Shown: piece by piece, positions 1 to 64,000 of the stretch
Numbering within the stretch: position 1 is the stretch's first letter
Layout of the letters: each line of letters starts with the position of its first letter
Virus record (IMG/VR): IMGVR_UViG_3300035665_003403
Location: 1 to 64,000 of that record
Direction: 5' to 3' (one strand)
DNA from: a virus
DNA length: 64,000 nt
Position numbers and translations under genes: made by a program
Notes under the pieces: generated by a model
Databases searched by the model: none
Seen by the model: only the letters and a program-made list of their open reading frames with translations
What the model was told of the DNA's origin: nothing

Positions 1-16
1 CATATTTTATAAATAT

Positions 17-3000
17 TTAAAACATTCTAATTGGTCTTACTTTATATGATTCATTCTTAAATATACCTGTTGCAGTTCCTGTGTTAGTATTGAAATCCCA
101 AATCCAATATGAATTTGCATTATTTTGTGATGATGATACATAATATGTGTCAGTAAATCCACCACTTACTCCAAAATTAAAATAACTATCCAACGCACCG
201 ACTAATGGAACATTATTCAAATTTGTGTACATAGTGCTTAAATCATCTCTTGATGGTAAAAACCAATCAGAATAACCACCAACAGAATAATTTTCAGTTA
301 ATGTAACGGCAACACCAGATGGGTTACAATCATTAATTGAATAAAAATCAATCAAATTAGTTGAATTTGATTGACCCGAACCAAAATTGGTTGATGTTGA
401 ATAACCATCTAAAGTTATATCATAATTATCACAAGTAACTAAAGACGTTGGTGGTGTAGTTGATGGAGCGAATGGAGCCAATGACCCTAAATCATTTTCA
501 GCGCAAATATAACCCGTTAAACCATCTTGGTTAAGGTAATATATGAATCCACCACCAAATTTTTCACCTATATAATGTAATGGGACAAAAATTGTTACTT
601 GGTTACCATAGGCTGTACCAGCTGAATTTATAGCATATGCTCTAACATAATATGTTTGACCTAACACTAAACCTGTTAATTGACTATTAAATACACCAAT
701 ACCTGTACCATTTGATGTGTTACTATCAGATGTTGTTGGACTTGGGTTTGTTGACCAACAAACACCTCTTTGTATTACTGGTGAACCCCCATCATTACTA
801 ACTTCACCACCACTATCAGCTGTGTTACCAACAGGTAGAGTTTGTAGGTTACTTACAACTGTTGTTATAACAATAGGTAACGATGGTTCTTCTATTACTA
901 TGATATCACCATCATCGTCATCACCAACTTCGTCTTGTTCTGTATCATCAGAACCTATAATTGATATAGTACCTATAAATTCTGAACCACTACTAAATTG
1001 TTCCATATATACTGTATCATAATTAGAAATTAACGGGTCTTCACTACCTAACACTGTTGTGATTACATCAACTGAAGTTGTCGCTGAATTCGGGTTTGGG
1101 TTTTTGTTTCTAATAAATGGGTTATTACCTATAAGAAGACTATATCTTTTATATTGAAATTTTTGACTATCGAATATGGTGTTTGAATAAACACGAGTTG
1201 ACCCCCAAATAGTGGTTGCTGGTATTACCTGCTCAATTAAATCTGACCAATAAGTTCCAATCATGTCAGCAAAATTATTAATAGTGTCGTATGTGATTGA
1301 ATTACTGGTGTCGGCACATAATCCAGATGAATTAATGTATCTGTCATACAATAATCTTAGTGTTGGATATGATTGAAGAGTCTTTCTGTTTCTAACATCA
1401 ATTAATTCAGTTTGTAATACACTAATAAATTCATTAATATCTGTTATACCAGATAATAGTGTTGTTGTTAATTTATCTATTTCTATATCATCATCACCAC
1501 ATCTTGTTATATCACAACACCCTAATGGAATTGATGGGATTCGCTCTATCTTGGTACAAGTAATTTCACCATCACATGAATTAACAGAAAACCCAGATGG
1601 ACATGATATTGAATTAAATTCGGTACCTGACTTATCAGCCGTTGTGAATAATATATATTCATTTAATTGTGATTGTGTCGTTAATCCACTTAGTATGTCT
1701 GGTGTTGTATCATATATCTCAGCTGCAAAAGAGAATGCTGGTAGTGTATTAAAGTTAGCTCCCTCAAGTTCAATTATATTTAAACCAGATACTAAGGTAA
1801 TTGGGAATACATGCCAATTATAAAAATTAGCCCTCCATGCATCTAAATTAACTATTAAATTACCATTTAATTTAAGTCTAACATAATCATCACCAGCTAT
1901 ACCTAAAGAATATACTTTGGTTTCTGGTACATCAATACAAAATGAAAAACCAATAAATTCATTTGCGTCAGCTGCTGGGTTTCCAGATAACCCAGCAAAA
2001 TTTAACCTACCTTTGCTTGGTGATGTTGCTGGGTAGTCACCCCATAGGTTACTAATAACATTTTCTAATATTAGCACAGGTGAGCCACTACCATTATCTT
2101 CTCTAATTGGTCCAAAATTTCCAGCATCACCTAATGGTAATATTAAATTATCGATATTTTCATAAAAATTTGTTCCACCGCTACAGTAAATAATACTAGG
2201 GGCTGCTGTTGCTGCTGTGTATGTTTGACTAAAAGCTGTACCTCCAGTCGTTATTGTTTTTACACAATAATAACTATCTGATGTTAAAGTATAACCTTCG
2301 TTACAACCATAAATTTCTCCATCACAAGTTTTTCCAGTCAATAAACATGGGTTATTGTTAATATAACACATAACATCAGTTTCAATAGCTTTAGCTCCAT
2401 TTACGTTTAAATCGATTTCTTTAGTGTTTATAATTAGTCTAGAATCGTTTAAATTGTAATCAGTTTCTCTAATAAATTTATTTGTTGATAAATTCATTAT
2501 TGAAAAATTTCTATTTGTTGTATTGGAATTTGTGACCCAAGATTTTTTATTATCCACTACTTTAATTATATCAAAACCAAACGGTTTTTCTAATTTAATG
2601 TTTGTTGATTCTAATACGTTACAAGTTTTATTTAGCTTTATATCATCCAATAAAACACAGATATTAGAGCAAGAATTATTTACTTTAATTGTTAATTTTA
2701 TTTTTTTACCGTTTATTTCAGATAAAATACTTTCATCTGAAATTCTAAACGAATAATTTAACCAATTTGAATTAAATACTTTATTATTTAAACTTGTTTT
2801 AAATAAATCAAATCCATTAGTTAAACCAGATAATCCAGATTGTAAAAATAAAGTATCAACAAGGTTATTTATTGGTATATTACAATTTAATGGGTTTTTA
2901 CCAAAAATATCAACTGATGTGCATCCAGTATTTTGTTGACTATCTGAACCACAAATATGAAATCCGCTATAATCTTGAGTTTTTGTCAAATAATTATATA

Positions 3001-3532
3001 ATAAACCATTACCTATTGGGGTAAATAGAGTATCTTCATAAACTGTAATATACTTATCACCAATTGTTGTTGAACTTAGTACATCAATGGTTACATCAAC
3101 ATTTAATGTTTCTAAAATTTGAGATGGAGTGGTGCAATTTTCAAAATTGTTTGTTAAATTATCAATGAATGATTGACAATCTAATTTAAATAAATAATTA
3201 AAATTAATGTCTAAAAAACAATTATCATTATTAGTAAATTCAAATAAAGAACCATCGTTTTCATTTGAATTTATAATAACTTTAAATCCATTAGTTATAT
3301 CACACACAGTATCAATTGGCTGGGCGTATCTACAAGTTTGGTTTTCTGAATCATAATAAAAATTAGGGTGTAAATATTCACAATAAAATTTTTGAATAAA
3401 ATACGGTTTTAACCCACCACTACCATTTGGTGTAAAAATAGATATTGTACCATCTAAATTAAAGATTATTTGATTACCTGAATTTATTAGGTTATCAATA
3501 ATTTGGTTACTAAATTGTTCGATTAGACTCAT
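17..3532 (-). CDS. Multidomain virion/baseplate-peripheral protein (PA14-like, FN3-like and C-terminal DUF1566/Lcl C-type-lectin-like domains)
   Basis: 1171-aa ORF. GIAGDDYVRLKLNG...LVSGLNIIELEG resembles PA14; SGGEVSNDGGSPVIQRGVCWST...YYVRAYAINSAGTAYG is the Bacteroidota-type FN3-like module; IGEKFGGGFIYY...YSDWFLPSRDDL...VRPIRMF resembles DUF1566. Last gene of a tightly coupled baseplate operon. Confidence 0.65.
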   Translation of the reverse strand: MSLIEQFSNQIIDNLINSGNQIIFNLDGTISIFTPNGSGGLKPYFIQKFYCEYLHPNFYYDSENQTCRYAQPIDTVCDITNGFKVIINSNENDGSLFEFTNNDNCFLDINFNYLFKLDCQSFIDNLTNNFENCTTPSQILETLNVDVTIDVLSSTTIGDKYITVYEDTLFTPIGNGLLYNYLTKTQDYSGFHICGSDSQQNTGCTSVDIFGKNPLNCNIPINNLVDTLFLQSGLSGLTNGFDLFKTSLNNKVFNSNWLNYSFRISDESILSEINGKKIKLTIKVNNSCSNICVLLDDIKLNKTCNVLESTNIKLEKPFGFDIIKVVDNKKSWVTNSNTTNRNFSIMNLSTNKFIRETDYNLNDSRLIINTKEIDLNVNGAKAIETDVMCYINNNPCLLTGKTCDGEIYGCNEGYTLTSDSYYCVKTITTGGTAFSQTYTAATAAPSIIYCSGGTNFYENIDNLILPLGDAGNFGPIREDNGSGSPVLILENVISNLWGDYPATSPSKGRLNFAGLSGNPAADANEFIGFSFCIDVPETKVYSLGIAGDDYVRLKLNGNLIVNLDAWRANFYNWHVFPITLVSGLNIIELEGANFNTLPAFSFAAEIYDTTPDILSGLTTQSQLNEYILFTTADKSGTEFNSISCPSGFSVNSCDGEITCTKIERIPSIPLGCCDITRCGDDDIEIDKLTTTLLSGITDINEFISVLQTELIDVRNRKTLQSYPTLRLLYDRYINSSGLCADTSNSITYDTINNFADMIGTYWSDLIEQVIPATTIWGSTRVYSNTIFDSQKFQYKRYSLLIGNNPFIRNKNPNPNSATTSVDVITTVLGSEDPLISNYDTVYMEQFSSGSEFIGTISIIGSDDTEQDEVGDDDDGDIIVIEEPSLPIVITTVVSNLQTLPVGNTADSGGEVSNDGGSPVIQRGVCWSTNPSPTTSDSNTSNGTGIGVFNSQLTGLVLGQTYYVRAYAINSAGTAYGNQVTIFVPLHYIGEKFGGGFIYYLNQDGLTGYICAENDLGSLAPFAPSTTPPTSLVTCDNYDITLDGYSTSTNFGSGQSNSTNLIDFYSINDCNPSGVAVTLTENYSVGGYSDWFLPSRDDLSTMYTNLNNVPLVGALDSYFNFGVSGGFTDTYYVSSSQNNANSYWIWDFNTNTGTATGIFKNESYKVRPIRMF

Positions 3533-6177
3533 CCTTGATAAATATCAGTACATCCAATTATTTTTGATGGTCTTCTCAAATAAGTATTTATTATTATACT
3601 AGTTGATGTGTCAGATAGGTCGGTAAAACCAGCTTGTGTTATTTTACAACCATAACCAACCTGACCATCAAATGGGTCAACAATACCAGGTATTGGTATT
3701 GTTAAATTTGGGATACAATTTGAACCATCTGGTGTTACTACTTTAAATGAAGAGTCTTGTCTTGAAAATTTCAAATATAAGTCACCATTTATATTTATAT
3801 CATCATCAGTTGGGTTTACTTTCCAGCTACAACCAACATAAGAGCCACATAATTGTGATGAATCGCAACAAATATAACCTGAATTTATAATTGTTTCACT
3901 CAAAACCGCAGTACCAAATGTATCATACATAAATGGTGTTCCATTATTTAATAAACAACATTCTTGAGATGTATATTTAGAAGTTCTTAACACTAAAGAA
4001 CCATTTTCATAATATGGTGTACCATCTGAATTGTACTGATAATATTGGAATATTAATACCCCTTGTACTTCGTTACCGTTTTCATCAAATGGTGTTGTAC
4101 CAGCCATATTAACACAAGGTGTTTCTTGGTTATTATTAGCATCCTTAGATATACAAATACTAAGTGATTTATTTATTGACGTGTTGTCACAACCACATTC
4201 ATTTTTTGAATCATGAACTGGGTTATCAATTAACATTGGTTCAATGACTAGGCAACCATCCAAATCAAATCCATTTAATGTAGAGCTATTAACATATGTT
4301 TCTCCACTATAATTATTAATACTACCAAAATTATAATTATAAAATAATTCATCAACAACCTCAGTTATTGTTTCACTAGTTAATGTTAATCCAGAATAGT
4401 TTGGAATTATATTTGTAAATTGACTCAAATACTTACTACCTCTATCATATGGTCCAACGTGTGGGTTATTACCACTATTTTTATCGATAGTAGGTTGTAG
4501 CCCACCAGTTTCTCTATACCATAATCCATTACCTTGGAAGTAAAATTCATCTGAATCTATTGGTTTTGGGTATCCATTGATATCTACTGGGTATAATGAT
4601 AAATCGGTACTAAGATTATTCAATGATAAAATGCTATTAAAATAATCCATATCGATTTTATTTTTAGCTAAATAGTGATATTCATTAAAATCAATTAAAC
4701 CATTTGGTGTCCCAATCATCTTGAATAAAAATTCCACACTCTTTCTAGTACCTTTTGACTTCCAAATCCAAGGTGCATTTAAAACCAATCTTCTCCAAAA
4801 TTCAATTTCTGATTCAGCTGGAGTTAAACCATAAGTTTGTCCAGAATATGTTGATTTACTTACGGAAGTATATGAATTTAATAAATTGGTGTAATCAACC
4901 ATAGATGGGATTGCATCCCAACCCATATTTCTGGCTATATTTTTAACATTTAAATCTGGGGTATTATCTAACTTATCATATGAAATACTATTTGCTATGG
5001 ATATTCCATATATTAGTTGATTCATATCATCAAATGACCTACCATATATTGCTAATAATTTACTTATCTTTTGACCATCATCATCGTTAATTGTGTTTAA
5101 AACTATAGGTAAAGTATCGAATTCACTTATTGAGTTAGAAACTAGGAATCTTCTAATTAAATTTGAGGATTCTAAATCCGATTTTTCAGATAAATTTAGT
5201 AGTTTATTTGCATAATCAGTATAATCTGTTGTTTGATAATCTAGATTATAACCATCAAAAACTGGCCATGTTATATTTTCTATTGTATACAATAAAACAC
5301 CACTATTAGATACCATTGGTATTGAAAATGATGCTCTATATAATGGGATTGATTGTCTATTCAATAAATGTTTCTCAAATACAGATAAACTATTGAAAAA
5401 CTTATTACATTGGATATCGTTTGGTTTAATATGAAAATAACTTGAGCCTGAAACACCAGAAAATGGATTTCCATTAACCTGTATTGTTAAATAATCATTA
5501 TTTAGTGATGTTGCACCAGTAAAATTAGTTATAGGGTATTCAATATTATTGATTAAAACACTATAAGAAGCATAATTTACTGAAATATTTCTTAATGAAT
5601 TTTCGTTTGTAAACGAATTTAATACTTCACCATCAATTAAAAAATTAATACCATACTGATTAGATATATTATTAGTTGGGACTGTAAATGAAGCTGTGTT
5701 TGTTGTTAAATCAAACGAATAATTATTGTATGTTGTACCAGTTATAACACCAATACCAGTTGTTGTGTTTATAATTGGTGTTACATATAAGGAAGCTGGC
5801 CAATTTAAAATTATTTTTTCTAAAGAAACTCTAACAAATTCTGTTAATGACCCAAATAATGCGTAATTTTGTAATTTAGTGTTATCTAAATTTAGTGAAT
5901 ATTTAAAATTGTTATCTAATATGGTTATTGTTTCACTTATTGTTGAATCTAATGTGGTTAATGATTCAAAATTAGAAAAACTTGTTGTTGCGTAATTTTT
6001 ATCTTTTTTTTTAGATAAATTTGTTGTAACAACAAATGAACCTACAGAAAATTGTGGTGTGTTTTCACTATTAGTGAATTGTAAACCAACCACATCAGTT
6101 GAAAATGGACGATATTCTATATTATCGTTAAAAAATACTCTTTTGGCGTAACCTGGTACCCTTATTCTATTAGACAT
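3529..6177 (-). CDS. Baseplate wedge protein (P2 gpI / T4 gp7-like segment)
   Basis: 882-aa ORF with LDNTPD...NIARNMGW and WRRLVLNAPWIWKSKGTRKSVEFLFKMIG, the KGT motif typical of gpI/gp7-like wedge proteins; baseplate operon context. Confidence 0.6.
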   Translation of the reverse strand: MSNRIRVPGYAKRVFFNDNIEYRPFSTDVVGLQFTNSENTPQFSVGSFVVTTNLSKKKDKNYATTSFSNFESLTTLDSTISETITILDNNFKYSLNLDNTKLQNYALFGSLTEFVRVSLEKIILNWPASLYVTPIINTTTGIGVITGTTYNNYSFDLTTNTASFTVPTNNISNQYGINFLIDGEVLNSFTNENSLRNISVNYASYSVLINNIEYPITNFTGATSLNNDYLTIQVNGNPFSGVSGSSYFHIKPNDIQCNKFFNSLSVFEKHLLNRQSIPLYRASFSIPMVSNSGVLLYTIENITWPVFDGYNLDYQTTDYTDYANKLLNLSEKSDLESSNLIRRFLVSNSISEFDTLPIVLNTINDDDGQKISKLLAIYGRSFDDMNQLIYGISIANSISYDKLDNTPDLNVKNIARNMGWDAIPSMVDYTNLLNSYTSVSKSTYSGQTYGLTPAESEIEFWRRLVLNAPWIWKSKGTRKSVEFLFKMIGTPNGLIDFNEYHYLAKNKIDMDYFNSILSLNNLSTDLSLYPVDINGYPKPIDSDEFYFQGNGLWYRETGGLQPTIDKNSGNNPHVGPYDRGSKYLSQFTNIIPNYSGLTLTSETITEVVDELFYNYNFGSINNYSGETYVNSSTLNGFDLDGCLVIEPMLIDNPVHDSKNECGCDNTSINKSLSICISKDANNNQETPCVNMAGTTPFDENGNEVQGVLIFQYYQYNSDGTPYYENGSLVLRTSKYTSQECCLLNNGTPFMYDTFGTAVLSETIINSGYICCDSSQLCGSYVGCSWKVNPTDDDININGDLYLKFSRQDSSFKVVTPDGSNCIPNLTIPIPGIVDPFDGQVGYGCKITQAGFTDLSDTSTSIIINTYLRRPSKIIGCTDIYQG

Positions 6178-7084
6178 TTATTATTGCATTAAAGTTTTTA
6201 GTAAAATCAATATTAGCTCTTTCTTCCCTTACTTCAAATAATGGTTTTCCATTAAAAGAATCTTTTATCTCAAATAAATTATATTGCTTGTAAATCTGAT
6301 TATTGTTATTATAAATGGTGTAAATACCATCATCAATTGATTTACTTTGATTACCAAATAAACCATATGATAAAGTTTCAATATCTTGGTCTACCATTTC
6401 CAATTCGATAACTAATGGGTTAAAAAATGTATTTGTTAAAATAACATTTTGGTTTGGTTGACCAATAAATGGAAAATCATTTGGTTTAACATTTGGTGCA
6501 GAACTTGGTGATACAGTACAGAAAACCAAAGATGAGTTATCATTAAATCTATACCTTATAGCTTTTTGGTTGCTATTTGTTAAATTTTGATTTACAGCCT
6601 CACTTCTATTATTTGACGTTATTATCCTAAATAGATTAGGAATCTTAGTATCGGATGAATTATTTTCATTCAAATACTCAATTCTATAACCAATTAACCC
6701 ATTATTTTCAAATTTATCAACCAAATCTGTTGGTACATTTGCTAAATCAAATAATATTCCCTTTATATTTGGATATGCTGATAAAACACCAACATCTGTA
6801 ATTTTTAATCTTATTTCTAATGGTTTTATAATTATAGTGTAAATTCCCTTTGCTGAAAATTCACTAACTGGTAGTCTTAAAGTGTATAAACCACCAAAAG
6901 CTTCAAACGTAACTCCAGTACCCCTATTTGGGTTATTTACCTTAGTTAACACATTATTTGAATCTAACTTAATCAAATTTGTGTTACCAATAACACTTCT
7001 AGATTGTGAATAATGATAAAAAATTTCCACATCTGATGGTGATACATCAGCACCTCTAACATTTCCTACTGTTCCTGTTGCCAT
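6170..7084 (-). CDS. Putative virion structural protein
   Basis: 304-aa ORF overlapping its downstream neighbour in the baseplate operon; no catalytic motif seen. Confidence 0.5.
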   Translation of the reverse strand: MATGTVGNVRGADVSPSDVEIFYHYSQSRSVIGNTNLIKLDSNNVLTKVNNPNRGTGVTFEAFGGLYTLRLPVSEFSAKGIYTIIIKPLEIRLKITDVGVLSAYPNIKGILFDLANVPTDLVDKFENNGLIGYRIEYLNENNSSDTKIPNLFRIITSNNRSEAVNQNLTNSNQKAIRYRFNDNSSLVFCTVSPSSAPNVKPNDFPFIGQPNQNVILTNTFFNPLVIELEMVDQDIETLSYGLFGNQSKSIDDGIYTIYNNNNQIYKQYNLFEIKDSFNGKPLFEVREERANIDFTKNFNAIINV

Positions 7085-7087
7085 AAT

Positions 7088-7849
7088 TTAAAATTTAAAA
7101 ATATTGTAATATTCTCCATTATATCTAACCAAATCGTTCAAACTATTTATTTCAGATAATCTAATGTGTGGTTCAAATACGTTTATTTTTCCTCTATCAA
7201 TAAATACATCGGAATTAACTTCTGGTTGTGCTGTGATACCAAATAAATATTCTTCTTTAGTTAATGCTGATAATTCACTATTTGTTTGATTAAACCCTTG
7301 TCCGCTATAAATTATATTTGTTATTGTATTATTCAAAAAATTTGTACTACCTGAAATATCTGAATACAATATACCATATGTTTGACCAGTAGTACCGATT
7401 AATGGGTCGAAATTATTAGCATCTATGGTATAAATGATGTTTGGTGTTGTTGATATTACTTTATTTACCCCATCAATCAAATTACCATCAAAAGTTTGAT
7501 ATTGTTCTGAAGTTATATTTACATTTGGTTGATACTTACTATTTTCATCATATGAAGTAACAAGTTCAATCTTTGAATCTGTAATATAGTTAATAACAGA
7601 ATTATTTTTTGAATAAAAATCACTATTATTGGCATTTATTGACCTTGTTACGAAATCAAAATTTGAAAATAATGATTGTAATTTAGCCTTTTCATAAACT
7701 TCATCAGTAAATAACCCCATATCATCAAATGATTGATTTATAAAGATATTAAATGAAAAAGTAGTAGCTGTTATACTTCCATAATTATCACTAAAATCAC
7801 GCCTATCGATATAGTTTTCTAATAATATTTTTCGTTTTATAAAGTCCAT
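7088..7849 (-). CDS. Putative virion structural protein
   Basis: 253-aa ORF, translationally coupled in the baseplate operon; C-terminal PEVNSDVFIDRGK motif. Confidence 0.5.
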   Translation of the reverse strand: MDFIKRKILLENYIDRRDFSDNYGSITATTFSFNIFINQSFDDMGLFTDEVYEKAKLQSLFSNFDFVTRSINANNSDFYSKNNSVINYITDSKIELVTSYDENSKYQPNVNITSEQYQTFDGNLIDGVNKVISTTPNIIYTIDANNFDPLIGTTGQTYGILYSDISGSTNFLNNTITNIIYSGQGFNQTNSELSALTKEEYLFGITAQPEVNSDVFIDRGKINVFEPHIRLSEINSLNDLVRYNGEYYNIFKF

Positions 7850-8661
7850 TACAGTGTTTGTGCTTGAAATAATAATAAATTCAAATCATTACCTGAATAA
7901 TTAACGTTATTTGAATAGTTATCATCTATCTTATAAGTATATTTAAATGATGTTTTTATTAAATCATATTTTGTATATAATTTATCGTTTAATTCAGATA
8001 TTATTTGTGGTGTTGATACAGTTGATAAAATTATCGATTTACCTGTCTTTAAATTATTGAAGACAGCTTTCATGTATAATGAATTAACCACATCTGTTAT
8101 GTCATCTTTAAAATAATATAAAAAATAACCATCATGTTCACCTCTTGGTCTAGTTGATGGGTTTGATAAGGTGAATTTTACTTGAATTTGATTTGCTGGT
8201 TTAACAAAACCAACTGATGGTAAAGTTACATATAAATCATTTAAAGTTAATTTAGGGTATAATACAATATTAAATAATTCATTCTGATTTAATGCATTAT
8301 CTGAATCATAAAAAGTTAATGTTAAATTAGAGTTGGTAAAAACATTTTTTTTCATGGATAAATCAGAATCTGAAAATCCAATGTCACCATAAGTAACTTG
8401 AGTCATAACATTATTTATTAATAAAAATATATTATAAGTAATGTTATCGATAAACGTTAAATCTAAATTAACTGGATGTATTCTTACTTTTTCGTAATCA
8501 ACAATTTCATTTATGTGGTTATTAACTTCTTTTGGCACAAAAACACTATCAATCAAATCATCTTGGTCTATTATACCAAAATTATTTTTAATATTCAATT
8601 GAATATTAATAGTATCCCCAGAAAACTGGTTTTGATTTATTGTTAGTTTATTAGCAAACAT
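7849..8661 (-). CDS. Putative virion structural protein
   Basis: 270-aa ORF overlapping both neighbours. Confidence 0.5.
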   Translation of the reverse strand: MFANKLTINQNQFSGDTINIQLNIKNNFGIIDQDDLIDSVFVPKEVNNHINEIVDYEKVRIHPVNLDLTFIDNITYNIFLLINNVMTQVTYGDIGFSDSDLSMKKNVFTNSNLTLTFYDSDNALNQNELFNIVLYPKLTLNDLYVTLPSVGFVKPANQIQVKFTLSNPSTRPRGEHDGYFLYYFKDDITDVVNSLYMKAVFNNLKTGKSIILSTVSTPQIISELNDKLYTKYDLIKTSFKYTYKIDDNYSNNVNYSGNDLNLLLFQAQTL

Positions 8662-10348
8662 CGTCTGAATTATTTACCACAAAATTATTATTACCAATAT
8701 TAACACCAATTGGGTCTGGGATTGTTGGGCCACTAAAATATAATCCCCATAAATTAAATGGGTCTTGTCTTTTTAGTATAACATTAAAATTATTATAAAT
8801 GTAATGACACCCATTTATAAAAGGAAAATCCAATTTTTCTGATAATACGTTTTTATCACCTACATTTAGTAAATCTCTCCAAACATATTTACCATTACCT
8901 AAATCTGTATAATAACTTGGTATATTAACTGTTAGTTCATCACCTTCTTCTATATAATCAGAAAATTCTCGTATTTTAATTAAATGATGAGCCTTATAAT
9001 AATAACCTTCATTTCTTGGACCTAATGCGAATAATACACCAGTACTTTTTTCCCTTATATTTGTATTAAATCTATGATGTACCTCGGATAATGTTATTTC
9101 CTTTAAAGTTTTCACATTATATTCAACTATATCACCATAAAATTTTGTGTCGTTTATAGTTATATTGTTTTCTAATGCATCATAACTTATAAAAGGTAAA
9201 TTATTTATATTACCATGTATTTTATTTATAATTGGTATCTGTCTTAAAGATGAATTTATTTGACCATCGTTTAGAGTTTGTATATAATTTGTTTCAATTC
9301 CAGATGATAAGTTAGTGAATTTGCTTTTGCTATCTGTTTTAATTAATGTTAAATATAATTCACTAATAGGTCTACCTAAATTATCAATTAAATTTGTTGT
9401 ATCAATATCATCATTAACAACAAATTGAAAAACATCATCATCATAAATTGTTTTTGTAAAAGCAGCTTTATAAATATCAAAAGAATCCTCACTTAAAATA
9501 ACTGAATTTACTGTTGATACTTTTTCAAATATTCTAAAATAGTATTTTGATTCAAAACCATCAATTATTTTAACAAATCTAGTGTTTGAATTTATTGAAA
9601 TACCAAATAGTGGTATATCGATTGAAAAATAATTATCTTTTAATGACCCATCTTCTAATCCAACACTTTTAACCTCATGTATTGAATTATAATTTGTTGA
9701 CGTTTGATTAGTTGCATTTTTTAATAAAATTAAATCACCAACTTTTAAATTGTGTTTTATTGGACAACATAATGAAATCATATTCTTATTTGCCACTATA
9801 ATTGGTGTCCTATTTATAATTAATAATCCACCATTTATCAAATAGTGCGTATCGTCCATACTAGATGGGTAAGTTATCATTAAATCCCAATTTTTTACAT
9901 TAGAATTATTTGTATCTATAGTAAATGAAAAACTATTTCTATTTGGTTCCATATCAACAAATCTACATGGTTGATTTGCTGCTCTTGTTGGGTCAAAATA
10001 TCCAAACCAACCATTTATCTCTTTTAAATTATCTGAAACTGAATTCTCAAAAGAATCCGCATTAAAATCTGCATTATCAAAATAATTTAATGTCCCATTT
10101 TTTGATTCGTCACTCATATTAAATAATGGATTTGAAATCAATGGGGAAATATTACCAATTAATCTATATTTGTTTGAAGAATTTCTTTCAGAATTAAATT
10201 GTTCATTTAAATTAACTGAATGATTAATATCATTCTTTTGCAATGTTAGTAATTCTTGATTTAACTCAACCTTTATAAAAGTGTCTTGATTTAAAGAACT
10301 TTTAGATTCCTTACTACCTAATATTTGTTTTATTCTATTTATTGACAC
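8651..10348 (-). CDS. Putative virion structural protein
   Basis: 565-aa ORF overlapping both neighbours; C-terminal GKYVWRDLL...DFPFINGCHY. Confidence 0.5.
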   Translation of the reverse strand: MSINRIKQILGSKESKSSLNQDTFIKVELNQELLTLQKNDINHSVNLNEQFNSERNSSNKYRLIGNISPLISNPLFNMSDESKNGTLNYFDNADFNADSFENSVSDNLKEINGWFGYFDPTRAANQPCRFVDMEPNRNSFSFTIDTNNSNVKNWDLMITYPSSMDDTHYLINGGLLIINRTPIIVANKNMISLCCPIKHNLKVGDLILLKNATNQTSTNYNSIHEVKSVGLEDGSLKDNYFSIDIPLFGISINSNTRFVKIIDGFESKYYFRIFEKVSTVNSVILSEDSFDIYKAAFTKTIYDDDVFQFVVNDDIDTTNLIDNLGRPISELYLTLIKTDSKSKFTNLSSGIETNYIQTLNDGQINSSLRQIPIINKIHGNINNLPFISYDALENNITINDTKFYGDIVEYNVKTLKEITLSEVHHRFNTNIREKSTGVLFALGPRNEGYYYKAHHLIKIREFSDYIEEGDELTVNIPSYYTDLGNGKYVWRDLLNVGDKNVLSEKLDFPFINGCHYIYNNFNVILKRQDPFNLWGLYFSGPTIPDPIGVNIGNNNFVVNNSDDVC

Positions 10349-13173
10349 TTTGTAAAAAATTTTGAATTCATTTTATCTAACGCTGTTTTACCAGGTTCTG
10401 TACCAAAATAAAAATAATATGAATTACCCTTAGGTTGTTTATAAGAATTACCAACATAGTTTCTAAATTGGTCATATGCTAAACCATTTGCATCACCAAA
10501 ATTTACTGAGTCTAAATAATTAATTGATGTTCCTAAAACTGGATTTGTTGATGGGAATGGGGTGTTAATACTACTAGGTCCATTTACATTCAAAACATAA
10601 AAAATATCTCTAGCTAATCTGTTAAAGCTATTTGTTGGGTCTGTTGGGTCCATTATTTCATTAACACCAATTGTGCAATCTAAAGTGTCCACACTTGTTG
10701 GGATATCAACACCTAACTCACATTGTCTTCTTATATTTCTACAATTACCTATAGAAAAACTTAACCCAGCACAACTTATTGAAAAGAATACTGCGTTGTC
10801 TGGATTATTTTCTCCGATAGCAATCATACCACAATTTATATCGGTATTACTACCGTTTTCATCGTATTCAGTTATAAGTGGTGGAATCTTATATGTTGTT
10901 GGTGTTAGGAATGGTTGTAATTTTGGGACTCCCTGCCAATCACAATCAAATATAGCCCCTAAATTTATTATGTCGGTTGCATATAATCTCCAACCACCAC
11001 TATGTGTTACTGGGGCATAATATAATTCATCATCTATTTTTCTTATTAAACCATCTGTGATATCAACTGAAACTGTATTTTCTAAGGTTCCATTATCTGT
11101 GAAACAAGTATCAACTAATTTATTATTTCTACAATTATTATCTGGTATACCATCACTATCACCATCAGCTCCTAATATGGTCTCACACTCATAATCACAA
11201 AACTTTTCTTTTCCATTCTTTTTATCTTTATATTTCAATAAAAAAGAATATAATGAACCATTAACCCAATCATTATAAAAATCTAATGTATATAAGTTCA
11301 TTTTATCCGCTAATGATGCTGAAATACAATCACTAAAACCAGCACCAAATTGACCTTCTGCTCCATGACCAGCATGTTGGGCATCACCCTCAACATTTTC
11401 ACAATTATCATCTGTATCAAATAATGAATGCCAATGTTGTATAACTATACCATTGTCTGCCGCTGCTGTAAATCCAAGTTCCTCAGAACCACATCCTGGG
11501 GCATAAACTTGTGGGTCATCAGATGGGCAAGTTAAAGTCATGCATGGTATGTAAGATATAATTTGAGTGTTATCACATGCTGGGTCTAATAATGGGTCGT
11601 ATGTTCCTGTACAGAAACCACGTTTACAATCATCCCCACCAGCTGTTAATCCACAAACGACTACACCTAGTGAATATATTAAATCAAGTATTGTTTTTAA
11701 TATACCATTTAAAAGTTCAATAACACCATTCAATAATCTAATAAGTGTACCATTTATAACTACAGCTAATGCAACCATTATTTGAGTTGTTAAACAAACA
11801 ATACTAAATAATGGGTTTAAATTTGTGTCCACTCTATTATATGGGAATGGTGTTTTATTTCCTGGACAATTATCAACATCCTTTATTCCTATAAATGTTC
11901 TAACGTTACCACCACCAAATGTTTGAAATCTACTTATGAAATTTTTAACACTATATATTTTATTCCAATATAAATCAGTAAAATTTGAATCTGATGTTGT
12001 TTCATCAAAACTAAAATCAACTTGTGAATTTATTGGGTTATTTGGAACTAAGTATTTAGCCCTAGTTCTTAATCTACCTTCACCACCAGTTTGGTCCATA
12101 CCGATTCTAAATCTAACTCTAGCTCTAGTTGGGATACCTATATTTGGGTCATTTGATGGTATTAATTGACCAAATTCATCTGTAACGTAATAATCTAAAT
12201 TCATTGGTATTTGGTATGACCAAGTACCATCTGAATCAATAACTCTGCCACCATTTACGTTGAATTCTTCTACTGTACCATCTGGGGTTTTCCTAATCAT
12301 TTCAATACTACCCTCTGATGTTTCAGTTTCACATAGGTTACCTAAGTCCTTTCTAGGTGTGCAACGCTTGTTGACGCTATTCTTATCGGTGTCACCAAAT
12401 ATACTACCCATGAATATTGCTGATGGTTGAATCCTTAAATTAAAATCAACATCAACTCTTGTAATTCCTATTTCACAATTTTCTAAATCACCCCAAAATG
12501 GTTGTACATTAACACCAATATTTGTTGTCTTCACTTGTGGTAAACTATCTAAATTTTTGTCAGCTCTAAATTTAGTCCCACTTTCAAAATATTTTTCAGA
12601 TACACCATTACTAATTAAATCATATGGGCGTTGAGATACAATACCTATATCTGATATATCAGCATCAATATGTAAGGTATAAACACCAACTGGTAATCCA
12701 AATAGCATAAAATCACCAGCATTATTTGTTACTGATGTAAATTTATAATATTTAGTGTAAATTTTTGTTAATATTTCATTATCTATAATTTGTCTTTTAC
12801 TTGGAAATGTACCTATTGGTGTATAGCAATCGTTTTCACCAGATAGTGAATTAGGTAATAAATTATATCTTATACCATTATCATCTCTATCATAAACTAT
12901 TTCATATGGGTAAAGTGTTGATATCTCAATATTTTCTTTATCAACCTCATCTATTGGGATAAAAGCGGAAACTCTTGCATTTGGTATTCCAAATCCATTA
13001 TTGGCAAAAACTCTACCAACAACAACACCATAATCAGAACAATATTTTCTGTATAAGTCATCTTGTGATATCTTAAGCGAAAGTATCTCTATAAAGTCAA
13101 AATTTTGTTCTAATTTAGTCTTTATATAACTATCATCTCCAATATTGGTTCTTATTCTTAATGAGTTAGACAT
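10339..13173 (-). CDS. Cys-rich structural protein with N-terminal carboxypeptidase-regulatory-like (prealbumin-fold) domain and a central hydrophobic helical segment
   Basis: 944-aa ORF; GVVVGRV...GIPNARVS and TNNAGDFMLFGLPVGVYTLHID fit the prealbumin-like fold; hydrophobic stretch LFSIVCLTTQIMVALAVVING...LGVVVCGL. Confidence 0.5.
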   Translation of the reverse strand: MSNSLRIRTNIGDDSYIKTKLEQNFDFIEILSLKISQDDLYRKYCSDYGVVVGRVFANNGFGIPNARVSAFIPIDEVDKENIEISTLYPYEIVYDRDDNGIRYNLLPNSLSGENDCYTPIGTFPSKRQIIDNEILTKIYTKYYKFTSVTNNAGDFMLFGLPVGVYTLHIDADISDIGIVSQRPYDLISNGVSEKYFESGTKFRADKNLDSLPQVKTTNIGVNVQPFWGDLENCEIGITRVDVDFNLRIQPSAIFMGSIFGDTDKNSVNKRCTPRKDLGNLCETETSEGSIEMIRKTPDGTVEEFNVNGGRVIDSDGTWSYQIPMNLDYYVTDEFGQLIPSNDPNIGIPTRARVRFRIGMDQTGGEGRLRTRAKYLVPNNPINSQVDFSFDETTSDSNFTDLYWNKIYSVKNFISRFQTFGGGNVRTFIGIKDVDNCPGNKTPFPYNRVDTNLNPLFSIVCLTTQIMVALAVVINGTLIRLLNGVIELLNGILKTILDLIYSLGVVVCGLTAGGDDCKRGFCTGTYDPLLDPACDNTQIISYIPCMTLTCPSDDPQVYAPGCGSEELGFTAAADNGIVIQHWHSLFDTDDNCENVEGDAQHAGHGAEGQFGAGFSDCISASLADKMNLYTLDFYNDWVNGSLYSFLLKYKDKKNGKEKFCDYECETILGADGDSDGIPDNNCRNNKLVDTCFTDNGTLENTVSVDITDGLIRKIDDELYYAPVTHSGGWRLYATDIINLGAIFDCDWQGVPKLQPFLTPTTYKIPPLITEYDENGSNTDINCGMIAIGENNPDNAVFFSISCAGLSFSIGNCRNIRRQCELGVDIPTSVDTLDCTIGVNEIMDPTDPTNSFNRLARDIFYVLNVNGPSSINTPFPSTNPVLGTSINYLDSVNFGDANGLAYDQFRNYVGNSYKQPKGNSYYFYFGTEPGKTALDKMNSKFFTKCQ

Positions 13174-13411
13174 TTATTGGTTCTGAAACTGTTTCAGTGT
13201 GTGGTTTTATTTTGTTATTTATTGCTGTAATTATGCCAACCAAATCAAGTGATTTACTTAAGACTATATGCTTAAATAACGCATAAATCAAAAATAAATT
13301 AATGATTGGTAACATGACTAAGGAAAATATAAAGAGTATTACCTTAAGTGTTTTGTTATTATTTGTTTCAACTAATGTTGATTTATCTGATGTCTTACAA
13401 TTGCAACCCAT
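13166..13411 (-). CDS. Small membrane protein (MGCNCK N-terminus)
   Basis: 81-aa ORF with hydrophobic segment VILFIFSLVMLPIINLFLIYALF; overlaps the start of the 944-aa gene. Confidence 0.55.
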   Translation of the reverse strand: MGCNCKTSDKSTLVETNNNKTLKVILFIFSLVMLPIINLFLIYALFKHIVLSKSLDLVGIITAINNKIKPHTETVSEPINV

Positions 13412-13455
13412 AAAAATTTTATTAAAATATAACCTTTTTTAATTTAAAATAAAGA

Positions 13456-15273
13456 TTATTTAGTTCTTATTTTGATATCAGTATTGACATCAAATACCTC
13501 ATACATGGTTGTTGGTTCACCATATATTGTATATTCACCCATTAAATCTATTTCTCTCGTTGCATCATCAACATATGGTTGTTGTGTTTCGTTAAGTGAG
13601 TACTTACCACCACCAACTTTATTATAGACTCTTGTATCCATAACATTTAAGACACCAGACACATTGTTTACCTTTTCAATTAAGTTTGATAAGTAAATGT
13701 TATCACCCATTTGAAAATTATTGATGTTCATGAAATTATTAACGGTTAAAATTACCTCGCTAATTATCTGACTTTTAGGGTATTGTTTATCCAATAATAA
13801 ATCAAATTCAAAACCTAAATTAACAATCTTACCATTAGATATTTCTATAGTGTCATTTAACATTCTATAATTACTCAAATAATTAGATATGTTTGTATTT
13901 AATGTGTTAGTTGAAGTGTTATTAAGTTTACCATTGCTATCTATACCTAAAGTGTAAATTTTAATTTTATTTTGTTCTTCAAAGACACCATATCTAAATG
14001 GTGAACCATATTTTCCTGGCATTAACCCAATTCTTGATTGATAATCTTTTATCGCAACACATCTATTTTGACTAGAAAAATTATATTTAACTAAGTTTCT
14101 TATTTCTTCTATAGATGGTTCATCTCTACCACCTAACGCTGGTATTGGGTTGTTTACTGAAAGAGATGTTCTTACTGAATTATTTATTGCTGGGTCTGCT
14201 CCATTGACAAATATAGTCATGTTACCTTTACCTGTTATGATGTTAGTTCCTAAATTAGAGACTAATCCACCACCAACTCTATATTTGATAAACATGGTTG
14301 TATTGGCTGTTGGGGTAGTTCCTAAGGCCATATTATTGATAAAATTACCTATCTTATTTGTAAGTAGTGTACTAACACCAAAATCACAAATTGAACCTAT
14401 GTCTTGACTTCCACCACCAAACGTTAACTTGGTAAAACCTAAATCAGTGTATTCACTAATAAATCTACGGTTTGTTGACACATATTTACCAGGTATTATT
14501 GATATGTTATCAGAAATTGTTGTGTTATCTTCAATAAAAATTTTATCTTCACTCAATGAATCAACCTCATACCATCTATTTGTTGGTGATAAAAATTGAT
14601 TTAGAGTTGGTTCTTTTGTGTAGTTTGTTCCATCTAGAGTTATAATTGACTCTATAGATAAAACGTTGTCATCTGGTAAAACAACTGATAAGAATGGCTT
14701 AACATCAGCTACTGACATTACTTTCTTAAATACCTTAGTGAATCCATTGATAACCACCTCTCTTTTTGTTAAGGTATAATTAACGATGTTACCATTAGAA
14801 TTCGTATTTGGTATAACTAACCTATTTGGTACCCCACCCAGTGCAAATGGTGATGTAAAATCCACATCATCAATTAATTCAAAAACCTTACCAGAACCTG
14901 TAACTTGTGACCCAGCTCTAATCAGTGGCGCATATGATGAATCAAATGAATCACCCATTACTGGTACTGTAACTGAAAAATCAACAATGGTTACTGATGG
15001 ACGTTTTCCTGGAATCTTTAACCCATAAGTTCTAGCTATGGATAACAATGAACGTCTTTCTTGAGCGAAATCAAGTTGAGTTTCTTGAAACATCCTATCT
15101 GTATTGTATGATAGGTTATCACCAATAGCTGCATTTAACTCCAATAACATCATACCAACAGAACTATCGTTAAAATCGGTGAAAATATTACTATAGTATT
15201 GTTTTATATAGTTAACTAAGTCAGTTCTATAGTCATTAAAATTTCTACTTGAATAATTTACTGGATTTGCCAT
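13456..15273 (-). CDS. Baseplate wedge subunit (T4 gp6 / baseplate J-like)
   Basis: 605 aa; YSSRNFNDYRTDL...FTDFNDSSVGMMLLELNAAIGDNLSYNTD...AQERRSLLSIARTYG, YRVGGG, ALGGRDEPSIEEIR, QNRCVAIKDY. Confidence 0.88.
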   Translation of the reverse strand: MANPVNYSSRNFNDYRTDLVNYIKQYYSNIFTDFNDSSVGMMLLELNAAIGDNLSYNTDRMFQETQLDFAQERRSLLSIARTYGLKIPGKRPSVTIVDFSVTVPVMGDSFDSSYAPLIRAGSQVTGSGKVFELIDDVDFTSPFALGGVPNRLVIPNTNSNGNIVNYTLTKREVVINGFTKVFKKVMSVADVKPFLSVVLPDDNVLSIESIITLDGTNYTKEPTLNQFLSPTNRWYEVDSLSEDKIFIEDNTTISDNISIIPGKYVSTNRRFISEYTDLGFTKLTFGGGSQDIGSICDFGVSTLLTNKIGNFINNMALGTTPTANTTMFIKYRVGGGLVSNLGTNIITGKGNMTIFVNGADPAINNSVRTSLSVNNPIPALGGRDEPSIEEIRNLVKYNFSSQNRCVAIKDYQSRIGLMPGKYGSPFRYGVFEEQNKIKIYTLGIDSNGKLNNTSTNTLNTNISNYLSNYRMLNDTIEISNGKIVNLGFEFDLLLDKQYPKSQIISEVILTVNNFMNINNFQMGDNIYLSNLIEKVNNVSGVLNVMDTRVYNKVGGGKYSLNETQQPYVDDATREIDLMGEYTIYGEPTTMYEVFDVNTDIKIRTK

Positions 15274-15321
15274 ACTTTTTTAATATAAATATCTACAATT
15301 AAAAAACTATGTAAAGAAAAA

Positions 15322-15708
15322 TTAAACCTTTATGGTAACTATATCTGTTTTTTCAAATACACCATCAGTTATAGTATATGAAATAGTTATTGTTGCTAAG
15401 TACTCATTTGTATCGGATGGTTCTACCGTTATTTCATTTACTGTAAGGGTTGGGAAGTATAATTTAACTGTTTCTTTTATCTCCCTATTAACATCAGCTA
15501 ATGTTATACTATCATTTGGTTCAAATATATACTTTAGCAGGTTAGTCCCAAATTTTGGTTTAAAATAACGCTCACCCTTTTGAGTTAATATCAAATGAAT
15601 TAAATCTGACTTAACTGCCGAATCATCATCTTCGTTTAAATCAACAAAAAACCCCTTAGAACTATTTCTAAAGGGATAATGTATGTTTATATATTTACCA
15701 TTAGCCAT
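15322..15708 (-). CDS. Baseplate wedge / sheath initiator (T4 gp25 / GPW family)
   Basis: 128 aa; VKSDLIHLILTQKGERYFKPKFGTNLLKYIFEP signature; adjacent to the gp6-like gene. Confidence 0.9.
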   Translation of the reverse strand: MANGKYINIHYPFRNSSKGFFVDLNEDDDSAVKSDLIHLILTQKGERYFKPKFGTNLLKYIFEPNDSITLADVNREIKETVKLYFPTLTVNEITVEPSDTNEYLATITISYTITDGVFEKTDIVTIKV

Positions 15709-15747
15709 ATATCATAAATATAACTAATTTTAGATTATTTTACATAT

Positions 15748-18129
15748 TTATGACGAACATCCAAAACAATCAAATTGACTATCCTTGGGTTTAGGTGGTA
15801 AATCATCATTTATTTTACTAATATCAGTACCTAAATGCTTCGCACCAGTTGATATTGCCTTGGTCCTAAAGTAGTAAGATAAAGTCTTTAACCCATTCTC
15901 CCATGCATATATTTGAGATGAAGTCATCTTAGATATGGTTGGTTCAGCCATGTGAATATTCATTGATTGAGATTGGTCAATAAAAGGTGCCCTATCTATA
16001 GCCATATCGATTATTGATTTTTGAGGTATTTCATAGATTGTTCTATATTTTTTTAATAGAAACTCAACTCTAGATACCTTTTTATCATAATTTTTATCAT
16101 CAGTGTTCAAATATTTATTGAAATTTATTTTCTGAATTGACCCATCGTGAATCAATAATTCGTCTTTGATTCTATCAGACCAAATACCTAACTTTTCTAA
16201 GTCTTCCATAAGGTATTTGTTTGGAATAATAAACTCACCACCCAAAACTCTTCTAGTAAATAAATTTGAGTGAATTGGTTCTGTCATTTCATATGAATTA
16301 GTGGCCTTTGCGCTAGATGCGGTGGGCATAATTGCTGAAATTAAACTATTGGTTACACCGTATTGTTTTATATCTTTCCTTAGTGTTTCCCAATCATACC
16401 CCATACTTAAATCATTATCACTTAATCCAGCTAAGTTGAATTGAAATTCACCATTTTGAATAGGACTACCTTCGAAATAATCATATACCTTGAATGTGTT
16501 ATTCTTAGCTAACTCCATGCTCTCTAACCAACCGTAGTAGTATATTGTTTCAAATATTTTTTTATTCAATAGTTTTGCTTCTGGTGAATCAAATACTAAA
16601 TCTAACATTAAAAACACATCGGCTAACCCCTGAACCCCAATACCAATTGCTCTTTGTTCTCTACCACCCTTCTCACCTCTTTTTGTTGAATAATGGTTGA
16701 TATCGATTACTTTGTTTAATGACTTAACTATTTTTCTAGTTGAATCACCTAATTTATTGAAATCAAACTCACCATTTTTTATAAAGTTCTTTAATATTAA
16801 TGAAGATAAACTACATATCGCAGTGGTTGTTTCATCAGTGTACTGCAAAATTTCTGAACAAAGATTTGAAGATTTTATAACCCCAATATTATTGTGATTT
16901 GATTTTCTATTAACATTATCTTTTGATAACATGTAAGGTGTACCAGTTTCAACCATTGATTCGTACACTTTCTTCCAAATATCTAAAGCTTTAACTTTTA
17001 TTCCTAACCCTAATTCAACAGCCTTATTATAATTTTTTTCAAATTCTTCACCATAACATTCTTGTAATGGTTTTATTTTATTTTTAACTATATCATTTGG
17101 ACAAAATAAATAATAATCACCATCTTCTTTAACTGCTTTGAAGAAATTATCTGGGCACCATAGTGCAGTGAATACATCTCTAGCTCGTAATTCTTCTTTT
17201 CCGTTGTTTTTTCTAATATCTAACAAATCTATAATATCCTTATGCCAAGGTTCGATATATATTGCAGCAGCACCAGGTCTTTTACCTTGTTGATTAAAGA
17301 ATCTAAGTGATTCATTAACAATCTTAACGTATTTTAATAATCCACCAGCGTTTCCACCAGACTTTGCTATTTTAGATTCTTTGCTTCTAATGTTACTTAA
17401 TGATAAACCAATACCAGCCGCATCTGATGAATATACTGAAATATCTTTTAATGTATTTAAAAGACCATTTCTTGAATCACCATTATTATAAACAAGAACA
17501 CATGATGCTAATTGTGGGTTATGTGTTCCACTATTGATTGTTATTGGTGTTGCTGATGAAATTAGTTTATTGGATAACTCATGATAATAATCAATTGCGT
17601 CCTCAAATGAATTGGTTACCCACAAAGCAACTCTCATATACATATATTGTGGTGTTTCCACCAATACACCATCCGAATTCTTTAGAAGGTATGTTTCTTG
17701 TAATGATTTCCAACCAAAATAATCAAAGTTAAAATCTCTATCATGTACTATAGCAGACTCTACTTTGTCAACACCATATTCTTCAATAATTTCAATTAAT
17801 TTTGAATTTACAACCTTGCTTTCAGATAACTTTATCATGGTTCCATAAAAACCATCTTTTATTGATTTCTTGTAAGATGATATAGCTATATTGGCTGCTA
17901 ATAAACTATAATCATAATGGCTAGCTGTATATGAAAATGCTAATCCAGCTGCTGCCTCGTCAATTTGACTTGTTTTAACAATCCCTTCTGTTGGCATTGC
18001 AGTCATTACATTGATAGCTATTGTGTCTACATTTACTTTTAAGCCTTTTGCTGCTTTACGAATTCTATCATGTATTTTTTTTGGGTTAAATGCAACATAA
18101 CCACCATCTCTTTTTTCTATTTTAAGCAT
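15748..18129 (-). CDS. nrdA: Ribonucleotide reductase class Ia alpha subunit with ATP cone
   Basis: 793 aa; KIEKRDG ATP cone, SATP, QLASC, QQGKRPGA, SSNLCSEI, AICSLSS, IMPTASS, FIDQSQSMN, GLKTLSYY, C-terminal CFGCSS. Confidence 0.97.
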   Translation of the reverse strand: MLKIEKRDGGYVAFNPKKIHDRIRKAAKGLKVNVDTIAINVMTAMPTEGIVKTSQIDEAAAGLAFSYTASHYDYSLLAANIAISSYKKSIKDGFYGTMIKLSESKVVNSKLIEIIEEYGVDKVESAIVHDRDFNFDYFGWKSLQETYLLKNSDGVLVETPQYMYMRVALWVTNSFEDAIDYYHELSNKLISSATPITINSGTHNPQLASCVLVYNNGDSRNGLLNTLKDISVYSSDAAGIGLSLSNIRSKESKIAKSGGNAGGLLKYVKIVNESLRFFNQQGKRPGAAAIYIEPWHKDIIDLLDIRKNNGKEELRARDVFTALWCPDNFFKAVKEDGDYYLFCPNDIVKNKIKPLQECYGEEFEKNYNKAVELGLGIKVKALDIWKKVYESMVETGTPYMLSKDNVNRKSNHNNIGVIKSSNLCSEILQYTDETTTAICSLSSLILKNFIKNGEFDFNKLGDSTRKIVKSLNKVIDINHYSTKRGEKGGREQRAIGIGVQGLADVFLMLDLVFDSPEAKLLNKKIFETIYYYGWLESMELAKNNTFKVYDYFEGSPIQNGEFQFNLAGLSDNDLSMGYDWETLRKDIKQYGVTNSLISAIMPTASSAKATNSYEMTEPIHSNLFTRRVLGGEFIIPNKYLMEDLEKLGIWSDRIKDELLIHDGSIQKINFNKYLNTDDKNYDKKVSRVEFLLKKYRTIYEIPQKSIIDMAIDRAPFIDQSQSMNIHMAEPTISKMTSSQIYAWENGLKTLSYYFRTKAISTGAKHLGTDISKINDDLPPKPKDSQFDCFGCSS

Positions 18130-18133
18130 ATTA

Positions 18134-19081
18134 TTAAAAATCTTCGCTAAATGTTATTTTTTCATCTGTCTTGGCTTTTTGATACTCCAAACCTCTTCTT
18201 TCAAAAAAATTAGTCTTACTCTCCATTGCTATTTGTTCCATAAACTTAAATGGTTGTTCACTATTAAAATGTTTCTGACAATTCAACTTATATAATAGTT
18301 GGTCGACAACATATTCTAAATATTGGTTCATTAAATTAGAATTCATACCAATTAATGAAACAGATAACGCATCTGTTACAAATTGTTTTTCAATCTCTAA
18401 CGCAGATAATAATATTTCTTTTATTTTTGCCTCTGAAGGTTTATTTTCAATATGATTATTTAATAAATGAATTGCAAAATCACAATGTAAATTCTCATCT
18501 TTGAATATCAGAGCATTTGCTGATGATAATCCTGGTAATATACCTCTAGATTTTAACCAAAAAATTGATGTGAATGACCCTGAAAAAAATATACCTTCTA
18601 CAGCAACAAATGCAATTAATCTTTCAATAAATGATTCAGATGAAATCCATTTTAAAGCCCATTCAGCTTTCTTTTTAACTGCTGGTAGTGTTTCAATACC
18701 ATTAAATAATTTATTTTTTTCTTCAGTATCCTTAACATAGGTATCTATCAATAAAGAATAAGTTTCTGAATGAATATTTTCCATCATTATCTGAAAACCA
18801 TAGAAAAACTTAGCTTCGGTATATTGAACTTCATTAATGAAATTCAAAGCAATGTTTTCGTTAACTATACCATCACTTGCAGCAAAAAAAGCTAATACAT
18901 TTTTTATAAAGTATTTTTCATTATCAGTTAAATTATCCCATTGACTTATATCTTCTGTTAAATCAATTTCTTTTGCGGTCCAAAAAGCATTTTCATGTTG
19001 TTGGTAAAACCCCCATATATCATTATGTTCTATAGGGTATAAAACAAACCTGTTAGGGTTATTGGTAAGTATCTTCTCCAT
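18134..19081 (-). CDS. nrdB: Ribonucleotide reductase class Ia beta subunit
   Basis: 315 aa; FWTAKEIDL, FFAASDGIVNEN, ENIHSETY, VEGIFFSGSF, DENLHCDF, KTNFFE. Confidence 0.97.
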   Translation of the reverse strand: MEKILTNNPNRFVLYPIEHNDIWGFYQQHENAFWTAKEIDLTEDISQWDNLTDNEKYFIKNVLAFFAASDGIVNENIALNFINEVQYTEAKFFYGFQIMMENIHSETYSLLIDTYVKDTEEKNKLFNGIETLPAVKKKAEWALKWISSESFIERLIAFVAVEGIFFSGSFTSIFWLKSRGILPGLSSANALIFKDENLHCDFAIHLLNNHIENKPSEAKIKEILLSALEIEKQFVTDALSVSLIGMNSNLMNQYLEYVVDQLLYKLNCQKHFNSEQPFKFMEQIAMESKTNFFERRGLEYQKAKTDEKITFSEDF

Positions 19082-20492
19082 CTTCTTTTTGTGTTGGTTT
19101 TAAATTATCTAAAAAATTCTTCATTTTGGATTGTTGCAAAATTTGGGTTACTCTATTAATAGCATTTTTATCTTTTGATTCACCCATTTCTTTGTTTGTC
19201 TTTGGCTTAACGTTACTAGTTATTTCGATTTGAATTCTTGAATTATCAAATTTGATATTCTCAAATATAGTACCTGACTTACCAAACCTAGATTTAATAA
19301 TAGCTATATTAGCTAACGCTTCATCCATTTGGTCAAGTGTCTTGGCAATTGATACAATAAAGTGTCCTATTTGAGCTTTCTTAATAGACCCACCCATTTT
19401 CTTACCATCAACAACTTCAGCACCAACACCTTCTCTGTTTGATTGTACAGCAGTCCAAGCCACAAAGTTAAATTCTGATGCCATTGCCTCATATTGACGC
19501 ATAATCTTACCCTCAGCAACATTATTATCTGATTCGTTTGATGATGATTGAACCACATCAATGTAGTCTAATATAACTATGTCTGGTTTAAACCCATCCG
19601 AAATACATTTCTTGATGTATTGCTTTATGATTGGCATTGTAGTTGAATCGCTTGGGAATTTCTTTAACTTAAGAATTCCAGGTGCCGAATCTTTAAATTC
19701 AGCCAAAGCTGTTAATTCTTCTTTATGGTCTTTGAATGAATTTAATTCATGACCAGACCAACAAGCTAAGTGTTTTCTCCAAATAGCCTTTGGCATGTCT
19801 TCAAAGAATATTTGAAGTACATTATATCCCAAGTCTTTTGCTGTGTTAGCAACCTTGGTTAAGAACGTTGTTTTTCCCACCCCAAATGGAGCCAAAACAA
19901 TACCTAATTCACCTCTACCAAGTCCACCATCCATAATTATATCCAAACCTAATATTCCAGTTGGAATTGGTGTCCTATAATCATCTGCTAATATATCGTC
20001 AATATCGCTAAGACTTACATCTTCATTTTGATGTAAACCATAATCTAAGGCTTTCTTAAGAATCTCTTCACATTTTGAAAAATCAGTTAATTCACCACTT
20101 TCAATTATCTTCTCTATTTCTAAAGTTGCTTTTCTTAACTCTTGTCTTTTACAAAAGAGCATAGATGTTTCTTGGATGTATGGAGCATCAATAACTCCAA
20201 TATCTTCAACCTTTTTTAAGGTGCCAATTAATAAATCTCTTTCAATATCATCATTTGCTAATGATAAAATCCTACTTCCTAAACCAGATAAATCTGGAGT
20301 TGTTCCATACTGGTCATATGCGTCTTTTATTACCGCAACAATTATTCTTAGATTTTGGTCTTCAAAAAAATTAGGATTAACAATATCTAAAATATCATCA
20401 GCAAATTTCTTATCAATTATTAGTTGTAACACAAATTTTAATTGAAACTCAAACCCTAAGAATGCTAAATTATTTTTATCAATTTTACTCAT
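19059..20492 (-). CDS. dnaB: Replicative DNA helicase (DnaB / T4 gp41 family)
   Basis: 477 aa; IPTGILGLD...GGLGRGELGIVLAPFGVGKT (Walker A), IVILDYID (Walker B), WTAVQSNR, IIKSRFG. Confidence 0.92.
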   Translation of the reverse strand: MSKIDKNNLAFLGFEFQLKFVLQLIIDKKFADDILDIVNPNFFEDQNLRIIVAVIKDAYDQYGTTPDLSGLGSRILSLANDDIERDLLIGTLKKVEDIGVIDAPYIQETSMLFCKRQELRKATLEIEKIIESGELTDFSKCEEILKKALDYGLHQNEDVSLSDIDDILADDYRTPIPTGILGLDIIMDGGLGRGELGIVLAPFGVGKTTFLTKVANTAKDLGYNVLQIFFEDMPKAIWRKHLACWSGHELNSFKDHKEELTALAEFKDSAPGILKLKKFPSDSTTMPIIKQYIKKCISDGFKPDIVILDYIDVVQSSSNESDNNVAEGKIMRQYEAMASEFNFVAWTAVQSNREGVGAEVVDGKKMGGSIKKAQIGHFIVSIAKTLDQMDEALANIAIIKSRFGKSGTIFENIKFDNSRIQIEITSNVKPKTNKEMGESKDKNAINRVTQILQQSKMKNFLDNLKPTQKEDGEDTYQ

Positions 20493-20515
20493 TCTTTATG
20501 TTTAAATAAATACAA

Positions 20516-21001
20516 TTAAAGTGTTACTTGAGCGTAATTTTTTTTATATTCTTTTTGACTAAAAAAACTCCTAATTTCTGACATAATATCTGGAACTAAA
20601 TCTTTTATATTCACTTGATATCTAACCTTTGGTGGGAACCAAGAACCTGAGAACTGACCTTTTGTCACAATTTTTTTATCAACAATAATTTCAAATTGAT
20701 AATTATCTTCTTTATCAACACCTCTATAAATTTCTGAATTTGTTTCTGAGTATGGGTCATAATTTGACCATAAATATTCTAATGATTTATTCTTTAAATA
20801 TTCTGGTATAATACCTAAATGACCATCTTCTGATTCTGTGTTAATAATGTTAAACATTAATTCCCTTAATTCCAATGATTTTAATACATTTGGGTTATAA
20901 TCTCTAACGTTAAATAGTCTCTTACAAATGACTTTATCATTAATGTAAAATCCGAATTCGAACCTTTGTTCTTCTGTTTTTTGTGTTTCTCTGTTATTCA
21001 T
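20516..21001 (-). CDS. Hypothetical protein in the replication operon
   Basis: 161-aa ORF coupled to the exonuclease gene and directly upstream of the helicase. Confidence 0.6.
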   Translation of the reverse strand: MNNRETQKTEEQRFEFGFYINDKVICKRLFNVRDYNPNVLKSLELRELMFNIINTESEDGHLGIIPEYLKNKSLEYLWSNYDPYSETNSEIYRGVDKEDNYQFEIIVDKKIVTKGQFSGSWFPPKVRYQVNIKDLVPDIMSEIRSFFSQKEYKKNYAQVTL

Positions 21002-22058
21002 AATCTGTTGTTTCTTTTAATTCTCTGTCAATATATTTTTTAAAAGGTAATAAATATTCTGGATACCTATTTTGACCTATCATTCTTTCTAAACCATCTA
21101 CTTTAAACCTTTGTAATACATTTTTTAATCCTCTATCTGTTTCAGATAATTCACCATCAATTAATTCATGTAATGCTTCTTTTGCTGACTCAGTTATCAT
21201 AGGGTTCAACAAATTTACTAATAAATTATTTATTTCATACAACTTATTACCTTGTACCCCGTCATTTATTCCGTTTATTATATTTGTAAGTGCTTTTAAT
21301 GGTTTTTTTTTATTAGCTAATCTAATGGTCTCCTGTTCTTTAGCTAAAATAATGATATCGTCTAGTGAAAGAACCTCCGTTTTTAAAGTTGGAAATAAAT
21401 TCAAAAGGGTTTGCAACTTAACACCCTTAACACCAACTATAGTGTCTGAAGTGTCGCCAATTATTGTTTTTATTAGTGCGGCATTTTTATAATGATAACC
21501 AAAATTATCAAAATAATTTTCAGTATCGATATACTTTTTTAAATCACAAAAATAAATTCTTACATTAGGTGAAATGAGCTGACACATATCCCTATCGTTT
21601 GTACATATAGTTATGTTTTCCTCATCTTGCTTTAAGCCACAATAATATGCGATAAAATCGTCAGATTCAACTACATTATCTTGTAATTGTCTAATGAATA
21701 AATCTTCTAAATAATTTCTTATTATAGCTTGTTGTTCTACTTCTGATTGTTCCTTTGGTTGACTACCGTTAATATAGTCCTTACCCCTACCACTCTTGTA
21801 TGGTTCATAAATTAAATACCTTAATTTACCAGAAAATTCACCATCCCAAAACGCAAATACCTTATGGTATAAGGTTTCGTTCATTAGTTTTCTTAATACA
21901 GTTAGGAATTGATATACACCACCTATTGGTTTACCAAAATGATTATACTCATCTTTTGCACCATAAAATCCAAATTTAAAAAGTGCATTACTATCTAGTA
22001 ATAATGTGTTTTTCTTTTCTACTATTTTTTCACCGTATCTTGGTGGACGTTTGTTCAA
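20994..22058 (-). CDS. 5'-3' exonuclease / flap endonuclease (T4 RNase H, PolA N-terminal-like)
   Basis: 354 aa, TTG start; LLLDSNAL, FWDG, YEPYKSGR, VESDDFIA, TNDRDMCQL, IGDTSDTIVGVKGV. Confidence 0.92.
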   Translation of the reverse strand: MNKRPPRYGEKIVEKKNTLLLDSNALFKFGFYGAKDEYNHFGKPIGGVYQFLTVLRKLMNETLYHKVFAFWDGEFSGKLRYLIYEPYKSGRGKDYINGSQPKEQSEVEQQAIIRNYLEDLFIRQLQDNVVESDDFIAYYCGLKQDEENITICTNDRDMCQLISPNVRIYFCDLKKYIDTENYFDNFGYHYKNAALIKTIIGDTSDTIVGVKGVKLQTLLNLFPTLKTEVLSLDDIIILAKEQETIRLANKKKPLKALTNIINGINDGVQGNKLYEINNLLVNLLNPMITESAKEALHELIDGELSETDRGLKNVLQRFKVDGLERMIGQNRYPEYLLPFKKYIDRELKETTDYE

Positions 22059-22084
22059 AACATTTTAATTAAATGGTTAATAAC

Positions 22085-23167
22085 TCAATCTTCTTGTCTA
22101 CCATCTGGTTCTTTAGTGATATTAAAATCATCAATCGAAGCATCCAAATGAGATAAAATATGTGATTTATATTTTGTCTTGTATTCTTCTAATTTATCTG
22201 GATTCCAATAACCGTGTGGTGTGGATGCAATAACACCTTTCTTTTCAATACCATTAACGTGATTTTTTTCGCATCTTACTTTTGTTTCAGTACCATATTG
22301 ATATTCAAAACCTTTAGAGGTAGCTTTTAATTTTGATGTACTATGGCTTAAAATACCACCATAATGAATAATTAAACGTGGCGCACTAAAAAATGTCTCC
22401 CCGCCTTTATGTTTAACCACCTTATTTTCATTATCCAACCAAATTTGTTGAACAATAGCCAATGTATTTGTATATGGCATATCAATGCGTTTAGTATTTG
22501 GTATTCTACCGTAAACTATTGATTTAAAACAGTTACTAATTGCACCAGCAGTCCATTGATTATTACTAGCTGACTTAACAGCACCTTTAAAACAATTAAC
22601 AGAACCAACTGAATCCCAGAAAAACGCTATACTCATTGGTATTTCACCATCATCTTGTTTGTCTAATATATAATTCATAAATCTAGCTATATCTTCTACA
22701 ACTACCTCATGTCTCAATCTTTTGGTTAATGTTTTTGAAGACTCGTAATCGTAATTTTCATATTTTTGTAATAAATCATTACTATCCATAAATATGAAAT
22801 TTCCTATTTGTTTTACTTCACCAGTTTCTTCATCAACAAATTGTTCAAATTCTACACCACAATTTTTTGCGTGTTCCCAATTCCAATTACCTTCTGTTTC
22901 AAATATTACAGGTAAATCACCTATTTTTTGCGCTCCAGCAACACCTTCATATATAGCAGTTGACTTACCAGTATTAGAAAACCCTCTAAAACTCGTAAAA
23001 TAACCTCTTGGAATACCTGGAATTCCTAACGCATCAAAAAAAGCCTCAGATAATGGTATCCAACTTAATTCTTTATTTCTAACATCTCTATTTAATCCTT
23101 CAGAATCTTTAAACCCATCTAAGTCAAATGTTTTTTTCTCTATTTTTTTCTTTGGTACTTTACCCAT
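22085..23167 (-). CDS. recA: RecA/UvsX-like recombinase
   Basis: 360 aa; GIPRGYFTSFRGFSNTGKST (Walker A), FETEG, FFWDSVGS (Walker B), KGG, EKNHV. Confidence 0.85.
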   Translation of the reverse strand: MGKVPKKKIEKKTFDLDGFKDSEGLNRDVRNKELSWIPLSEAFFDALGIPGIPRGYFTSFRGFSNTGKSTAIYEGVAGAQKIGDLPVIFETEGNWNWEHAKNCGVEFEQFVDEETGEVKQIGNFIFMDSNDLLQKYENYDYESSKTLTKRLRHEVVVEDIARFMNYILDKQDDGEIPMSIAFFWDSVGSVNCFKGAVKSASNNQWTAGAISNCFKSIVYGRIPNTKRIDMPYTNTLAIVQQIWLDNENKVVKHKGGETFFSAPRLIIHYGGILSHSTSKLKATSKGFEYQYGTETKVRCEKNHVNGIEKKGVIASTPHGYWNPDKLEEYKTKYKSHILSHLDASIDDFNITKEPDGRQED

Positions 23168-23184
23168 AATTGTTTTGTATTAGG

Positions 23185-23216
23185 GAGGATAATAACTATT
23201 CCTAATTACTATCCTC
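23185..23216 (-). other. Intergenic RNA hairpin (14-bp stem, GGAA loop) between ssb and recA
   Basis: Minus strand GAGGATAGTAATTA-GGAA-TAGTTATTATCCTC pairs fully with two G:U pairs; no downstream U tract. Confidence 0.6.
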
Positions 23217-23235
23217 TTATTTATTTTACCTTAAA

Positions 23236-24126
23236 TTAAAAGGGCAAGTCATTTTCTGATTCAATAGTAACCTCAGGTTCTGAAGTTGTATTCATCATAG
23301 TTGTCTTATGTGTTTCTAATCCAGCCGTTAATTCTGATGAAAGTCTATTTTCTTCAGTTGCAGTTGCTTCTTGTGAAGCCTTAGCCACATACTTATTAAG
23401 TGTTTTATCAAACACTGGTTCACCACCAGTAACTATGATTTCCAAATAATCATAACTCTTAATAGCATAAACGTCTCTCCATGTTTTAGGGTCATTAACC
23501 CATTTATCAATAATACTTTGGTCAGCGTGTAATGGTTTTGGCATACCTGGTACAATACTTTGAATAACCGTATTTTTATTTTGGTCTTTAGCTAACATGA
23601 TAGTTAAATCAATACCATTTTGAACATCAGCAATATTTATTTGCATTGCTCTTACAATAGCCATGATTTTATCCATTGTTCCTGAATTACGATAGTCATG
23701 CTTAAATCTCCAAAACTTTGGACCAAATGCTTCATTCTCTCTATCAATAACTTTTAGAACATACATCTTTCTTGAACTGTAATTCTTAGCTAATTCTTTA
23801 TCGGCTGGTGTTCCTGTTGCTCTAAGTGCTTCATTGGCCTCACAAAACGGACATGGTTTACCTTCCATGTGTTTTAAACACATGAATGTTTTAAATTCAC
23901 CGTTAATTTTAATTGAGTGGCCATAAACTTCAACGAATGGTGTTGAACCATCTGATGGTGGTAATACTCTAACTACCTTTTGACCTGTTTCTTTATCCTT
24001 TGGAAGGAAAGTACTGAAATAATTTTCTAGATTAAAATCAGTTGTTGTTTTAGCTGTTGTTTTCGCAGTATTTTTTTCATACTGGTCTAGCATCGCTTGT
24101 AATGCTGGATTGTTTACTTCACTCAT
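23236..24126 (-). CDS. Single-stranded DNA-binding protein (T4 gp32-like)
   Basis: 296 aa; VRVLPP...PF...H, CLKHMEGKPCPFCE, LKVIDRENE, acidic tail ending ENDLPF; adjacent to RecA. Confidence 0.85.
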   Translation of the reverse strand: MSEVNNPALQAMLDQYEKNTAKTTAKTTTDFNLENYFSTFLPKDKETGQKVVRVLPPSDGSTPFVEVYGHSIKINGEFKTFMCLKHMEGKPCPFCEANEALRATGTPADKELAKNYSSRKMYVLKVIDRENEAFGPKFWRFKHDYRNSGTMDKIMAIVRAMQINIADVQNGIDLTIMLAKDQNKNTVIQSIVPGMPKPLHADQSIIDKWVNDPKTWRDVYAIKSYDYLEIIVTGGEPVFDKTLNKYVAKASQEATATEENRLSSELTAGLETHKTTMMNTTSEPEVTIESENDLPF

Positions 24127-24169
24127 TTGTTAATGTTTAATTTGAATGTTATGTTATGTTTAATTGACA

Positions 24170-24199
24170 CAAATGTAATCTTTTTTTTAAAAAAGTCAA
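24170..24199 (-). promoter_or_regulatory. Bacteroidota-type housekeeping promoter for the ssb-recA-exo-dnaB-nrd operon
   Basis: Minus strand TTGACT-N16-TACATTTG, i.e. TTG-N19-TAnnTTTG, about 45 bp upstream of the ssb start. Confidence 0.7.
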
Positions 24200-24259
24200 T
24201 ACCCTGTTTCTAATTATTTCAACAAACTTACTACTTTTTTTTTTATTAAAAACATAATC

Positions 24260-24296
24260 AAAAAAAAAAAGACTAATTTCTTAGTCTTTTTTTTTT
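24260..24296. terminator. Intrinsic terminator, potentially bidirectional
   Basis: A11-GACTAA-TTTC-TTAGTC-T10, immediately after the stop of the 238-aa gene. Confidence 0.75.
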
Positions 24297-25011
24297 AAAT
24301 ATCTTCTTCTTCATACCCAACATCGAAACTTCTTTTTATTTCGCTATCGCTATATGTTCTATTGATATCATCCTTTGTTAACACATATTCTTTTTTCTTA
24401 TCAACATTCATAACATCATACTGACCTTCTTTTTCGGACCAAAAATCAGTTAATTTCAATGAATATGGGAAAGAATTTAATGAACGCATTTCCATTTTCT
24501 CAACTGGTGTTGGTGTTCTTTTGATTACTTCTTTTTCTAAATCCTGAATCTTTTTTCCTAATTTATCAACCTTGTCAACCTTTTGTAGTAACTCAGTAAA
24601 TTTATTTAATAAATCAGATGCTTTTTGATTGCTTTCATCAGCAATTTGTTTTACTTCATTGTTTGAATTAACCAATTCTGTTACATCCAACTCAATTGAA
24701 TCATCTTGTGGTGGTGCTGGTGGTGCAACTGGTTCTGGTGTTGGCTCTTTAGCTGGTTCCTCCATGTTTTCTTCACCACCCTCAGAATCATCAACACCTA
24801 ATTCAGACGCTACTGAATCTAATTCAGCATCCATATTATCTTCACCACCCTCTGAATCTTCTGGTTTATCTTCAACTGGTTCATCAGCCTCTGTCATTTC
24901 AGAACCTAGGATTAAATCTTTATCACCAGTATAGAAATCATATTCACAAAGAAGCTTGAATTTATTCTTGAATGAAGATATTTCTTCATTTGTTAATGTT
25001 CTTTTCTTCAT
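24295..25011 (-). CDS. Acidic, coiled-coil hypothetical protein (possible head-assembly or internal protein)
   Basis: 238 aa; basic N-terminus, D/E/P-rich linker with internal repeat (DSEGGEDNM / DSEGGEENM), coiled coil, SLNSFPYSLKLTDFW. Confidence 0.6.
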   Translation of the reverse strand: MKKRTLTNEEISSFKNKFKLLCEYDFYTGDKDLILGSEMTEADEPVEDKPEDSEGGEDNMDAELDSVASELGVDDSEGGEENMEEPAKEPTPEPVAPPAPPQDDSIELDVTELVNSNNEVKQIADESNQKASDLLNKFTELLQKVDKVDKLGKKIQDLEKEVIKRTPTPVEKMEMRSLNSFPYSLKLTDFWSEKEGQYDVMNVDKKKEYVLTKDDINRTYSDSEIKRSFDVGYEEEDI

Positions 25012-25193
25012 TAGATTAGTAATTGTCTTCCGTCTTCAACTATTATTTTTTTAGAAACTCTTTCCAAGATACTCTTATCTTCTTTGATTCGGCATTCTTC
25101 AGTGTTACATTCTAATTCATTTACTGGCGTTTCACCTAATAAATTCTCTAAATTAGATTTTAAATTTTTATCCTTATTTTCGTTTGTATTCAT
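25011..25193 (-). CDS. Small hypothetical protein
   Basis: 60 aa; stop overlaps the next ATG; TATTTAT motif upstream. Confidence 0.6.
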   Translation of the reverse strand: MNTNENKDKNLKSNLENLLGETPVNELECNTEECRIKEDKSILERVSKKIIVEDGRQLLI

Positions 25194-25224
25194 AAAGTTT
25201 TTTATTATAAATACATAGAAAACT

Positions 25225-25626
25225 CTAAAAAATCCTACTTATAGGTGAAATAGATAGATTACCTTTTGATGTGAGAATGATATTATTTTGGTATTTTGAC
25301 CAATCTATGATTATCTTAGAGTTGTCTACATTGCCATAATTATCATTACCAATATTAGATATTAATTTATTTAATGCATTAATAGTGTAAAGTGTATCAC
25401 CATGTTTATGAATTGGTATCGCATTATTTAACTCACTTTTGAAATTAAACCTGTCTGAAGGTGATAAAAATAACTTATATGTTAGAATATTAATGTTAGA
25501 TGTTTCTAACATCTTATAGCAAAAAATATCTTTTATATTAATATTATACTGTGAACCTAACTTACTAATAAAATTATCTAAATCATTTGATTTAACAAAT
25601 GACGCTAACAATATTTTTTTCTTCAT
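25225..25626 (-). CDS. Hypothetical protein (TLYTINALN motif)
   Basis: ORF 25225..25638; the ATG at 25626 (MKKKILLASF) is the more plausible start. Confidence 0.6.
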   Translation of the reverse strand: MKKKILLASFVKSNDLDNFISKLGSQYNINIKDIFCYKMLETSNINILTYKLFLSPSDRFNFKSELNNAIPIHKHGDTLYTINALNKLISNIGNDNYGNVDNSKIIIDWSKYQNNIILTSKGNLSISPISRIF

Positions 25627-26212
25627 TTTCCTTTCCAATTATATGTGGTAAATACCTTATTTTTTCATCAAGCCAATCAATGTGATGCTTATACTCCATA
25701 AGTATTTCTTCATTAGTCAAAAAAACGTTACTATGCTTTTTTATTTTAAAAATTAATTTATCATAATCATATTTCATATATGTTATAAAATTTTTATTTA
25801 ATCCAAATATGAACTTATCACAACCAATATAAACCATATCTTCAATAATACAAGAAATTATCTTACCAGATGATAATATTTTTCGAACAATACGATATAT
25901 TGTTTTTTTATCTAATAATAAATTATCTATGAAATAATATTTAACATCACAAATAATTGAATTATAGCAATAATCTGTGAATTCATATAAATCAACATCA
26001 AATATACTTCTCTTTTCAAACTTATTAAAAGTCCAAAATAACTTATCGGTTAATTTCTTATTAAAAATGCTATAATTCGGTAGCTTTTTAGCTAATTCCC
26101 AACCAATTACCAATGTTGGTAACTCATTCTCAATCGATTCAAGTGAATCATAATAATTGAAGTATTTTACCTGGTTTATCTTAGAAGTTGTAACTATATT
26201 GCCTATTATCAT
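25592..26212 (-). CDS. Hypothetical protein
   Basis: 206-aa ORF with TAAGTTTG 4 bp upstream of its ATG. Confidence 0.6.
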   Translation of the reverse strand: MIIGNIVTTSKINQVKYFNYYDSLESIENELPTLVIGWELAKKLPNYSIFNKKLTDKLFWTFNKFEKRSIFDVDLYEFTDYCYNSIICDVKYYFIDNLLLDKKTIYRIVRKILSSGKIISCIIEDMVYIGCDKFIFGLNKNFITYMKYDYDKLIFKIKKHSNVFLTNEEILMEYKHHIDWLDEKIRYLPHIIGKENEEKNIVSVIC

Positions 26213-26231
26213 CCAACAAACTTACTACTTT

Positions 26232-26726
26232 TTATTGACTTTTTTTAGATTTTTTATCGTAAATATCTAAGGCTTCCAAATAAATTCCATGTAAATCATC
26301 TATTTTCTTAACCTTAAAACTAGTCCAAGTGTTTTTTAATGAGTCTATAACTTTCTTAAAATCAGTGTCTTTATTTTTTTTTAAGAGCTTTTTATTGATG
26401 CCACCTATTTTTTTATTTATTAATTTAACCCCAGCAATATCTTGGTTTCTTTTTGTTAATGGGGTGTTTTTATCATCATTCATTCCAACCCAAGTTGGAT
26501 ATGTGAATTGATAACGACCAGCTGCCGTAGTGAAAATTGCTGTTCCGTCTTTCTTCTCACCAATTTTATACTTCCAACCACCATTTTGATGAGTTATTGT
26601 GGTATTAGGTTCCCAACCAATAATTGTTCTAAACCCATATAATAGGTCATAACCATTTTGTGATACACCCAATGTTCCTTCCGCATAGGCAATAACATCC
26701 AATAGTGCTTTTTCTTCGTTTGTCAT
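26232..26726 (-). CDS. Lambda-R-like lysozyme / lytic transglycosylase (GH104-type)
   Basis: 164 aa; ALLDVIAYAEGT...GYD...TTAAGRYQFTYPTW...NQD...LKNTWTSF. Confidence 0.88.
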   Translation of the reverse strand: MTNEEKALLDVIAYAEGTLGVSQNGYDLLYGFRTIIGWEPNTTITHQNGGWKYKIGEKKDGTAIFTTAAGRYQFTYPTWVGMNDDKNTPLTKRNQDIAGVKLINKKIGGINKKLLKKNKDTDFKKVIDSLKNTWTSFKVKKIDDLHGIYLEALDIYDKKSKKSQ

Positions 26727-26727
26727 A

Positions 26728-29700
26728 TTAAATATCTATGGCTCCTAATCCTTTTGTTGTATTATTTGGTATTTTGGCTACTGGACCGACAGACCCTTGA
26801 TTTGTATTAGGGATTGGTGCTACACTATTACCATTTGCTATTGAATCCCTTACACTTTCTGGTACATTAAATTGTATGTGAATGTGACTATCATGCCCTT
26901 CTAAACAATTAACCCATTTTTTACCCTTATAATCTTTAAATGTTTTTATAATTTCAGGGTCATTAAACCAAATTCTACCAATAGCACCAGTACTAAAGGT
27001 TAACGAAGTATCAATTATGGTTTGAATTAATGTCTTAGTACCTTCAAAGCTATAATTTGGATTACCATAACTTGTTGGATTGTCAGACCCATCATTTGTT
27101 ATTGGTCTAATATCCGCTTCACATCCAGTTTGATGGCCACCATACACTGGTCTTGTTTTTCCTTCAAAGTTTGATAAGCTAGTTATTGTTATGTAATCAA
27201 TATAGCTAGTGTTTGTTGCGGTTAATCTCCATTGATTAGCTATTGCTTCCAATAACTTACCATTTTTTTCAATCATCCACTTTTCATTCAAGCCTAATTT
27301 AAATCTTAATGCATCTGATTTAGGTGAATAATTCACATATGGTGATGCTTTTCTTGAATCTTCTAATTTAAATAAATCCAATTCTGCACCTATTGGTTGT
27401 TCTAATGTTATGTTACAACTTGATTTAGTGCCATGTCCCCCCTCTGTTTCATTATTTGTTGAATCAAAATTTAGATTTAATAAATCTGGGTTGTTAGTCA
27501 ATGCTGCTAACCAACTCATATATAACTTTTTCTTATCAATCAACGGTGTTTCTACTGCTCTAAGTCTAACACCAGTAAATTGTGTTGTCATATGATTAGG
27601 TTTGATGCTATGAGTAACTTTATTTATCAAATAAGCACCTCTAAACATAGGTATATTATCCAATTGGAAATACATCATGGGTTGAATCATCGCATTGCCA
27701 AGCATTTCAACTGAAGCCTTATAAGCTCTGGTTTGATATACATTAAAAAGATTTTGACCAACAAGTGTTTGACTTGTTTGCATACCATTCTTACTTATAT
27801 CATCTTGAATTCTTAAAGATTCTTCAGTTTCAGTGAACTCTGTTTGAGATAAATTTATGTTTTTAAAAATATTCTGATTTTGACGACCAAAACCAACTTT
27901 AAATACGGATATAGGGTCACCACCGTTTGTCTCATTAATAAAATCTGATGGTATACCTTCTGGTTTGTCACAATCAAAATTAAACCCATCATTACTAAAA
28001 TTTGAACCTGTTAAATCCAATTTGTTTGATGTTTGTCCAATATACATACACACAAAAGATGGTCCACTAACAACATCATCAACAATTTCATTGAATGGGT
28101 AAGGTTTAAATACATTTACCATTTCTTCTTCATCTCTAAAGTTAATAAATGATGGTAGCGGTATAAAATCGAAATTATTCGCTGTTAACAACCTACTAAG
28201 TGTATCAGCAAATGATACGTTTTCATTTTTAAATAAAATATCTTTAAAAATCAAAGGATTTAATAAAAAGTCATTTCCAATATCAGTAAAACTTCTGTTA
28301 ATAAATCTAAAATTTTTTATTAATTCTTTGCTTTCTGGTGTCCCACATTGGAATACTATATCATCCCCGCTTTCGCTACCAGCAATCCATTTATCATATA
28401 TCGCTTTAAAATGCCTATATATGTTTAGTTTTATAATCCCTAAATCTGATGTTCCAAATATATTATTACGTTTCTCATTTTGATTTACTACAGAAGTTGA
28501 TTCGGTGTATAAACTTTGATATGTTTGTGTAAACTTATTTAAATACTTATTTACATAATCAATCTTTGCTGATATTGGTTTGTAAATATCACCATTTGTT
28601 ATTGGGGCATACCAAATATCACTAGTTGAATTTGCAATCCAAACTGTTTTATTTAATAAAGTTTTGATTGATATAACAACATTTGAATCATCTTTAATCT
28701 CTAAGAAAAACCCATTATTTCCAATGTAATTATATAATTGGTCATCTGGGGCTTGTAGGTGTAAATTATAAGCTCTTCTACTATATTGTCCATTCTTACC
28801 AAGCCCATATAATGGTGATATTGTTGAATATTTATCCGTATTGATAAGGTTATTTATTACATCACCATGATTTAATTGCCAATAAAAAGTTTTATCATCT
28901 TTTACCTTTGGGTAGGTTGGTAATATTGTTGAGCTAGCGTCTATTGGTTTTTTTAATATATTTGTTTGGCCTTGTGTAACTAATGAAATTAATAGAGCAT
29001 GTTTAGTTATTAATTTATTTGCGTCACCATCAATAATTTCTAAGTCTTTTGAAATATTGTCGAAATCATATTTAACAAAATCTAAAAATTGTAGAATAAA
29101 CTCATTAACAACTTGTGTTGGTAAATTCATTAATTCATCATCTAAATTAACATAATCACCACCCTCAATGAATGACATTGGGCTATTTGAAAAATATTTT
29201 CTGAGGTATTGGTTAGTGGCTGGTATTCCACCTTTAATTAATGGAGTATTTTTAAATTTAAAATTAATTGGGTCTACTGCACTAGTTTTTTGCCCCACGA
29301 ATTCTGAACCACTAAACTTTCTCCATAATAACCCACCAACAAATGCAGCCCATAATTTGGGTGCGTTGATTAAAGCTCCACCATTTAAAAATATATTTTT
29401 AATCTCAGGTTGTGAAAATAAACCAACATTATTGGCATGTCTTTCAATCATACCATTAAATGGTATTGTATGTAAAAATAAAAACGATTTTGCCTCTTTT
29501 GATGTTTGATTATAATATAATGAACTACCGAATAAGCTAATACAAGCTGTATCATCTTTATCGTCACTTGTTCCAACCTCAAATGAAATATATGGGTAAC
29601 TTGATGCTTGGGTTGTTAAGTGCTTTCTGGTTTGAGATAAACTACCCCTTGTTTTATAATTTGAACTTTTATATGTGTAAGCCCAATCTGATACAAAGAA

Positions 29701-32352
29701 ATTTTCAGTTACAAAATCATAAACACCTTGTTTTAGTCTATTATTCACATCTAACTTATTTTCTAATTTTGCTGCCTCAAATCTAGTAACCCCTAAACCA
29801 TTATAGTAATATAAGTCATCAACACTATCGTTAGTATTACCACCATTAGCATAAAATACAGAAAATAATAAAATGTTATCTGGTTTATAATTATCATTAT
29901 CAAAATCCAATTTATCAAAAGTTTGGATTCCATTTGAAAATTTATTAGTTTTAAAATTAAGTGTTTTAAGGTCTGATTCTTTTAGTTGTGGTATATCACC
30001 AATAATAGCTGATTCTTCACTACTTAATGTTGGTAAATTTATTCCGTACTTTGATTTATAAGTCTCATCATCAACTATCTTGACATAGTAAGTTCCATTA
30101 TTAATTTTAATACCTGTATTTGATGTGTAATTACTAATGCCAATAAAATTTTTATTAGTGTTTTCAACGATTAATCCAGGATTTAATTTTAATTTATTTG
30201 TATTATTTTCTAATAATATATCACCGTATATTTTTGATTTTGAACTTACACTTAATGGTATTATACTTAAACCATCATCTCTTGTAAAATAATCATATTC
30301 ATATGAATCTACATTTGTTTTTAATAAAGTTGATGGTTCTACACCACCAAATACAGCAATATTTGTTGTTAAGTCATTAATTAACCTTGGTAACCTTTGA
30401 TTTATTGCTCTTTTGATTTTATCATCTGAAATATTGTAAAATAAATTCTTAGCCTCTAATGTTGCCATTAGTTCAATATCTTGTTCGGTTATTTTATTAA
30501 AATATGTTACACCTAAAAATACCATCATTCTATTGATTACTAATTGTTCAAATAAAAAAGATGTTGTATAATCTGTTGTTAATCGTGAGTATGGATTTTC
30601 TGTTAAAAATAATTGATTATCAAATGGACTAACTGAATACCATGATGAATCAACATTTTCTATTTTCTGAGATGATGCCTTTTCATTTTCATAACTTTTA
30701 ATCATTGCTTCCAAAAATTCATTAACAAAACTAACCTCATCTACATTTGAATTTACTGAGTCAATAATACCATCTTGACTCCCTAACCAAGCCTCTGTTA
30801 TTTTATCTCCATTTTTTTTATTGAATTGAGGCCAAGGTAAAATGGTATCAACACCTTCTATTTTTCCATTTTGGGTGATTAATTTATTTAGCTCAGCGTT
30901 TCTTGATTGATTTGATTCAGCATTATATGATACTTTCCATAGACACCATAAAAAAACTTCTATTTGTGTTGTAAATATATTAACTATATTCCTGATATTT
31001 GGTTCTAATTCAGCATTTGAATTACTAATAGTTTTTGATACTTCTTTAATCGTCTTATTAGCAACGTTTTGTACCAAATTATTTTGGGATTCATTTATTC
31101 TTAAGGTGTATTTTTCAATTGCTCTTAAGGTATCTGATAAAAAATATATTTTATCTGTTGTGTTAATTTTAATTGGATTTAATGGTGCAGGTAAATAATT
31201 AATCCTTAATTTAGGGTTTTCAGGTACTTGATTTGGTTGAAATCCTGTTGATGTAGGATTTGTTCCTGGATTTGTTATAATTCTGTAAATATTTGTAAAA
31301 TCATCAACATTCAGTTTAATACTTGATGTTTTTGATGTGTTACTATCATTAACTAATACTTTTAAAGATTCTATTAAATTAACTAATAAATCACTATTTT
31401 TTTTAATTTTTTCTGAGTCTGGATTATTTACTATAATTAAACCTTTATCGTTACTTCCAGAACCTTCTATTATGTCATTAATTGTGTTATCAACCAATAG
31501 TTTCATTTTTGTTAGATTTGCGTTGATATTTGTATTATCATTTAATTCTTTGAACTCTGGGTCTGAATTTGTTAATGCAATAACATATTTGTTTACATCA
31601 CCAATTTTATTTGTTAATTCATCAATTGTAATTAATGAAGGATAATTTCTATCAGCTTTCAAAGCTTCAAATTTTTCTTTCCCTAAAGATGTATTAGTGA
31701 TTGCTCTAATATATCCCATAAGCATATCGGATAGCAATGCATAGGTGTAACCAATGAATTGTGTTTTTATTTCGAAATTACCATTATTTGAATTAAACGT
31801 GCTATCGAATTTTATTAAATGAAGACAATAACTAACTGGCTTACCGTAATAACCTTTTATTGTTAAATTAAAAATAGGATAAGGTAATTCAAAAAATATA
31901 TTATATGGTGAATTATCTGGGTCTTGAAACAACGCATTACCCCTAACATCAATAAAATCAATTGAAATAACTGGAGCCATTGATGAATTAAATGAAATGT
32001 TTATATTTGAAATACCTAAATTTTCATTACCAGATTCATTTAATAATGATAAATCAGTATAAGCTGTAGTTAAACTTTTAACACCATTGATATCCGTTCC
32101 TTCAATGAAATTTATATCACCGATTAACCCTGAAGTTGTTTCACTTCTACCTTGTAGTGTTAAAACACTTCTATTTTTTTTTCTAGCTGTAAGTGAAACA
32201 GATATTGATAAATCTTCTTGTGGGACTGAAAAATTATTGTTAGCATCTGATTTAAAATCACCATCAGGTGTTTTGTAAAATAGATTTGGGTCAATTATCC
32301 TTGTATTTCCATTGACGCAACCGCAGTCACTTAATTTTGTTGTATTATTCAC
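26728..32352 (-). CDS. Large baseplate hub-like protein with C-terminal LAS (M15/M74-like) zinc peptidase
   Basis: 1874 aa; N-terminal PVISIDFIDVRG...FFELPYPIFNLTIKGYYG and late ASVEMLGNAMIQPMMYF...GAYLINKVTHSI...TQFTGVR (gp27/gpD-like hub); C-terminal HQTGCEAD (H-x6-D) and HDSHIH. Confidence 0.7.
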   Translation of the reverse strand: MNNTTKLSDCGCVNGNTRIIDPNLFYKTPDGDFKSDANNNFSVPQEDLSISVSLTARKKNRSVLTLQGRSETTSGLIGDINFIEGTDINGVKSLTTAYTDLSLLNESGNENLGISNINISFNSSMAPVISIDFIDVRGNALFQDPDNSPYNIFFELPYPIFNLTIKGYYGKPVSYCLHLIKFDSTFNSNNGNFEIKTQFIGYTYALLSDMLMGYIRAITNTSLGKEKFEALKADRNYPSLITIDELTNKIGDVNKYVIALTNSDPEFKELNDNTNINANLTKMKLLVDNTINDIIEGSGSNDKGLIIVNNPDSEKIKKNSDLLVNLIESLKVLVNDSNTSKTSSIKLNVDDFTNIYRIITNPGTNPTSTGFQPNQVPENPKLRINYLPAPLNPIKINTTDKIYFLSDTLRAIEKYTLRINESQNNLVQNVANKTIKEVSKTISNSNAELEPNIRNIVNIFTTQIEVFLWCLWKVSYNAESNQSRNAELNKLITQNGKIEGVDTILPWPQFNKKNGDKITEAWLGSQDGIIDSVNSNVDEVSFVNEFLEAMIKSYENEKASSQKIENVDSSWYSVSPFDNQLFLTENPYSRLTTDYTTSFLFEQLVINRMMVFLGVTYFNKITEQDIELMATLEAKNLFYNISDDKIKRAINQRLPRLINDLTTNIAVFGGVEPSTLLKTNVDSYEYDYFTRDDGLSIIPLSVSSKSKIYGDILLENNTNKLKLNPGLIVENTNKNFIGISNYTSNTGIKINNGTYYVKIVDDETYKSKYGINLPTLSSEESAIIGDIPQLKESDLKTLNFKTNKFSNGIQTFDKLDFDNDNYKPDNILLFSVFYANGGNTNDSVDDLYYYNGLGVTRFEAAKLENKLDVNNRLKQGVYDFVTENFFVSDWAYTYKSSNYKTRGSLSQTRKHLTTQASSYPYISFEVGTSDDKDDTACISLFGSSLYYNQTSKEAKSFLFLHTIPFNGMIERHANNVGLFSQPEIKNIFLNGGALINAPKLWAAFVGGLLWRKFSGSEFVGQKTSAVDPINFKFKNTPLIKGGIPATNQYLRKYFSNSPMSFIEGGDYVNLDDELMNLPTQVVNEFILQFLDFVKYDFDNISKDLEIIDGDANKLITKHALLISLVTQGQTNILKKPIDASSTILPTYPKVKDDKTFYWQLNHGDVINNLINTDKYSTISPLYGLGKNGQYSRRAYNLHLQAPDDQLYNYIGNNGFFLEIKDDSNVVISIKTLLNKTVWIANSTSDIWYAPITNGDIYKPISAKIDYVNKYLNKFTQTYQSLYTESTSVVNQNEKRNNIFGTSDLGIIKLNIYRHFKAIYDKWIAGSESGDDIVFQCGTPESKELIKNFRFINRSFTDIGNDFLLNPLIFKDILFKNENVSFADTLSRLLTANNFDFIPLPSFINFRDEEEMVNVFKPYPFNEIVDDVVSGPSFVCMYIGQTSNKLDLTGSNFSNDGFNFDCDKPEGIPSDFINETNGGDPISVFKVGFGRQNQNIFKNINLSQTEFTETEESLRIQDDISKNGMQTSQTLVGQNLFNVYQTRAYKASVEMLGNAMIQPMMYFQLDNIPMFRGAYLINKVTHSIKPNHMTTQFTGVRLRAVETPLIDKKKLYMSWLAALTNNPDLLNLNFDSTNNETEGGHGTKSSCNITLEQPIGAELDLFKLEDSRKASPYVNYSPKSDALRFKLGLNEKWMIEKNGKLLEAIANQWRLTATNTSYIDYITITSLSNFEGKTRPVYGGHQTGCEADIRPITNDGSDNPTSYGNPNYSFEGTKTLIQTIIDTSLTFSTGAIGRIWFNDPEIIKTFKDYKGKKWVNCLEGHDSHIHIQFNVPESVRDSIANGNSVAPIPNTNQGSVGPVAKIPNNTTKGLGAIDI

Positions 32353-32665
32353 CGTATAAATTTTTGTATGTTGTCACAGCATCAGCGTATCTCTTTAACC
32401 CACTATCGAATGGAAATGGTATTATTAATTTAGCACTGTTTGGTATATTAAACTCCAAGCCACCGAATTGTGGGTTTGCTGCTAATATTAACCAACCATG
32501 ATATGGGTTATTATAATATTCATCACTTACTTTGTCAAGTCTTGTTTGTCCTTTTTTAAAAATAAATGTTTTATCACCGTTTTCATATGGTATTGGTATA
32601 AAAGGAATCATGCTTACCTTATTATTTGACCTAAAATTGGTATATCTATCGTAAAATACTATCAT
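32345..32665 (-). CDS. LysM / tail X-like baseplate protein
   Basis: 106 aa; TRLDKVSDEYYNNPYHGWLILAANP...LIIPFP. Confidence 0.8.
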   Translation of the reverse strand: MIVFYDRYTNFRSNNKVSMIPFIPIPYENGDKTFIFKKGQTRLDKVSDEYYNNPYHGWLILAANPQFGGLEFNIPNSAKLIIPFPFDSGLKRYADAVTTYKNLYGE

Positions 32666-32667
32666 TG

Positions 32668-35600
32668 TTATTTACTTAAGGTTATATTAGCTGATTGAAT
32701 TAGTAGATTACCCTTAATTAGTTTTAATGTATAATTACCGTTTGGAAAACGAGGAAACCTAGGAATAAGTATTTTATAAGAATAATTTGTTGTAGTTACA
32801 TATTCAACCATTTGTTCATTAAATAATGAACTATCAGTTAAACTAACAATTTGAAATTTACTATCTGATATTAATTTATTTATTTCATCTTGTGTTGGTA
32901 CCTTTGAAAATTTTAATGTTACCACTATAGTCCAAAATCCAAAATAATACTCAATATTTGTATCAATAATTGGATTAAACCCAACAATATTAGGTTCATC
33001 AATGGCTCCAGTTACTTCAATTGAATTACTGCTATTATTTGCTGTGGCAGTTTGGTTGATGTTACTAGTAACTGGATTAATAGGATTGAATTGAGATGTT
33101 GTTGCTTCAAATGTTTCGGCCTCCAAAGTTTCACCATTTACAAACTCATATGGTTTCTCTATACTATTAGCTTTAACTATTGTGTCACTTCTTCTATCAT
33201 AAACTTGTGTGTTAGCAAAAAAATTAAATGATAAAGCATTTTGTAATTTATTTATTGGGCCTTGTAACGATGAACCACCAATAAATTTAAAAGCAATATT
33301 TACATTAGCTATCATTGGTTGAACACCAATACCCTCTGGGTTTAAATCCCAAACTAACGGTTCATATGTTATTCCTAAATTATCAATCATTATTTTTGTG
33401 TTATAAAAATCACCAATTCTTAAAATACAAACTGGCGGTCTACCAAAAGCTAAATTATTTATACTGTTATTCTTACCAATATTTGTTTGACCTTGCCTAG
33501 TACATTGTAATAAAAAATTAAGTCTAGCATTAAATCCTTCTGGTGTTGTTGAATGAAAAGCTGGATGAAAATATTTTATTTTATTTTTTATTTCACTGTA
33601 AACAATTGGGTCTTCTAATTTTAATTTCTCAAAAAAATTACTTTCGTTATAAAATCTCTTTCTAATACCACTAGATACTGTTGTTGTATTAATACCTTTA
33701 ACCAAAACATCTGGTTGAGTTGCTTCTGTTGTAAGTTCATTATCAATTTCAAACTCAACCTTAACAAATCTACCTTTCTTAGCTTTATCAGATGATACAG
33801 GTGTGTTTTCATCACCAGAATCAAGTGTTACTCCACCATTAACAGTTGTATATCTAGTACTATCAGATAGTACATTATTAATTAACCAATTATAAACCGT
33901 ATTTGTTCTATTTTGCGCTAATGTTTCATTATTAGGTGTTGCGCCACCACCTTGTGAACTAGCATAACCAGTTATCTTTATTTTACAAGTTTTACATTTA
34001 TTAGCAATATAATCCCTCATAGCCGATAATAAACTACTATCATTCATTCCAGAATATATTGTTGAACTACCTGGTAATTGATATTGTTGTTTATTTAATC
34101 CAAAATTTGTATTATCTGGCCATGAATTACCAAACTCACCAGCAATCTGAGAATCTATTGGTGAACTTAAACCACAGCCCTCACCTGTTAATACAACCTC
34201 ACTACCATCACACATACCATCCTCATAAAATCCACTTCCACTTTTCTTTTTAGTAAAAATCTCATTTGATATGTCATTTGGAAAATAAATCTTGAAAGGT
34301 TTTGGTGGTTCTTCATTGTTGGTTACTTTTTGTTGAATTTGTGTTGTTTCTCTACTGTTAACAATGCTTTTTTCATTTGTTGTTAATTTATTAGCTAACG
34401 TTGGGTCTAATGGTAAACAACCAGCAAAAAATGAAGCCATTTCGTCATTTGAATAATCGGACAAAGCATTAACATAAGATGGGTGGTCAATTATTATCTT
34501 AAAAGCCAAATTACCCATTCTTTCAGTATTATTATAAGTGTAAACTGGTTCACCTCTACCTATAAATGGTGTGGTTTCTAAGTTTACATTACTATTCTCT
34601 GAAAATTCAATATTATAGGGTGGAAACCACATAATTTTACCAAATACACCAGTTAATAAATCACCTGGACCAGTTTCTTCTGGGGTCATGTCTTTACTTC
34701 CAGCCCATGCTAGATTTTCAATAGATAACATATAATTCTTTGCTATATCATTTCTTAATCCATTTTTATTACTAGCTTCATCTGATAAATTTTCAAAATC
34801 TGACTTATAAGGGCTAACCTTAACAAAACCATTATCATCTAATACTGAATTTTGCATATTATACCTAAAATTATTACCCATTCCATCCAAACCTCTATGA
34901 CGAATTAATTTATTAACCGTATCATATTTATCCAATGAAGTCCATGACCTACAATATGTTTCATCAGCTGATAACCCATTTGATTGTTGAAGGGCTTTAG
35001 ATGTTAATACACCACTACCCTTAGATATACCTTCACCAGATGGTGTTGTTAACTGTGATTTTATTACGGGATATTTATCACCTTTAGATGATACAATGGT
35101 TTTCATACCAATATCCTTAAATAATTTTTGAGTCTTACCTAAAAGACTATATTTGTCTTTAATTGATGCCTCAATAATACCAGGAACTGAATTTGTTAAA
35201 CCACCTTCATTTGCTCCCCATGTGAATTTAGATGGGTATGTTGATGCATCATATGTTACATCTGGTAAATCATCAAACCCATATTGTTTAATCATTTCCT
35301 CTCTATTCCAACTTAATTCTGGTATAATACTATTAGAGTTATAAGCTAACACATTTATTAATCCATTTGCATCACCAAAAGCATATGTAATTGGTGTAAA
35401 TGTTTGATTACCTCTGTTATCTGTGTAACCTGGAACATAGCCACTTCTAAATGGACTTAAATCTGGGTCATCAAACGATGTTGTACCGTTCAAATTAGCT
35501 TTCATATTGGTTAATAAGGCTAAAACCTGACCTTTACCAGTGTTTTTAATCATATTATTGGCTCTATCAATATTACCAATATTACCATTTTCACTAGCAA

Positions 35601-36609
35601 ATATAGACCCACTATCGTCTAATTTTGAATAGGGTAGTGTAAACCCTAATAATCTTTCAGTATAATCACCAACTCTTGATGATGGGTCACTACTTACAGT
35701 TATATTATAATTTGGTCTAAAACCTTCTAAGGTTCCATTACCTATTAAACTTAGTAAATTATCTGTTATATTCAAACTACCCAATGCAGTTTGTTGTACA
35801 TTAAAAGCTGCATTATTGGCTAAAGATAATGCTAATTGTTGTGCCCCAATCAAACCTAACTTAGTGTCATTAACAGCAGCACCAGAACCCAATACTCTAC
35901 CAGCTAGTGATGCTCTAAAATCAAAATTACTAACTAAACCAGCACTAGATAAACCCAAACCAGTACCATTTAATATACTACCAATTATGTTTGCAGCATT
36001 GATAGCCGATGAATCACCTCTATTTAAACCACCATATATATCTAAATATGAACCTAACTGTTGTTCAATATCACTTGGTATTAATGTAATTAAATCACCA
36101 GCATCAAACTCTTCTTGTTCTGAATTATATAAATTTTTAATTAATAAATCTTTCCTGAAATTACCATCCTTGGTTTTACCCATTAAACCATATTTTGAAA
36201 TATCAGTTGTTGAATTAAATGGGTAAGGTTCACCTACAGGTTGAGTTGAATCAGGAAATATGGGTACTTGAGGTACATTGGTTATTATTGTTAAATCAGT
36301 TGCATTTGAATCAGTATTTCTAAATTGATTTAATGCAGTTAAATTATTATAATTGATAATACCATCTACTTCTATTGGTGTATGTGAAACAATACTACCA
36401 TTACCAACCATTGTATCTAATACGGGTTCACCAATTCTTGGTTCACCATTAACTGAACTAATTAATGCAGTTAAACCATTGTTTATAATTGAAGGTGAAA
36501 TTATATTCTTAGTTAAGAGATAATCCCTGATACCATACGTTGTTGCAACACTAGTAATTGTATTTTTAGTGTTTGGTGTTGGTGAAGCAGTATTATAAAA
36601 AATTGGCAT
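32668..36609 (-). CDS. Baseplate / tube-initiator-like protein containing an OmpA-like domain
   Basis: 1313 aa; FPPYNIEFSE...FIGRGEPVYTYNNTER and PPVCILRIGDFYNTKIMIDNLGITY...QPMIANVNIAFKFIGG (tube-fold segments) flank IYFPND...IKITGYASS...NETLAQNR...RFVKV (OmpA-like). Confidence 0.65.
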   Translation of the reverse strand: MPIFYNTASPTPNTKNTITSVATTYGIRDYLLTKNIISPSIINNGLTALISSVNGEPRIGEPVLDTMVGNGSIVSHTPIEVDGIINYNNLTALNQFRNTDSNATDLTIITNVPQVPIFPDSTQPVGEPYPFNSTTDISKYGLMGKTKDGNFRKDLLIKNLYNSEQEEFDAGDLITLIPSDIEQQLGSYLDIYGGLNRGDSSAINAANIIGSILNGTGLGLSSAGLVSNFDFRASLAGRVLGSGAAVNDTKLGLIGAQQLALSLANNAAFNVQQTALGSLNITDNLLSLIGNGTLEGFRPNYNITVSSDPSSRVGDYTERLLGFTLPYSKLDDSGSIFASENGNIGNIDRANNMIKNTGKGQVLALLTNMKANLNGTTSFDDPDLSPFRSGYVPGYTDNRGNQTFTPITYAFGDANGLINVLAYNSNSIIPELSWNREEMIKQYGFDDLPDVTYDASTYPSKFTWGANEGGLTNSVPGIIEASIKDKYSLLGKTQKLFKDIGMKTIVSSKGDKYPVIKSQLTTPSGEGISKGSGVLTSKALQQSNGLSADETYCRSWTSLDKYDTVNKLIRHRGLDGMGNNFRYNMQNSVLDDNGFVKVSPYKSDFENLSDEASNKNGLRNDIAKNYMLSIENLAWAGSKDMTPEETGPGDLLTGVFGKIMWFPPYNIEFSENSNVNLETTPFIGRGEPVYTYNNTERMGNLAFKIIIDHPSYVNALSDYSNDEMASFFAGCLPLDPTLANKLTTNEKSIVNSRETTQIQQKVTNNEEPPKPFKIYFPNDISNEIFTKKKSGSGFYEDGMCDGSEVVLTGEGCGLSSPIDSQIAGEFGNSWPDNTNFGLNKQQYQLPGSSTIYSGMNDSSLLSAMRDYIANKCKTCKIKITGYASSQGGGATPNNETLAQNRTNTVYNWLINNVLSDSTRYTTVNGGVTLDSGDENTPVSSDKAKKGRFVKVEFEIDNELTTEATQPDVLVKGINTTTVSSGIRKRFYNESNFFEKLKLEDPIVYSEIKNKIKYFHPAFHSTTPEGFNARLNFLLQCTRQGQTNIGKNNSINNLAFGRPPVCILRIGDFYNTKIMIDNLGITYEPLVWDLNPEGIGVQPMIANVNIAFKFIGGSSLQGPINKLQNALSFNFFANTQVYDRRSDTIVKANSIEKPYEFVNGETLEAETFEATTSQFNPINPVTSNINQTATANNSSNSIEVTGAIDEPNIVGFNPIIDTNIEYYFGFWTIVVTLKFSKVPTQDEINKLISDSKFQIVSLTDSSLFNEQMVEYVTTTNYSYKILIPRFPRFPNGNYTLKLIKGNLLIQSANITLSK

Positions 36610-36711
36610 AATCCTTATTGTTTATTTATAAATACAATATGTTTTGAAATGTAAGGATTAAAATTGAAATTAAGTTGCTTGTTCACAATTGAACACAACT
36701 CCCCCTAATTA

Positions 36712-36731
36712 TATAGTATAATTATACTATA
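36712..36731. repeat. Perfect 20-bp palindrome TATAGTATAATTATACTATA
   Basis: Read directly; each arm matches the unit of the nearby 12-bp tandem array. Confidence 0.85.
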
Positions 36732-36854
36732 ATTAAAATGTTTAATAAAAAATGAATTAATAATGAAAAAATTAGTAAATTTATAAATCATTTTTAATTC
36801 ATGTTAAATTAAAAATGAAATTAAAAACATATTTAATAAAAATATTTAATTAAA

Positions 36855-36920
36855 AGTATAATATATAGTATAATATATAGTATAATATATAGTATAATAT
36901 ATAGTATAATATATAGTATA
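36855..36920. repeat. Tandem array, 5.5 x AGTATAATATAT
   Basis: Exact 12-bp units in the largest non-coding gap of the window (36610-37018). Confidence 0.92.
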
Positions 36921-37018
36921 GAAATACAATTGTAATTTTTTTTTCTGAATAAGTCAATAGCTAGAAACGTTAAATATTTGTTAATATTTTTAACTAATTG
37001 ATTATCAATATGAATATT

Positions 37019-39469
37019 TTAATATGGATTAGGTGATAATTTACCTAAATTTAAATTTTTGCTTACTTGTTGTGAAATTAACCTTGTCATTTCTGAAATG
37101 AAATTTTGGTCTTTTGTTAAATCTAAATTATTTATTCTACCGTTAGGTGTATTTAAATTGATAGTACCAGCAAATTCAATTTTGATTGGTTCAATAGTGT
37201 ATTTAACATTATTTTTATTCTTTCCTTTCAATGATTTATCAATAAAACCACTATTTTTCATAGCTAATAAATCATCTTTGTTATCAATAGGATTTATCCT
37301 ACCATCTTGTATAATTGCTCTACCTTTACTAAAATTATTACTCAATGGTGATTTGATAACACCATCATGCATTGGGGTACCCATATAATCACCAATCATC
37401 TTACCCCCAGCTGAACCCAATCCACTTCCAACCATAGCACCCATTGGTCCACCAACCAATGCACCAATAACCCCACCAGCAATTGTACCGATAAGCGAAC
37501 CCATATCTCCACTTGAATTATTTGTGGTATTTACACCAATACTTTTCATAGCTTCAGTACCTAAATTACCAAGACCAAACCCAACCGCACCACCAATTGC
37601 AGTAGCACCAATACCTTTTAATAACATTTTACCAATACCAGCAAGTCCAGTACTCATCATACCTTGAAAGGTTTTTAAAAATGAACCACCAGCAGCACCA
37701 GCATTGAATCCCTTGGCTAAGATGAAACCATTCATCAACCATTGTGCTTTATCAAACAAGAATTCACCAGCTTTCAATAATCCGTACATAATTCCAGTTT
37801 TTATTGGATTATCAAGTATGAAACCACCTACAGTTGTAACTACTTTTCCAACTAAACTAGCAAATTCACCTATTTTATCAATCCATTTTTCATTTCTAAT
37901 TCTTTCTACTAAATCTTTAACTTTAGGCATCAAGTCTCTATTTAACCCTTCAATCAAAGGTAACATTGCCGTCTTAAATAGCGTTATAGTGTTGTTTAAG
38001 GCATCATCGAAGGTTTGGTTAGACTTTGCCATCTCTTCTAAGTTTGCTTTCTCTTCAGCTAATATTTTTAATTGAGCTATATCTTGGTTAGATAGTTCAG
38101 ATACCAATTTCTTGATTACTTTTCCATCTTTCATTGAAAATGCTATTTCAGCTTTTCCATTTTTACCAATAGTTGCTGTATTTTCAATAAATTCTTTTAC
38201 ATCATCCTTTACAGATAGTTTTATTTGTGAATCAATGTTAGCGAACTTAGCCGCATTCTTAGCTGATTTAACCAAATCCTCAAATGCAACACCAGTTTGT
38301 TCAGCAACATTCCTTAATATCTGCATATTCAATGAACTAATATCAAACTCACCAGTTTCCTTATTCAACTTAGCAGTACCCTTAGTAGCATTAACAACAC
38401 TCTTCAATAAACCATCCATATCATTCCTTGCCATATACATCAATTTGAATGGGTCACCCAATTTAGACCATTCCCCACCCAATACCTGTAATTGAGCCGA
38501 CATATCAATAGCACCTTCAATATTGAATAATTTATCAGCCATACCACTAACAGTATCCATTTGAATACCCATCTTGGTTACAGTTGAAGCCATCTCAGCT
38601 AAACCCTTGGTTCCATTCTTGAAGTTATACTTGTTAATAAGCTTAAACCCTGATTGTATGTTTTTGACCGTTTTTGATGCGTTTAAGCCTAGTTTGTGTG
38701 TTTTATCTAACGATTCCTCAACGAAGTCCCTAACACGCTCTGTAGCGAAGCCTATTGTCTCCATTTCAGAAGCCATCTCAGCAGCACCTTCAGCACCCAA
38801 GATAGTCCCTTTGGCTAATTGAGCCATTGCTTTATGAGATTGTTCAGTAAAAACAACGTTTCTACCCAAAGAATCCGAATAAGAAGCTTGCATCTTAGCC
38901 AAATCCTCAACCCCAACACCATAATCTAATGTAGAATATTCAGCAGCTTTTATAATAGCATCTCTAAACCCATTTGTTTGTCTAACCAACACACCCATTT
39001 CAAGGGCTGCGTTTTTCATAGATTTATCCATTTCGAATAAACCACTAGATTTTATTTGACCATAACTACTTTTGATTAACCCAGGCAAAGCAGCAAATCC
39101 TTTTACCAAGTTGACACCCAACTGAGCTATAACAATCCTACCCTTGTTTACAGACTTAACAGCATCACCAATCAAATCACGTTGAAGTTCTAATTGTTTT
39201 GTTTGTTTTTTTAACTCATTTAGTTTTGCGTTTTCATTATCAATATCATCTTGAGTTATATTATTTTGACCAACTATCATGGCTGATATGTCAGCCACCA
39301 TTTTCTTTTCAATTTCGGTCAAACGATTTATTTCCTCGTTTGTTTTTTTTAAATCTTTGATAGCATCAACGTAAGACTTAGCACTAGAACCAATCTGTGC
39401 TTGTAACTCTGCCATTTTTTTTAATTCTCTGACAGCTTCTTTTATTTCTTTTGGTGTTAATGCAGCCAT
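37019..39469 (-). CDS. Tape measure protein
   Basis: 816 aa, helical, A/K/L/M-rich, DMSAQLQVLGG, C-terminal glycine-zipper hydrophobic segments; lies between tube/chaperone genes and baseplate hub genes. Confidence 0.8.
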   Translation of the reverse strand: MAALTPKEIKEAVRELKKMAELQAQIGSSAKSYVDAIKDLKKTNEEINRLTEIEKKMVADISAMIVGQNNITQDDIDNENAKLNELKKQTKQLELQRDLIGDAVKSVNKGRIVIAQLGVNLVKGFAALPGLIKSSYGQIKSSGLFEMDKSMKNAALEMGVLVRQTNGFRDAIIKAAEYSTLDYGVGVEDLAKMQASYSDSLGRNVVFTEQSHKAMAQLAKGTILGAEGAAEMASEMETIGFATERVRDFVEESLDKTHKLGLNASKTVKNIQSGFKLINKYNFKNGTKGLAEMASTVTKMGIQMDTVSGMADKLFNIEGAIDMSAQLQVLGGEWSKLGDPFKLMYMARNDMDGLLKSVVNATKGTAKLNKETGEFDISSLNMQILRNVAEQTGVAFEDLVKSAKNAAKFANIDSQIKLSVKDDVKEFIENTATIGKNGKAEIAFSMKDGKVIKKLVSELSNQDIAQLKILAEEKANLEEMAKSNQTFDDALNNTITLFKTAMLPLIEGLNRDLMPKVKDLVERIRNEKWIDKIGEFASLVGKVVTTVGGFILDNPIKTGIMYGLLKAGEFLFDKAQWLMNGFILAKGFNAGAAGGSFLKTFQGMMSTGLAGIGKMLLKGIGATAIGGAVGFGLGNLGTEAMKSIGVNTTNNSSGDMGSLIGTIAGGVIGALVGGPMGAMVGSGLGSAGGKMIGDYMGTPMHDGVIKSPLSNNFSKGRAIIQDGRINPIDNKDDLLAMKNSGFIDKSLKGKNKNNVKYTIEPIKIEFAGTINLNTPNGRINNLDLTKDQNFISEMTRLISQQVSKNLNLGKLSPNPY

Positions 39470-40890
39470 TACTTGTTAATTTCTTTTTTATTGTACTCAT
39501 ACCCCTCAGAATCAGGTAGCATTTCAATAACGATTTCAATTACCTCATCTGAATTAAGTATTACATATTCACCAGTTTTATTGTTTCTATAAAACAATTC
39601 TAATATACATTCAAATTTATTATTTTCCAATTCTTTAACTATATAAAATATAAACCCAGATTCTCTATTAACTAATTCAATTTCTTCAATACCATATTTA
39701 ACTACAGCAGTATATGTTGAATCTTTATAGAAATCTCTATTTATATCTTTATTATTTATTGAATATTCTTTAGTTATTGGTTCTAATACTTTAAATTTAA
39801 CACTCCTACCTTTTTTAAATTTATTTGCTGATTCACCAATTTTATCCTCATATTTACCCAAAGAATATTTATCAATTAATTTTAATGTAGCAACAACACC
39901 TTTACTTTCAAAATCCTTATTCTTTAATCCATTGATGAACATATTAAATAAAGTAGGTGATTTATAAAAAGCAGACTTTAAATTTTCATCATTAATTATT
40001 TTATATAAGATGTCTTTTGACTCACTACTTTGCTCATCATCAATAATTTTATTATCAAATTTATCTTCTCTGGTACAATTATCTTTAATTTCAATACTAT
40101 CAATAGATATAAACTCATTTTGTTCATCTTCACCAACTAGTTTAATTAATTTTAAATATGGTACATTACCACCTTTTAACATAAAATTATCATAATCAAC
40201 ATCAGTAAATATGTCTTTTTCTAATTCAATTTTAATTTGATGTTTTCGTAAATTAGATAATTCATTATTATCATCCTCAATCATGTATAATGAAAAATTA
40301 TTACCATTTCTAGAATCAACACAAAAAATAACTTTTGATTGATTATAAAGTGTTATAACTAGACTATTACCCTCATTTGCACTTAATATTTCATTTCTAA
40401 ATTCATTTAAAGAAGCATAATCATTATCATCTAATTGATAAGTTGGTTCTAATTCTGTCGCTTCTGGGTCATTAGGTGTTGAATCATCAAATTCCAAAGA
40501 ATCAATAATTTTATTATTCCTTATAATATCTAATGACTTTAAATCAGTTAACGGTTTAAATTCCCAAGTTTTAGGGTTTTTAATATCAATACCATCTTTG
40601 CGTTTAGTTTTATGCGCCCTTTTAAATGTTAGCTTTTTATTAGATAAACTATCTAAACTAAGTAAATAATAATAATTAATATGCTCAGAACCTGGATTTT
40701 TATTTTCTAAAAATAGATGGTCACCATCTTTTTGTATAACCTTAAATATCAAACCGTCAGTATTCTTAAATGAAATTCTAATGATATCACCTACTTTAAT
40801 AACAGAATCAATCAAAGTATCATAAGTACTTTCTAACAGTATCTTTTCAACCCTCTTTAATTGTTCATTTGTGATAATTAATCGTTTCAT
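39469..40890 (-). CDS. Hypothetical protein (possible internal head protein)
   Basis: 473 aa; N-terminus MKRLIITNEQLKRVEKILLES; TATTTAT motif upstream. Confidence 0.55.
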   Translation of the reverse strand: MKRLIITNEQLKRVEKILLESTYDTLIDSVIKVGDIIRISFKNTDGLIFKVIQKDGDHLFLENKNPGSEHINYYYLLSLDSLSNKKLTFKRAHKTKRKDGIDIKNPKTWEFKPLTDLKSLDIIRNNKIIDSLEFDDSTPNDPEATELEPTYQLDDNDYASLNEFRNEILSANEGNSLVITLYNQSKVIFCVDSRNGNNFSLYMIEDDNNELSNLRKHQIKIELEKDIFTDVDYDNFMLKGGNVPYLKLIKLVGEDEQNEFISIDSIEIKDNCTREDKFDNKIIDDEQSSESKDILYKIINDENLKSAFYKSPTLFNMFINGLKNKDFESKGVVATLKLIDKYSLGKYEDKIGESANKFKKGRSVKFKVLEPITKEYSINNKDINRDFYKDSTYTAVVKYGIEEIELVNRESGFIFYIVKELENNKFECILELFYRNNKTGEYVILNSDEVIEIVIEMLPDSEGYEYNKKEINK

Positions 40891-40901
40891 CCTTATAAAT
40901 A

Positions 40902-41178
40902 TTAAACTAATGGAACATTACCACTATTAATCATATTTTTTAATGCATCACCACTAACTTTTCTAGTTCTACTACCATTTTTAGTTTGTGATTGTCTTGC
41001 TTCTTCCATTTGTTCTTCACGTCTATGCTTATCTCTAATAAGCATATTTAATCTAAACCTTCTTTCATTAACTGGCATTTCCAATATATCATTCCTACTC
41101 AAATTATTTAATAATTGATTACAAATATGCATTTCTTCAATTAAAGTTTCCTTATAATCTGATGTTAGGCCAAAAAAA
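40902..41178 (-). CDS. Tail assembly chaperone, frameshifted C-terminal part (G-T-like extension)
   Basis: The 76-aa ORF 40902..41132 stays open upstream to the T7 run at 41172-41178: FFGLTSDYKETLIEEMHICNQLL...DILEMPVNERRF. Confidence 0.65.
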
Positions 41179-42237
41179 GTTGATGTTAAGTGGAAGAAAG
41201 GTTTTTAAGGAACCACCTCCAGGGGTTCCAACAGTAACTTCCAAATCAATGTTTGGTTCATTAGCTTCCAAATACTTTATAAAATCACTAGAATCCTTTA
41301 ATAACATATTTGACACATATTCAATTATCGATATAGAATCACGTCTTCCATTAACCTCAACAATAATTCTACTTAATTCATATAGTTTCCTTTTGTTAAT
41401 TGGTACTCCATTCTTTTCATCTTCCTCAAGCATCTTTTCTATATCTTCAATATCCCCAACAGTCAAAAACCTATGTTTTATAACATCTTTTCTAACACTC
41501 GTAACATACTTAATCAAGCCATTTTCATCAACCTCTAATTTCAATTCCTTAAGCTTTAATGTACTCAAATCAATCTCAGATTCAAATGGTTCATTATTTT
41601 CATCAATAAGCGTTACTGGGTACTTTTCACCATAAGCAGTTGCTCTTAACCAAATCATAATAGTGTTTCTATCCCCAACAATCAAATCCCTATAATTTAA
41701 ATTTTGTTCCAATAATTTCCTCTCAATTAATATCTCAAGGAACTGACCACTACCCAATAAGTTGGGTGATGTTAATATAACCTCATCCATTGTTGTCATA
41801 AATGAGACTTTAAGGTTTGATTTAACGTTATGATATAACTTACCTAATGACGGAATAGGGATAACATCATAAGCTGAACTCCAATCCCTTTCTTTTAAAT
41901 TATTCAACATTTCATTATTGATTACCATATCTTCCATCGGTTTTTTAAGTTCAACTTCTTTTATAATCTTAGGATTAGATGCAACTGGGTTAGATAGAAG
42001 TTCATTTGATTTACCCTCTCTCTTAGCTTTGATTCTTTCATCAAATAATTTAGCTTTTTCTTCCATTTCTCTCATCTGCTCTTCAGTCCTCTTTCTCATT
42101 TCCTCAATTCCTTTATCCATACCAGTTGCCTTGGCTGAATCTGTATAGATTTCATTAATGACTTGTTTTTTGGCTTCTTCAAATTTTTCTGTTTGGGATT
42201 TATCACCCTCATTCTTTGGGAACACTTCTGGTTTCAT
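41152..42237 (-). CDS. Tail assembly chaperone / T4 gp26-like baseplate assembly protein
   Basis: VIPIPSLGKLY...FMTTMDEVILTSPNL...LIVGDRNTIMIWLRATAYGEKY...NFFWP. The ATG at 42237 is preferred over the TTG at 42255, which overlaps the upstream motif. Confidence 0.75.
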   Translation of the reverse strand: MKPEVFPKNEGDKSQTEKFEEAKKQVINEIYTDSAKATGMDKGIEEMRKRTEEQMREMEEKAKLFDERIKAKREGKSNELLSNPVASNPKIIKEVELKKPMEDMVINNEMLNNLKERDWSSAYDVIPIPSLGKLYHNVKSNLKVSFMTTMDEVILTSPNLLGSGQFLEILIERKLLEQNLNYRDLIVGDRNTIMIWLRATAYGEKYPVTLIDENNEPFESEIDLSTLKLKELKLEVDENGLIKYVTSVRKDVIKHRFLTVGDIEDIEKMLEEDEKNGVPINKRKLYELSRIIVEVNGRRDSISIIEYVSNMLLKDSSDFIKYLEANEPNIDLEVTVGTPGGGSLKTFLPLNINFFWPNIRL

Positions 42238-42286
42238 AATAACTTTGTTTAACAATAAATATATCCCAATTTTTTTCTATGTAAAT

Positions 42287-42318
42287 AAAAAACCCCCTTG
42301 CATTGCTACAAGAGGGTT
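42287..42318 (-). terminator. Intrinsic terminator
   Basis: Minus strand AACCCTCTTGTA-GCAA-TGCAAGGGGGTT followed by a T run; GNRA loop and G:U pairs fix the strand. Confidence 0.85.
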
Positions 42319-42339
42319 AATTTATTTACTTTTAATTTT

Positions 42340-42825
42340 CTAAACGTCCATTCCTTGTCTATAATTCACATGAACCAAAAATTTAGGTCCAAAATCTTTA
42401 ACAACAAAAGATAATTTACTATACGTGTTTGAATGACCATTATATCCACTACCACCATAACCATTCAAATACTCGTCCATATCTTCAACACTCATCCCCC
42501 TAAATGGTTCCCTTTTCTTTGGAATCAATAACCCAAATCTAACACTTAATCCTTCCACACTCTCATCCCATTCAATTGATTCTGGTCTAATAAACCCAAT
42601 CAACTCCCTATTGTTATCTAAGATAGAATTTCTAATGAAGTTTATTCTATCACCATCAACATCCTTGGGTGATATAGGCTCTTGAACAGATACATCCATC
42701 TTATTATAATAATCACGCTCCATGTCGTTATAATTATCAGCACTAAAACCCCTGTTCTCAAAATATCTAGATTCACATAATTTAGATACCATCTTTAATT
42801 TATTTAATTTGTCGGTTTTTCTCAT
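42340..42825 (-). CDS. Hypothetical protein (possible internal head protein)
   Basis: 161 aa; basic N-terminus ending KLCES; TATTTAT motif upstream, terminator downstream. Confidence 0.55.
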   Translation of the reverse strand: MRKTDKLNKLKMVSKLCESRYFENRGFSADNYNDMERDYYNKMDVSVQEPISPKDVDGDRINFIRNSILDNNRELIGFIRPESIEWDESVEGLSVRFGLLIPKKREPFRGMSVEDMDEYLNGYGGSGYNGHSNTYSKLSFVVKDFGPKFLVHVNYRQGMDV

Positions 42826-42846
42826 ATTAATAAATATTTGACTTCT

Positions 42847-43542
42847 TTAAGAAGTTATAGTTAGTTTCTTATAATTTATAATTAAACTTATTATATTGAT
42901 GTTATTTAATGCATAATCTGATTTGCCAAAGTCAATAAATTTTATTACACAATCACCCAAAACATAACGGTCAACCAAAGCACCAGTAGGGTCTATAATT
43001 TCAATTTCTAACGAAAATTTCTTATTGGTTTCTAAATATGTAATTAGTTTATTAATGAAATTACCAGGTAAATCACGTATATTTAACTTAATATCAGAAT
43101 ACTTTCTTTTACGACTATAAGTAATCCCAAATATTTTTTTCTCTTCAATATAAATTATTGGTTTTTCTATTGATGAAATAGAGTAAGCTGGAATCGTCAA
43201 TTCTTCTGGTAAATTAACCAAAAACCTATTAGTTAGCTTAGGTTCAAAAACAATTGGTAATTTATTTAATAAACTTATCCTATCTGTTAATGGATTTTTT
43301 TTACCAGTTAATTTCTCATATTCCATATTTGGTTCACCAGTATGTTGGTCAAATAGTGGAATTTCATTTTTTTTCTTTTCTAAGAAATCATCTATTGATT
43401 TTGCATAGTTTTTATCTTCTAAAAATTTACTCTTAAAACTATTAATTGATAAATATCTTTTATTAGTTGGTGGTTGATTTCCGTGTAATGTAACACCTAA
43501 GAATTTATCTTTCGTAAATCCACTTAAATTTTTGTTTTCCAT
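42847..43542 (-). CDS. Divergent tail-tube paralogue with N-terminal extension
   Basis: C-terminal ~140 aa align by eye to 44594..45082: FEPKLTNRFLVNLP vs YEPLRKNRWLITFP; LEIEIIDPTGALVDRYVL vs VELEMLDPTGVVVQKWLL; IDFGKSDY vs VSFGDLAM. Confidence 0.75.
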   Translation of the reverse strand: MENKNLSGFTKDKFLGVTLHGNQPPTNKRYLSINSFKSKFLEDKNYAKSIDDFLEKKKNEIPLFDQHTGEPNMEYEKLTGKKNPLTDRISLLNKLPIVFEPKLTNRFLVNLPEELTIPAYSISSIEKPIIYIEEKKIFGITYSRKRKYSDIKLNIRDLPGNFINKLITYLETNKKFSLEIEIIDPTGALVDRYVLGDCVIKFIDFGKSDYALNNINIISLIINYKKLTITS

Positions 43543-43593
43543 ATTATAACATTTATCTATAAATATGGAATAATTAGTTTTTTTTAGTAATAA

Positions 43594-44469
43594 TTAATTT
43601 AATAATTCTCGTTTTAACTCATTAATTACCCACTCAGTATTGTTATTTATATCTGACTCCCAAAATCTTAATAACTTAATATCGTTTTCTTCAGCTAATA
43701 AATTTTTTCGTATATCATTACCAACTGTTTTTATTTGTATTGGAAATGTTGGTATTTTGTGTTTTGTATTAGGATTACAATGATGGAAATCACCATCAAC
43801 CTCAATTAGTACATTATTTTTAATAATTAAAAAATCAAAAATAGCGTTACTTAATTGATGTTGGTATTTAAACTCGATATTTAAATCAACTAATATTTGT
43901 TCGAATCTTTCTTCCAATTTAGTTTTACTATTCCTGTAATTATTTTTAATTAATCTACTTATTAATCTTTCTGATTGTTTATTTCTTTCATCTACCTTCT
44001 CCCAACGCAATTTACTGAATTGTTTAATTTTAGCTATATGTTCATCACTCTTAGGAACACCACTTAATGCTTTTGATATGTTCTTACCACGCTCTGGGTT
44101 AGCCATAATTTTATTAATATTATCTCTAACCCTATCATCATCCATTGTTAATCCTTTATTCCAAACATTTAATTCACCATTTTCATGCATCTTTTTTTGA
44201 GTCTCATGTGATTTTCTTATAGCTTCTGGATTATGCCCCCAATTATTATTAACCCTAGATGCATGACCACGTACATAATCAACAAATCCTTTCTCAATAG
44301 ATAAAAAATTAGTTTTTTCACCACACCCACACTTGCACGTTGGTTGAACACCATCTAACTTATAGTCAATATATGTTTGCTCAGCACTAACTTTGTGCTT
44401 CTGAACACGATGTCTTCTTAATCCATCCAGTGTTTCAAATTCTCTATCACATTCTTTACATTTAAACAT
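43594..44469 (-). mobile_element. Free-standing homing endonuclease (C2H2 finger, CxCxC, NUMOD3-like, Vsr/DUF559-like nuclease)
   Basis: 291 aa; CKECDREF...LRRHRVQKH, CKCGCG, KALSGVPKSDEHIAKI, FDF...IEVDGDFHH...D..KN...LLRFWESDI. Confidence 0.78.
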
Positions 44470-44502
44470 AAAAAAATCTTTTAATATACTTGTTATTTTT
44501 TA

Positions 44503-44532
44503 CAAATATACTAAAAGATTTTAATAAGTCAA
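44503..44532 (-). promoter_or_regulatory. Bacteroidota-type promoter for the homing endonuclease
   Basis: Minus strand TTGACT-N16-TATATTTG (TTG-N19-TAnnTTTG), same geometry as the ssb promoter. Confidence 0.68.
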
Positions 44533-44593
44533 GTATTTGATAAACCAATTCTACTTTTGAATTATAAGTACTTGATAACCAAGTAAATAAAAA

Positions 44594-45082
44594 TCAAAAA
44601 AGTAATATAGCCCTATCAAATCTTAATGTTGCCGTGATTTCTGCGATACCGTCATCGTCCATAGCCAAGTCACCAAAGCTAACATTAGTAAGCATAGTAC
44701 CATCTAGAAGCCATTTTTGAACAACAACACCAGTTGGGTCAAGCATTTCAAGTTCCACAGGTCTTTTATAACCAACAGCATAACCTTGACGACCAGTAAT
44801 TGATTCACTATGTAAACGAACCCATTCCATAATTGCTTGTGTTGCAGAAGGACCAATTGGGTCTCTAAAAACAACATCGATTGCTTCCCATGTAAATCTA
44901 CCAATAACCCATGTTGATGTATTCAAGAATTGTATCTCAGTTTCATTTTGTGTTATTGATGGTCTAGACGCTGAAGACAGCCACCATTGCTGAATTCCCA
45001 AATCGGCAGGGAATGTTATTAACCATCTATTTTTCCTTAGAGGTTCGTAAGGTAATGGCATTTTAACTAATAAATCTGACAT
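44594..45082 (-). CDS. Tail tube protein (T4 gp19-like)
   Basis: 162 aa; EPLRKNRW, SASRPSIT, GRFTWEAIDVVFRDPIGPS, WVRLHSESITGRQGY, LDPTGVVVQKW, ITATLRFDRA. Confidence 0.88.
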   Translation of the reverse strand: MSDLLVKMPLPYEPLRKNRWLITFPADLGIQQWWLSSASRPSITQNETEIQFLNTSTWVIGRFTWEAIDVVFRDPIGPSATQAIMEWVRLHSESITGRQGYAVGYKRPVELEMLDPTGVVVQKWLLDGTMLTNVSFGDLAMDDDGIAEITATLRFDRAILLF

Positions 45083-45168
45083 AGTTTTAAGTTTTTAATT
45101 GTATTTATTAGTATCTTTGTAAATACTAACGATTATTTAATGATAAATACAATAGAAAATAAAAAAAA

Positions 45169-46812
45169 ATGAATAAAGCTAATGAATTTATAAAAAAAGC
45201 TATTAAAAAATTTGGTGATAGGTATGATTATTCAGAAATGCAATATATTTCATCAATAGAAAAGATTAATATTAGATGCAATAAACATAATATCATTTTC
45301 AATCAACTACCTTCAGCACATTTACGTGGTCAGGTGGGATGTCCTGTATGTAAAAACAGAATAACTACAACAGAAGAATTAATAAGCAAAGCGAAAGAAA
45401 TTCATGGTGATAGATATGATTATTCCAATACAAAATATGTTGATTCAAAAACAAAGATTAAAATTATATGCAAAGAGCATGGTGAATATGAACAATACCC
45501 AAATAATCATCTGATAAATAATTGTCCTAAGTGTGTTATTAAAGCTAACGCAATTGGTAGGACATTAAATAGCCAATCATTCATCAATAAATCAATTTTA
45601 AAGCATGGTGATAAGTATGATTATAGCTTGGTTGATTACATTGATTCTAAGAGCAAGGTTAAGATTATATGCAAAGAGCATGGTGAATTTGAGCAAATAG
45701 CTAGTTCACATATTAGAGGCAAGGGGTGTGAACTATGTGGTATAGAATCCAGGAATTCAATGAGTAGACATACAAAAGAAATGTTTATCAGTAAGGCTAA
45801 TATAATCCACAATAACAAATATAGTTATGATTCACTTGTTTATAAAAATGGTGTATCCAAAGTACTTATAACTTGTAAAAAACATGGTGAATTTGAACAA
45901 TATGCTTATGACCATTTAACTGGTCATGGTTGTAGTAAATGTAGTTCATCTGTATCAAAACAAGAATTGGAATTAATTGAATTTATAAGTAGTTTAGGGT
46001 TAAAGGTAAAAACTAGAGATAAATCAATCATAAAGCCGATGGAATTGGATATATTTATTCCATCACATAATATCGCAATCGAATTCAATGGGTTATATTG
46101 GCATAATGAATTATTCTTGGATAAGAATTATCATTTGAATAAAACAATTCAATGTGAAGAAAACGGGATAAAGCTTATACATATATTTGAAGATGAGTGG
46201 GAGTTTAAAAAAGATATTGTTAAATCAAGGCTTAAGAATATACTTGGATTGACTGAAAATAAGATATTTGGTAGGAAATGTGAGGTAAGAATTGTTTCAC
46301 AAAAAGATGGTGAAATATTTTTAAATAACAATCATTTGCAAGGCAATGTAAATTCAAGTGTTAGGCTTGGATTATATTATGATGATGAATTGGTATCTTT
46401 GATGTGTTTTAACAAACCAAGATTAGGGGTTGGAATTGGTTATGATGGGCATGAACTTAGTAGGTTTTGTAACAAATTAGATATAAATGTTATTGGTGGT
46501 GCTTCTAAGTTATTATCTCATTTCATAAAAGATAATTCACCAAATAAGATTATTAGTTATGCTGATATGAGGTGGAGTACTGGTGATTTATATGATACCT
46601 TAGGTTTCATAGAGTCACATAAAAATAAGCCAAATTATTGGTATGTAGTTGGAAAACAACGTAAACATAGATTTGGGTTTAGAAAAGAAATTCTCAAGAA
46701 AAATGGTTTCGATACCACCAATAAAACTGAACATGAAATTATGCTTGAAAGGAAGATGTACAGGATATATGATTGTGGAACTATAACATATAGTAAATCA
46801 TTTGTTGATTAA
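45169..46812 (+). mobile_element. Free-standing Hef-like homing endonuclease with four DUF723-like Zn repeats
   Basis: 547 aa; four repeats FIxKA..xHGDxYDYS..xY....K.xIxCxxHGEFxQ....HL.G..CxxC; ELDIFIPSHNIAIEFNGLYWH...LIHIFEDEW nuclease; C-terminal NHLQG...ELSRFC...GGASKLL...ISYADMRWS...IYDCG. Opposite strand to the tail genes; TATCTTTG at 45112-45119 upstream. Confidence 0.78.
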
Positions 46813-46828
46813 ACCTATATTTATATGT

Positions 46829-47893
46829 ATGAATTTATTTATAAAGAAGTTATTACGTGAGAATTTACAATTAGCTGATAAATTATACTTTAAAACAAAT
46901 AAGATATCTGAAGAAGGTAAAGATATCATCTTAAGTATAACCAATGGTGACAATACAACTAAAATAATTTCTGATATTTATTCAAATGTTAAGTTACATT
47001 CACACTTTGGTACTAAAAAATTTATAAACTATTTAAAAGATATTCATAATTCATTAGTTAACTACAATAAAAATGTTTTACCAATAGAAAATTTTGATTT
47101 ATACAAATCAAAAGGTGATGAATTATTTTCGTTATTTATTGAACGAATTAAATGTTTAAAAAAATTAAATAAACTACCAAAAGTTGCCATTAGAAATTTA
47201 AAAAACGATATTAGGTTAGAACGTGACTATAATGATTTTAGAACATTACTTAATGATATAGAATATATAACAACACATTTATCATTATTAAATAATAGAG
47301 ATAATTCAGCTAAAAATAAGATTTACAATAAATTATTTAAGAGTGATATAACATTCAGTAGACTAACTCAAATAATTGACGACAAGAAAAAATTAATTGG
47401 CGGTAATAAATTAACCCTTAAAGCAATAAAAGAGATTATTGATTCTGATGATGATTTACAGATAAAGTATTTTAAAAATAAAGTAATGGTTGTTGAGGTT
47501 GGGTCACCATATGCTATTAAAAAGATTGGATGTAATTCATTATGGTGTTTCACATATGATAATTCTAATTTTAATCATTTATGGAAACAATGGCATGATT
47601 ACTCAACAAATGAAATCTGTTACGTTATCATTGATTTTAAACAATCTAGTGATAGTTTAGATTTTATGCATGTATTAGTTAGTCCATTAGAAAGTGAAGA
47701 AACTTATAATACAGATGATTTTGATGCCCACACACCATTATATTCTATGGATAATGAAAATATATACAACCCATATGGTGTATTATATGATTTAGTTGGT
47801 AAAGATAATATTGATAAGATTTTCACATTTGATTATGAAACTGAACCAATCAACGAAACCCAAATATTATTAAGACTTGGGCTGGTTTATTAA
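46829..47893 (+). CDS. Hypothetical protein (possible internal head protein)
   Basis: ORF 46802..47893; likely start is the ATG at 46829 (MNLFIKKLLREN), 4 bp after ATATTTAT; contains KKIGCNSLWCF. Confidence 0.6.
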   Translation: MNLFIKKLLRENLQLADKLYFKTNKISEEGKDIILSITNGDNTTKIISDIYSNVKLHSHFGTKKFINYLKDIHNSLVNYNKNVLPIENFDLYKSKGDELFSLFIERIKCLKKLNKLPKVAIRNLKNDIRLERDYNDFRTLLNDIEYITTHLSLLNNRDNSAKNKIYNKLFKSDITFSRLTQIIDDKKKLIGGNKLTLKAIKEIIDSDDDLQIKYFKNKVMVVEVGSPYAIKKIGCNSLWCFTYDNSNFNHLWKQWHDYSTNEICYVIIDFKQSSDSLDFMHVLVSPLESEETYNTDDFDAHTPLYSMDNENIYNPYGVLYDLVGKDNIDKIFTFDYETEPINETQILLRLGLVY

Positions 47894-48268
47894 GTTTTTA
47901 ACTTGAACCAATAAGTATTCAAAGAAATATGTAAACGCTTCATGGTTATTGGCTTTTATCTTAACACCAACATGGTCAAGTATTGCCCATGTTAAGTGAA
48001 TCAATTCATGTTCAACGGTAGTATTATTATGCTTAAGCAATTCATTTGAGTTAATAAACATAAAGAATCTATTTTTAAGCATTCCTTCAAATTTATATGA
48101 TGTTTCCCATTGGAACCCTCTAGCGTCATTTGCTAAGTCTAATGTATCTTCATTATCAAACTCATCATTTATATGTTGTATTGCTTCTATACATGAATCA
48201 TGAAATATAACAAAAACGTCTTGATTATATATCGATGTATCTATTTTATGATGAGTTATTTTTGTCAT
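47870..48268 (-). CDS. Small HExxH (zincin-like) protein
   Basis: 132 aa; TVEHELIHLTW...NHEAFTY gives HExxH plus a downstream Glu. Confidence 0.6.
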   Translation of the reverse strand: MTKITHHKIDTSIYNQDVFVIFHDSCIEAIQHINDEFDNEDTLDLANDARGFQWETSYKFEGMLKNRFFMFINSNELLKHNNTTVEHELIHLTWAILDHVGVKIKANNHEAFTYFFEYLLVQVKNLINQPKS

Positions 48269-48675
48269 TTGTTTAAGTTAAGAACTGTTGTTATATCTAA
48301 TCTATCTTTGATATTTGATTCCTTAGCCAATGAATTAAATGTGGAAACCAATTTATTTGCATTTTTACTCATAAAAGATTTAGGGTCTTTCACACCCAAG
48401 ATTTCCATAGCATCAAATAATTCATCCAATTGAGATTCATCTTCAAGCATATTTTTTATCTTAGACATGATTTTAGGGTTAGTAATGGCTTTATTTGATA
48501 ATTCCAAGTTATGACCACTCTGATTAAATTTGGTGCCATTAACGGCTTTATTTAGAATCAAACCGATTCCCAAGATACATTCTTTTTTACTCTCAGTAAT
48601 TAAAGTCTTAAACTTTAAATTATATTCAAATAGTTTTTCTTGTTGTGATTCAGTTATAATCAAAGTCTTTTTCAT
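48265..48675 (-). CDS. Hypothetical protein (possible internal head protein)
   Basis: 136 aa; MKKTLIITESQQEKLFE...LITES; TATTTAT motif upstream. Confidence 0.55.
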   Translation of the reverse strand: MKKTLIITESQQEKLFEYNLKFKTLITESKKECILGIGLILNKAVNGTKFNQSGHNLELSNKAITNPKIMSKIKNMLEDESQLDELFDAMEILGVKDPKSFMSKNANKLVSTFNSLAKESNIKDRLDITTVLNLNK

Positions 48676-48701
48676 ATTATATAAATATCATTTTAATAAA
48701 C

Positions 48702-48735
48702 AAAAAACCCCATACTGAAAAGTATAGGGTTTTTT
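48702..48735 (-). terminator. Intrinsic terminator downstream of the sheath gene
   Basis: Minus strand AAAAAACCCTATACT-TTTC-AGTATGGGGTTTTTT. Confidence 0.85.
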
Positions 48736-48752
48736 AACGTTAAGGTTATCGA

Positions 48753-51596
48753 TTAAATATCATCGAATGAAGCCCCAGCGTTTGTTAGTACGAAGTCAAT
48801 CTTTATAAACTCTAGTGAACGAGTTGGTTTCAACCAAATAGTTGCATTCAATTCATTTCTATCCAAGTCTTCTGGTGCATCAGATATAGCCACTCTAAAG
48901 TCAATAAGACCTCTTTGTGTTCTAATATTATTAAGGATTGGGTTAACCATAGCTAAGAATTGGCTTCTAACTACTGAATCATTTTGTTCGAAGATAAGTC
49001 TTAAACAAGCTGATGAAATCAACTTTCTAGTTTGCAATAAAAGTCTTCTAACATTTATTCTATTAAGGGCTGTTTCATTAACTTGAAGTGTTTTATTACC
49101 CCAAATCTTAATACCTTCAGTATTGAATGTGAATATTGGGTTAACTCTAGCATCCAAAAGAGTTTCATTTTCACCAACTGTTAATTTCTTTCTTGCTTTG
49201 ATAGCATCCACGTTACCTCTTTGAAGACCAGCAACTGCGAACCAAGAATAAGATATATTATCAGTCAAAGCTATGTTTCTAACAACATCTCTTGTTGGTG
49301 GAACGTACACATAAGCATTATTTTCAGAATCCAATATTTGAATCCAAGGCCAATATGTTGCTGTGTAGCTACTATCATATAAACCATCAAGTGAATCTGC
49401 AACATCAGCTGCTGATATAACATCACCACTAGCATCTGTATCTGGTGTTGTAACGATATAAAGTGAGTCACTTCTATCATCTTGAATCATATCGATTGTA
49501 GCTTCAACCAAGTTACTATTATCGAATGTATCGATACCTGGTGTAGCCAATACGTTAATATTTATAGCTTCAGGGTTATTAAACGTCCAAATTGCTTCAA
49601 GGTAAGCATAGTAATCGGATGTGATACCTAAATCACCATTTGTAAGTGTTCTATTTGCGAATGTATCAACCAATAGACCAGCAGCACCTTTAGTTCCATT
49701 TATCGTATATGAATCTTGGTTACTTCTTCTAGTTCTATAGATATCCCATCCATCAAAACCACCATAAGGTGCCATTGTGAATTTACGAGCATAAATTTTC
49801 TCATAAGGAGTATTTAGTAATCCAGCTTCAGTTCTAAATTCAGCATCACCAGTATCAAATAAGAATATTGGTGAGTAAGTACCTCCACTTGAGTTAATTA
49901 CTATTTCAACACCATCAATAGTTGCTCCTGTAGCATCGATATCCATGTGGAATCCTTTTGTTAATCCAGTCCACATATCTAAAGTAGAACTTTCTGGTTT
50001 TCCTTTGTAATCAAAGAAGTCAGCATCAATACCGATAGTATTTGATAAACCTAAATAATATTTTCTTTTGTTTTCAAAAGCACTATAAGATGTTTTATAA
50101 GTGATTGATGGAGAAAGAACTGATGAATTACCATTTTCATTATAATCTCTAACTGGATACCCAATAAACCCAGCAGGGAATGCTTCACTTATATCATTTT
50201 CAGTATCAAATTCAACTAAAACATATAAAGATTTTGAAGCATATTCACCATCTAACGTACCTATTTTCTTACCAATATAATTATTAGATTCTGGGTCTAA
50301 TGTACATCTAGTAAAGCTTTCCAACACTTGAATATTAGCATCAGTATCATAGAATCCTCTAACAATAACATCAAACTCTTTTGTATCTGGTTTAATATTA
50401 GTGATTGATATCTTAAACTGCTCATTTGCCGCATTACCATCAGAAATTGTCCAAAACCTGAATAATCTAAGAACTTTATTACCTCTTAATTCTGATACAA
50501 CATATGGTGTAACAGCTGGAGCAAATTCCACCAAATAATCATCAAATTTATTACTATAATTAATAGGTGTTAAGTTAACACCTCTAACTTTTTCATCATC
50601 ATTGTAATTTTCGAACATTTCTGAATAGAATTCTTCAACAAACAATGCTGTTTTACCATCTTGGGCACCTCTACCTAAAACCTTAGGTAAGTAATTTCTT
50701 TTTGTTTTATCCAAAGATAATCCATAACTAAACGCACCTTGTGTTGTTGATGCTCCTGTTAATGTGAAGTCACCTAATGGATTTGTTGTAGCACCAGTAA
50801 CTGATGGGTTAAACCCAACTCCAGTAGCACCAGTAACTTCAAAATCAACCAATTGTGTTGTTTGATTAACAGTTCCTCTAGACCTTAATAAGGCTACCAA
50901 TTTATTTTCAACATCAGAATAAGATGTACCAGAATAAAAAGTTGTAACACCACTTGTTGTTCCAGTTAAATATGAACCACTTGTACCAGTAGATATAACA
51001 TTCAACGTAAATGAAACACCACTAAAGTTATCACCAGTTTTTAAATAATATGGTGATATTGATGAAGTTGTACCAGTATTTGATACACCCAAGAAAGCTA
51101 ATTGGTCTGTTAAAGTACCATTATTTATTAATGATTGAATCAATGAAACACTTGAAGAAACTACCACGTTTGTTCCACCAGTAGTTGCACTATAAGTTAT
51201 CAATGATGCAACATTTGTTGGGCCACTTGTAATACCATATGTACTATTATCCATAGCTGCATCTAATGTAATACCCCATGCTAAACCAGCGTCATAACCA
51301 GAATAACCTAATACTCTAGTTACAAATAATTGATTTGATTGACTAAGATAAGATTTAGCAATATATGCCAATTCATATTTAGGGGCACCAGTATCTTTTA
51401 TTAACGTATTATCTAAACCACCAAAAAATGATTGGAATTCATTATAATTGCTAATGAATATAGGTTGAAACGCTGGTCCAATTGTTGTTTCACCAACCAA
51501 ACCTAATGTTGTAACACCAACTTGACGGGCTACATATGTTAAGTCTCTTTCTGATGTGTAAATACCTGGACTTACGAATACTCTTGATTCTGACAT
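48753..51596 (-). CDS. Tail sheath protein (T4 gp18 family)
   Basis: 947 aa; FVSPGIYTSERDL, LGLVGETTIGPAFQP, INVLATPGI, SSYTATYWPW, WFAVAGLQRG, IWGNKTL, LNRINVRRLL, LIFEQND, KPTRSLEFI. Confidence 0.95.
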   Translation of the reverse strand: MSESRVFVSPGIYTSERDLTYVARQVGVTTLGLVGETTIGPAFQPIFISNYNEFQSFFGGLDNTLIKDTGAPKYELAYIAKSYLSQSNQLFVTRVLGYSGYDAGLAWGITLDAAMDNSTYGITSGPTNVASLITYSATTGGTNVVVSSSVSLIQSLINNGTLTDQLAFLGVSNTGTTSSISPYYLKTGDNFSGVSFTLNVISTGTSGSYLTGTTSGVTTFYSGTSYSDVENKLVALLRSRGTVNQTTQLVDFEVTGATGVGFNPSVTGATTNPLGDFTLTGASTTQGAFSYGLSLDKTKRNYLPKVLGRGAQDGKTALFVEEFYSEMFENYNDDEKVRGVNLTPINYSNKFDDYLVEFAPAVTPYVVSELRGNKVLRLFRFWTISDGNAANEQFKISITNIKPDTKEFDVIVRGFYDTDANIQVLESFTRCTLDPESNNYIGKKIGTLDGEYASKSLYVLVEFDTENDISEAFPAGFIGYPVRDYNENGNSSVLSPSITYKTSYSAFENKRKYYLGLSNTIGIDADFFDYKGKPESSTLDMWTGLTKGFHMDIDATGATIDGVEIVINSSGGTYSPIFLFDTGDAEFRTEAGLLNTPYEKIYARKFTMAPYGGFDGWDIYRTRRSNQDSYTINGTKGAAGLLVDTFANRTLTNGDLGITSDYYAYLEAIWTFNNPEAININVLATPGIDTFDNSNLVEATIDMIQDDRSDSLYIVTTPDTDASGDVISAADVADSLDGLYDSSYTATYWPWIQILDSENNAYVYVPPTRDVVRNIALTDNISYSWFAVAGLQRGNVDAIKARKKLTVGENETLLDARVNPIFTFNTEGIKIWGNKTLQVNETALNRINVRRLLLQTRKLISSACLRLIFEQNDSVVRSQFLAMVNPILNNIRTQRGLIDFRVAISDAPEDLDRNELNATIWLKPTRSLEFIKIDFVLTNAGASFDDI

Positions 51597-51693
51597 AATT
51601 TTATTTTCTTAATTTTTAATTTATTTTAAGCTCTGCTTAGTTATAAATATTAAGAAATAAATGAAAGTATTCTTTACTTTTTAAAAAATTTAA

Positions 51694-51909
51694 TTAATGA
51701 CCATAAATATAATCAATCAACTCTTGTATGGTATTAAATTTATTCCCATCAATTATCATATCAATAGTTAATACCCTGATTGAATTATCCAATTCAACAT
51801 GAGCCATATACTCATCGATTATTTCAAATCCATTTTCGTATAGTGAATATGTGAATGGTAAAAACTCACCATCCATAATTACTCCACCTTGTGTACTTTG
51901 ATTACTCAT
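51694..51909 (-). CDS. Small acidic hypothetical protein (possible fibre chaperone)
   Basis: 71-aa ORF starting 3 bp downstream of the fibre-like gene. Confidence 0.5.
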   Translation of the reverse strand: MSNQSTQGGVIMDGEFLPFTYSLYENGFEIIDEYMAHVELDNSIRVLTIDMIIDGNKFNTIQELIDYIYGH

Positions 51910-51912
51910 AAA

Positions 51913-53613
51913 TTAAATCCTTTTAACTGTCATGTAAGATAATGTTTGTGTTTCAGCTGATGATGCCATTTGACCAGCAATTAATAAATAAACATCATTA
52001 TCCCAATTGATTGCCACACTTGAAACGTTATTTAACGGTGTTGAATCACTTGTATATGTACCAGCCACAAATACAGCTTCGGTTCCATTTCCTGTTCCAT
52101 TTGTGACCTTAATTGGAAGTGTACGTTGCATATATGTTGCAGCTAAGTTTGCAGCGGAAGTTGATGTACCAATTAATGTTGCTCCAGCTAATGTTGGTGA
52201 AGTATTAAAGTAAAATCTATTTGTCGGAATAACTGTCACACCATTTTTTCTTCCTCTCATTTCCATCCTTATAACATCTCCAGCTACATATGTTCCACCT
52301 GAAATTAATACTAAACCAATTAAAGTATTTGATGCTGCTGTTGTTCCACTTTGGTCAATTCCATTTCCATAAATTACATTATTATTTCCAGATGAATAAC
52401 CAGTTATAATAACATTATTTCCATCATTACGTCTTAAAGTTGTTGTACCATTTGCAAATGTACCACCTGTTACATATATATCAGTTGATGAACTTCCTGT
52501 TGTAAATCCAGTTACGTTAAAGGTTCCACCTGTGTTATTTGTAAAAATAGCAGTTCCATTACTATAAGTACCCCCTGTAACTCTAATATCTAATGGTAAA
52601 TTTTGATATGTTGTTGCCGATATTGTTGTTGCCGAAACACCAGACGTAAATCTAGTTTCACCACTAACGGTACCACCAGATAATGGTAAGTATTCACCAC
52701 TTAATGATGATGTTCCACCAGTACTAAACCCACTTACACTGAACGTTCCACCTGTGTTATTTGTAAAAATAGCAGTTCCATTCGAATATGTACCACCAGT
52801 AACATAGACATCAAATCCTGACGAACCGCTTATTGTTGACACATCACGTAGTGAAATAGTTCCGTTATTATCTCTAACTAAAATATTACTTAATGAATTA
52901 TTTGTTGATGCTGATAAAATACTTAAAAAAGGTACAAAAAGTGTATTATTTCCATTTACCGAAATATTTTCCCCTCCAATAATAGCAGACCCATCACCAA
53001 TTAAAGATGAGTTTTTAGACAAAACAAAAGATGTGTAACCAGATACTTGACTACCATCCCCACCAATTAAACCAAAATCACTTCTATTTATATTGTTTGA
53101 ACCAAAACCAACCCCACCTATACCTCTAACAGAAACTTCATAACCAATAGCTACGGAATAATCACCAACAGCATCAGTTGATGAATCATTTAATGTTTTT
53201 AAAGAAAAATTACCACTTGAACCACTACTCCAATATGTATCGGAAATAGTACCACCTGTTGTAAACCCAGTTATTGGTATATTAACATTATCATTTCGTA
53301 TTAAAGTCAATGTTTGTCCATTCAATGTTCCACCAGTAACATAAATATCTGTTCCACTACCACCAGTTAATTGATTAACTGTGGCAAATGGATTAGCACC
53401 ACTAGGTGATGATGCATTCGTTATTGCAGCTATTTGATTTGGTGTAAGTATTGTAAAAGCACCCCATGTACTAATATCATCAGTATTCATATATGCAATT
53501 CCAGTAGAGTAATCAATATAGAATGTACCACGTTTACTAACATGGATTGGAATTCCATCTCCAGATTGAAGTAATACACTACCTATTGATATTGACCTAA
53601 CATTTGTTGCCAT
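51913..53613 (-). CDS. Fibre/appendage protein with VTGGT repeat modules
   Basis: 566 aa, G/S/T-rich; four D-x-x-VTGGT modules shared with 56649..61226; YadA-head-like segment. Confidence 0.7.
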   Translation of the reverse strand: MATNVRSISIGSVLLQSGDGIPIHVSKRGTFYIDYSTGIAYMNTDDISTWGAFTILTPNQIAAITNASSPSGANPFATVNQLTGGSGTDIYVTGGTLNGQTLTLIRNDNVNIPITGFTTGGTISDTYWSSGSSGNFSLKTLNDSSTDAVGDYSVAIGYEVSVRGIGGVGFGSNNINRSDFGLIGGDGSQVSGYTSFVLSKNSSLIGDGSAIIGGENISVNGNNTLFVPFLSILSASTNNSLSNILVRDNNGTISLRDVSTISGSSGFDVYVTGGTYSNGTAIFTNNTGGTFSVSGFSTGGTSSLSGEYLPLSGGTVSGETRFTSGVSATTISATTYQNLPLDIRVTGGTYSNGTAIFTNNTGGTFNVTGFTTGSSSTDIYVTGGTFANGTTTLRRNDGNNVIITGYSSGNNNVIYGNGIDQSGTTAASNTLIGLVLISGGTYVAGDVIRMEMRGRKNGVTVIPTNRFYFNTSPTLAGATLIGTSTSAANLAATYMQRTLPIKVTNGTGNGTEAVFVAGTYTSDSTPLNNVSSVAINWDNDVYLLIAGQMASSAETQTLSYMTVKRI

Positions 53614-53674
53614 GTATATAAATTATTTAATAACTAACCACATAAATAAAAGTTAATGTGTAATTTGTTAATTT

Positions 53675-55159
53675 TTATTCCCAATATCCATTAATAGAAA
53701 CATTACCCCTATAAACTAATAATGGTGTTTCAACCCCTATTGGTATTTTTAATATTATGTGTAAATAAGTTCCAGATTCAACCATAAGTGGTGTTATTAG
53801 TTCATTATTTATCATTGGTCTTGCCATAGTTCCAACAGATGATATTGTTGGTATGTTTTGAACACCTAAACCTAATCTTCTAGTTGTTTTTGTACCACCA
53901 GTAACAGAATCCAACTCACCAAGTGATAAATCTGTTCCACCAACACCAACAACCCACTGAAGTGTTGTTCCAGTACTACCAATTGTTGCACCAGAAGTAA
54001 AAGTATTTATATTAATGTTGTTTATAACCAGTGTTTTACCAGGTATATCAGCTGTTCCATTTGGATTTAAATAACCAAATAAAATGTAATCATTTTCACT
54101 TGAACCACTCGCTGGAATTAAAAAATTTCCACCGATAGTTGTGTAACCACCAGTTGTATTATCAAGTAATGATAATCGTGTTGGTGATAAATTATTTAAT
54201 ATATTAGCTGAAGTTGTTCCACCAGTTAAATTTGATTGACCATCTGGTAAACTTATTGATGATTGACCATTAGTTACCATCAAAGATTTAAAATCTTTAT
54301 TACTTTTAAAATCACTGAAAAGAACACCAAAATCACAAATACTAATTTTAATTGGGGATGAAACAACACCACTATTTCTATTTCTAACAAATAAGGGAAG
54401 TGAATTTGGAAGTGATGTACGATATCCAGCGGTTGTTAATGTAAAGGTTGTTGATGTAAAAAAAACAGTTGTTGCTGTTGGTGTTATCTTACCGATAATG
54501 GTATCATCAACCCAAAACTCAACATTGTTATCAATTATTGCTAATATATAGTCATTATATTCATTTATCGTTGGTGTGTGTATGTTTACAATAGTAGTTT
54601 CATAACCACTATAACTAACAACACCATTAAGGGTTCCACCACTAACTCTAAAAAAAACACCATCAGTAGGTGTTGTTGTTCCAGTTGTGGTAGCTAAACC
54701 AAATTCAATTATATTATTTGTTTGAAAAGTATTATCAAATTTGGTTTTAAAATTAACATAAATAGGGGCGTTTTCAAAAATAGGAAAGGTTCTAAATGTT
54801 TGAACCATTGAATAATCACCACTACCTACACTAGAATTCGCATTTAAGTTAAGACAACCACCAGATAATACTATTGTTTGATTAGTAGTAGTTGCTTTAT
54901 ATTTACTATTGTTTAATACATTACTTGAAAAATTATCTTGCCAAAAAGGTACTTCAACATTTTTAAGTAACCTATAATCTTGAGTAGTATGTAAAGCTCT
55001 TAATGTGGGTATACCAATAACTGAACCATCATCAACTTCAGATATAATATAATTATATCCAGATTCATTTATGATTGTTGGTAAAGTAACTTTTAAATTA
55101 TTATTTGAATCTACTTCAACTTCATTTATACTTTTACCGCCCTTTATTTTTATACTCAT
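53675..55159 (-). CDS. Beta-rich virion protein, paralogue B
   Basis: 494 aa, colinear with 55161..56600 (QDYRL, PTDGVFFR, NSLPL, IPGKTLV, PLMVE.GTYLHIILK, VSINGYWE). Confidence 0.7.
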   Translation of the reverse strand: MSIKIKGGKSINEVEVDSNNNLKVTLPTIINESGYNYIISEVDDGSVIGIPTLRALHTTQDYRLLKNVEVPFWQDNFSSNVLNNSKYKATTTNQTIVLSGGCLNLNANSSVGSGDYSMVQTFRTFPIFENAPIYVNFKTKFDNTFQTNNIIEFGLATTTGTTTPTDGVFFRVSGGTLNGVVSYSGYETTIVNIHTPTINEYNDYILAIIDNNVEFWVDDTIIGKITPTATTVFFTSTTFTLTTAGYRTSLPNSLPLFVRNRNSGVVSSPIKISICDFGVLFSDFKSNKDFKSLMVTNGQSSISLPDGQSNLTGGTTSANILNNLSPTRLSLLDNTTGGYTTIGGNFLIPASGSSENDYILFGYLNPNGTADIPGKTLVINNININTFTSGATIGSTGTTLQWVVGVGGTDLSLGELDSVTGGTKTTRRLGLGVQNIPTISSVGTMARPMINNELITPLMVESGTYLHIILKIPIGVETPLLVYRGNVSINGYWE

Positions 55160-55160
55160 G

Positions 55161-56600
55161 TTATTCCCAATATCCGTTAATTGAAACCAAACCTCTTATT
55201 ATTTGTGTTGCTGTTGCTGTTGATATAGGCATCTTAAGTATTATATGTAAATAAGTTCCAGCTTCCACCATAAGTGGTGCTGTGAATTTTGCATCAATAC
55301 TTGGACTTGCTACAGTACCAACAGTTGTTCCTGTAACCATAGATTGAATTCCCAAACCTACTCTTCTCGCTGCTCTTGTCCCAGCAGTAACAGAATCAGT
55401 TGTAAGAAGAGTAACAGCTGTTCCACCTACACCAATTGTCCATTGCAATACAGTTGCTGTAGTTGCAATAGGTACTACAGCAACATAAGTATCTATCTTA
55501 ACACCAGTTACAACAAGCGTTTTTCCAGGTATAGCAGCTGTTGCAGCTGGGTTTAAATAAGCAAAAAGAGCGTAATCAGTTTCAGCACCACCTAATGCTG
55601 CAAATTGAAACTGTCCACCAAGAGTTGCATAACCAGCTGTTGTATTAGAAAGAGAAGCAGATACTGGACCAGTAATGTTAACAATATTTGCTGTTTGAGT
55701 ACCAGCAGCAACAGCTGCTGAACCATCTGGTGTTGAAATAGATGATTGTCCGTTGGTTACCATGGTTGTACTCCATTCTTTCCCAGAATCCATATCACCA
55801 AGACTTATACCTAATTGTGCTATATTTAATTGAACAGCCGTACTTACAGCACCAGAATTATAATTTCTTAATAATAAAGGTAAAGAATTTGATTGACAAG
55901 GACTACCAAGACCAACAGGTGTTGGTAATGTCGTTAAAATAGTATCATTAACCCAAAAAGTACACTTATCTTGACCAATTGTTATGGCATAATGATATAC
56001 AATATTAGCTATTGGTACATGTATATTAGGTATAACAACTTCAGCACCGTTATTATTAATAACAGCATTTAATTGTCCACCGCTTGCTCTAAAGAAAACA
56101 CCATCAGTTGGTGCAGCAACACCTGAAGCCAACCCCAAACCAAATTCAATAACACTATTTGCTTGAAGTGGGTTTGAAAATTTAGCCTTTATATCAAAAT
56201 ATAAAGGATATGTGTTAAATAAAGAAAAACTCTTAAATGTTTGTACCCTAGCAACGTTGGTTGATGCAACGGCATTACCAGCATTTAAATTTAAAAAACC
56301 ATTTGCTAGTGTTATTGTCATTGTTGATGTAACACCAATATATTTTGCGTTATTTAATACAGCATGACTAAAAGTATCTTGCCAAAGTATTTTATCAATA
56401 CCAGTTCTAAGACGATAATCTTGAGATACATCTATTGGTCTTAATAATTTACTTCCAGTTACTTGACCATCATCTACCTCACCAACTGATATTGAATACC
56501 CAGCACCTGATAATACCACTGGTAAATTAACCTTTAAATTATTATTAGAATCAACATCAGCTAAGATATTTGAAACACCACCTTTTATAATTACACTCAT
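55161..56600 (-). CDS. Beta-rich virion protein, paralogue A
   Basis: 479 aa; tandem duplicate of 53675..55159; TATTTAT motif upstream. Confidence 0.7.
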   Translation of the reverse strand: MSVIIKGGVSNILADVDSNNNLKVNLPVVLSGAGYSISVGEVDDGQVTGSKLLRPIDVSQDYRLRTGIDKILWQDTFSHAVLNNAKYIGVTSTMTITLANGFLNLNAGNAVASTNVARVQTFKSFSLFNTYPLYFDIKAKFSNPLQANSVIEFGLGLASGVAAPTDGVFFRASGGQLNAVINNNGAEVVIPNIHVPIANIVYHYAITIGQDKCTFWVNDTILTTLPTPVGLGSPCQSNSLPLLLRNYNSGAVSTAVQLNIAQLGISLGDMDSGKEWSTTMVTNGQSSISTPDGSAAVAAGTQTANIVNITGPVSASLSNTTAGYATLGGQFQFAALGGAETDYALFAYLNPAATAAIPGKTLVVTGVKIDTYVAVVPIATTATVLQWTIGVGGTAVTLLTTDSVTAGTRAARRVGLGIQSMVTGTTVGTVASPSIDAKFTAPLMVEAGTYLHIILKMPISTATATQIIRGLVSINGYWE

Positions 56601-56648
56601 ATTCTTACATTTTTATTATAAATATCTTATATTTTTATATTATCACTT

Positions 56649-59600
56649 TTAATTCAATATTAAATATTTGATATTATACACACCCCAAGTTCCTTCAGAA
56701 CTAAAAGCATTTATGTTAAAACTAACATTATCAACGATATCACTCTTACTAAGAACCACCCCATCAATCATTGAATCCTCAATATCTGGGTGGTTTGTAG
56801 AACTAATAATTGTTAAAACAATATTGGATAAATCAGTAACGGTTGTGGAAGATACTGTTACTGTTGTGAAACTAGTTTCACCACTTATAGCTGCACCAAA
56901 ATTAACACTTGTTGTACCAGTTTCATTCACTATAACAGTAACAAAATTATTAACATCAATACCTAAATTACTAACACTATTACCACCAATAGTTTTTATG
57001 TTCAAAGCATCAACATATGTTGTATTATCGGAAGTACCTGTTAAATTACTACCCAACACAATTGTACTTACACCAATAGCTGTACTACCACTTCCATGAA
57101 CAAATGAATTTAATCCTGATGCAACAGATAAATTACCACCAGCATGTGAATTCTGACCTGATGATGTATTTAAAGCTCCTTCAACGTGACTTCCATCACC
57201 TGAAGCTATATTTCCACTTCCTTCAGCATGTGAAGCTAATCCACTTGATGTGTTTTGGTCACCCTCAGCGTGACTAACGTTACCACTTACTGTATTACTT
57301 TTACCTTCAGAAAATGAATCACTTCCAGTTACTGTATTATTTCTACCTGTTGCAAAAGAATAATTACCACTAACTATATTGGTGTTACCAAAAACACCAG
57401 CATCATTACCACTTATATCATTACCATTTCCAAATGCAGCACTAGTTAATCCACCAACAATATTATTATATCCAGCCGCAAATCCACCATCACTTGTAAC
57501 TCTATTGTTGAATCCAAATGCAGCAGCGTTGATAGCAGCAACATCAAGTGAGTTACCAGCCGCAAAACTTGTTATACCTGATACACTATTACTAAAACCA
57601 AAAGCAGCATTATAAGAATCCCTTGCCACGTTATCATGACCCATAGTGAATGAACCAATACCAATAGATTGGTTATTTAAACCAGCAGCCACAGCATAAT
57701 TACCAGTAGCATCAGTTGTTGAATCGTTTACTATCTTTACAGAATAATCACCACTTGAACCACTACTCCAATATATGTCAGAACTTGTAGTTCCTGTTGT
57801 AAATCCTGTGATAACCACATCGTTATTATCATTACGTCTTAATGTAAGCGTTTGCCCATCCAAGGTTCCACCCGTGACATAAATATCAGTTCCTGTTCCA
57901 CCAGTTGAAAACCCACTTACATTAAATGTACCACCTGTATTATTGGTAAAAGTTGCTGTACCATTTGAATAGGTACCTCCAGTCACACGTATATCTAAAG
58001 GTAATCCTAAATATGTTGATGCGCTTAAGCTACCATTAACAGTTAAGTTTCCTGTTATAGTTCCACCACTTGTACTTAACTTAGATAATATATCTGATTT
58101 AATTGTTTGAATAGTTGAACAATCACTAAGATTATCGCAAGTTAATCCTTGTTGAGTAGGTAAGCTTGAAACGACATATGAATAATGTTGTGAACCTTCT
58201 GTAAAAAATGTTATTGTATGTGATTGATTACTTGTGTTTGTTGCTCTTACAAGAGCAACTATGCTATCAGTAACAGTTATAGGAGACCCACTAAAATATG
58301 CATCACTAAGTTGCATTGATGGTGTTGGTGAATTTGTTGTTACTGGTGTTGGGTCTGTTGTAAATAATAAAGTTGATGTACCACCACTTGTTAGTTTATA
58401 AACTTCAACAAAAATATTAAAAGCTGCATTATTATTTTCCTTATATGAATGCAAATAAAATGACCAAATTCCACCAGGTATTAACGTTTTATTTAATTGG
58501 TCTGATTGAAAAGATGCTATTGTTTCTGTTGCACCAACACCAATTGTTGTTCCAGTTGATTGTTCAGATGCTGTACTACCTGTTGTGCTTAAATATCGAT
58601 TACTATTTTTTGATTGAGATATATTAAAATAAAATAATTGTCCTCCACCACCACCAGTTGAAAACCCACTTACATTAAATGTACCACCTGTATTATTGGT
58701 AAAAGTTGCTGTACCATTTGAATAGGTACCTCCAGTAACTCTAATATCTATAGGTAAACCTAGATAAGTGCTTGCACTAAACGTATTTGCTGTAAGACCA
58801 CTAGTAAATTGAGTTGGTCCCGTTACGGTACCACCAGTGAAATTAATTGCTGTACTAAAACCATTTACGGTAAAAGTACCACCTGTATTATTTGTAAATG
58901 TAGCCGTACCAGCATTATATGTACCACCAGTAACTTTTATATCTAATGGAAGATTTTGATATGTTGTTGCTGAAATTGTTACTGCTGTTAAACCACTAAC
59001 AACACCACCAGTAAATCCTGTGTAAAATCCGTTTACTGTAAATGTACCACCTGTATTATTAGTAAAAATAGTAGAACCATTTGAATAGGTACCTCCAGTA
59101 ACTTTTATATCAAGTGGTAAACCTTGATATGTTGTTGCAGATAAAATATTAGAAGAAATGGTACCGTTTGAAGTTAATCCAGTGACAGAATTAATATTTG
59201 AACTAAATGTACCCCCACTTGAATCTGTTATAGTAAATCTGTTATTATTATAAGTAAAATTAGTGATAGTTGTGTCCGTCATACCAGAACTAAAACCACT
59301 AACACTAAATGTACCACCAGTATTATTACTAAACGTAATGACACCATTATTTGGGTTATAAGTACCTCCAGTAATAGTAACATCACTTGATAATAACCCT
59401 AAGTTTGTGGTAAGTGAAACACCATCATTTCTAGTTAAAATTAAATCGTAATTAGATAAATTAAGAGTTAATCCAGTGGCAAAAACGTCAAGTGGTAAAC
59501 CAAAATAAGTTGTTGCACTCATTGTATTGGCTGTTAACCCATTTGTAAATTGTGTTGCACCAATAATGGTACCACCTGTAAAATTAGAACTACTTGTTCC

Positions 59601-61226
59601 AACAACAATATTTCCATTTGAATCAATACCTAAATTATTAACTGATGAACCACCACCAAGTGTCTTGATATTAAAACTATCAACATATGTTGTGTTATTG
59701 GTTAAACCAGTTATATTAGCACCTAACACAATTGTATTTATACCACCAGCGGTACTACCACTTCCATGTACAAACGATGTTAACCCACTAGCTATTGTAT
59801 TTGCACCACCAGCGTGTGAATAATCACCACTCGCTCTTGTATTTGACCCTTCAGCATGACTCGATAAACCATTAGCTATTGTATTATCACCTTCAGCATG
59901 TGATGTAACACCACTAGCTATTGTGTTACCACCTTCACTATGTGAATAACTACCAAAAGCTGTTGTATATGACCCCTCAGCATGTGATGCTAAACCAATT
60001 GCTGTTGTAAAAGCACCTTCAGCAAATGAATAATCACCAGAAGCAACTATATTTGTGTTATTATTTGATTTTATAGAATATAAACCAGTAGAACCAGTAA
60101 ACCCAGTAAAACCAATATTGGTTGAAAAACCACTTACGTTAAAAGTACCACCTGTGTTGTTTGTGAATATTGTAGTACCACCAGAATATGTTCCACCAGT
60201 AACATAAATATCCTGAGGTAATCCCTGATATGTTGTTGCAGATATTGATGTTCCAGTTAAACCATGAACACCTAAATCAACACCTCTAGTTGCGCCACTA
60301 TATGGTATGAAATTACTTGTATCAACTTGAGCAGAAGGAAAACTTAAACGTGAGTTAGTATTATCATCAATTCTAACTGTAACATTACCAGTTGAAGTAA
60401 CCATCTTAGCATATATCTTAACAACTAATCTATCAGTTGAATTAAGATATATATTATTAGATGAAACACTAAATGTTAAATTTATTTGTAATAACGCATT
60501 TAAATTAGATTGATTAGATGTGTCAGAAGATAATAAAATAGTTTCATTACCAATTAAATCTAATTTAGATAAAGTTGCAAATGTAAAATAATATGCACTA
60601 CCAGAAACTTTTTGAATTTCAAAATGTAAATCAATTTCACCAGATGGTATAACCGTTAAATTAGGATTATAAATATCAGTGACAAATTGACCAACGATTG
60701 TAGAAGCTGTGGTTATTGTAGTTGTTATCAAAGCAACTGGTCCAACAATATATTCGTTTAAACTAACCAATTTATTATAACCAGCAATATCAGTAGCCCC
60801 ACTTACAAGCATATAAGTTGATATTCCGTTAGCTGAATTAGTGAACCCAGTTATAGGTATACTAACATTATCATTTCTTACTAACGTAAGTGTTTGACCA
60901 GAATAAGTTCCACCTGTAACATATATGTCCGTAGATGATGTACCAGTACTAAATCCAGATACATTAAATGTACCACCTGTATTGTTTGTAAATATAGCTG
61001 TACCATTACTATAAGTACCACCTGTAACAAACACATCAGTGAAAGTTTGTCCAGTACTAAACCCAGTTACATTAAATGTTCCACCTGTGTTGTTTGTAAA
61101 TATAGCTGTACCATTACTGTAAGTTCCTCCTGTAACATATATATCAACACCACCAGTATCACCAGAAATCAATGGTTGAATAATATATGTTTGATTAATA
61201 TTTGATGTATTGTTATTATTAATCAT
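56649..61226 (-). CDS. Long fibre/adhesin-like protein with VTGGT modules and two YadA-head-like (SHAEG) repeat tracts
   Basis: 1525 aa; 8 x D.xxTGGTY....T..F[TS]NNTGGTF.V.GF, 2-3 x ...TLTL.RND variants, and two tracts of 14-aa ASG..SHAEG..T repeats. Confidence 0.8.
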   Translation of the reverse strand: MINNNNTSNINQTYIIQPLISGDTGGVDIYVTGGTYSNGTAIFTNNTGGTFNVTGFSTGQTFTDVFVTGGTYSNGTAIFTNNTGGTFNVSGFSTGTSSTDIYVTGGTYSGQTLTLVRNDNVSIPITGFTNSANGISTYMLVSGATDIAGYNKLVSLNEYIVGPVALITTTITTASTIVGQFVTDIYNPNLTVIPSGEIDLHFEIQKVSGSAYYFTFATLSKLDLIGNETILLSSDTSNQSNLNALLQINLTFSVSSNNIYLNSTDRLVVKIYAKMVTSTGNVTVRIDDNTNSRLSFPSAQVDTSNFIPYSGATRGVDLGVHGLTGTSISATTYQGLPQDIYVTGGTYSGGTTIFTNNTGGTFNVSGFSTNIGFTGFTGSTGLYSIKSNNNTNIVASGDYSFAEGAFTTAIGLASHAEGSYTTAFGSYSHSEGGNTIASGVTSHAEGDNTIANGLSSHAEGSNTRASGDYSHAGGANTIASGLTSFVHGSGSTAGGINTIVLGANITGLTNNTTYVDSFNIKTLGGGSSVNNLGIDSNGNIVVGTSSSNFTGGTIIGATQFTNGLTANTMSATTYFGLPLDVFATGLTLNLSNYDLILTRNDGVSLTTNLGLLSSDVTITGGTYNPNNGVITFSNNTGGTFSVSGFSSGMTDTTITNFTYNNNRFTITDSSGGTFSSNINSVTGLTSNGTISSNILSATTYQGLPLDIKVTGGTYSNGSTIFTNNTGGTFTVNGFYTGFTGGVVSGLTAVTISATTYQNLPLDIKVTGGTYNAGTATFTNNTGGTFTVNGFSTAINFTGGTVTGPTQFTSGLTANTFSASTYLGLPIDIRVTGGTYSNGTATFTNNTGGTFNVSGFSTGGGGGQLFYFNISQSKNSNRYLSTTGSTASEQSTGTTIGVGATETIASFQSDQLNKTLIPGGIWSFYLHSYKENNNAAFNIFVEVYKLTSGGTSTLLFTTDPTPVTTNSPTPSMQLSDAYFSGSPITVTDSIVALVRATNTSNQSHTITFFTEGSQHYSYVVSSLPTQQGLTCDNLSDCSTIQTIKSDILSKLSTSGGTITGNLTVNGSLSASTYLGLPLDIRVTGGTYSNGTATFTNNTGGTFNVSGFSTGGTGTDIYVTGGTLDGQTLTLRRNDNNDVVITGFTTGTTSSDIYWSSGSSGDYSVKIVNDSTTDATGNYAVAAGLNNQSIGIGSFTMGHDNVARDSYNAAFGFSNSVSGITSFAAGNSLDVAAINAAAFGFNNRVTSDGGFAAGYNNIVGGLTSAAFGNGNDISGNDAGVFGNTNIVSGNYSFATGRNNTVTGSDSFSEGKSNTVSGNVSHAEGDQNTSSGLASHAEGSGNIASGDGSHVEGALNTSSGQNSHAGGNLSVASGLNSFVHGSGSTAIGVSTIVLGSNLTGTSDNTTYVDALNIKTIGGNSVSNLGIDVNNFVTVIVNETGTTSVNFGAAISGETSFTTVTVSSTTVTDLSNIVLTIISSTNHPDIEDSMIDGVVLSKSDIVDNVSFNINAFSSEGTWGVYNIKYLILN
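57898..58736. repeat. Exact 86-bp direct repeats (57898-57983 and 58651-58736)
   Basis: Base-by-base identical: CCACCAGTTGAAAACCCACTTACATTAAATGTACCACCTG...GAATAGGTACCTCCAGT. Confidence 0.9.
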
Positions 61227-61228
61227 GA

Positions 61229-62284
61229 TTACCTTGCATTACCAACTAATTGAAATCTACCTATATCTAAATTACCCTTGCTTATTGATATAGTTACCAC
61301 TTGATTTTGATTTATGTTTATTGGTGATACTAACACCGTACCATCAAAAACTGAAACACCATCTACCCTTATAATAATTCTACTTATATTTGAAATGTTA
61401 ATCAAAGAATTAAAAACTAAGTCATATTCACAAGTAAAATTAAATGTTTGGATGGTACTTGGATTAAAAACAAAGGTATATGTAATTACATTGTTATTTT
61501 CATTCCTATCAAACAAAATATTCCTATTATAAGCACCATCTTCTTCAACTTCTTGACTCAGCAATGCTCTATTCAATGATGGTATAACTTTATATTCCTT
61601 TTCATCCAACAAATAACCAGCCAATTTAATTTCATACATTTGTTGGTAGTATCTTCTTTCAGAAAATTCTTGAATGTTTGATTCATCAGAGTTATTTTCA
61701 ATTGTAAGTGGCATTGGATGACCTTTAGGTGATATATAATACTGTCTAGCATTGAATGAAATTTTCATTTTCTCATGAAACTCATTCAATTCAACCATCT
61801 TATTACTAAAAAACCTAACTTCGTAAATCAAATCAATCGCTGTTGGTTGTGGTATCTGATATAAATCAACCCCTTTCCTTGCTCCATCAAATGTTGGAAC
61901 TTTCATTATTGTCCAAGTCCTTTCACCAGGTATATTCCATAACCCAGCTTGATTTGTACCTTCTTGTGGGTCTGGTTTCCTAACTATAGTCACAAAAGGT
62001 AATTTAATATTCTTATCAATATCCGATACATCCCAAGTTTTAGTAAATTGACTCCATCTTTGAATAGTCAAAAATATTACTGGAACATTAACCCCATTTA
62101 ATGTCAACCCTAAATTAGTCTTAAATTCATCAATAACACTTGAATCCATATCTGATATCATAACTCCACGAGGCAAAAACCCTTGATGGTCAACAATACC
62201 ATCAAACAACTCTTGACGTTTCTCAACACCAATTTTGCTTGGATTTATATTTAAATTATTTCTGAAATTCTTAGGTACAGCCAT
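61229..62284 (-). CDS. Tail terminator / neck protein (T4 gp15-like) with C-terminal beta domain
   Basis: 351 aa; VPVIF...QRW...IKLPFVTIVR...IPQPTAIDLIYEV...ERRYY...IKLAGYLL; next to a neck-like gene. Confidence 0.6.
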   Translation of the reverse strand: MAVPKNFRNNLNINPSKIGVEKRQELFDGIVDHQGFLPRGVMISDMDSSVIDEFKTNLGLTLNGVNVPVIFLTIQRWSQFTKTWDVSDIDKNIKLPFVTIVRKPDPQEGTNQAGLWNIPGERTWTIMKVPTFDGARKGVDLYQIPQPTAIDLIYEVRFFSNKMVELNEFHEKMKISFNARQYYISPKGHPMPLTIENNSDESNIQEFSERRYYQQMYEIKLAGYLLDEKEYKVIPSLNRALLSQEVEEDGAYNRNILFDRNENNNVITYTFVFNPSTIQTFNFTCEYDLVFNSLINISNISRIIIRVDGVSVFDGTVLVSPININQNQVVTISISKGNLDIGRFQLVGNAR

Positions 62285-62286
62285 TA

Positions 62287-62805
62287 TTATTTAGTATTAA
62301 ATTCTGATTCATCCACTGGGGCACAAGTTACAGTTCTTGATGCTTTTTTAAATCCTAATATTGTATGTTTGCTATCAAAATTCTTAATTCCGTTATTAAC
62401 AACTGAATAAGTTCTAAATTCAGTTTCACTAATTTGGTAAGACACATAATCACCAAGGTTGATTTCAACCCCCAATTCAATCAATTGTTGCTCAAAAATA
62501 CCAAAAACAAATGGCTTATCTTGAATATCCATCATAGTTCCATTTGGGTTAAAAGACTTCGCTTCAGGTTCTTCAATTATCGGCTGCACCTTCAATTCAA
62601 CTGGTGGCAAAAATTGAATCCCATCTTCAACTGATTCACCATATAAATCGTCATATTGTGTCGTAACCCTATCAACTCTATATAATATGACAGTATAATT
62701 ACCATCACCCTCAATGGCTTCACGGCTCATACTTATCTCTAAATTAAAATCTTCACTAGAGAAAAATTTATTTACACGATTTATAGGAATAATAGGTTTA
62801 TTCAT
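62287..62805 (-). CDS. Neck / head-closure protein (T4 gp14-like)
   Basis: 172 aa; VILYRVD...YDDLYGE...FLPPVEL...INLGDYV. Confidence 0.6.
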   Translation of the reverse strand: MNKPIIPINRVNKFFSSEDFNLEISMSREAIEGDGNYTVILYRVDRVTTQYDDLYGESVEDGIQFLPPVELKVQPIIEEPEAKSFNPNGTMMDIQDKPFVFGIFEQQLIELGVEINLGDYVSYQISETEFRTYSVVNNGIKNFDSKHTILGFKKASRTVTCAPVDESEFNTK

Positions 62806-62916
62806 GAGTTTTATATATAAATATAGCTATTGACTTTTAAAACAAAAATAACCATATTTAAATTAAAAATTTAAAAGTCAATATTTGACATAAAGAAAAA
62901 TAAATTTTAACACAAA

Positions 62917-64000
62917 TTGATACAATTAAATGATATAAAATCAAAGAAAGCAATTATTCTACTATCTAATTATAGTGGGATAAACCCATATATCTTACAA
63001 TTAAAGAATAAATTAGCTACTAATGGTAAGTTACTATTAACCGAAAATCAAACCAACTATATTATCGAAAATGATAAAACTCAACCAATATTTATAAACA
63101 AAATATTATCTATAACACCATTTTTGGGGGAATCACTTAAAAAAGAGTTTGAATTAAGCTTTACCCCAGAAAAATTATTAGCCGAATACATATTAGCTGA
63201 CAACAATAAAACAATCCACATTTACGGAAAACTAACCAAGAATCAAAAAACATCAACAATGTTTTTCATTCCAAAAAATCAGTTGATAACTGACCCTTAT
63301 TTTGATGAAATTGATGTTGATGTTGATTTTGAAAAATATGATAATATTTTAGCCAAATATGGTAAAAATTTATTCGAACACCAAAAATCTGGTATTAAAT
63401 TCTTGTTAGGTAGAAAAGGAGCTATCTTAGCTGACGAAATGGGACTCGCAAAAACGGCCCAATCAATAATATCAGCACTTGAAAGTGGTTGTAAAAAAAT
63501 ATTAGTTATTTGTCCAGCATCAGTAAAGATAAATTGGAAAAGGGAAATTGAAATTTTCGATAAAAATGTATCAATAGTTGATGGTAATCGTTGGGTTGAT
63601 AATAAATTTACGATTGTAAATTTTGATATACTTAAAAATTTCCACACTATTGAAGATAAAAAAATTGAATTTCAAATTTTAAAAAGAACAATTCTTGATA
63701 CAAAATTTGATGCTATTATTATTGATGAAGCACATTATTTAAAAGATAGCAACACAATTAGAGGTGGTATTGTTAATGATTTGATTAAACTAAACGATTT
63801 TAAAAGAATTTGGTTGTTAACTGGAACCCCAGTAGCCAACAGACCAATAGATTTTTTTAATTTACTTAAGATGATTAAATCACCATTAGGTGATAATTGG
63901 ATGTTTTTTTCTAAGCGTTATTGTGATGCTAAAAAAATGTATAGAACCATGAAAAATGGTAAAAAGAAACAGTTATGGATTAATAGCGGAGCCTCAAACT
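62917..64000 (+). CDS. SNF2-family helicase/ATPase, truncated by the window edge
   Basis: Not in the ORF track. Open frame from TTG at 62917: LFEHQKSGIKFL, GAILADEMGLAKT, LVICPASVKINWKREI, IIDEAHYLK, LLTGTPVANRPIDFFNLL. Confidence 0.9.
   Translation, partial: MIQLNDIKSKKAIILLSNYSGINPYILQLKNKLATNGKLLLTENQTNYIIENDKTQPIFINKILSITPFLGESLKKEFELSFTPEKLLAEYILADNNKTIHIYGKLTKNQKTSTMFFIPKNQLITDPYFDEIDVDVDFEKYDNILAKYGKNLFEHQKSGIKFLLGRKGAILADEMGLAKTAQSIISALESGCKKILVICPASVKINWKREIEIFDKNVSIVDGNRWVDNKFTIVNFDILKNFHTIEDKKIEFQILKRTILDTKFDAIIIDEAHYLKDSNTIRGGIVNDLIKLNDFKRIWLLTGTPVANRPIDFFNLLKMIKSPLGDNWMFFSKRYCDAKKMYRTMKNGKKKQLWINSGASN

Follow-up and report, generated by a model that had tools for sequence, protein, structure and literature searches.

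In the tail genes of an uncultured lake jumbo phage, one four-residue pattern, [ST]-G-x-[ST], recurs in the contractile sheath, in fibre-like proteins and in proteins of the baseplate gene block, which raises the question of what so short a motif may be doing in such different proteins. The original prediction, made on the window (the whole stretch of 64,000 nucleotides that was analysed), took the pattern for the recognition site of an enzyme that modifies the entire virion, e.g. by O-glycosylation. The window belongs to a 149-kb contig, which is only ~44% of the genome.

The motif is enriched in proteins of the tail periphery

All dipeptide and motif counts behind the original prediction were reproduced exactly (Table 1), including the near absence of the motif from the hub, the tape-measure-like protein and six replication proteins, where the single site is the Walker A sequence GFSNTGKST. 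When each protein was compared with its own shuffled sequences, as had been proposed, the sheath, both window fibres and the proteins of the baseplate gene block carried far more sites than expected, and the excess persisted when shuffling was limited to windows of 20 or 40 residues. A large share of the fibre counts comes from a ~36-residue repeat module, common to the two window fibres and the protein encoded at 71965-74223. Collapsing similar contexts in the fibres left 88 non-redundant [ST]G sites, with S or T at +3 in 54 and T at +3 in 45, compared with a Thr background of 0.14. As a control for specificity, 11 motifs of equal composition, but with another order or spacing, were scored against expectation. 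These were mostly near expectation; several were also raised within the repeat-rich fibres, and G.[ST][ST] was raised in the sheath, but [ST]G.[ST] alone among the tested motifs was enriched in 9/9 proteins. The enrichment is thus real and sequence-specific. A tenth enriched protein of the window is the 253-aa protein, and three more (n=3) are encoded outside it. Overall, [ST]-[GA]-x-T, the form of the motif arrived at below, occurs in the outer tail proteins at ~5x chance, both in this phage and in its whole clade.

Table 1. Gene products discussed in the text, with motif counts
Product	Coordinates	Strand	[ST]G.[ST] sites/[ST]G dipeptides (sites expected from shuffling)	Remarks
Contractile tail sheath, 947 aa	48753..51596	-	14/21 (2.7)	phrog_23, 9e-58; PF17482 and PF04984 on residues 637-944
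Fibre-like protein, 566 aa	51913..53613	-	22/31 (5.7)	mostly ~36-residue repeat modules
p494, 494 aa	53675..55159	-		7 motif sites, 2.4 expected
Tandem paralogue of p494, 479 aa	55161..56600	-		48% identity, blastp E = 1e-159
Large fibre-like protein, 1525 aa	56649..61226	-	62/86 (16.9)	repeat module and YadA-head-like SHAEG repeats
Cys-rich protein, 1171 aa	17..3532	-	10/27 (3.3)	tail/baseplate gene block; weak Lcl_C, PA14 and minor-tail PHROG matches
882-aa protein	3529..6177	-	7/12 (2.1)	tail/baseplate gene block
253-aa protein	7088..7849	-		baseplate gene block; refined motif, 4 sites, 0.3 expected
Hub	26728..32352		1/12	
Tape-measure-like protein	32668..36609		0/17	
Six replication proteins (2595 aa)			1/18	
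p576, 576 aa	70232..71962			enriched; outside window
Protein with repeat module	71965..74223			enriched; outside window
Further enriched protein	102413..103813			outside window
Conserved gene 76587	76587			GT-B-like by homologue annotation
Conserved gene 81549	81549			GT2_5
Conserved gene 94850	94850			weak GT-B match
Conserved gene 96493	96493			GT2

The identity of the sheath is well supported, as its PF17482 match is above the cut-off and its best Foldseek match is T4 gp18, with other sheaths among the top matches. The conserved C-terminal sheath core is present, and the motif-rich region lies N-terminal to it: 11 of the 14 [ST]G.[ST] sites fall within residues 124-283, in a part of the AF2 model with pLDDT values of 80-92 (residues 105-345). 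Sequence searches of Pfam, PHROG and PDB gave no match to the 566-aa protein, which is probably a fibre; the 1525-aa protein matches phrog_25468 (4e-25) and, weakly, PF05658. An Atlas search with p494 gave viral hypothetical clusters only, plus a weak lead to a GH16/ConA-like fold. For the 1171-aa protein, we infer the position in the particle. A lectin-like jelly roll is predicted for p576, and its family is the most motif-dense, with 6-23 sites against 0.5-2.1 expected in 15/15 orthologues.

The motif therefore marks the inserted region of the sheath, the fibres and the outer baseplate proteins, and its sites are internal; their exposure to solvent is presumed. The notion of a virion-wide mark did not hold up, since neither the major capsid protein (3 sites, 1.7 expected) nor the portal is enriched, leaving the tail periphery only. 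The small ORFs downstream of the sheath have no sites at all. We also scored the motif in the remaining proteins, where depletion was not significant (33 sites vs 43 expected, P = 0.065). The large inner virion proteins had 6 sites vs 13 expected (P = 0.02) and those encoded in the glycosyltransferase region had 3 vs 7 (P = 0.08); the complete relatives examined had no depletion in non-target proteins. We do not claim that presumed unmodified proteins avoid the motif.

The preferred form is (hydrophobic)-[ST]-[GA]-x-T

The pattern as originally defined is enriched but needed correction. At +3 the residue selected is Thr (3.4x), with Ser unenriched (1.1x), and Ala equals Gly at +1; position -1 favours hydrophobic residues and position +2 disfavours Pro. 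The refined motif is thus (hydrophobic)-[ST]-[GA]-x-T, and the sheath has 11 sites of the form [ST][GA].T. The dependence between positions was examined in 51 enriched proteins from 6 genomes, with 768 non-enriched proteins as the contrast set. In the enriched proteins, the probability of T at +3 after [ST]-X was 0.43 for X=G and 0.39 for X=A, compared with 0.04-0.16 for the other 18 residues, and after Z-G it was 0.37 for Z=S and 0.49 for Z=T, with all others at or below 0.17. The same probabilities were flat, at 0.05-0.09, in the non-enriched proteins. The Ala signal is independent evidence, because Ala was absent from the rule by which the 51 proteins had been selected.

The Bacteroidota motif D-[ST]-[AILMTV], from which the pattern had been said to differ, was unenriched in the nine motif-rich proteins (z between -1.4 and +1.5, with 8/9 proteins below or close to zero). 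For N-x-[ST], the sheath and both window fibres had z values of just 1.3-2.5, and the other proteins ~0 or negative values; the fibre repeat module contains three N-x-[ST]. We also considered a cause at the level of the DNA. Codons before Gly end in T in 77% of cases, vs 40% elsewhere, but non-motif [ST]G has the same bias (78%), as have four-fold codons preceding Gly in general, and a DNA-level cause specific to the motif was therefore rejected.

The motif does not follow fold or homology

That the same four residues recur in unrelated folds had been part of the original prediction, and at least seven of the proteins that share the motif have no detectable homology to each other. Conversely, proteins of the same fold can lack it. 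The 479-aa paralogue of p494, an internal control, has one site against seven, and all seven motif positions of p494 are non-motif in the paralogue. In the relative G007, whose orthologues are 42-71% identical overall, the orthologue of the 882-aa protein (42% identity) has 0 sites vs 7, and other orthologues have 5 vs 14 or 12; the counts in the paralogue and in these orthologues are at background. Independence of fold is in this respect a direct observation. Distant sheaths retain ~7 sites but have only 0-2 positions in common with the window sheath, and lineage-specific insertions also contain the motif. Where flanks are kept at aligned sites, Gly has become Ala in 17/26; where they are lost, N, S or D has taken its place, with Ala in just 2/65. 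Judging by these alignments, the motif appears to evolve as a unit.

An alternative to recognition by an enzyme would be a structural role particular to this lineage: the motif might be, e.g., a strand-turn or strand-cap in the beta-rich domains of the outer tail, left unmodified, spread by repeat amplification and domain shuffling, and unconnected to the glycosyltransferases. The preference for beta-branched Thr over Ser, the hydrophobic residue at -1, the small residue at +1 and the depletion of Pro at +2 also suit a beta-strand or turn, and the repeat module, which supplies so much of the fibre count, would be a ready means of amplification. In the AF2 models, several sites are at strand ends or in textbook hairpin turns (e.g. 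residues 416-419 of p576), but others are mid-strand or in loops, and a single consistent secondary-structure context was sought in these models and not found. The replacement of Gly by Ala where flanks are kept, and not by the turn-formers N, D or S, also argues against such an element, as do the same-fold paralogue and orthologues lacking the motif, the number of unrelated carriers, the sites within insertions and the distant sheaths, in which site numbers persist but positions change. The motif is not a generic beta-turn, which had been named among the findings that would undo the original prediction. Close relatives, on the other hand, keep their site positions fairly well, with 6-9/11 sheath sites in common, and motif positions are conserved somewhat more than other S/T/G positions. 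On balance, we regard a purely structural element as rather unlikely.

Unrelated myophages lack the motif at comparable strength, a further point against a structural role. The refined motif was observed 26 times in T4 (22.8 expected), 30 times in phi92 (19 expected) and 14 times in Microcystis phage Mel-JY01 (12.7 expected), and Flavobacterium phage immuto had a mild excess (56 observed, 36.5 expected). In T4, the fraction of [ST]G dipeptides fitting [ST]G.[ST] was 0/10 in the sheath, 1/18 in gp34 and 1/6 in gp12. With no comparable excess in T4, phi92 or Mel-JY01, the motif is not a generic feature of fibres or sheaths.

Glycosyltransferase genes are on the same contig

A modifying enzyme had been expected outside the window, and a search of the rest of the contig indeed revealed a candidate set. 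Between 81.5 and 97.3 kb there are five GT2, two GT11, one GT17 and one DUF5672 domain genes, all above the Pfam cut-offs, together with three methyltransferases (FkbM and two Methyltransf_24). This cluster, the only large set of modifying enzymes found on the contig, adjoins p576, which is divergently transcribed. Genes 76587, 81549, 94850 and 96493 are present in all relatives whose contigs span the region, and this presence and the synteny are observed directly. The middle block of the cluster (83.4-92.9 kb) differs between genomes, which fits glycan diversification. No glycosyltransferase on the contig resembles a known protein O-glycosyltransferase: PDB and NCBIfam sequence searches with p494, the fibre and the conserved glycosyltransferases gave nothing informative, with weak or generic matches for the enzymes, and a search of the contig for GT60 had no match. 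A T4-type late promoter, TATAAATA, upstream of the glycosyltransferase genes was uninformative in this AT-rich genome.

The connection between the motif and these enzymes is one of co-occurrence and adjacency only; the specificity of the motif and its independence of fold are direct observations, and the enzyme that would read it is a candidate. G007 at first seemed to be a relative lacking both motif and glycosyltransferases, but its contig stops short of the cluster, and the idea was rejected; an overlapping contig, G011, encodes the conserved enzymes as well as a p576 orthologue dense in motifs. This phage, in which the motif is limited to two proteins, thus retains the conserved enzymes despite loss of the motif from its sheath and baseplate proteins, and there is no contrast between presence and absence to be exploited, since every relative contig spanning the region has the conserved genes. 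Nor did phi92 serve as a cultured model: it has four glycosyltransferases, including a distant 76587 homologue, but no comparable motif excess, and thus glycosyltransferase clusters do not imply the motif. There is no cultured relative: searches of GenBank phages with p576 and with the 94850 protein gave no match.

In another reading, the sequon would serve some non-glycan modification (e.g. phosphorylation, methylation, acylation or ADP-ribosylation), or a host enzyme would read it, and the glycosyltransferases would have a different target, such as DNA that they hypermodify or a host envelope that they remodel. The motif behaves like a recognition unit, but such a unit need have no chemical tie to sugars. 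Phage glycosyltransferases that act on DNA are known (Pyle et al., 2024, cited in PMC12619734; bioRxiv 10.1101/2023.12.21.572611), a host enzyme has been reported to methylate tail proteins of phages (PMC13445384), and ~56% of the genome lies outside the contig. Weighing against this, the glycosyltransferases are the sole large enzyme set found and lie beside the most motif-dense family, and the presence of sugar-type methyltransferases alongside GT11 and GT17 would fit a complex oligosaccharide better than the mono- or disaccharide of modified DNA. In addition, the thymidylate-synthase homologue appears to be a standard ThyA, and Tet/JBP enzymes were not found in a search that had no positive control. 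We consider a non-glycan or host-read sequon improbable. Lastly, an unmodified surface feature, such as a recurring ligand- or water-binding element for adhesion to host or environmental polymers, would suit a motif that is confined to the sheath, the fibre-like proteins and those of the baseplate block, among them two with leads to a lectin-like fold, but seems very improbable for four residues in mixed contexts with turnover of positions, and a literature search found no known binding motif of such form.

Discussion

The reading that we prefer, and in which we have about even confidence, is that the motif serves as an O-glycosylation sequon, through which the phage would cover the periphery of its tail with glycans of its own making. 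(Hydrophobic)-[ST]-[GA]-x-T would be the sequon of a phage-encoded protein-modifying enzyme, the likeliest reader being one of the conserved glycosyltransferases, which would act in the cytoplasm and prime O-glycosylation at the Thr or Ser of the motif in the inserted region of the sheath, the fibres and the outer baseplate proteins. Strain-variable transferases would then lengthen the sugar into a strain-specific glycan over the tail periphery; in the present phage, the GT2, GT11 fucosyltransferase-like, GT17 and DUF5672 proteins may be the extenders, along with FkbM and the other methyltransferases. Some of our data do not favour this reading. Close relatives keep the positions of their sites fairly well, non-targets are not significantly depleted and the capsid is unmarked, all of which count against it. 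More tentatively, we propose that a whole clade of uncultured jumbo myophages from fresh and marine waters, throughout which the motif is found, encodes a dedicated protein O-glycosylation system with this sequon, a conserved enzyme core and variable extenders.

If the motif is a glycosylation sequon, then there are tailed phages beyond the actinophages that make glycans to coat their own adsorption apparatus, at sites that can be addressed genetically. Such a coat on sheath, fibres and baseplate would be heritable and fast-evolving, its density tuned by gain and loss of sequons, which would in turn be a readout of selection on the coat, and it would bear on host recognition, on the stability of the particle and on escape from host defences, from grazers and from proteases in the environment. 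There would also be a risk of misreading cryo-EM maps and metaproteomes of environmental phages, as peptides containing the motif would escape detection. A short portable tag with a cytoplasmic enzyme set might be of use in glycoengineering, and the motif offers a simple sequence test for such systems in metagenomes. Such a glycosylation system would be the first in tailed phages to be defined by a sequon.

The general O-glycosylation system of Bacteroidota likewise uses a short Ser/Thr-centred sequon across many unrelated proteins. It is periplasmic and acts on exported proteins, while phage particles assemble in the cytoplasm, and its own sequon is at or below expectation in most of the motif-rich proteins described here and never significantly enriched. 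A parallel in enzyme content is chlorovirus PBCV-1, whose virus-encoded glycosyltransferases and methyltransferases glycosylate the capsid protein at non-canonical short Thr-rich sites. Both viruses have a large, strain-variable glycosyltransferase set with sugar methyltransferases, but the PBCV-1 system is eukaryotic, N-linked and on the capsid, unlike the putative decoration proposed here, for which the candidate sites are on the tail and would be O-linked. Glycofibrils from pond water (CryoSeek; bioRxiv 10.1101/2025.09.30.679562) were rejected as a parallel, because their G-S-x-x-S repeat is eukaryotic and a different motif. Among tailed phages, mycobacteriophages (e.g. Che8) are reported to glycosylate their virions with phage-encoded enzymes, the glycans being at the C-termini of capsid and tail-tube subunits (Freeman et al., 2023, Cell Host Microbe, as summarised in PMC12619734). 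The two cases are alike in that a tailed phage has its own glycosyltransferase genes, with cytoplasmic virion proteins as the presumed substrate. The modification in our phage is putative, its enzyme set is far larger and includes methyltransferases, and its candidate sites, unlike those of mycobacteriophages, are internal, are defined by a four-residue motif and lie on the sheath, the fibres and the outer baseplate, with the capsid left unmarked.

The phage and its clade

The record, whose first 64 kb form the window, is a single virus contig of 148,824 bp with a G+C content of ~29%; it is ~44% complete, complete relatives being 288–322 kb, and comes from a distant T4-like myophage. Sheaths 41–70% identical to that at 48753–51596 are encoded by 42 IMG/VR contigs, related DNA polymerases are found on ~80 contigs, and the clade is uncultured. 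Searches of GenBank phages gave no homologue for either the 576-aa protein or the 94850 product. A ribonucleotide reductase large subunit gene (15748–18129; phrog_84 at 3e-178) and the replication genes after it separate the baseplate genes, which run to 15273, from those for the hub and the tape-measure-like protein, which start at 26728. One 193-kb relative contig (G008, L124–L133) has just 56 ORFs of at least 150 aa under table 11 and many of its matches are fragmented, which suggests many frameshifts or a different genetic code.

Features of the contig; positions above 64,000 lie beyond the window
Feature	Position	Assignment	Motif
Gp6-like wedge protein	13456–15273		
Contractile sheath	48753–51596	phrog_23 at 9e-58, PF17482; best Foldseek match T4 gp18	enriched
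Putative fibre-like proteins	51913–53613, 56649–61226, 71965–74223		enriched
Three proteins, tail/baseplate gene block			enriched
494-aa protein	53675–55159	no assigned function	enriched
576-aa protein	70232–71962	predicted ConA/LamG-like lectin jelly roll; Foldseek matches PilC, CBM40	enriched
466-aa protein near head genes			enriched
Conserved cluster core	76587	no family match of its own; phi92 homologue annotated GT-B fold	
Conserved cluster core	81549	GT2_5	
Conserved cluster core	82615		
Conserved cluster core	94850	weak GT-B match	
Conserved cluster core	96493	GT2	
Conserved cluster core, cluster end (237 aa)	97292–98005	weak sigma-70 region 2 (Pfam E = 0.008, NCBIfam E = 0.001–0.005)	
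Major capsid protein, prohead protease, portal	109.8–120.6 kb		

Motif enrichment and its distribution

Every [ST]G.[ST] count in the original prediction was reproduced exactly, and the enrichment it proposed was borne out by shuffling. When whole proteins are shuffled, 43 sites are expected in the contig's nine richest proteins and 163 are present; the remaining 141 hold 28 (expected 40). The excess persists even when residues are shuffled within windows of 20 or 40, and is thus not due to local richness in S, T and G. We also compared eleven motifs of the same composition with altered order or spacing. Most were near expectation; several were also up in the fibres, which are rich in repeats, and the sheath had an excess of G.[ST][ST]. 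Among the motifs compared, [ST]G.[ST] alone was enriched in all nine proteins.

A common repeat module of ~36 residues accounts for much of the excess in the three fibre-like proteins. With similar contexts collapsed, Thr occupied +3 (counted from the S/T) in 45/88 fibre [ST]G sites, where its background frequency is 0.14. Six further proteins (the sheath, 17–3532, 3529–6177, 53675–55159, 70232–71962 and 102413–103813), for which no similarity was detected either among themselves or with the fibres, together gave 52/115 (background 0.10). Each copy of the fibre module (51913–53613, 56649–61226), for which Pfam, PHROG and PDB sequence searches gave no match, contains three N-x-[ST] triplets as well; overall, N-x-[ST] enrichment is mild (z about 2).

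The enriched proteins are those so marked in the table; the capsid (3 sites, 1.5–1.7 expected), the portal and hub (1 site each) and the tape-measure-like and gp6-like wedge proteins (none) are not enriched. The motif thus marks the tail periphery and not the whole virion, contrary to the virion-wide system of the original prediction. Its sites may be exposed. In the sheath they lie N-terminal to the conserved core (residues 637–944 by Pfam and PHROG); in sheaths such as T4 gp18, additional domains of this type face outward. The relatives L030–L033 have a 1636-aa sheath with ~690 extra residues in the N-terminal region and 31 motif sites (ORF about 8774–13684 of L030). Saturation is extreme in a 2370-aa protein of the relative contig G005 (L062; 204879–211991), which has 307 [ST]G.[ST] sites versus 133 expected and was excluded from pooled statistics to avert bias. 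The tandem paralogues at 53675–56600 (494 and 479 aa), one motif-rich and one motif-poor, have only viral hypothetical relatives and a weak structural hint of a GH16/ConA-like jelly roll.

Refinement of the motif

We pooled 51 enriched proteins from six clade genomes, giving about 1000 non-redundant contexts. Thr at +3 was enriched 3.4-fold and Ser was not (1.1-fold); Pro was depleted at +2 and charged residues at -1, where a hydrophobic residue stood in 52% of motif sites versus 33% of non-motif sites. In an unbiased scan of X in [ST]-X-x-T, the frequency of Thr at +3 was 0.43 for Gly and 0.39 for Ala, the other eighteen residues giving 0.04–0.16; for Z in Z-G-x-T it was 0.37 for Ser, 0.49 for Thr and at most 0.17 for all others. 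In these genomes, 768 non-enriched proteins gave flat values throughout (0.05–0.09). Because proteins were chosen without regard to Ala, its signal provides independent confirmation. The refined motif, [ST][GA].T, occurs at 163 sites in ten contig proteins (33.5 expected) and at 21 in the rest (29 expected).

A glycosyltransferase cluster beyond the window

The window indeed lacks modifying enzymes, as first noted, and the glycosyltransferases sought in the rest of the contig were found in a + strand block at 74.5–101 kb, with five GT2, two GT11, a GT17, a DUF5672 protein, an FkbM methyltransferase and two Methyltransf_24 proteins. The cluster adjoins the 576-aa protein family, divergently transcribed, and this family is the most consistently motif-dense (15 orthologues, 6–23 sites versus 0.5–2.1 expected). 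Comparison with seven large relative contigs delimited the conserved core listed in the table; the 97292–98005 product may be a phage sigma factor located with the cluster. Relatives with the same conserved glycosyltransferases on either side mostly lack the 83–93 kb block (83430–92904; GT11, GT17, DUF5672, methyltransferases), which looks like a hypervariable cassette for elaborating a glycan. Conserved candidate primers together with variable extenders would be consistent with a diversifying glycan.

Interpretation and alternatives

Judged from sequence, the motif has the behaviour of a sequon, with candidate enzymes beside it. The interpretation is partly supported; we give about an even chance to the phage's own enzymes O-glycosylating the tail periphery.

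That the motif is purely structural and lineage-specific seems unlikely. Strong signal was absent from the control phages: [ST]G.[ST] made up 0/10 of [ST]G in the T4 sheath, 1/18 in gp34 and 1/6 in gp12, and observed versus expected counts were 26 versus 22.8 for the refined motif in T4 outer proteins, 14 versus 12.7 in Microcystis phage Mel-JY01, 56 versus 36.5 in Flavobacterium phage immuto and 30 versus 19 in phi92. Within the clade, the tandem paralogues (48% identical) have 7 versus 1 sites, all seven of 53675–55159 being non-motif in 55161–56600. In the relative G007, the 3529–6177 orthologue has 0 sites versus 7 here, and the sheath has 5 versus 14 here and 12 in a 71%-identical sheath. 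Sheaths at 44–48% identity keep ~7 sites with only 0–2 positions in common with 48753–51596, and insertions specific to lineages are already motif-loaded on arrival. The motif is, on these comparisons, dispensable for the fold within the clade. The AF2 model of the sheath, confident at residues 105–345 (pLDDT 80–92), places sites mid-strand in long strands (192, 211, 215), at strand ends (203, 222, 280) and in loops (139, 174, 255), and contexts are similarly mixed in the model of the 576-aa protein. At aligned sites with both flanks kept, Gly was replaced by Ala in 17/26 cases, whereas with flanks lost it gave way to N, S or D, and to Ala in just 2/65. The four positions thus change together, as would be expected of a recognition unit and not of a turn. 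What stands of the predicted sequon is its sequence specificity and independence of fold, also against a generic beta-turn; the modification itself we infer.

Another modification, or an unrelated role of the glycosyltransferases, appears less probable again.

Several results limit the link between the motif and the enzymes. No clade member covering the region was found without the conserved enzyme genes, so there is no contrast in motif–enzyme covariation. G007 was rejected as a motif-free, glycosyltransferase-free relative because its contig ends just short of the cluster; the overlapping contig G011, with a polymerase identical to that of G007, has the conserved enzyme genes and a 576-aa protein orthologue with 14 [ST]G.[ST] sites (1.7 expected). 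In this G007/G011 phage the motif is confined to two proteins despite the enzymes. Phi92 has four glycosyltransferases, one a distant relative of 76587, yet no motif, and none of the conserved enzymes is similar to a characterised protein O-glycosyltransferase. DNA or the envelope may be the target of the cluster, although for DNA the contig's thymidylate-synthase homologue resembles an ordinary ThyA.

Across the contig, window ORFs included, the codon preceding Gly ends in T in 65–78% of cases versus 37–40% elsewhere, and rarely in A, a general bias, not bound to the motif, that amounts to avoiding A followed by GG across codon boundaries. A DNA-level cause of the motif was rejected, as the T-ending bias holds for every residue before Gly, including non-motif [ST]G.

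Comparison with known systems

Our literature search found no description of an [ST][GA].T motif in phages. Among known systems, the closest is the glycosylation of mycobacteriophage virions (Freeman et al., 2023, as summarised in PMC12619734). As far as that summary describes it, it differs from the candidate O-glycosylation system here in the type of site, the target proteins and the scale.
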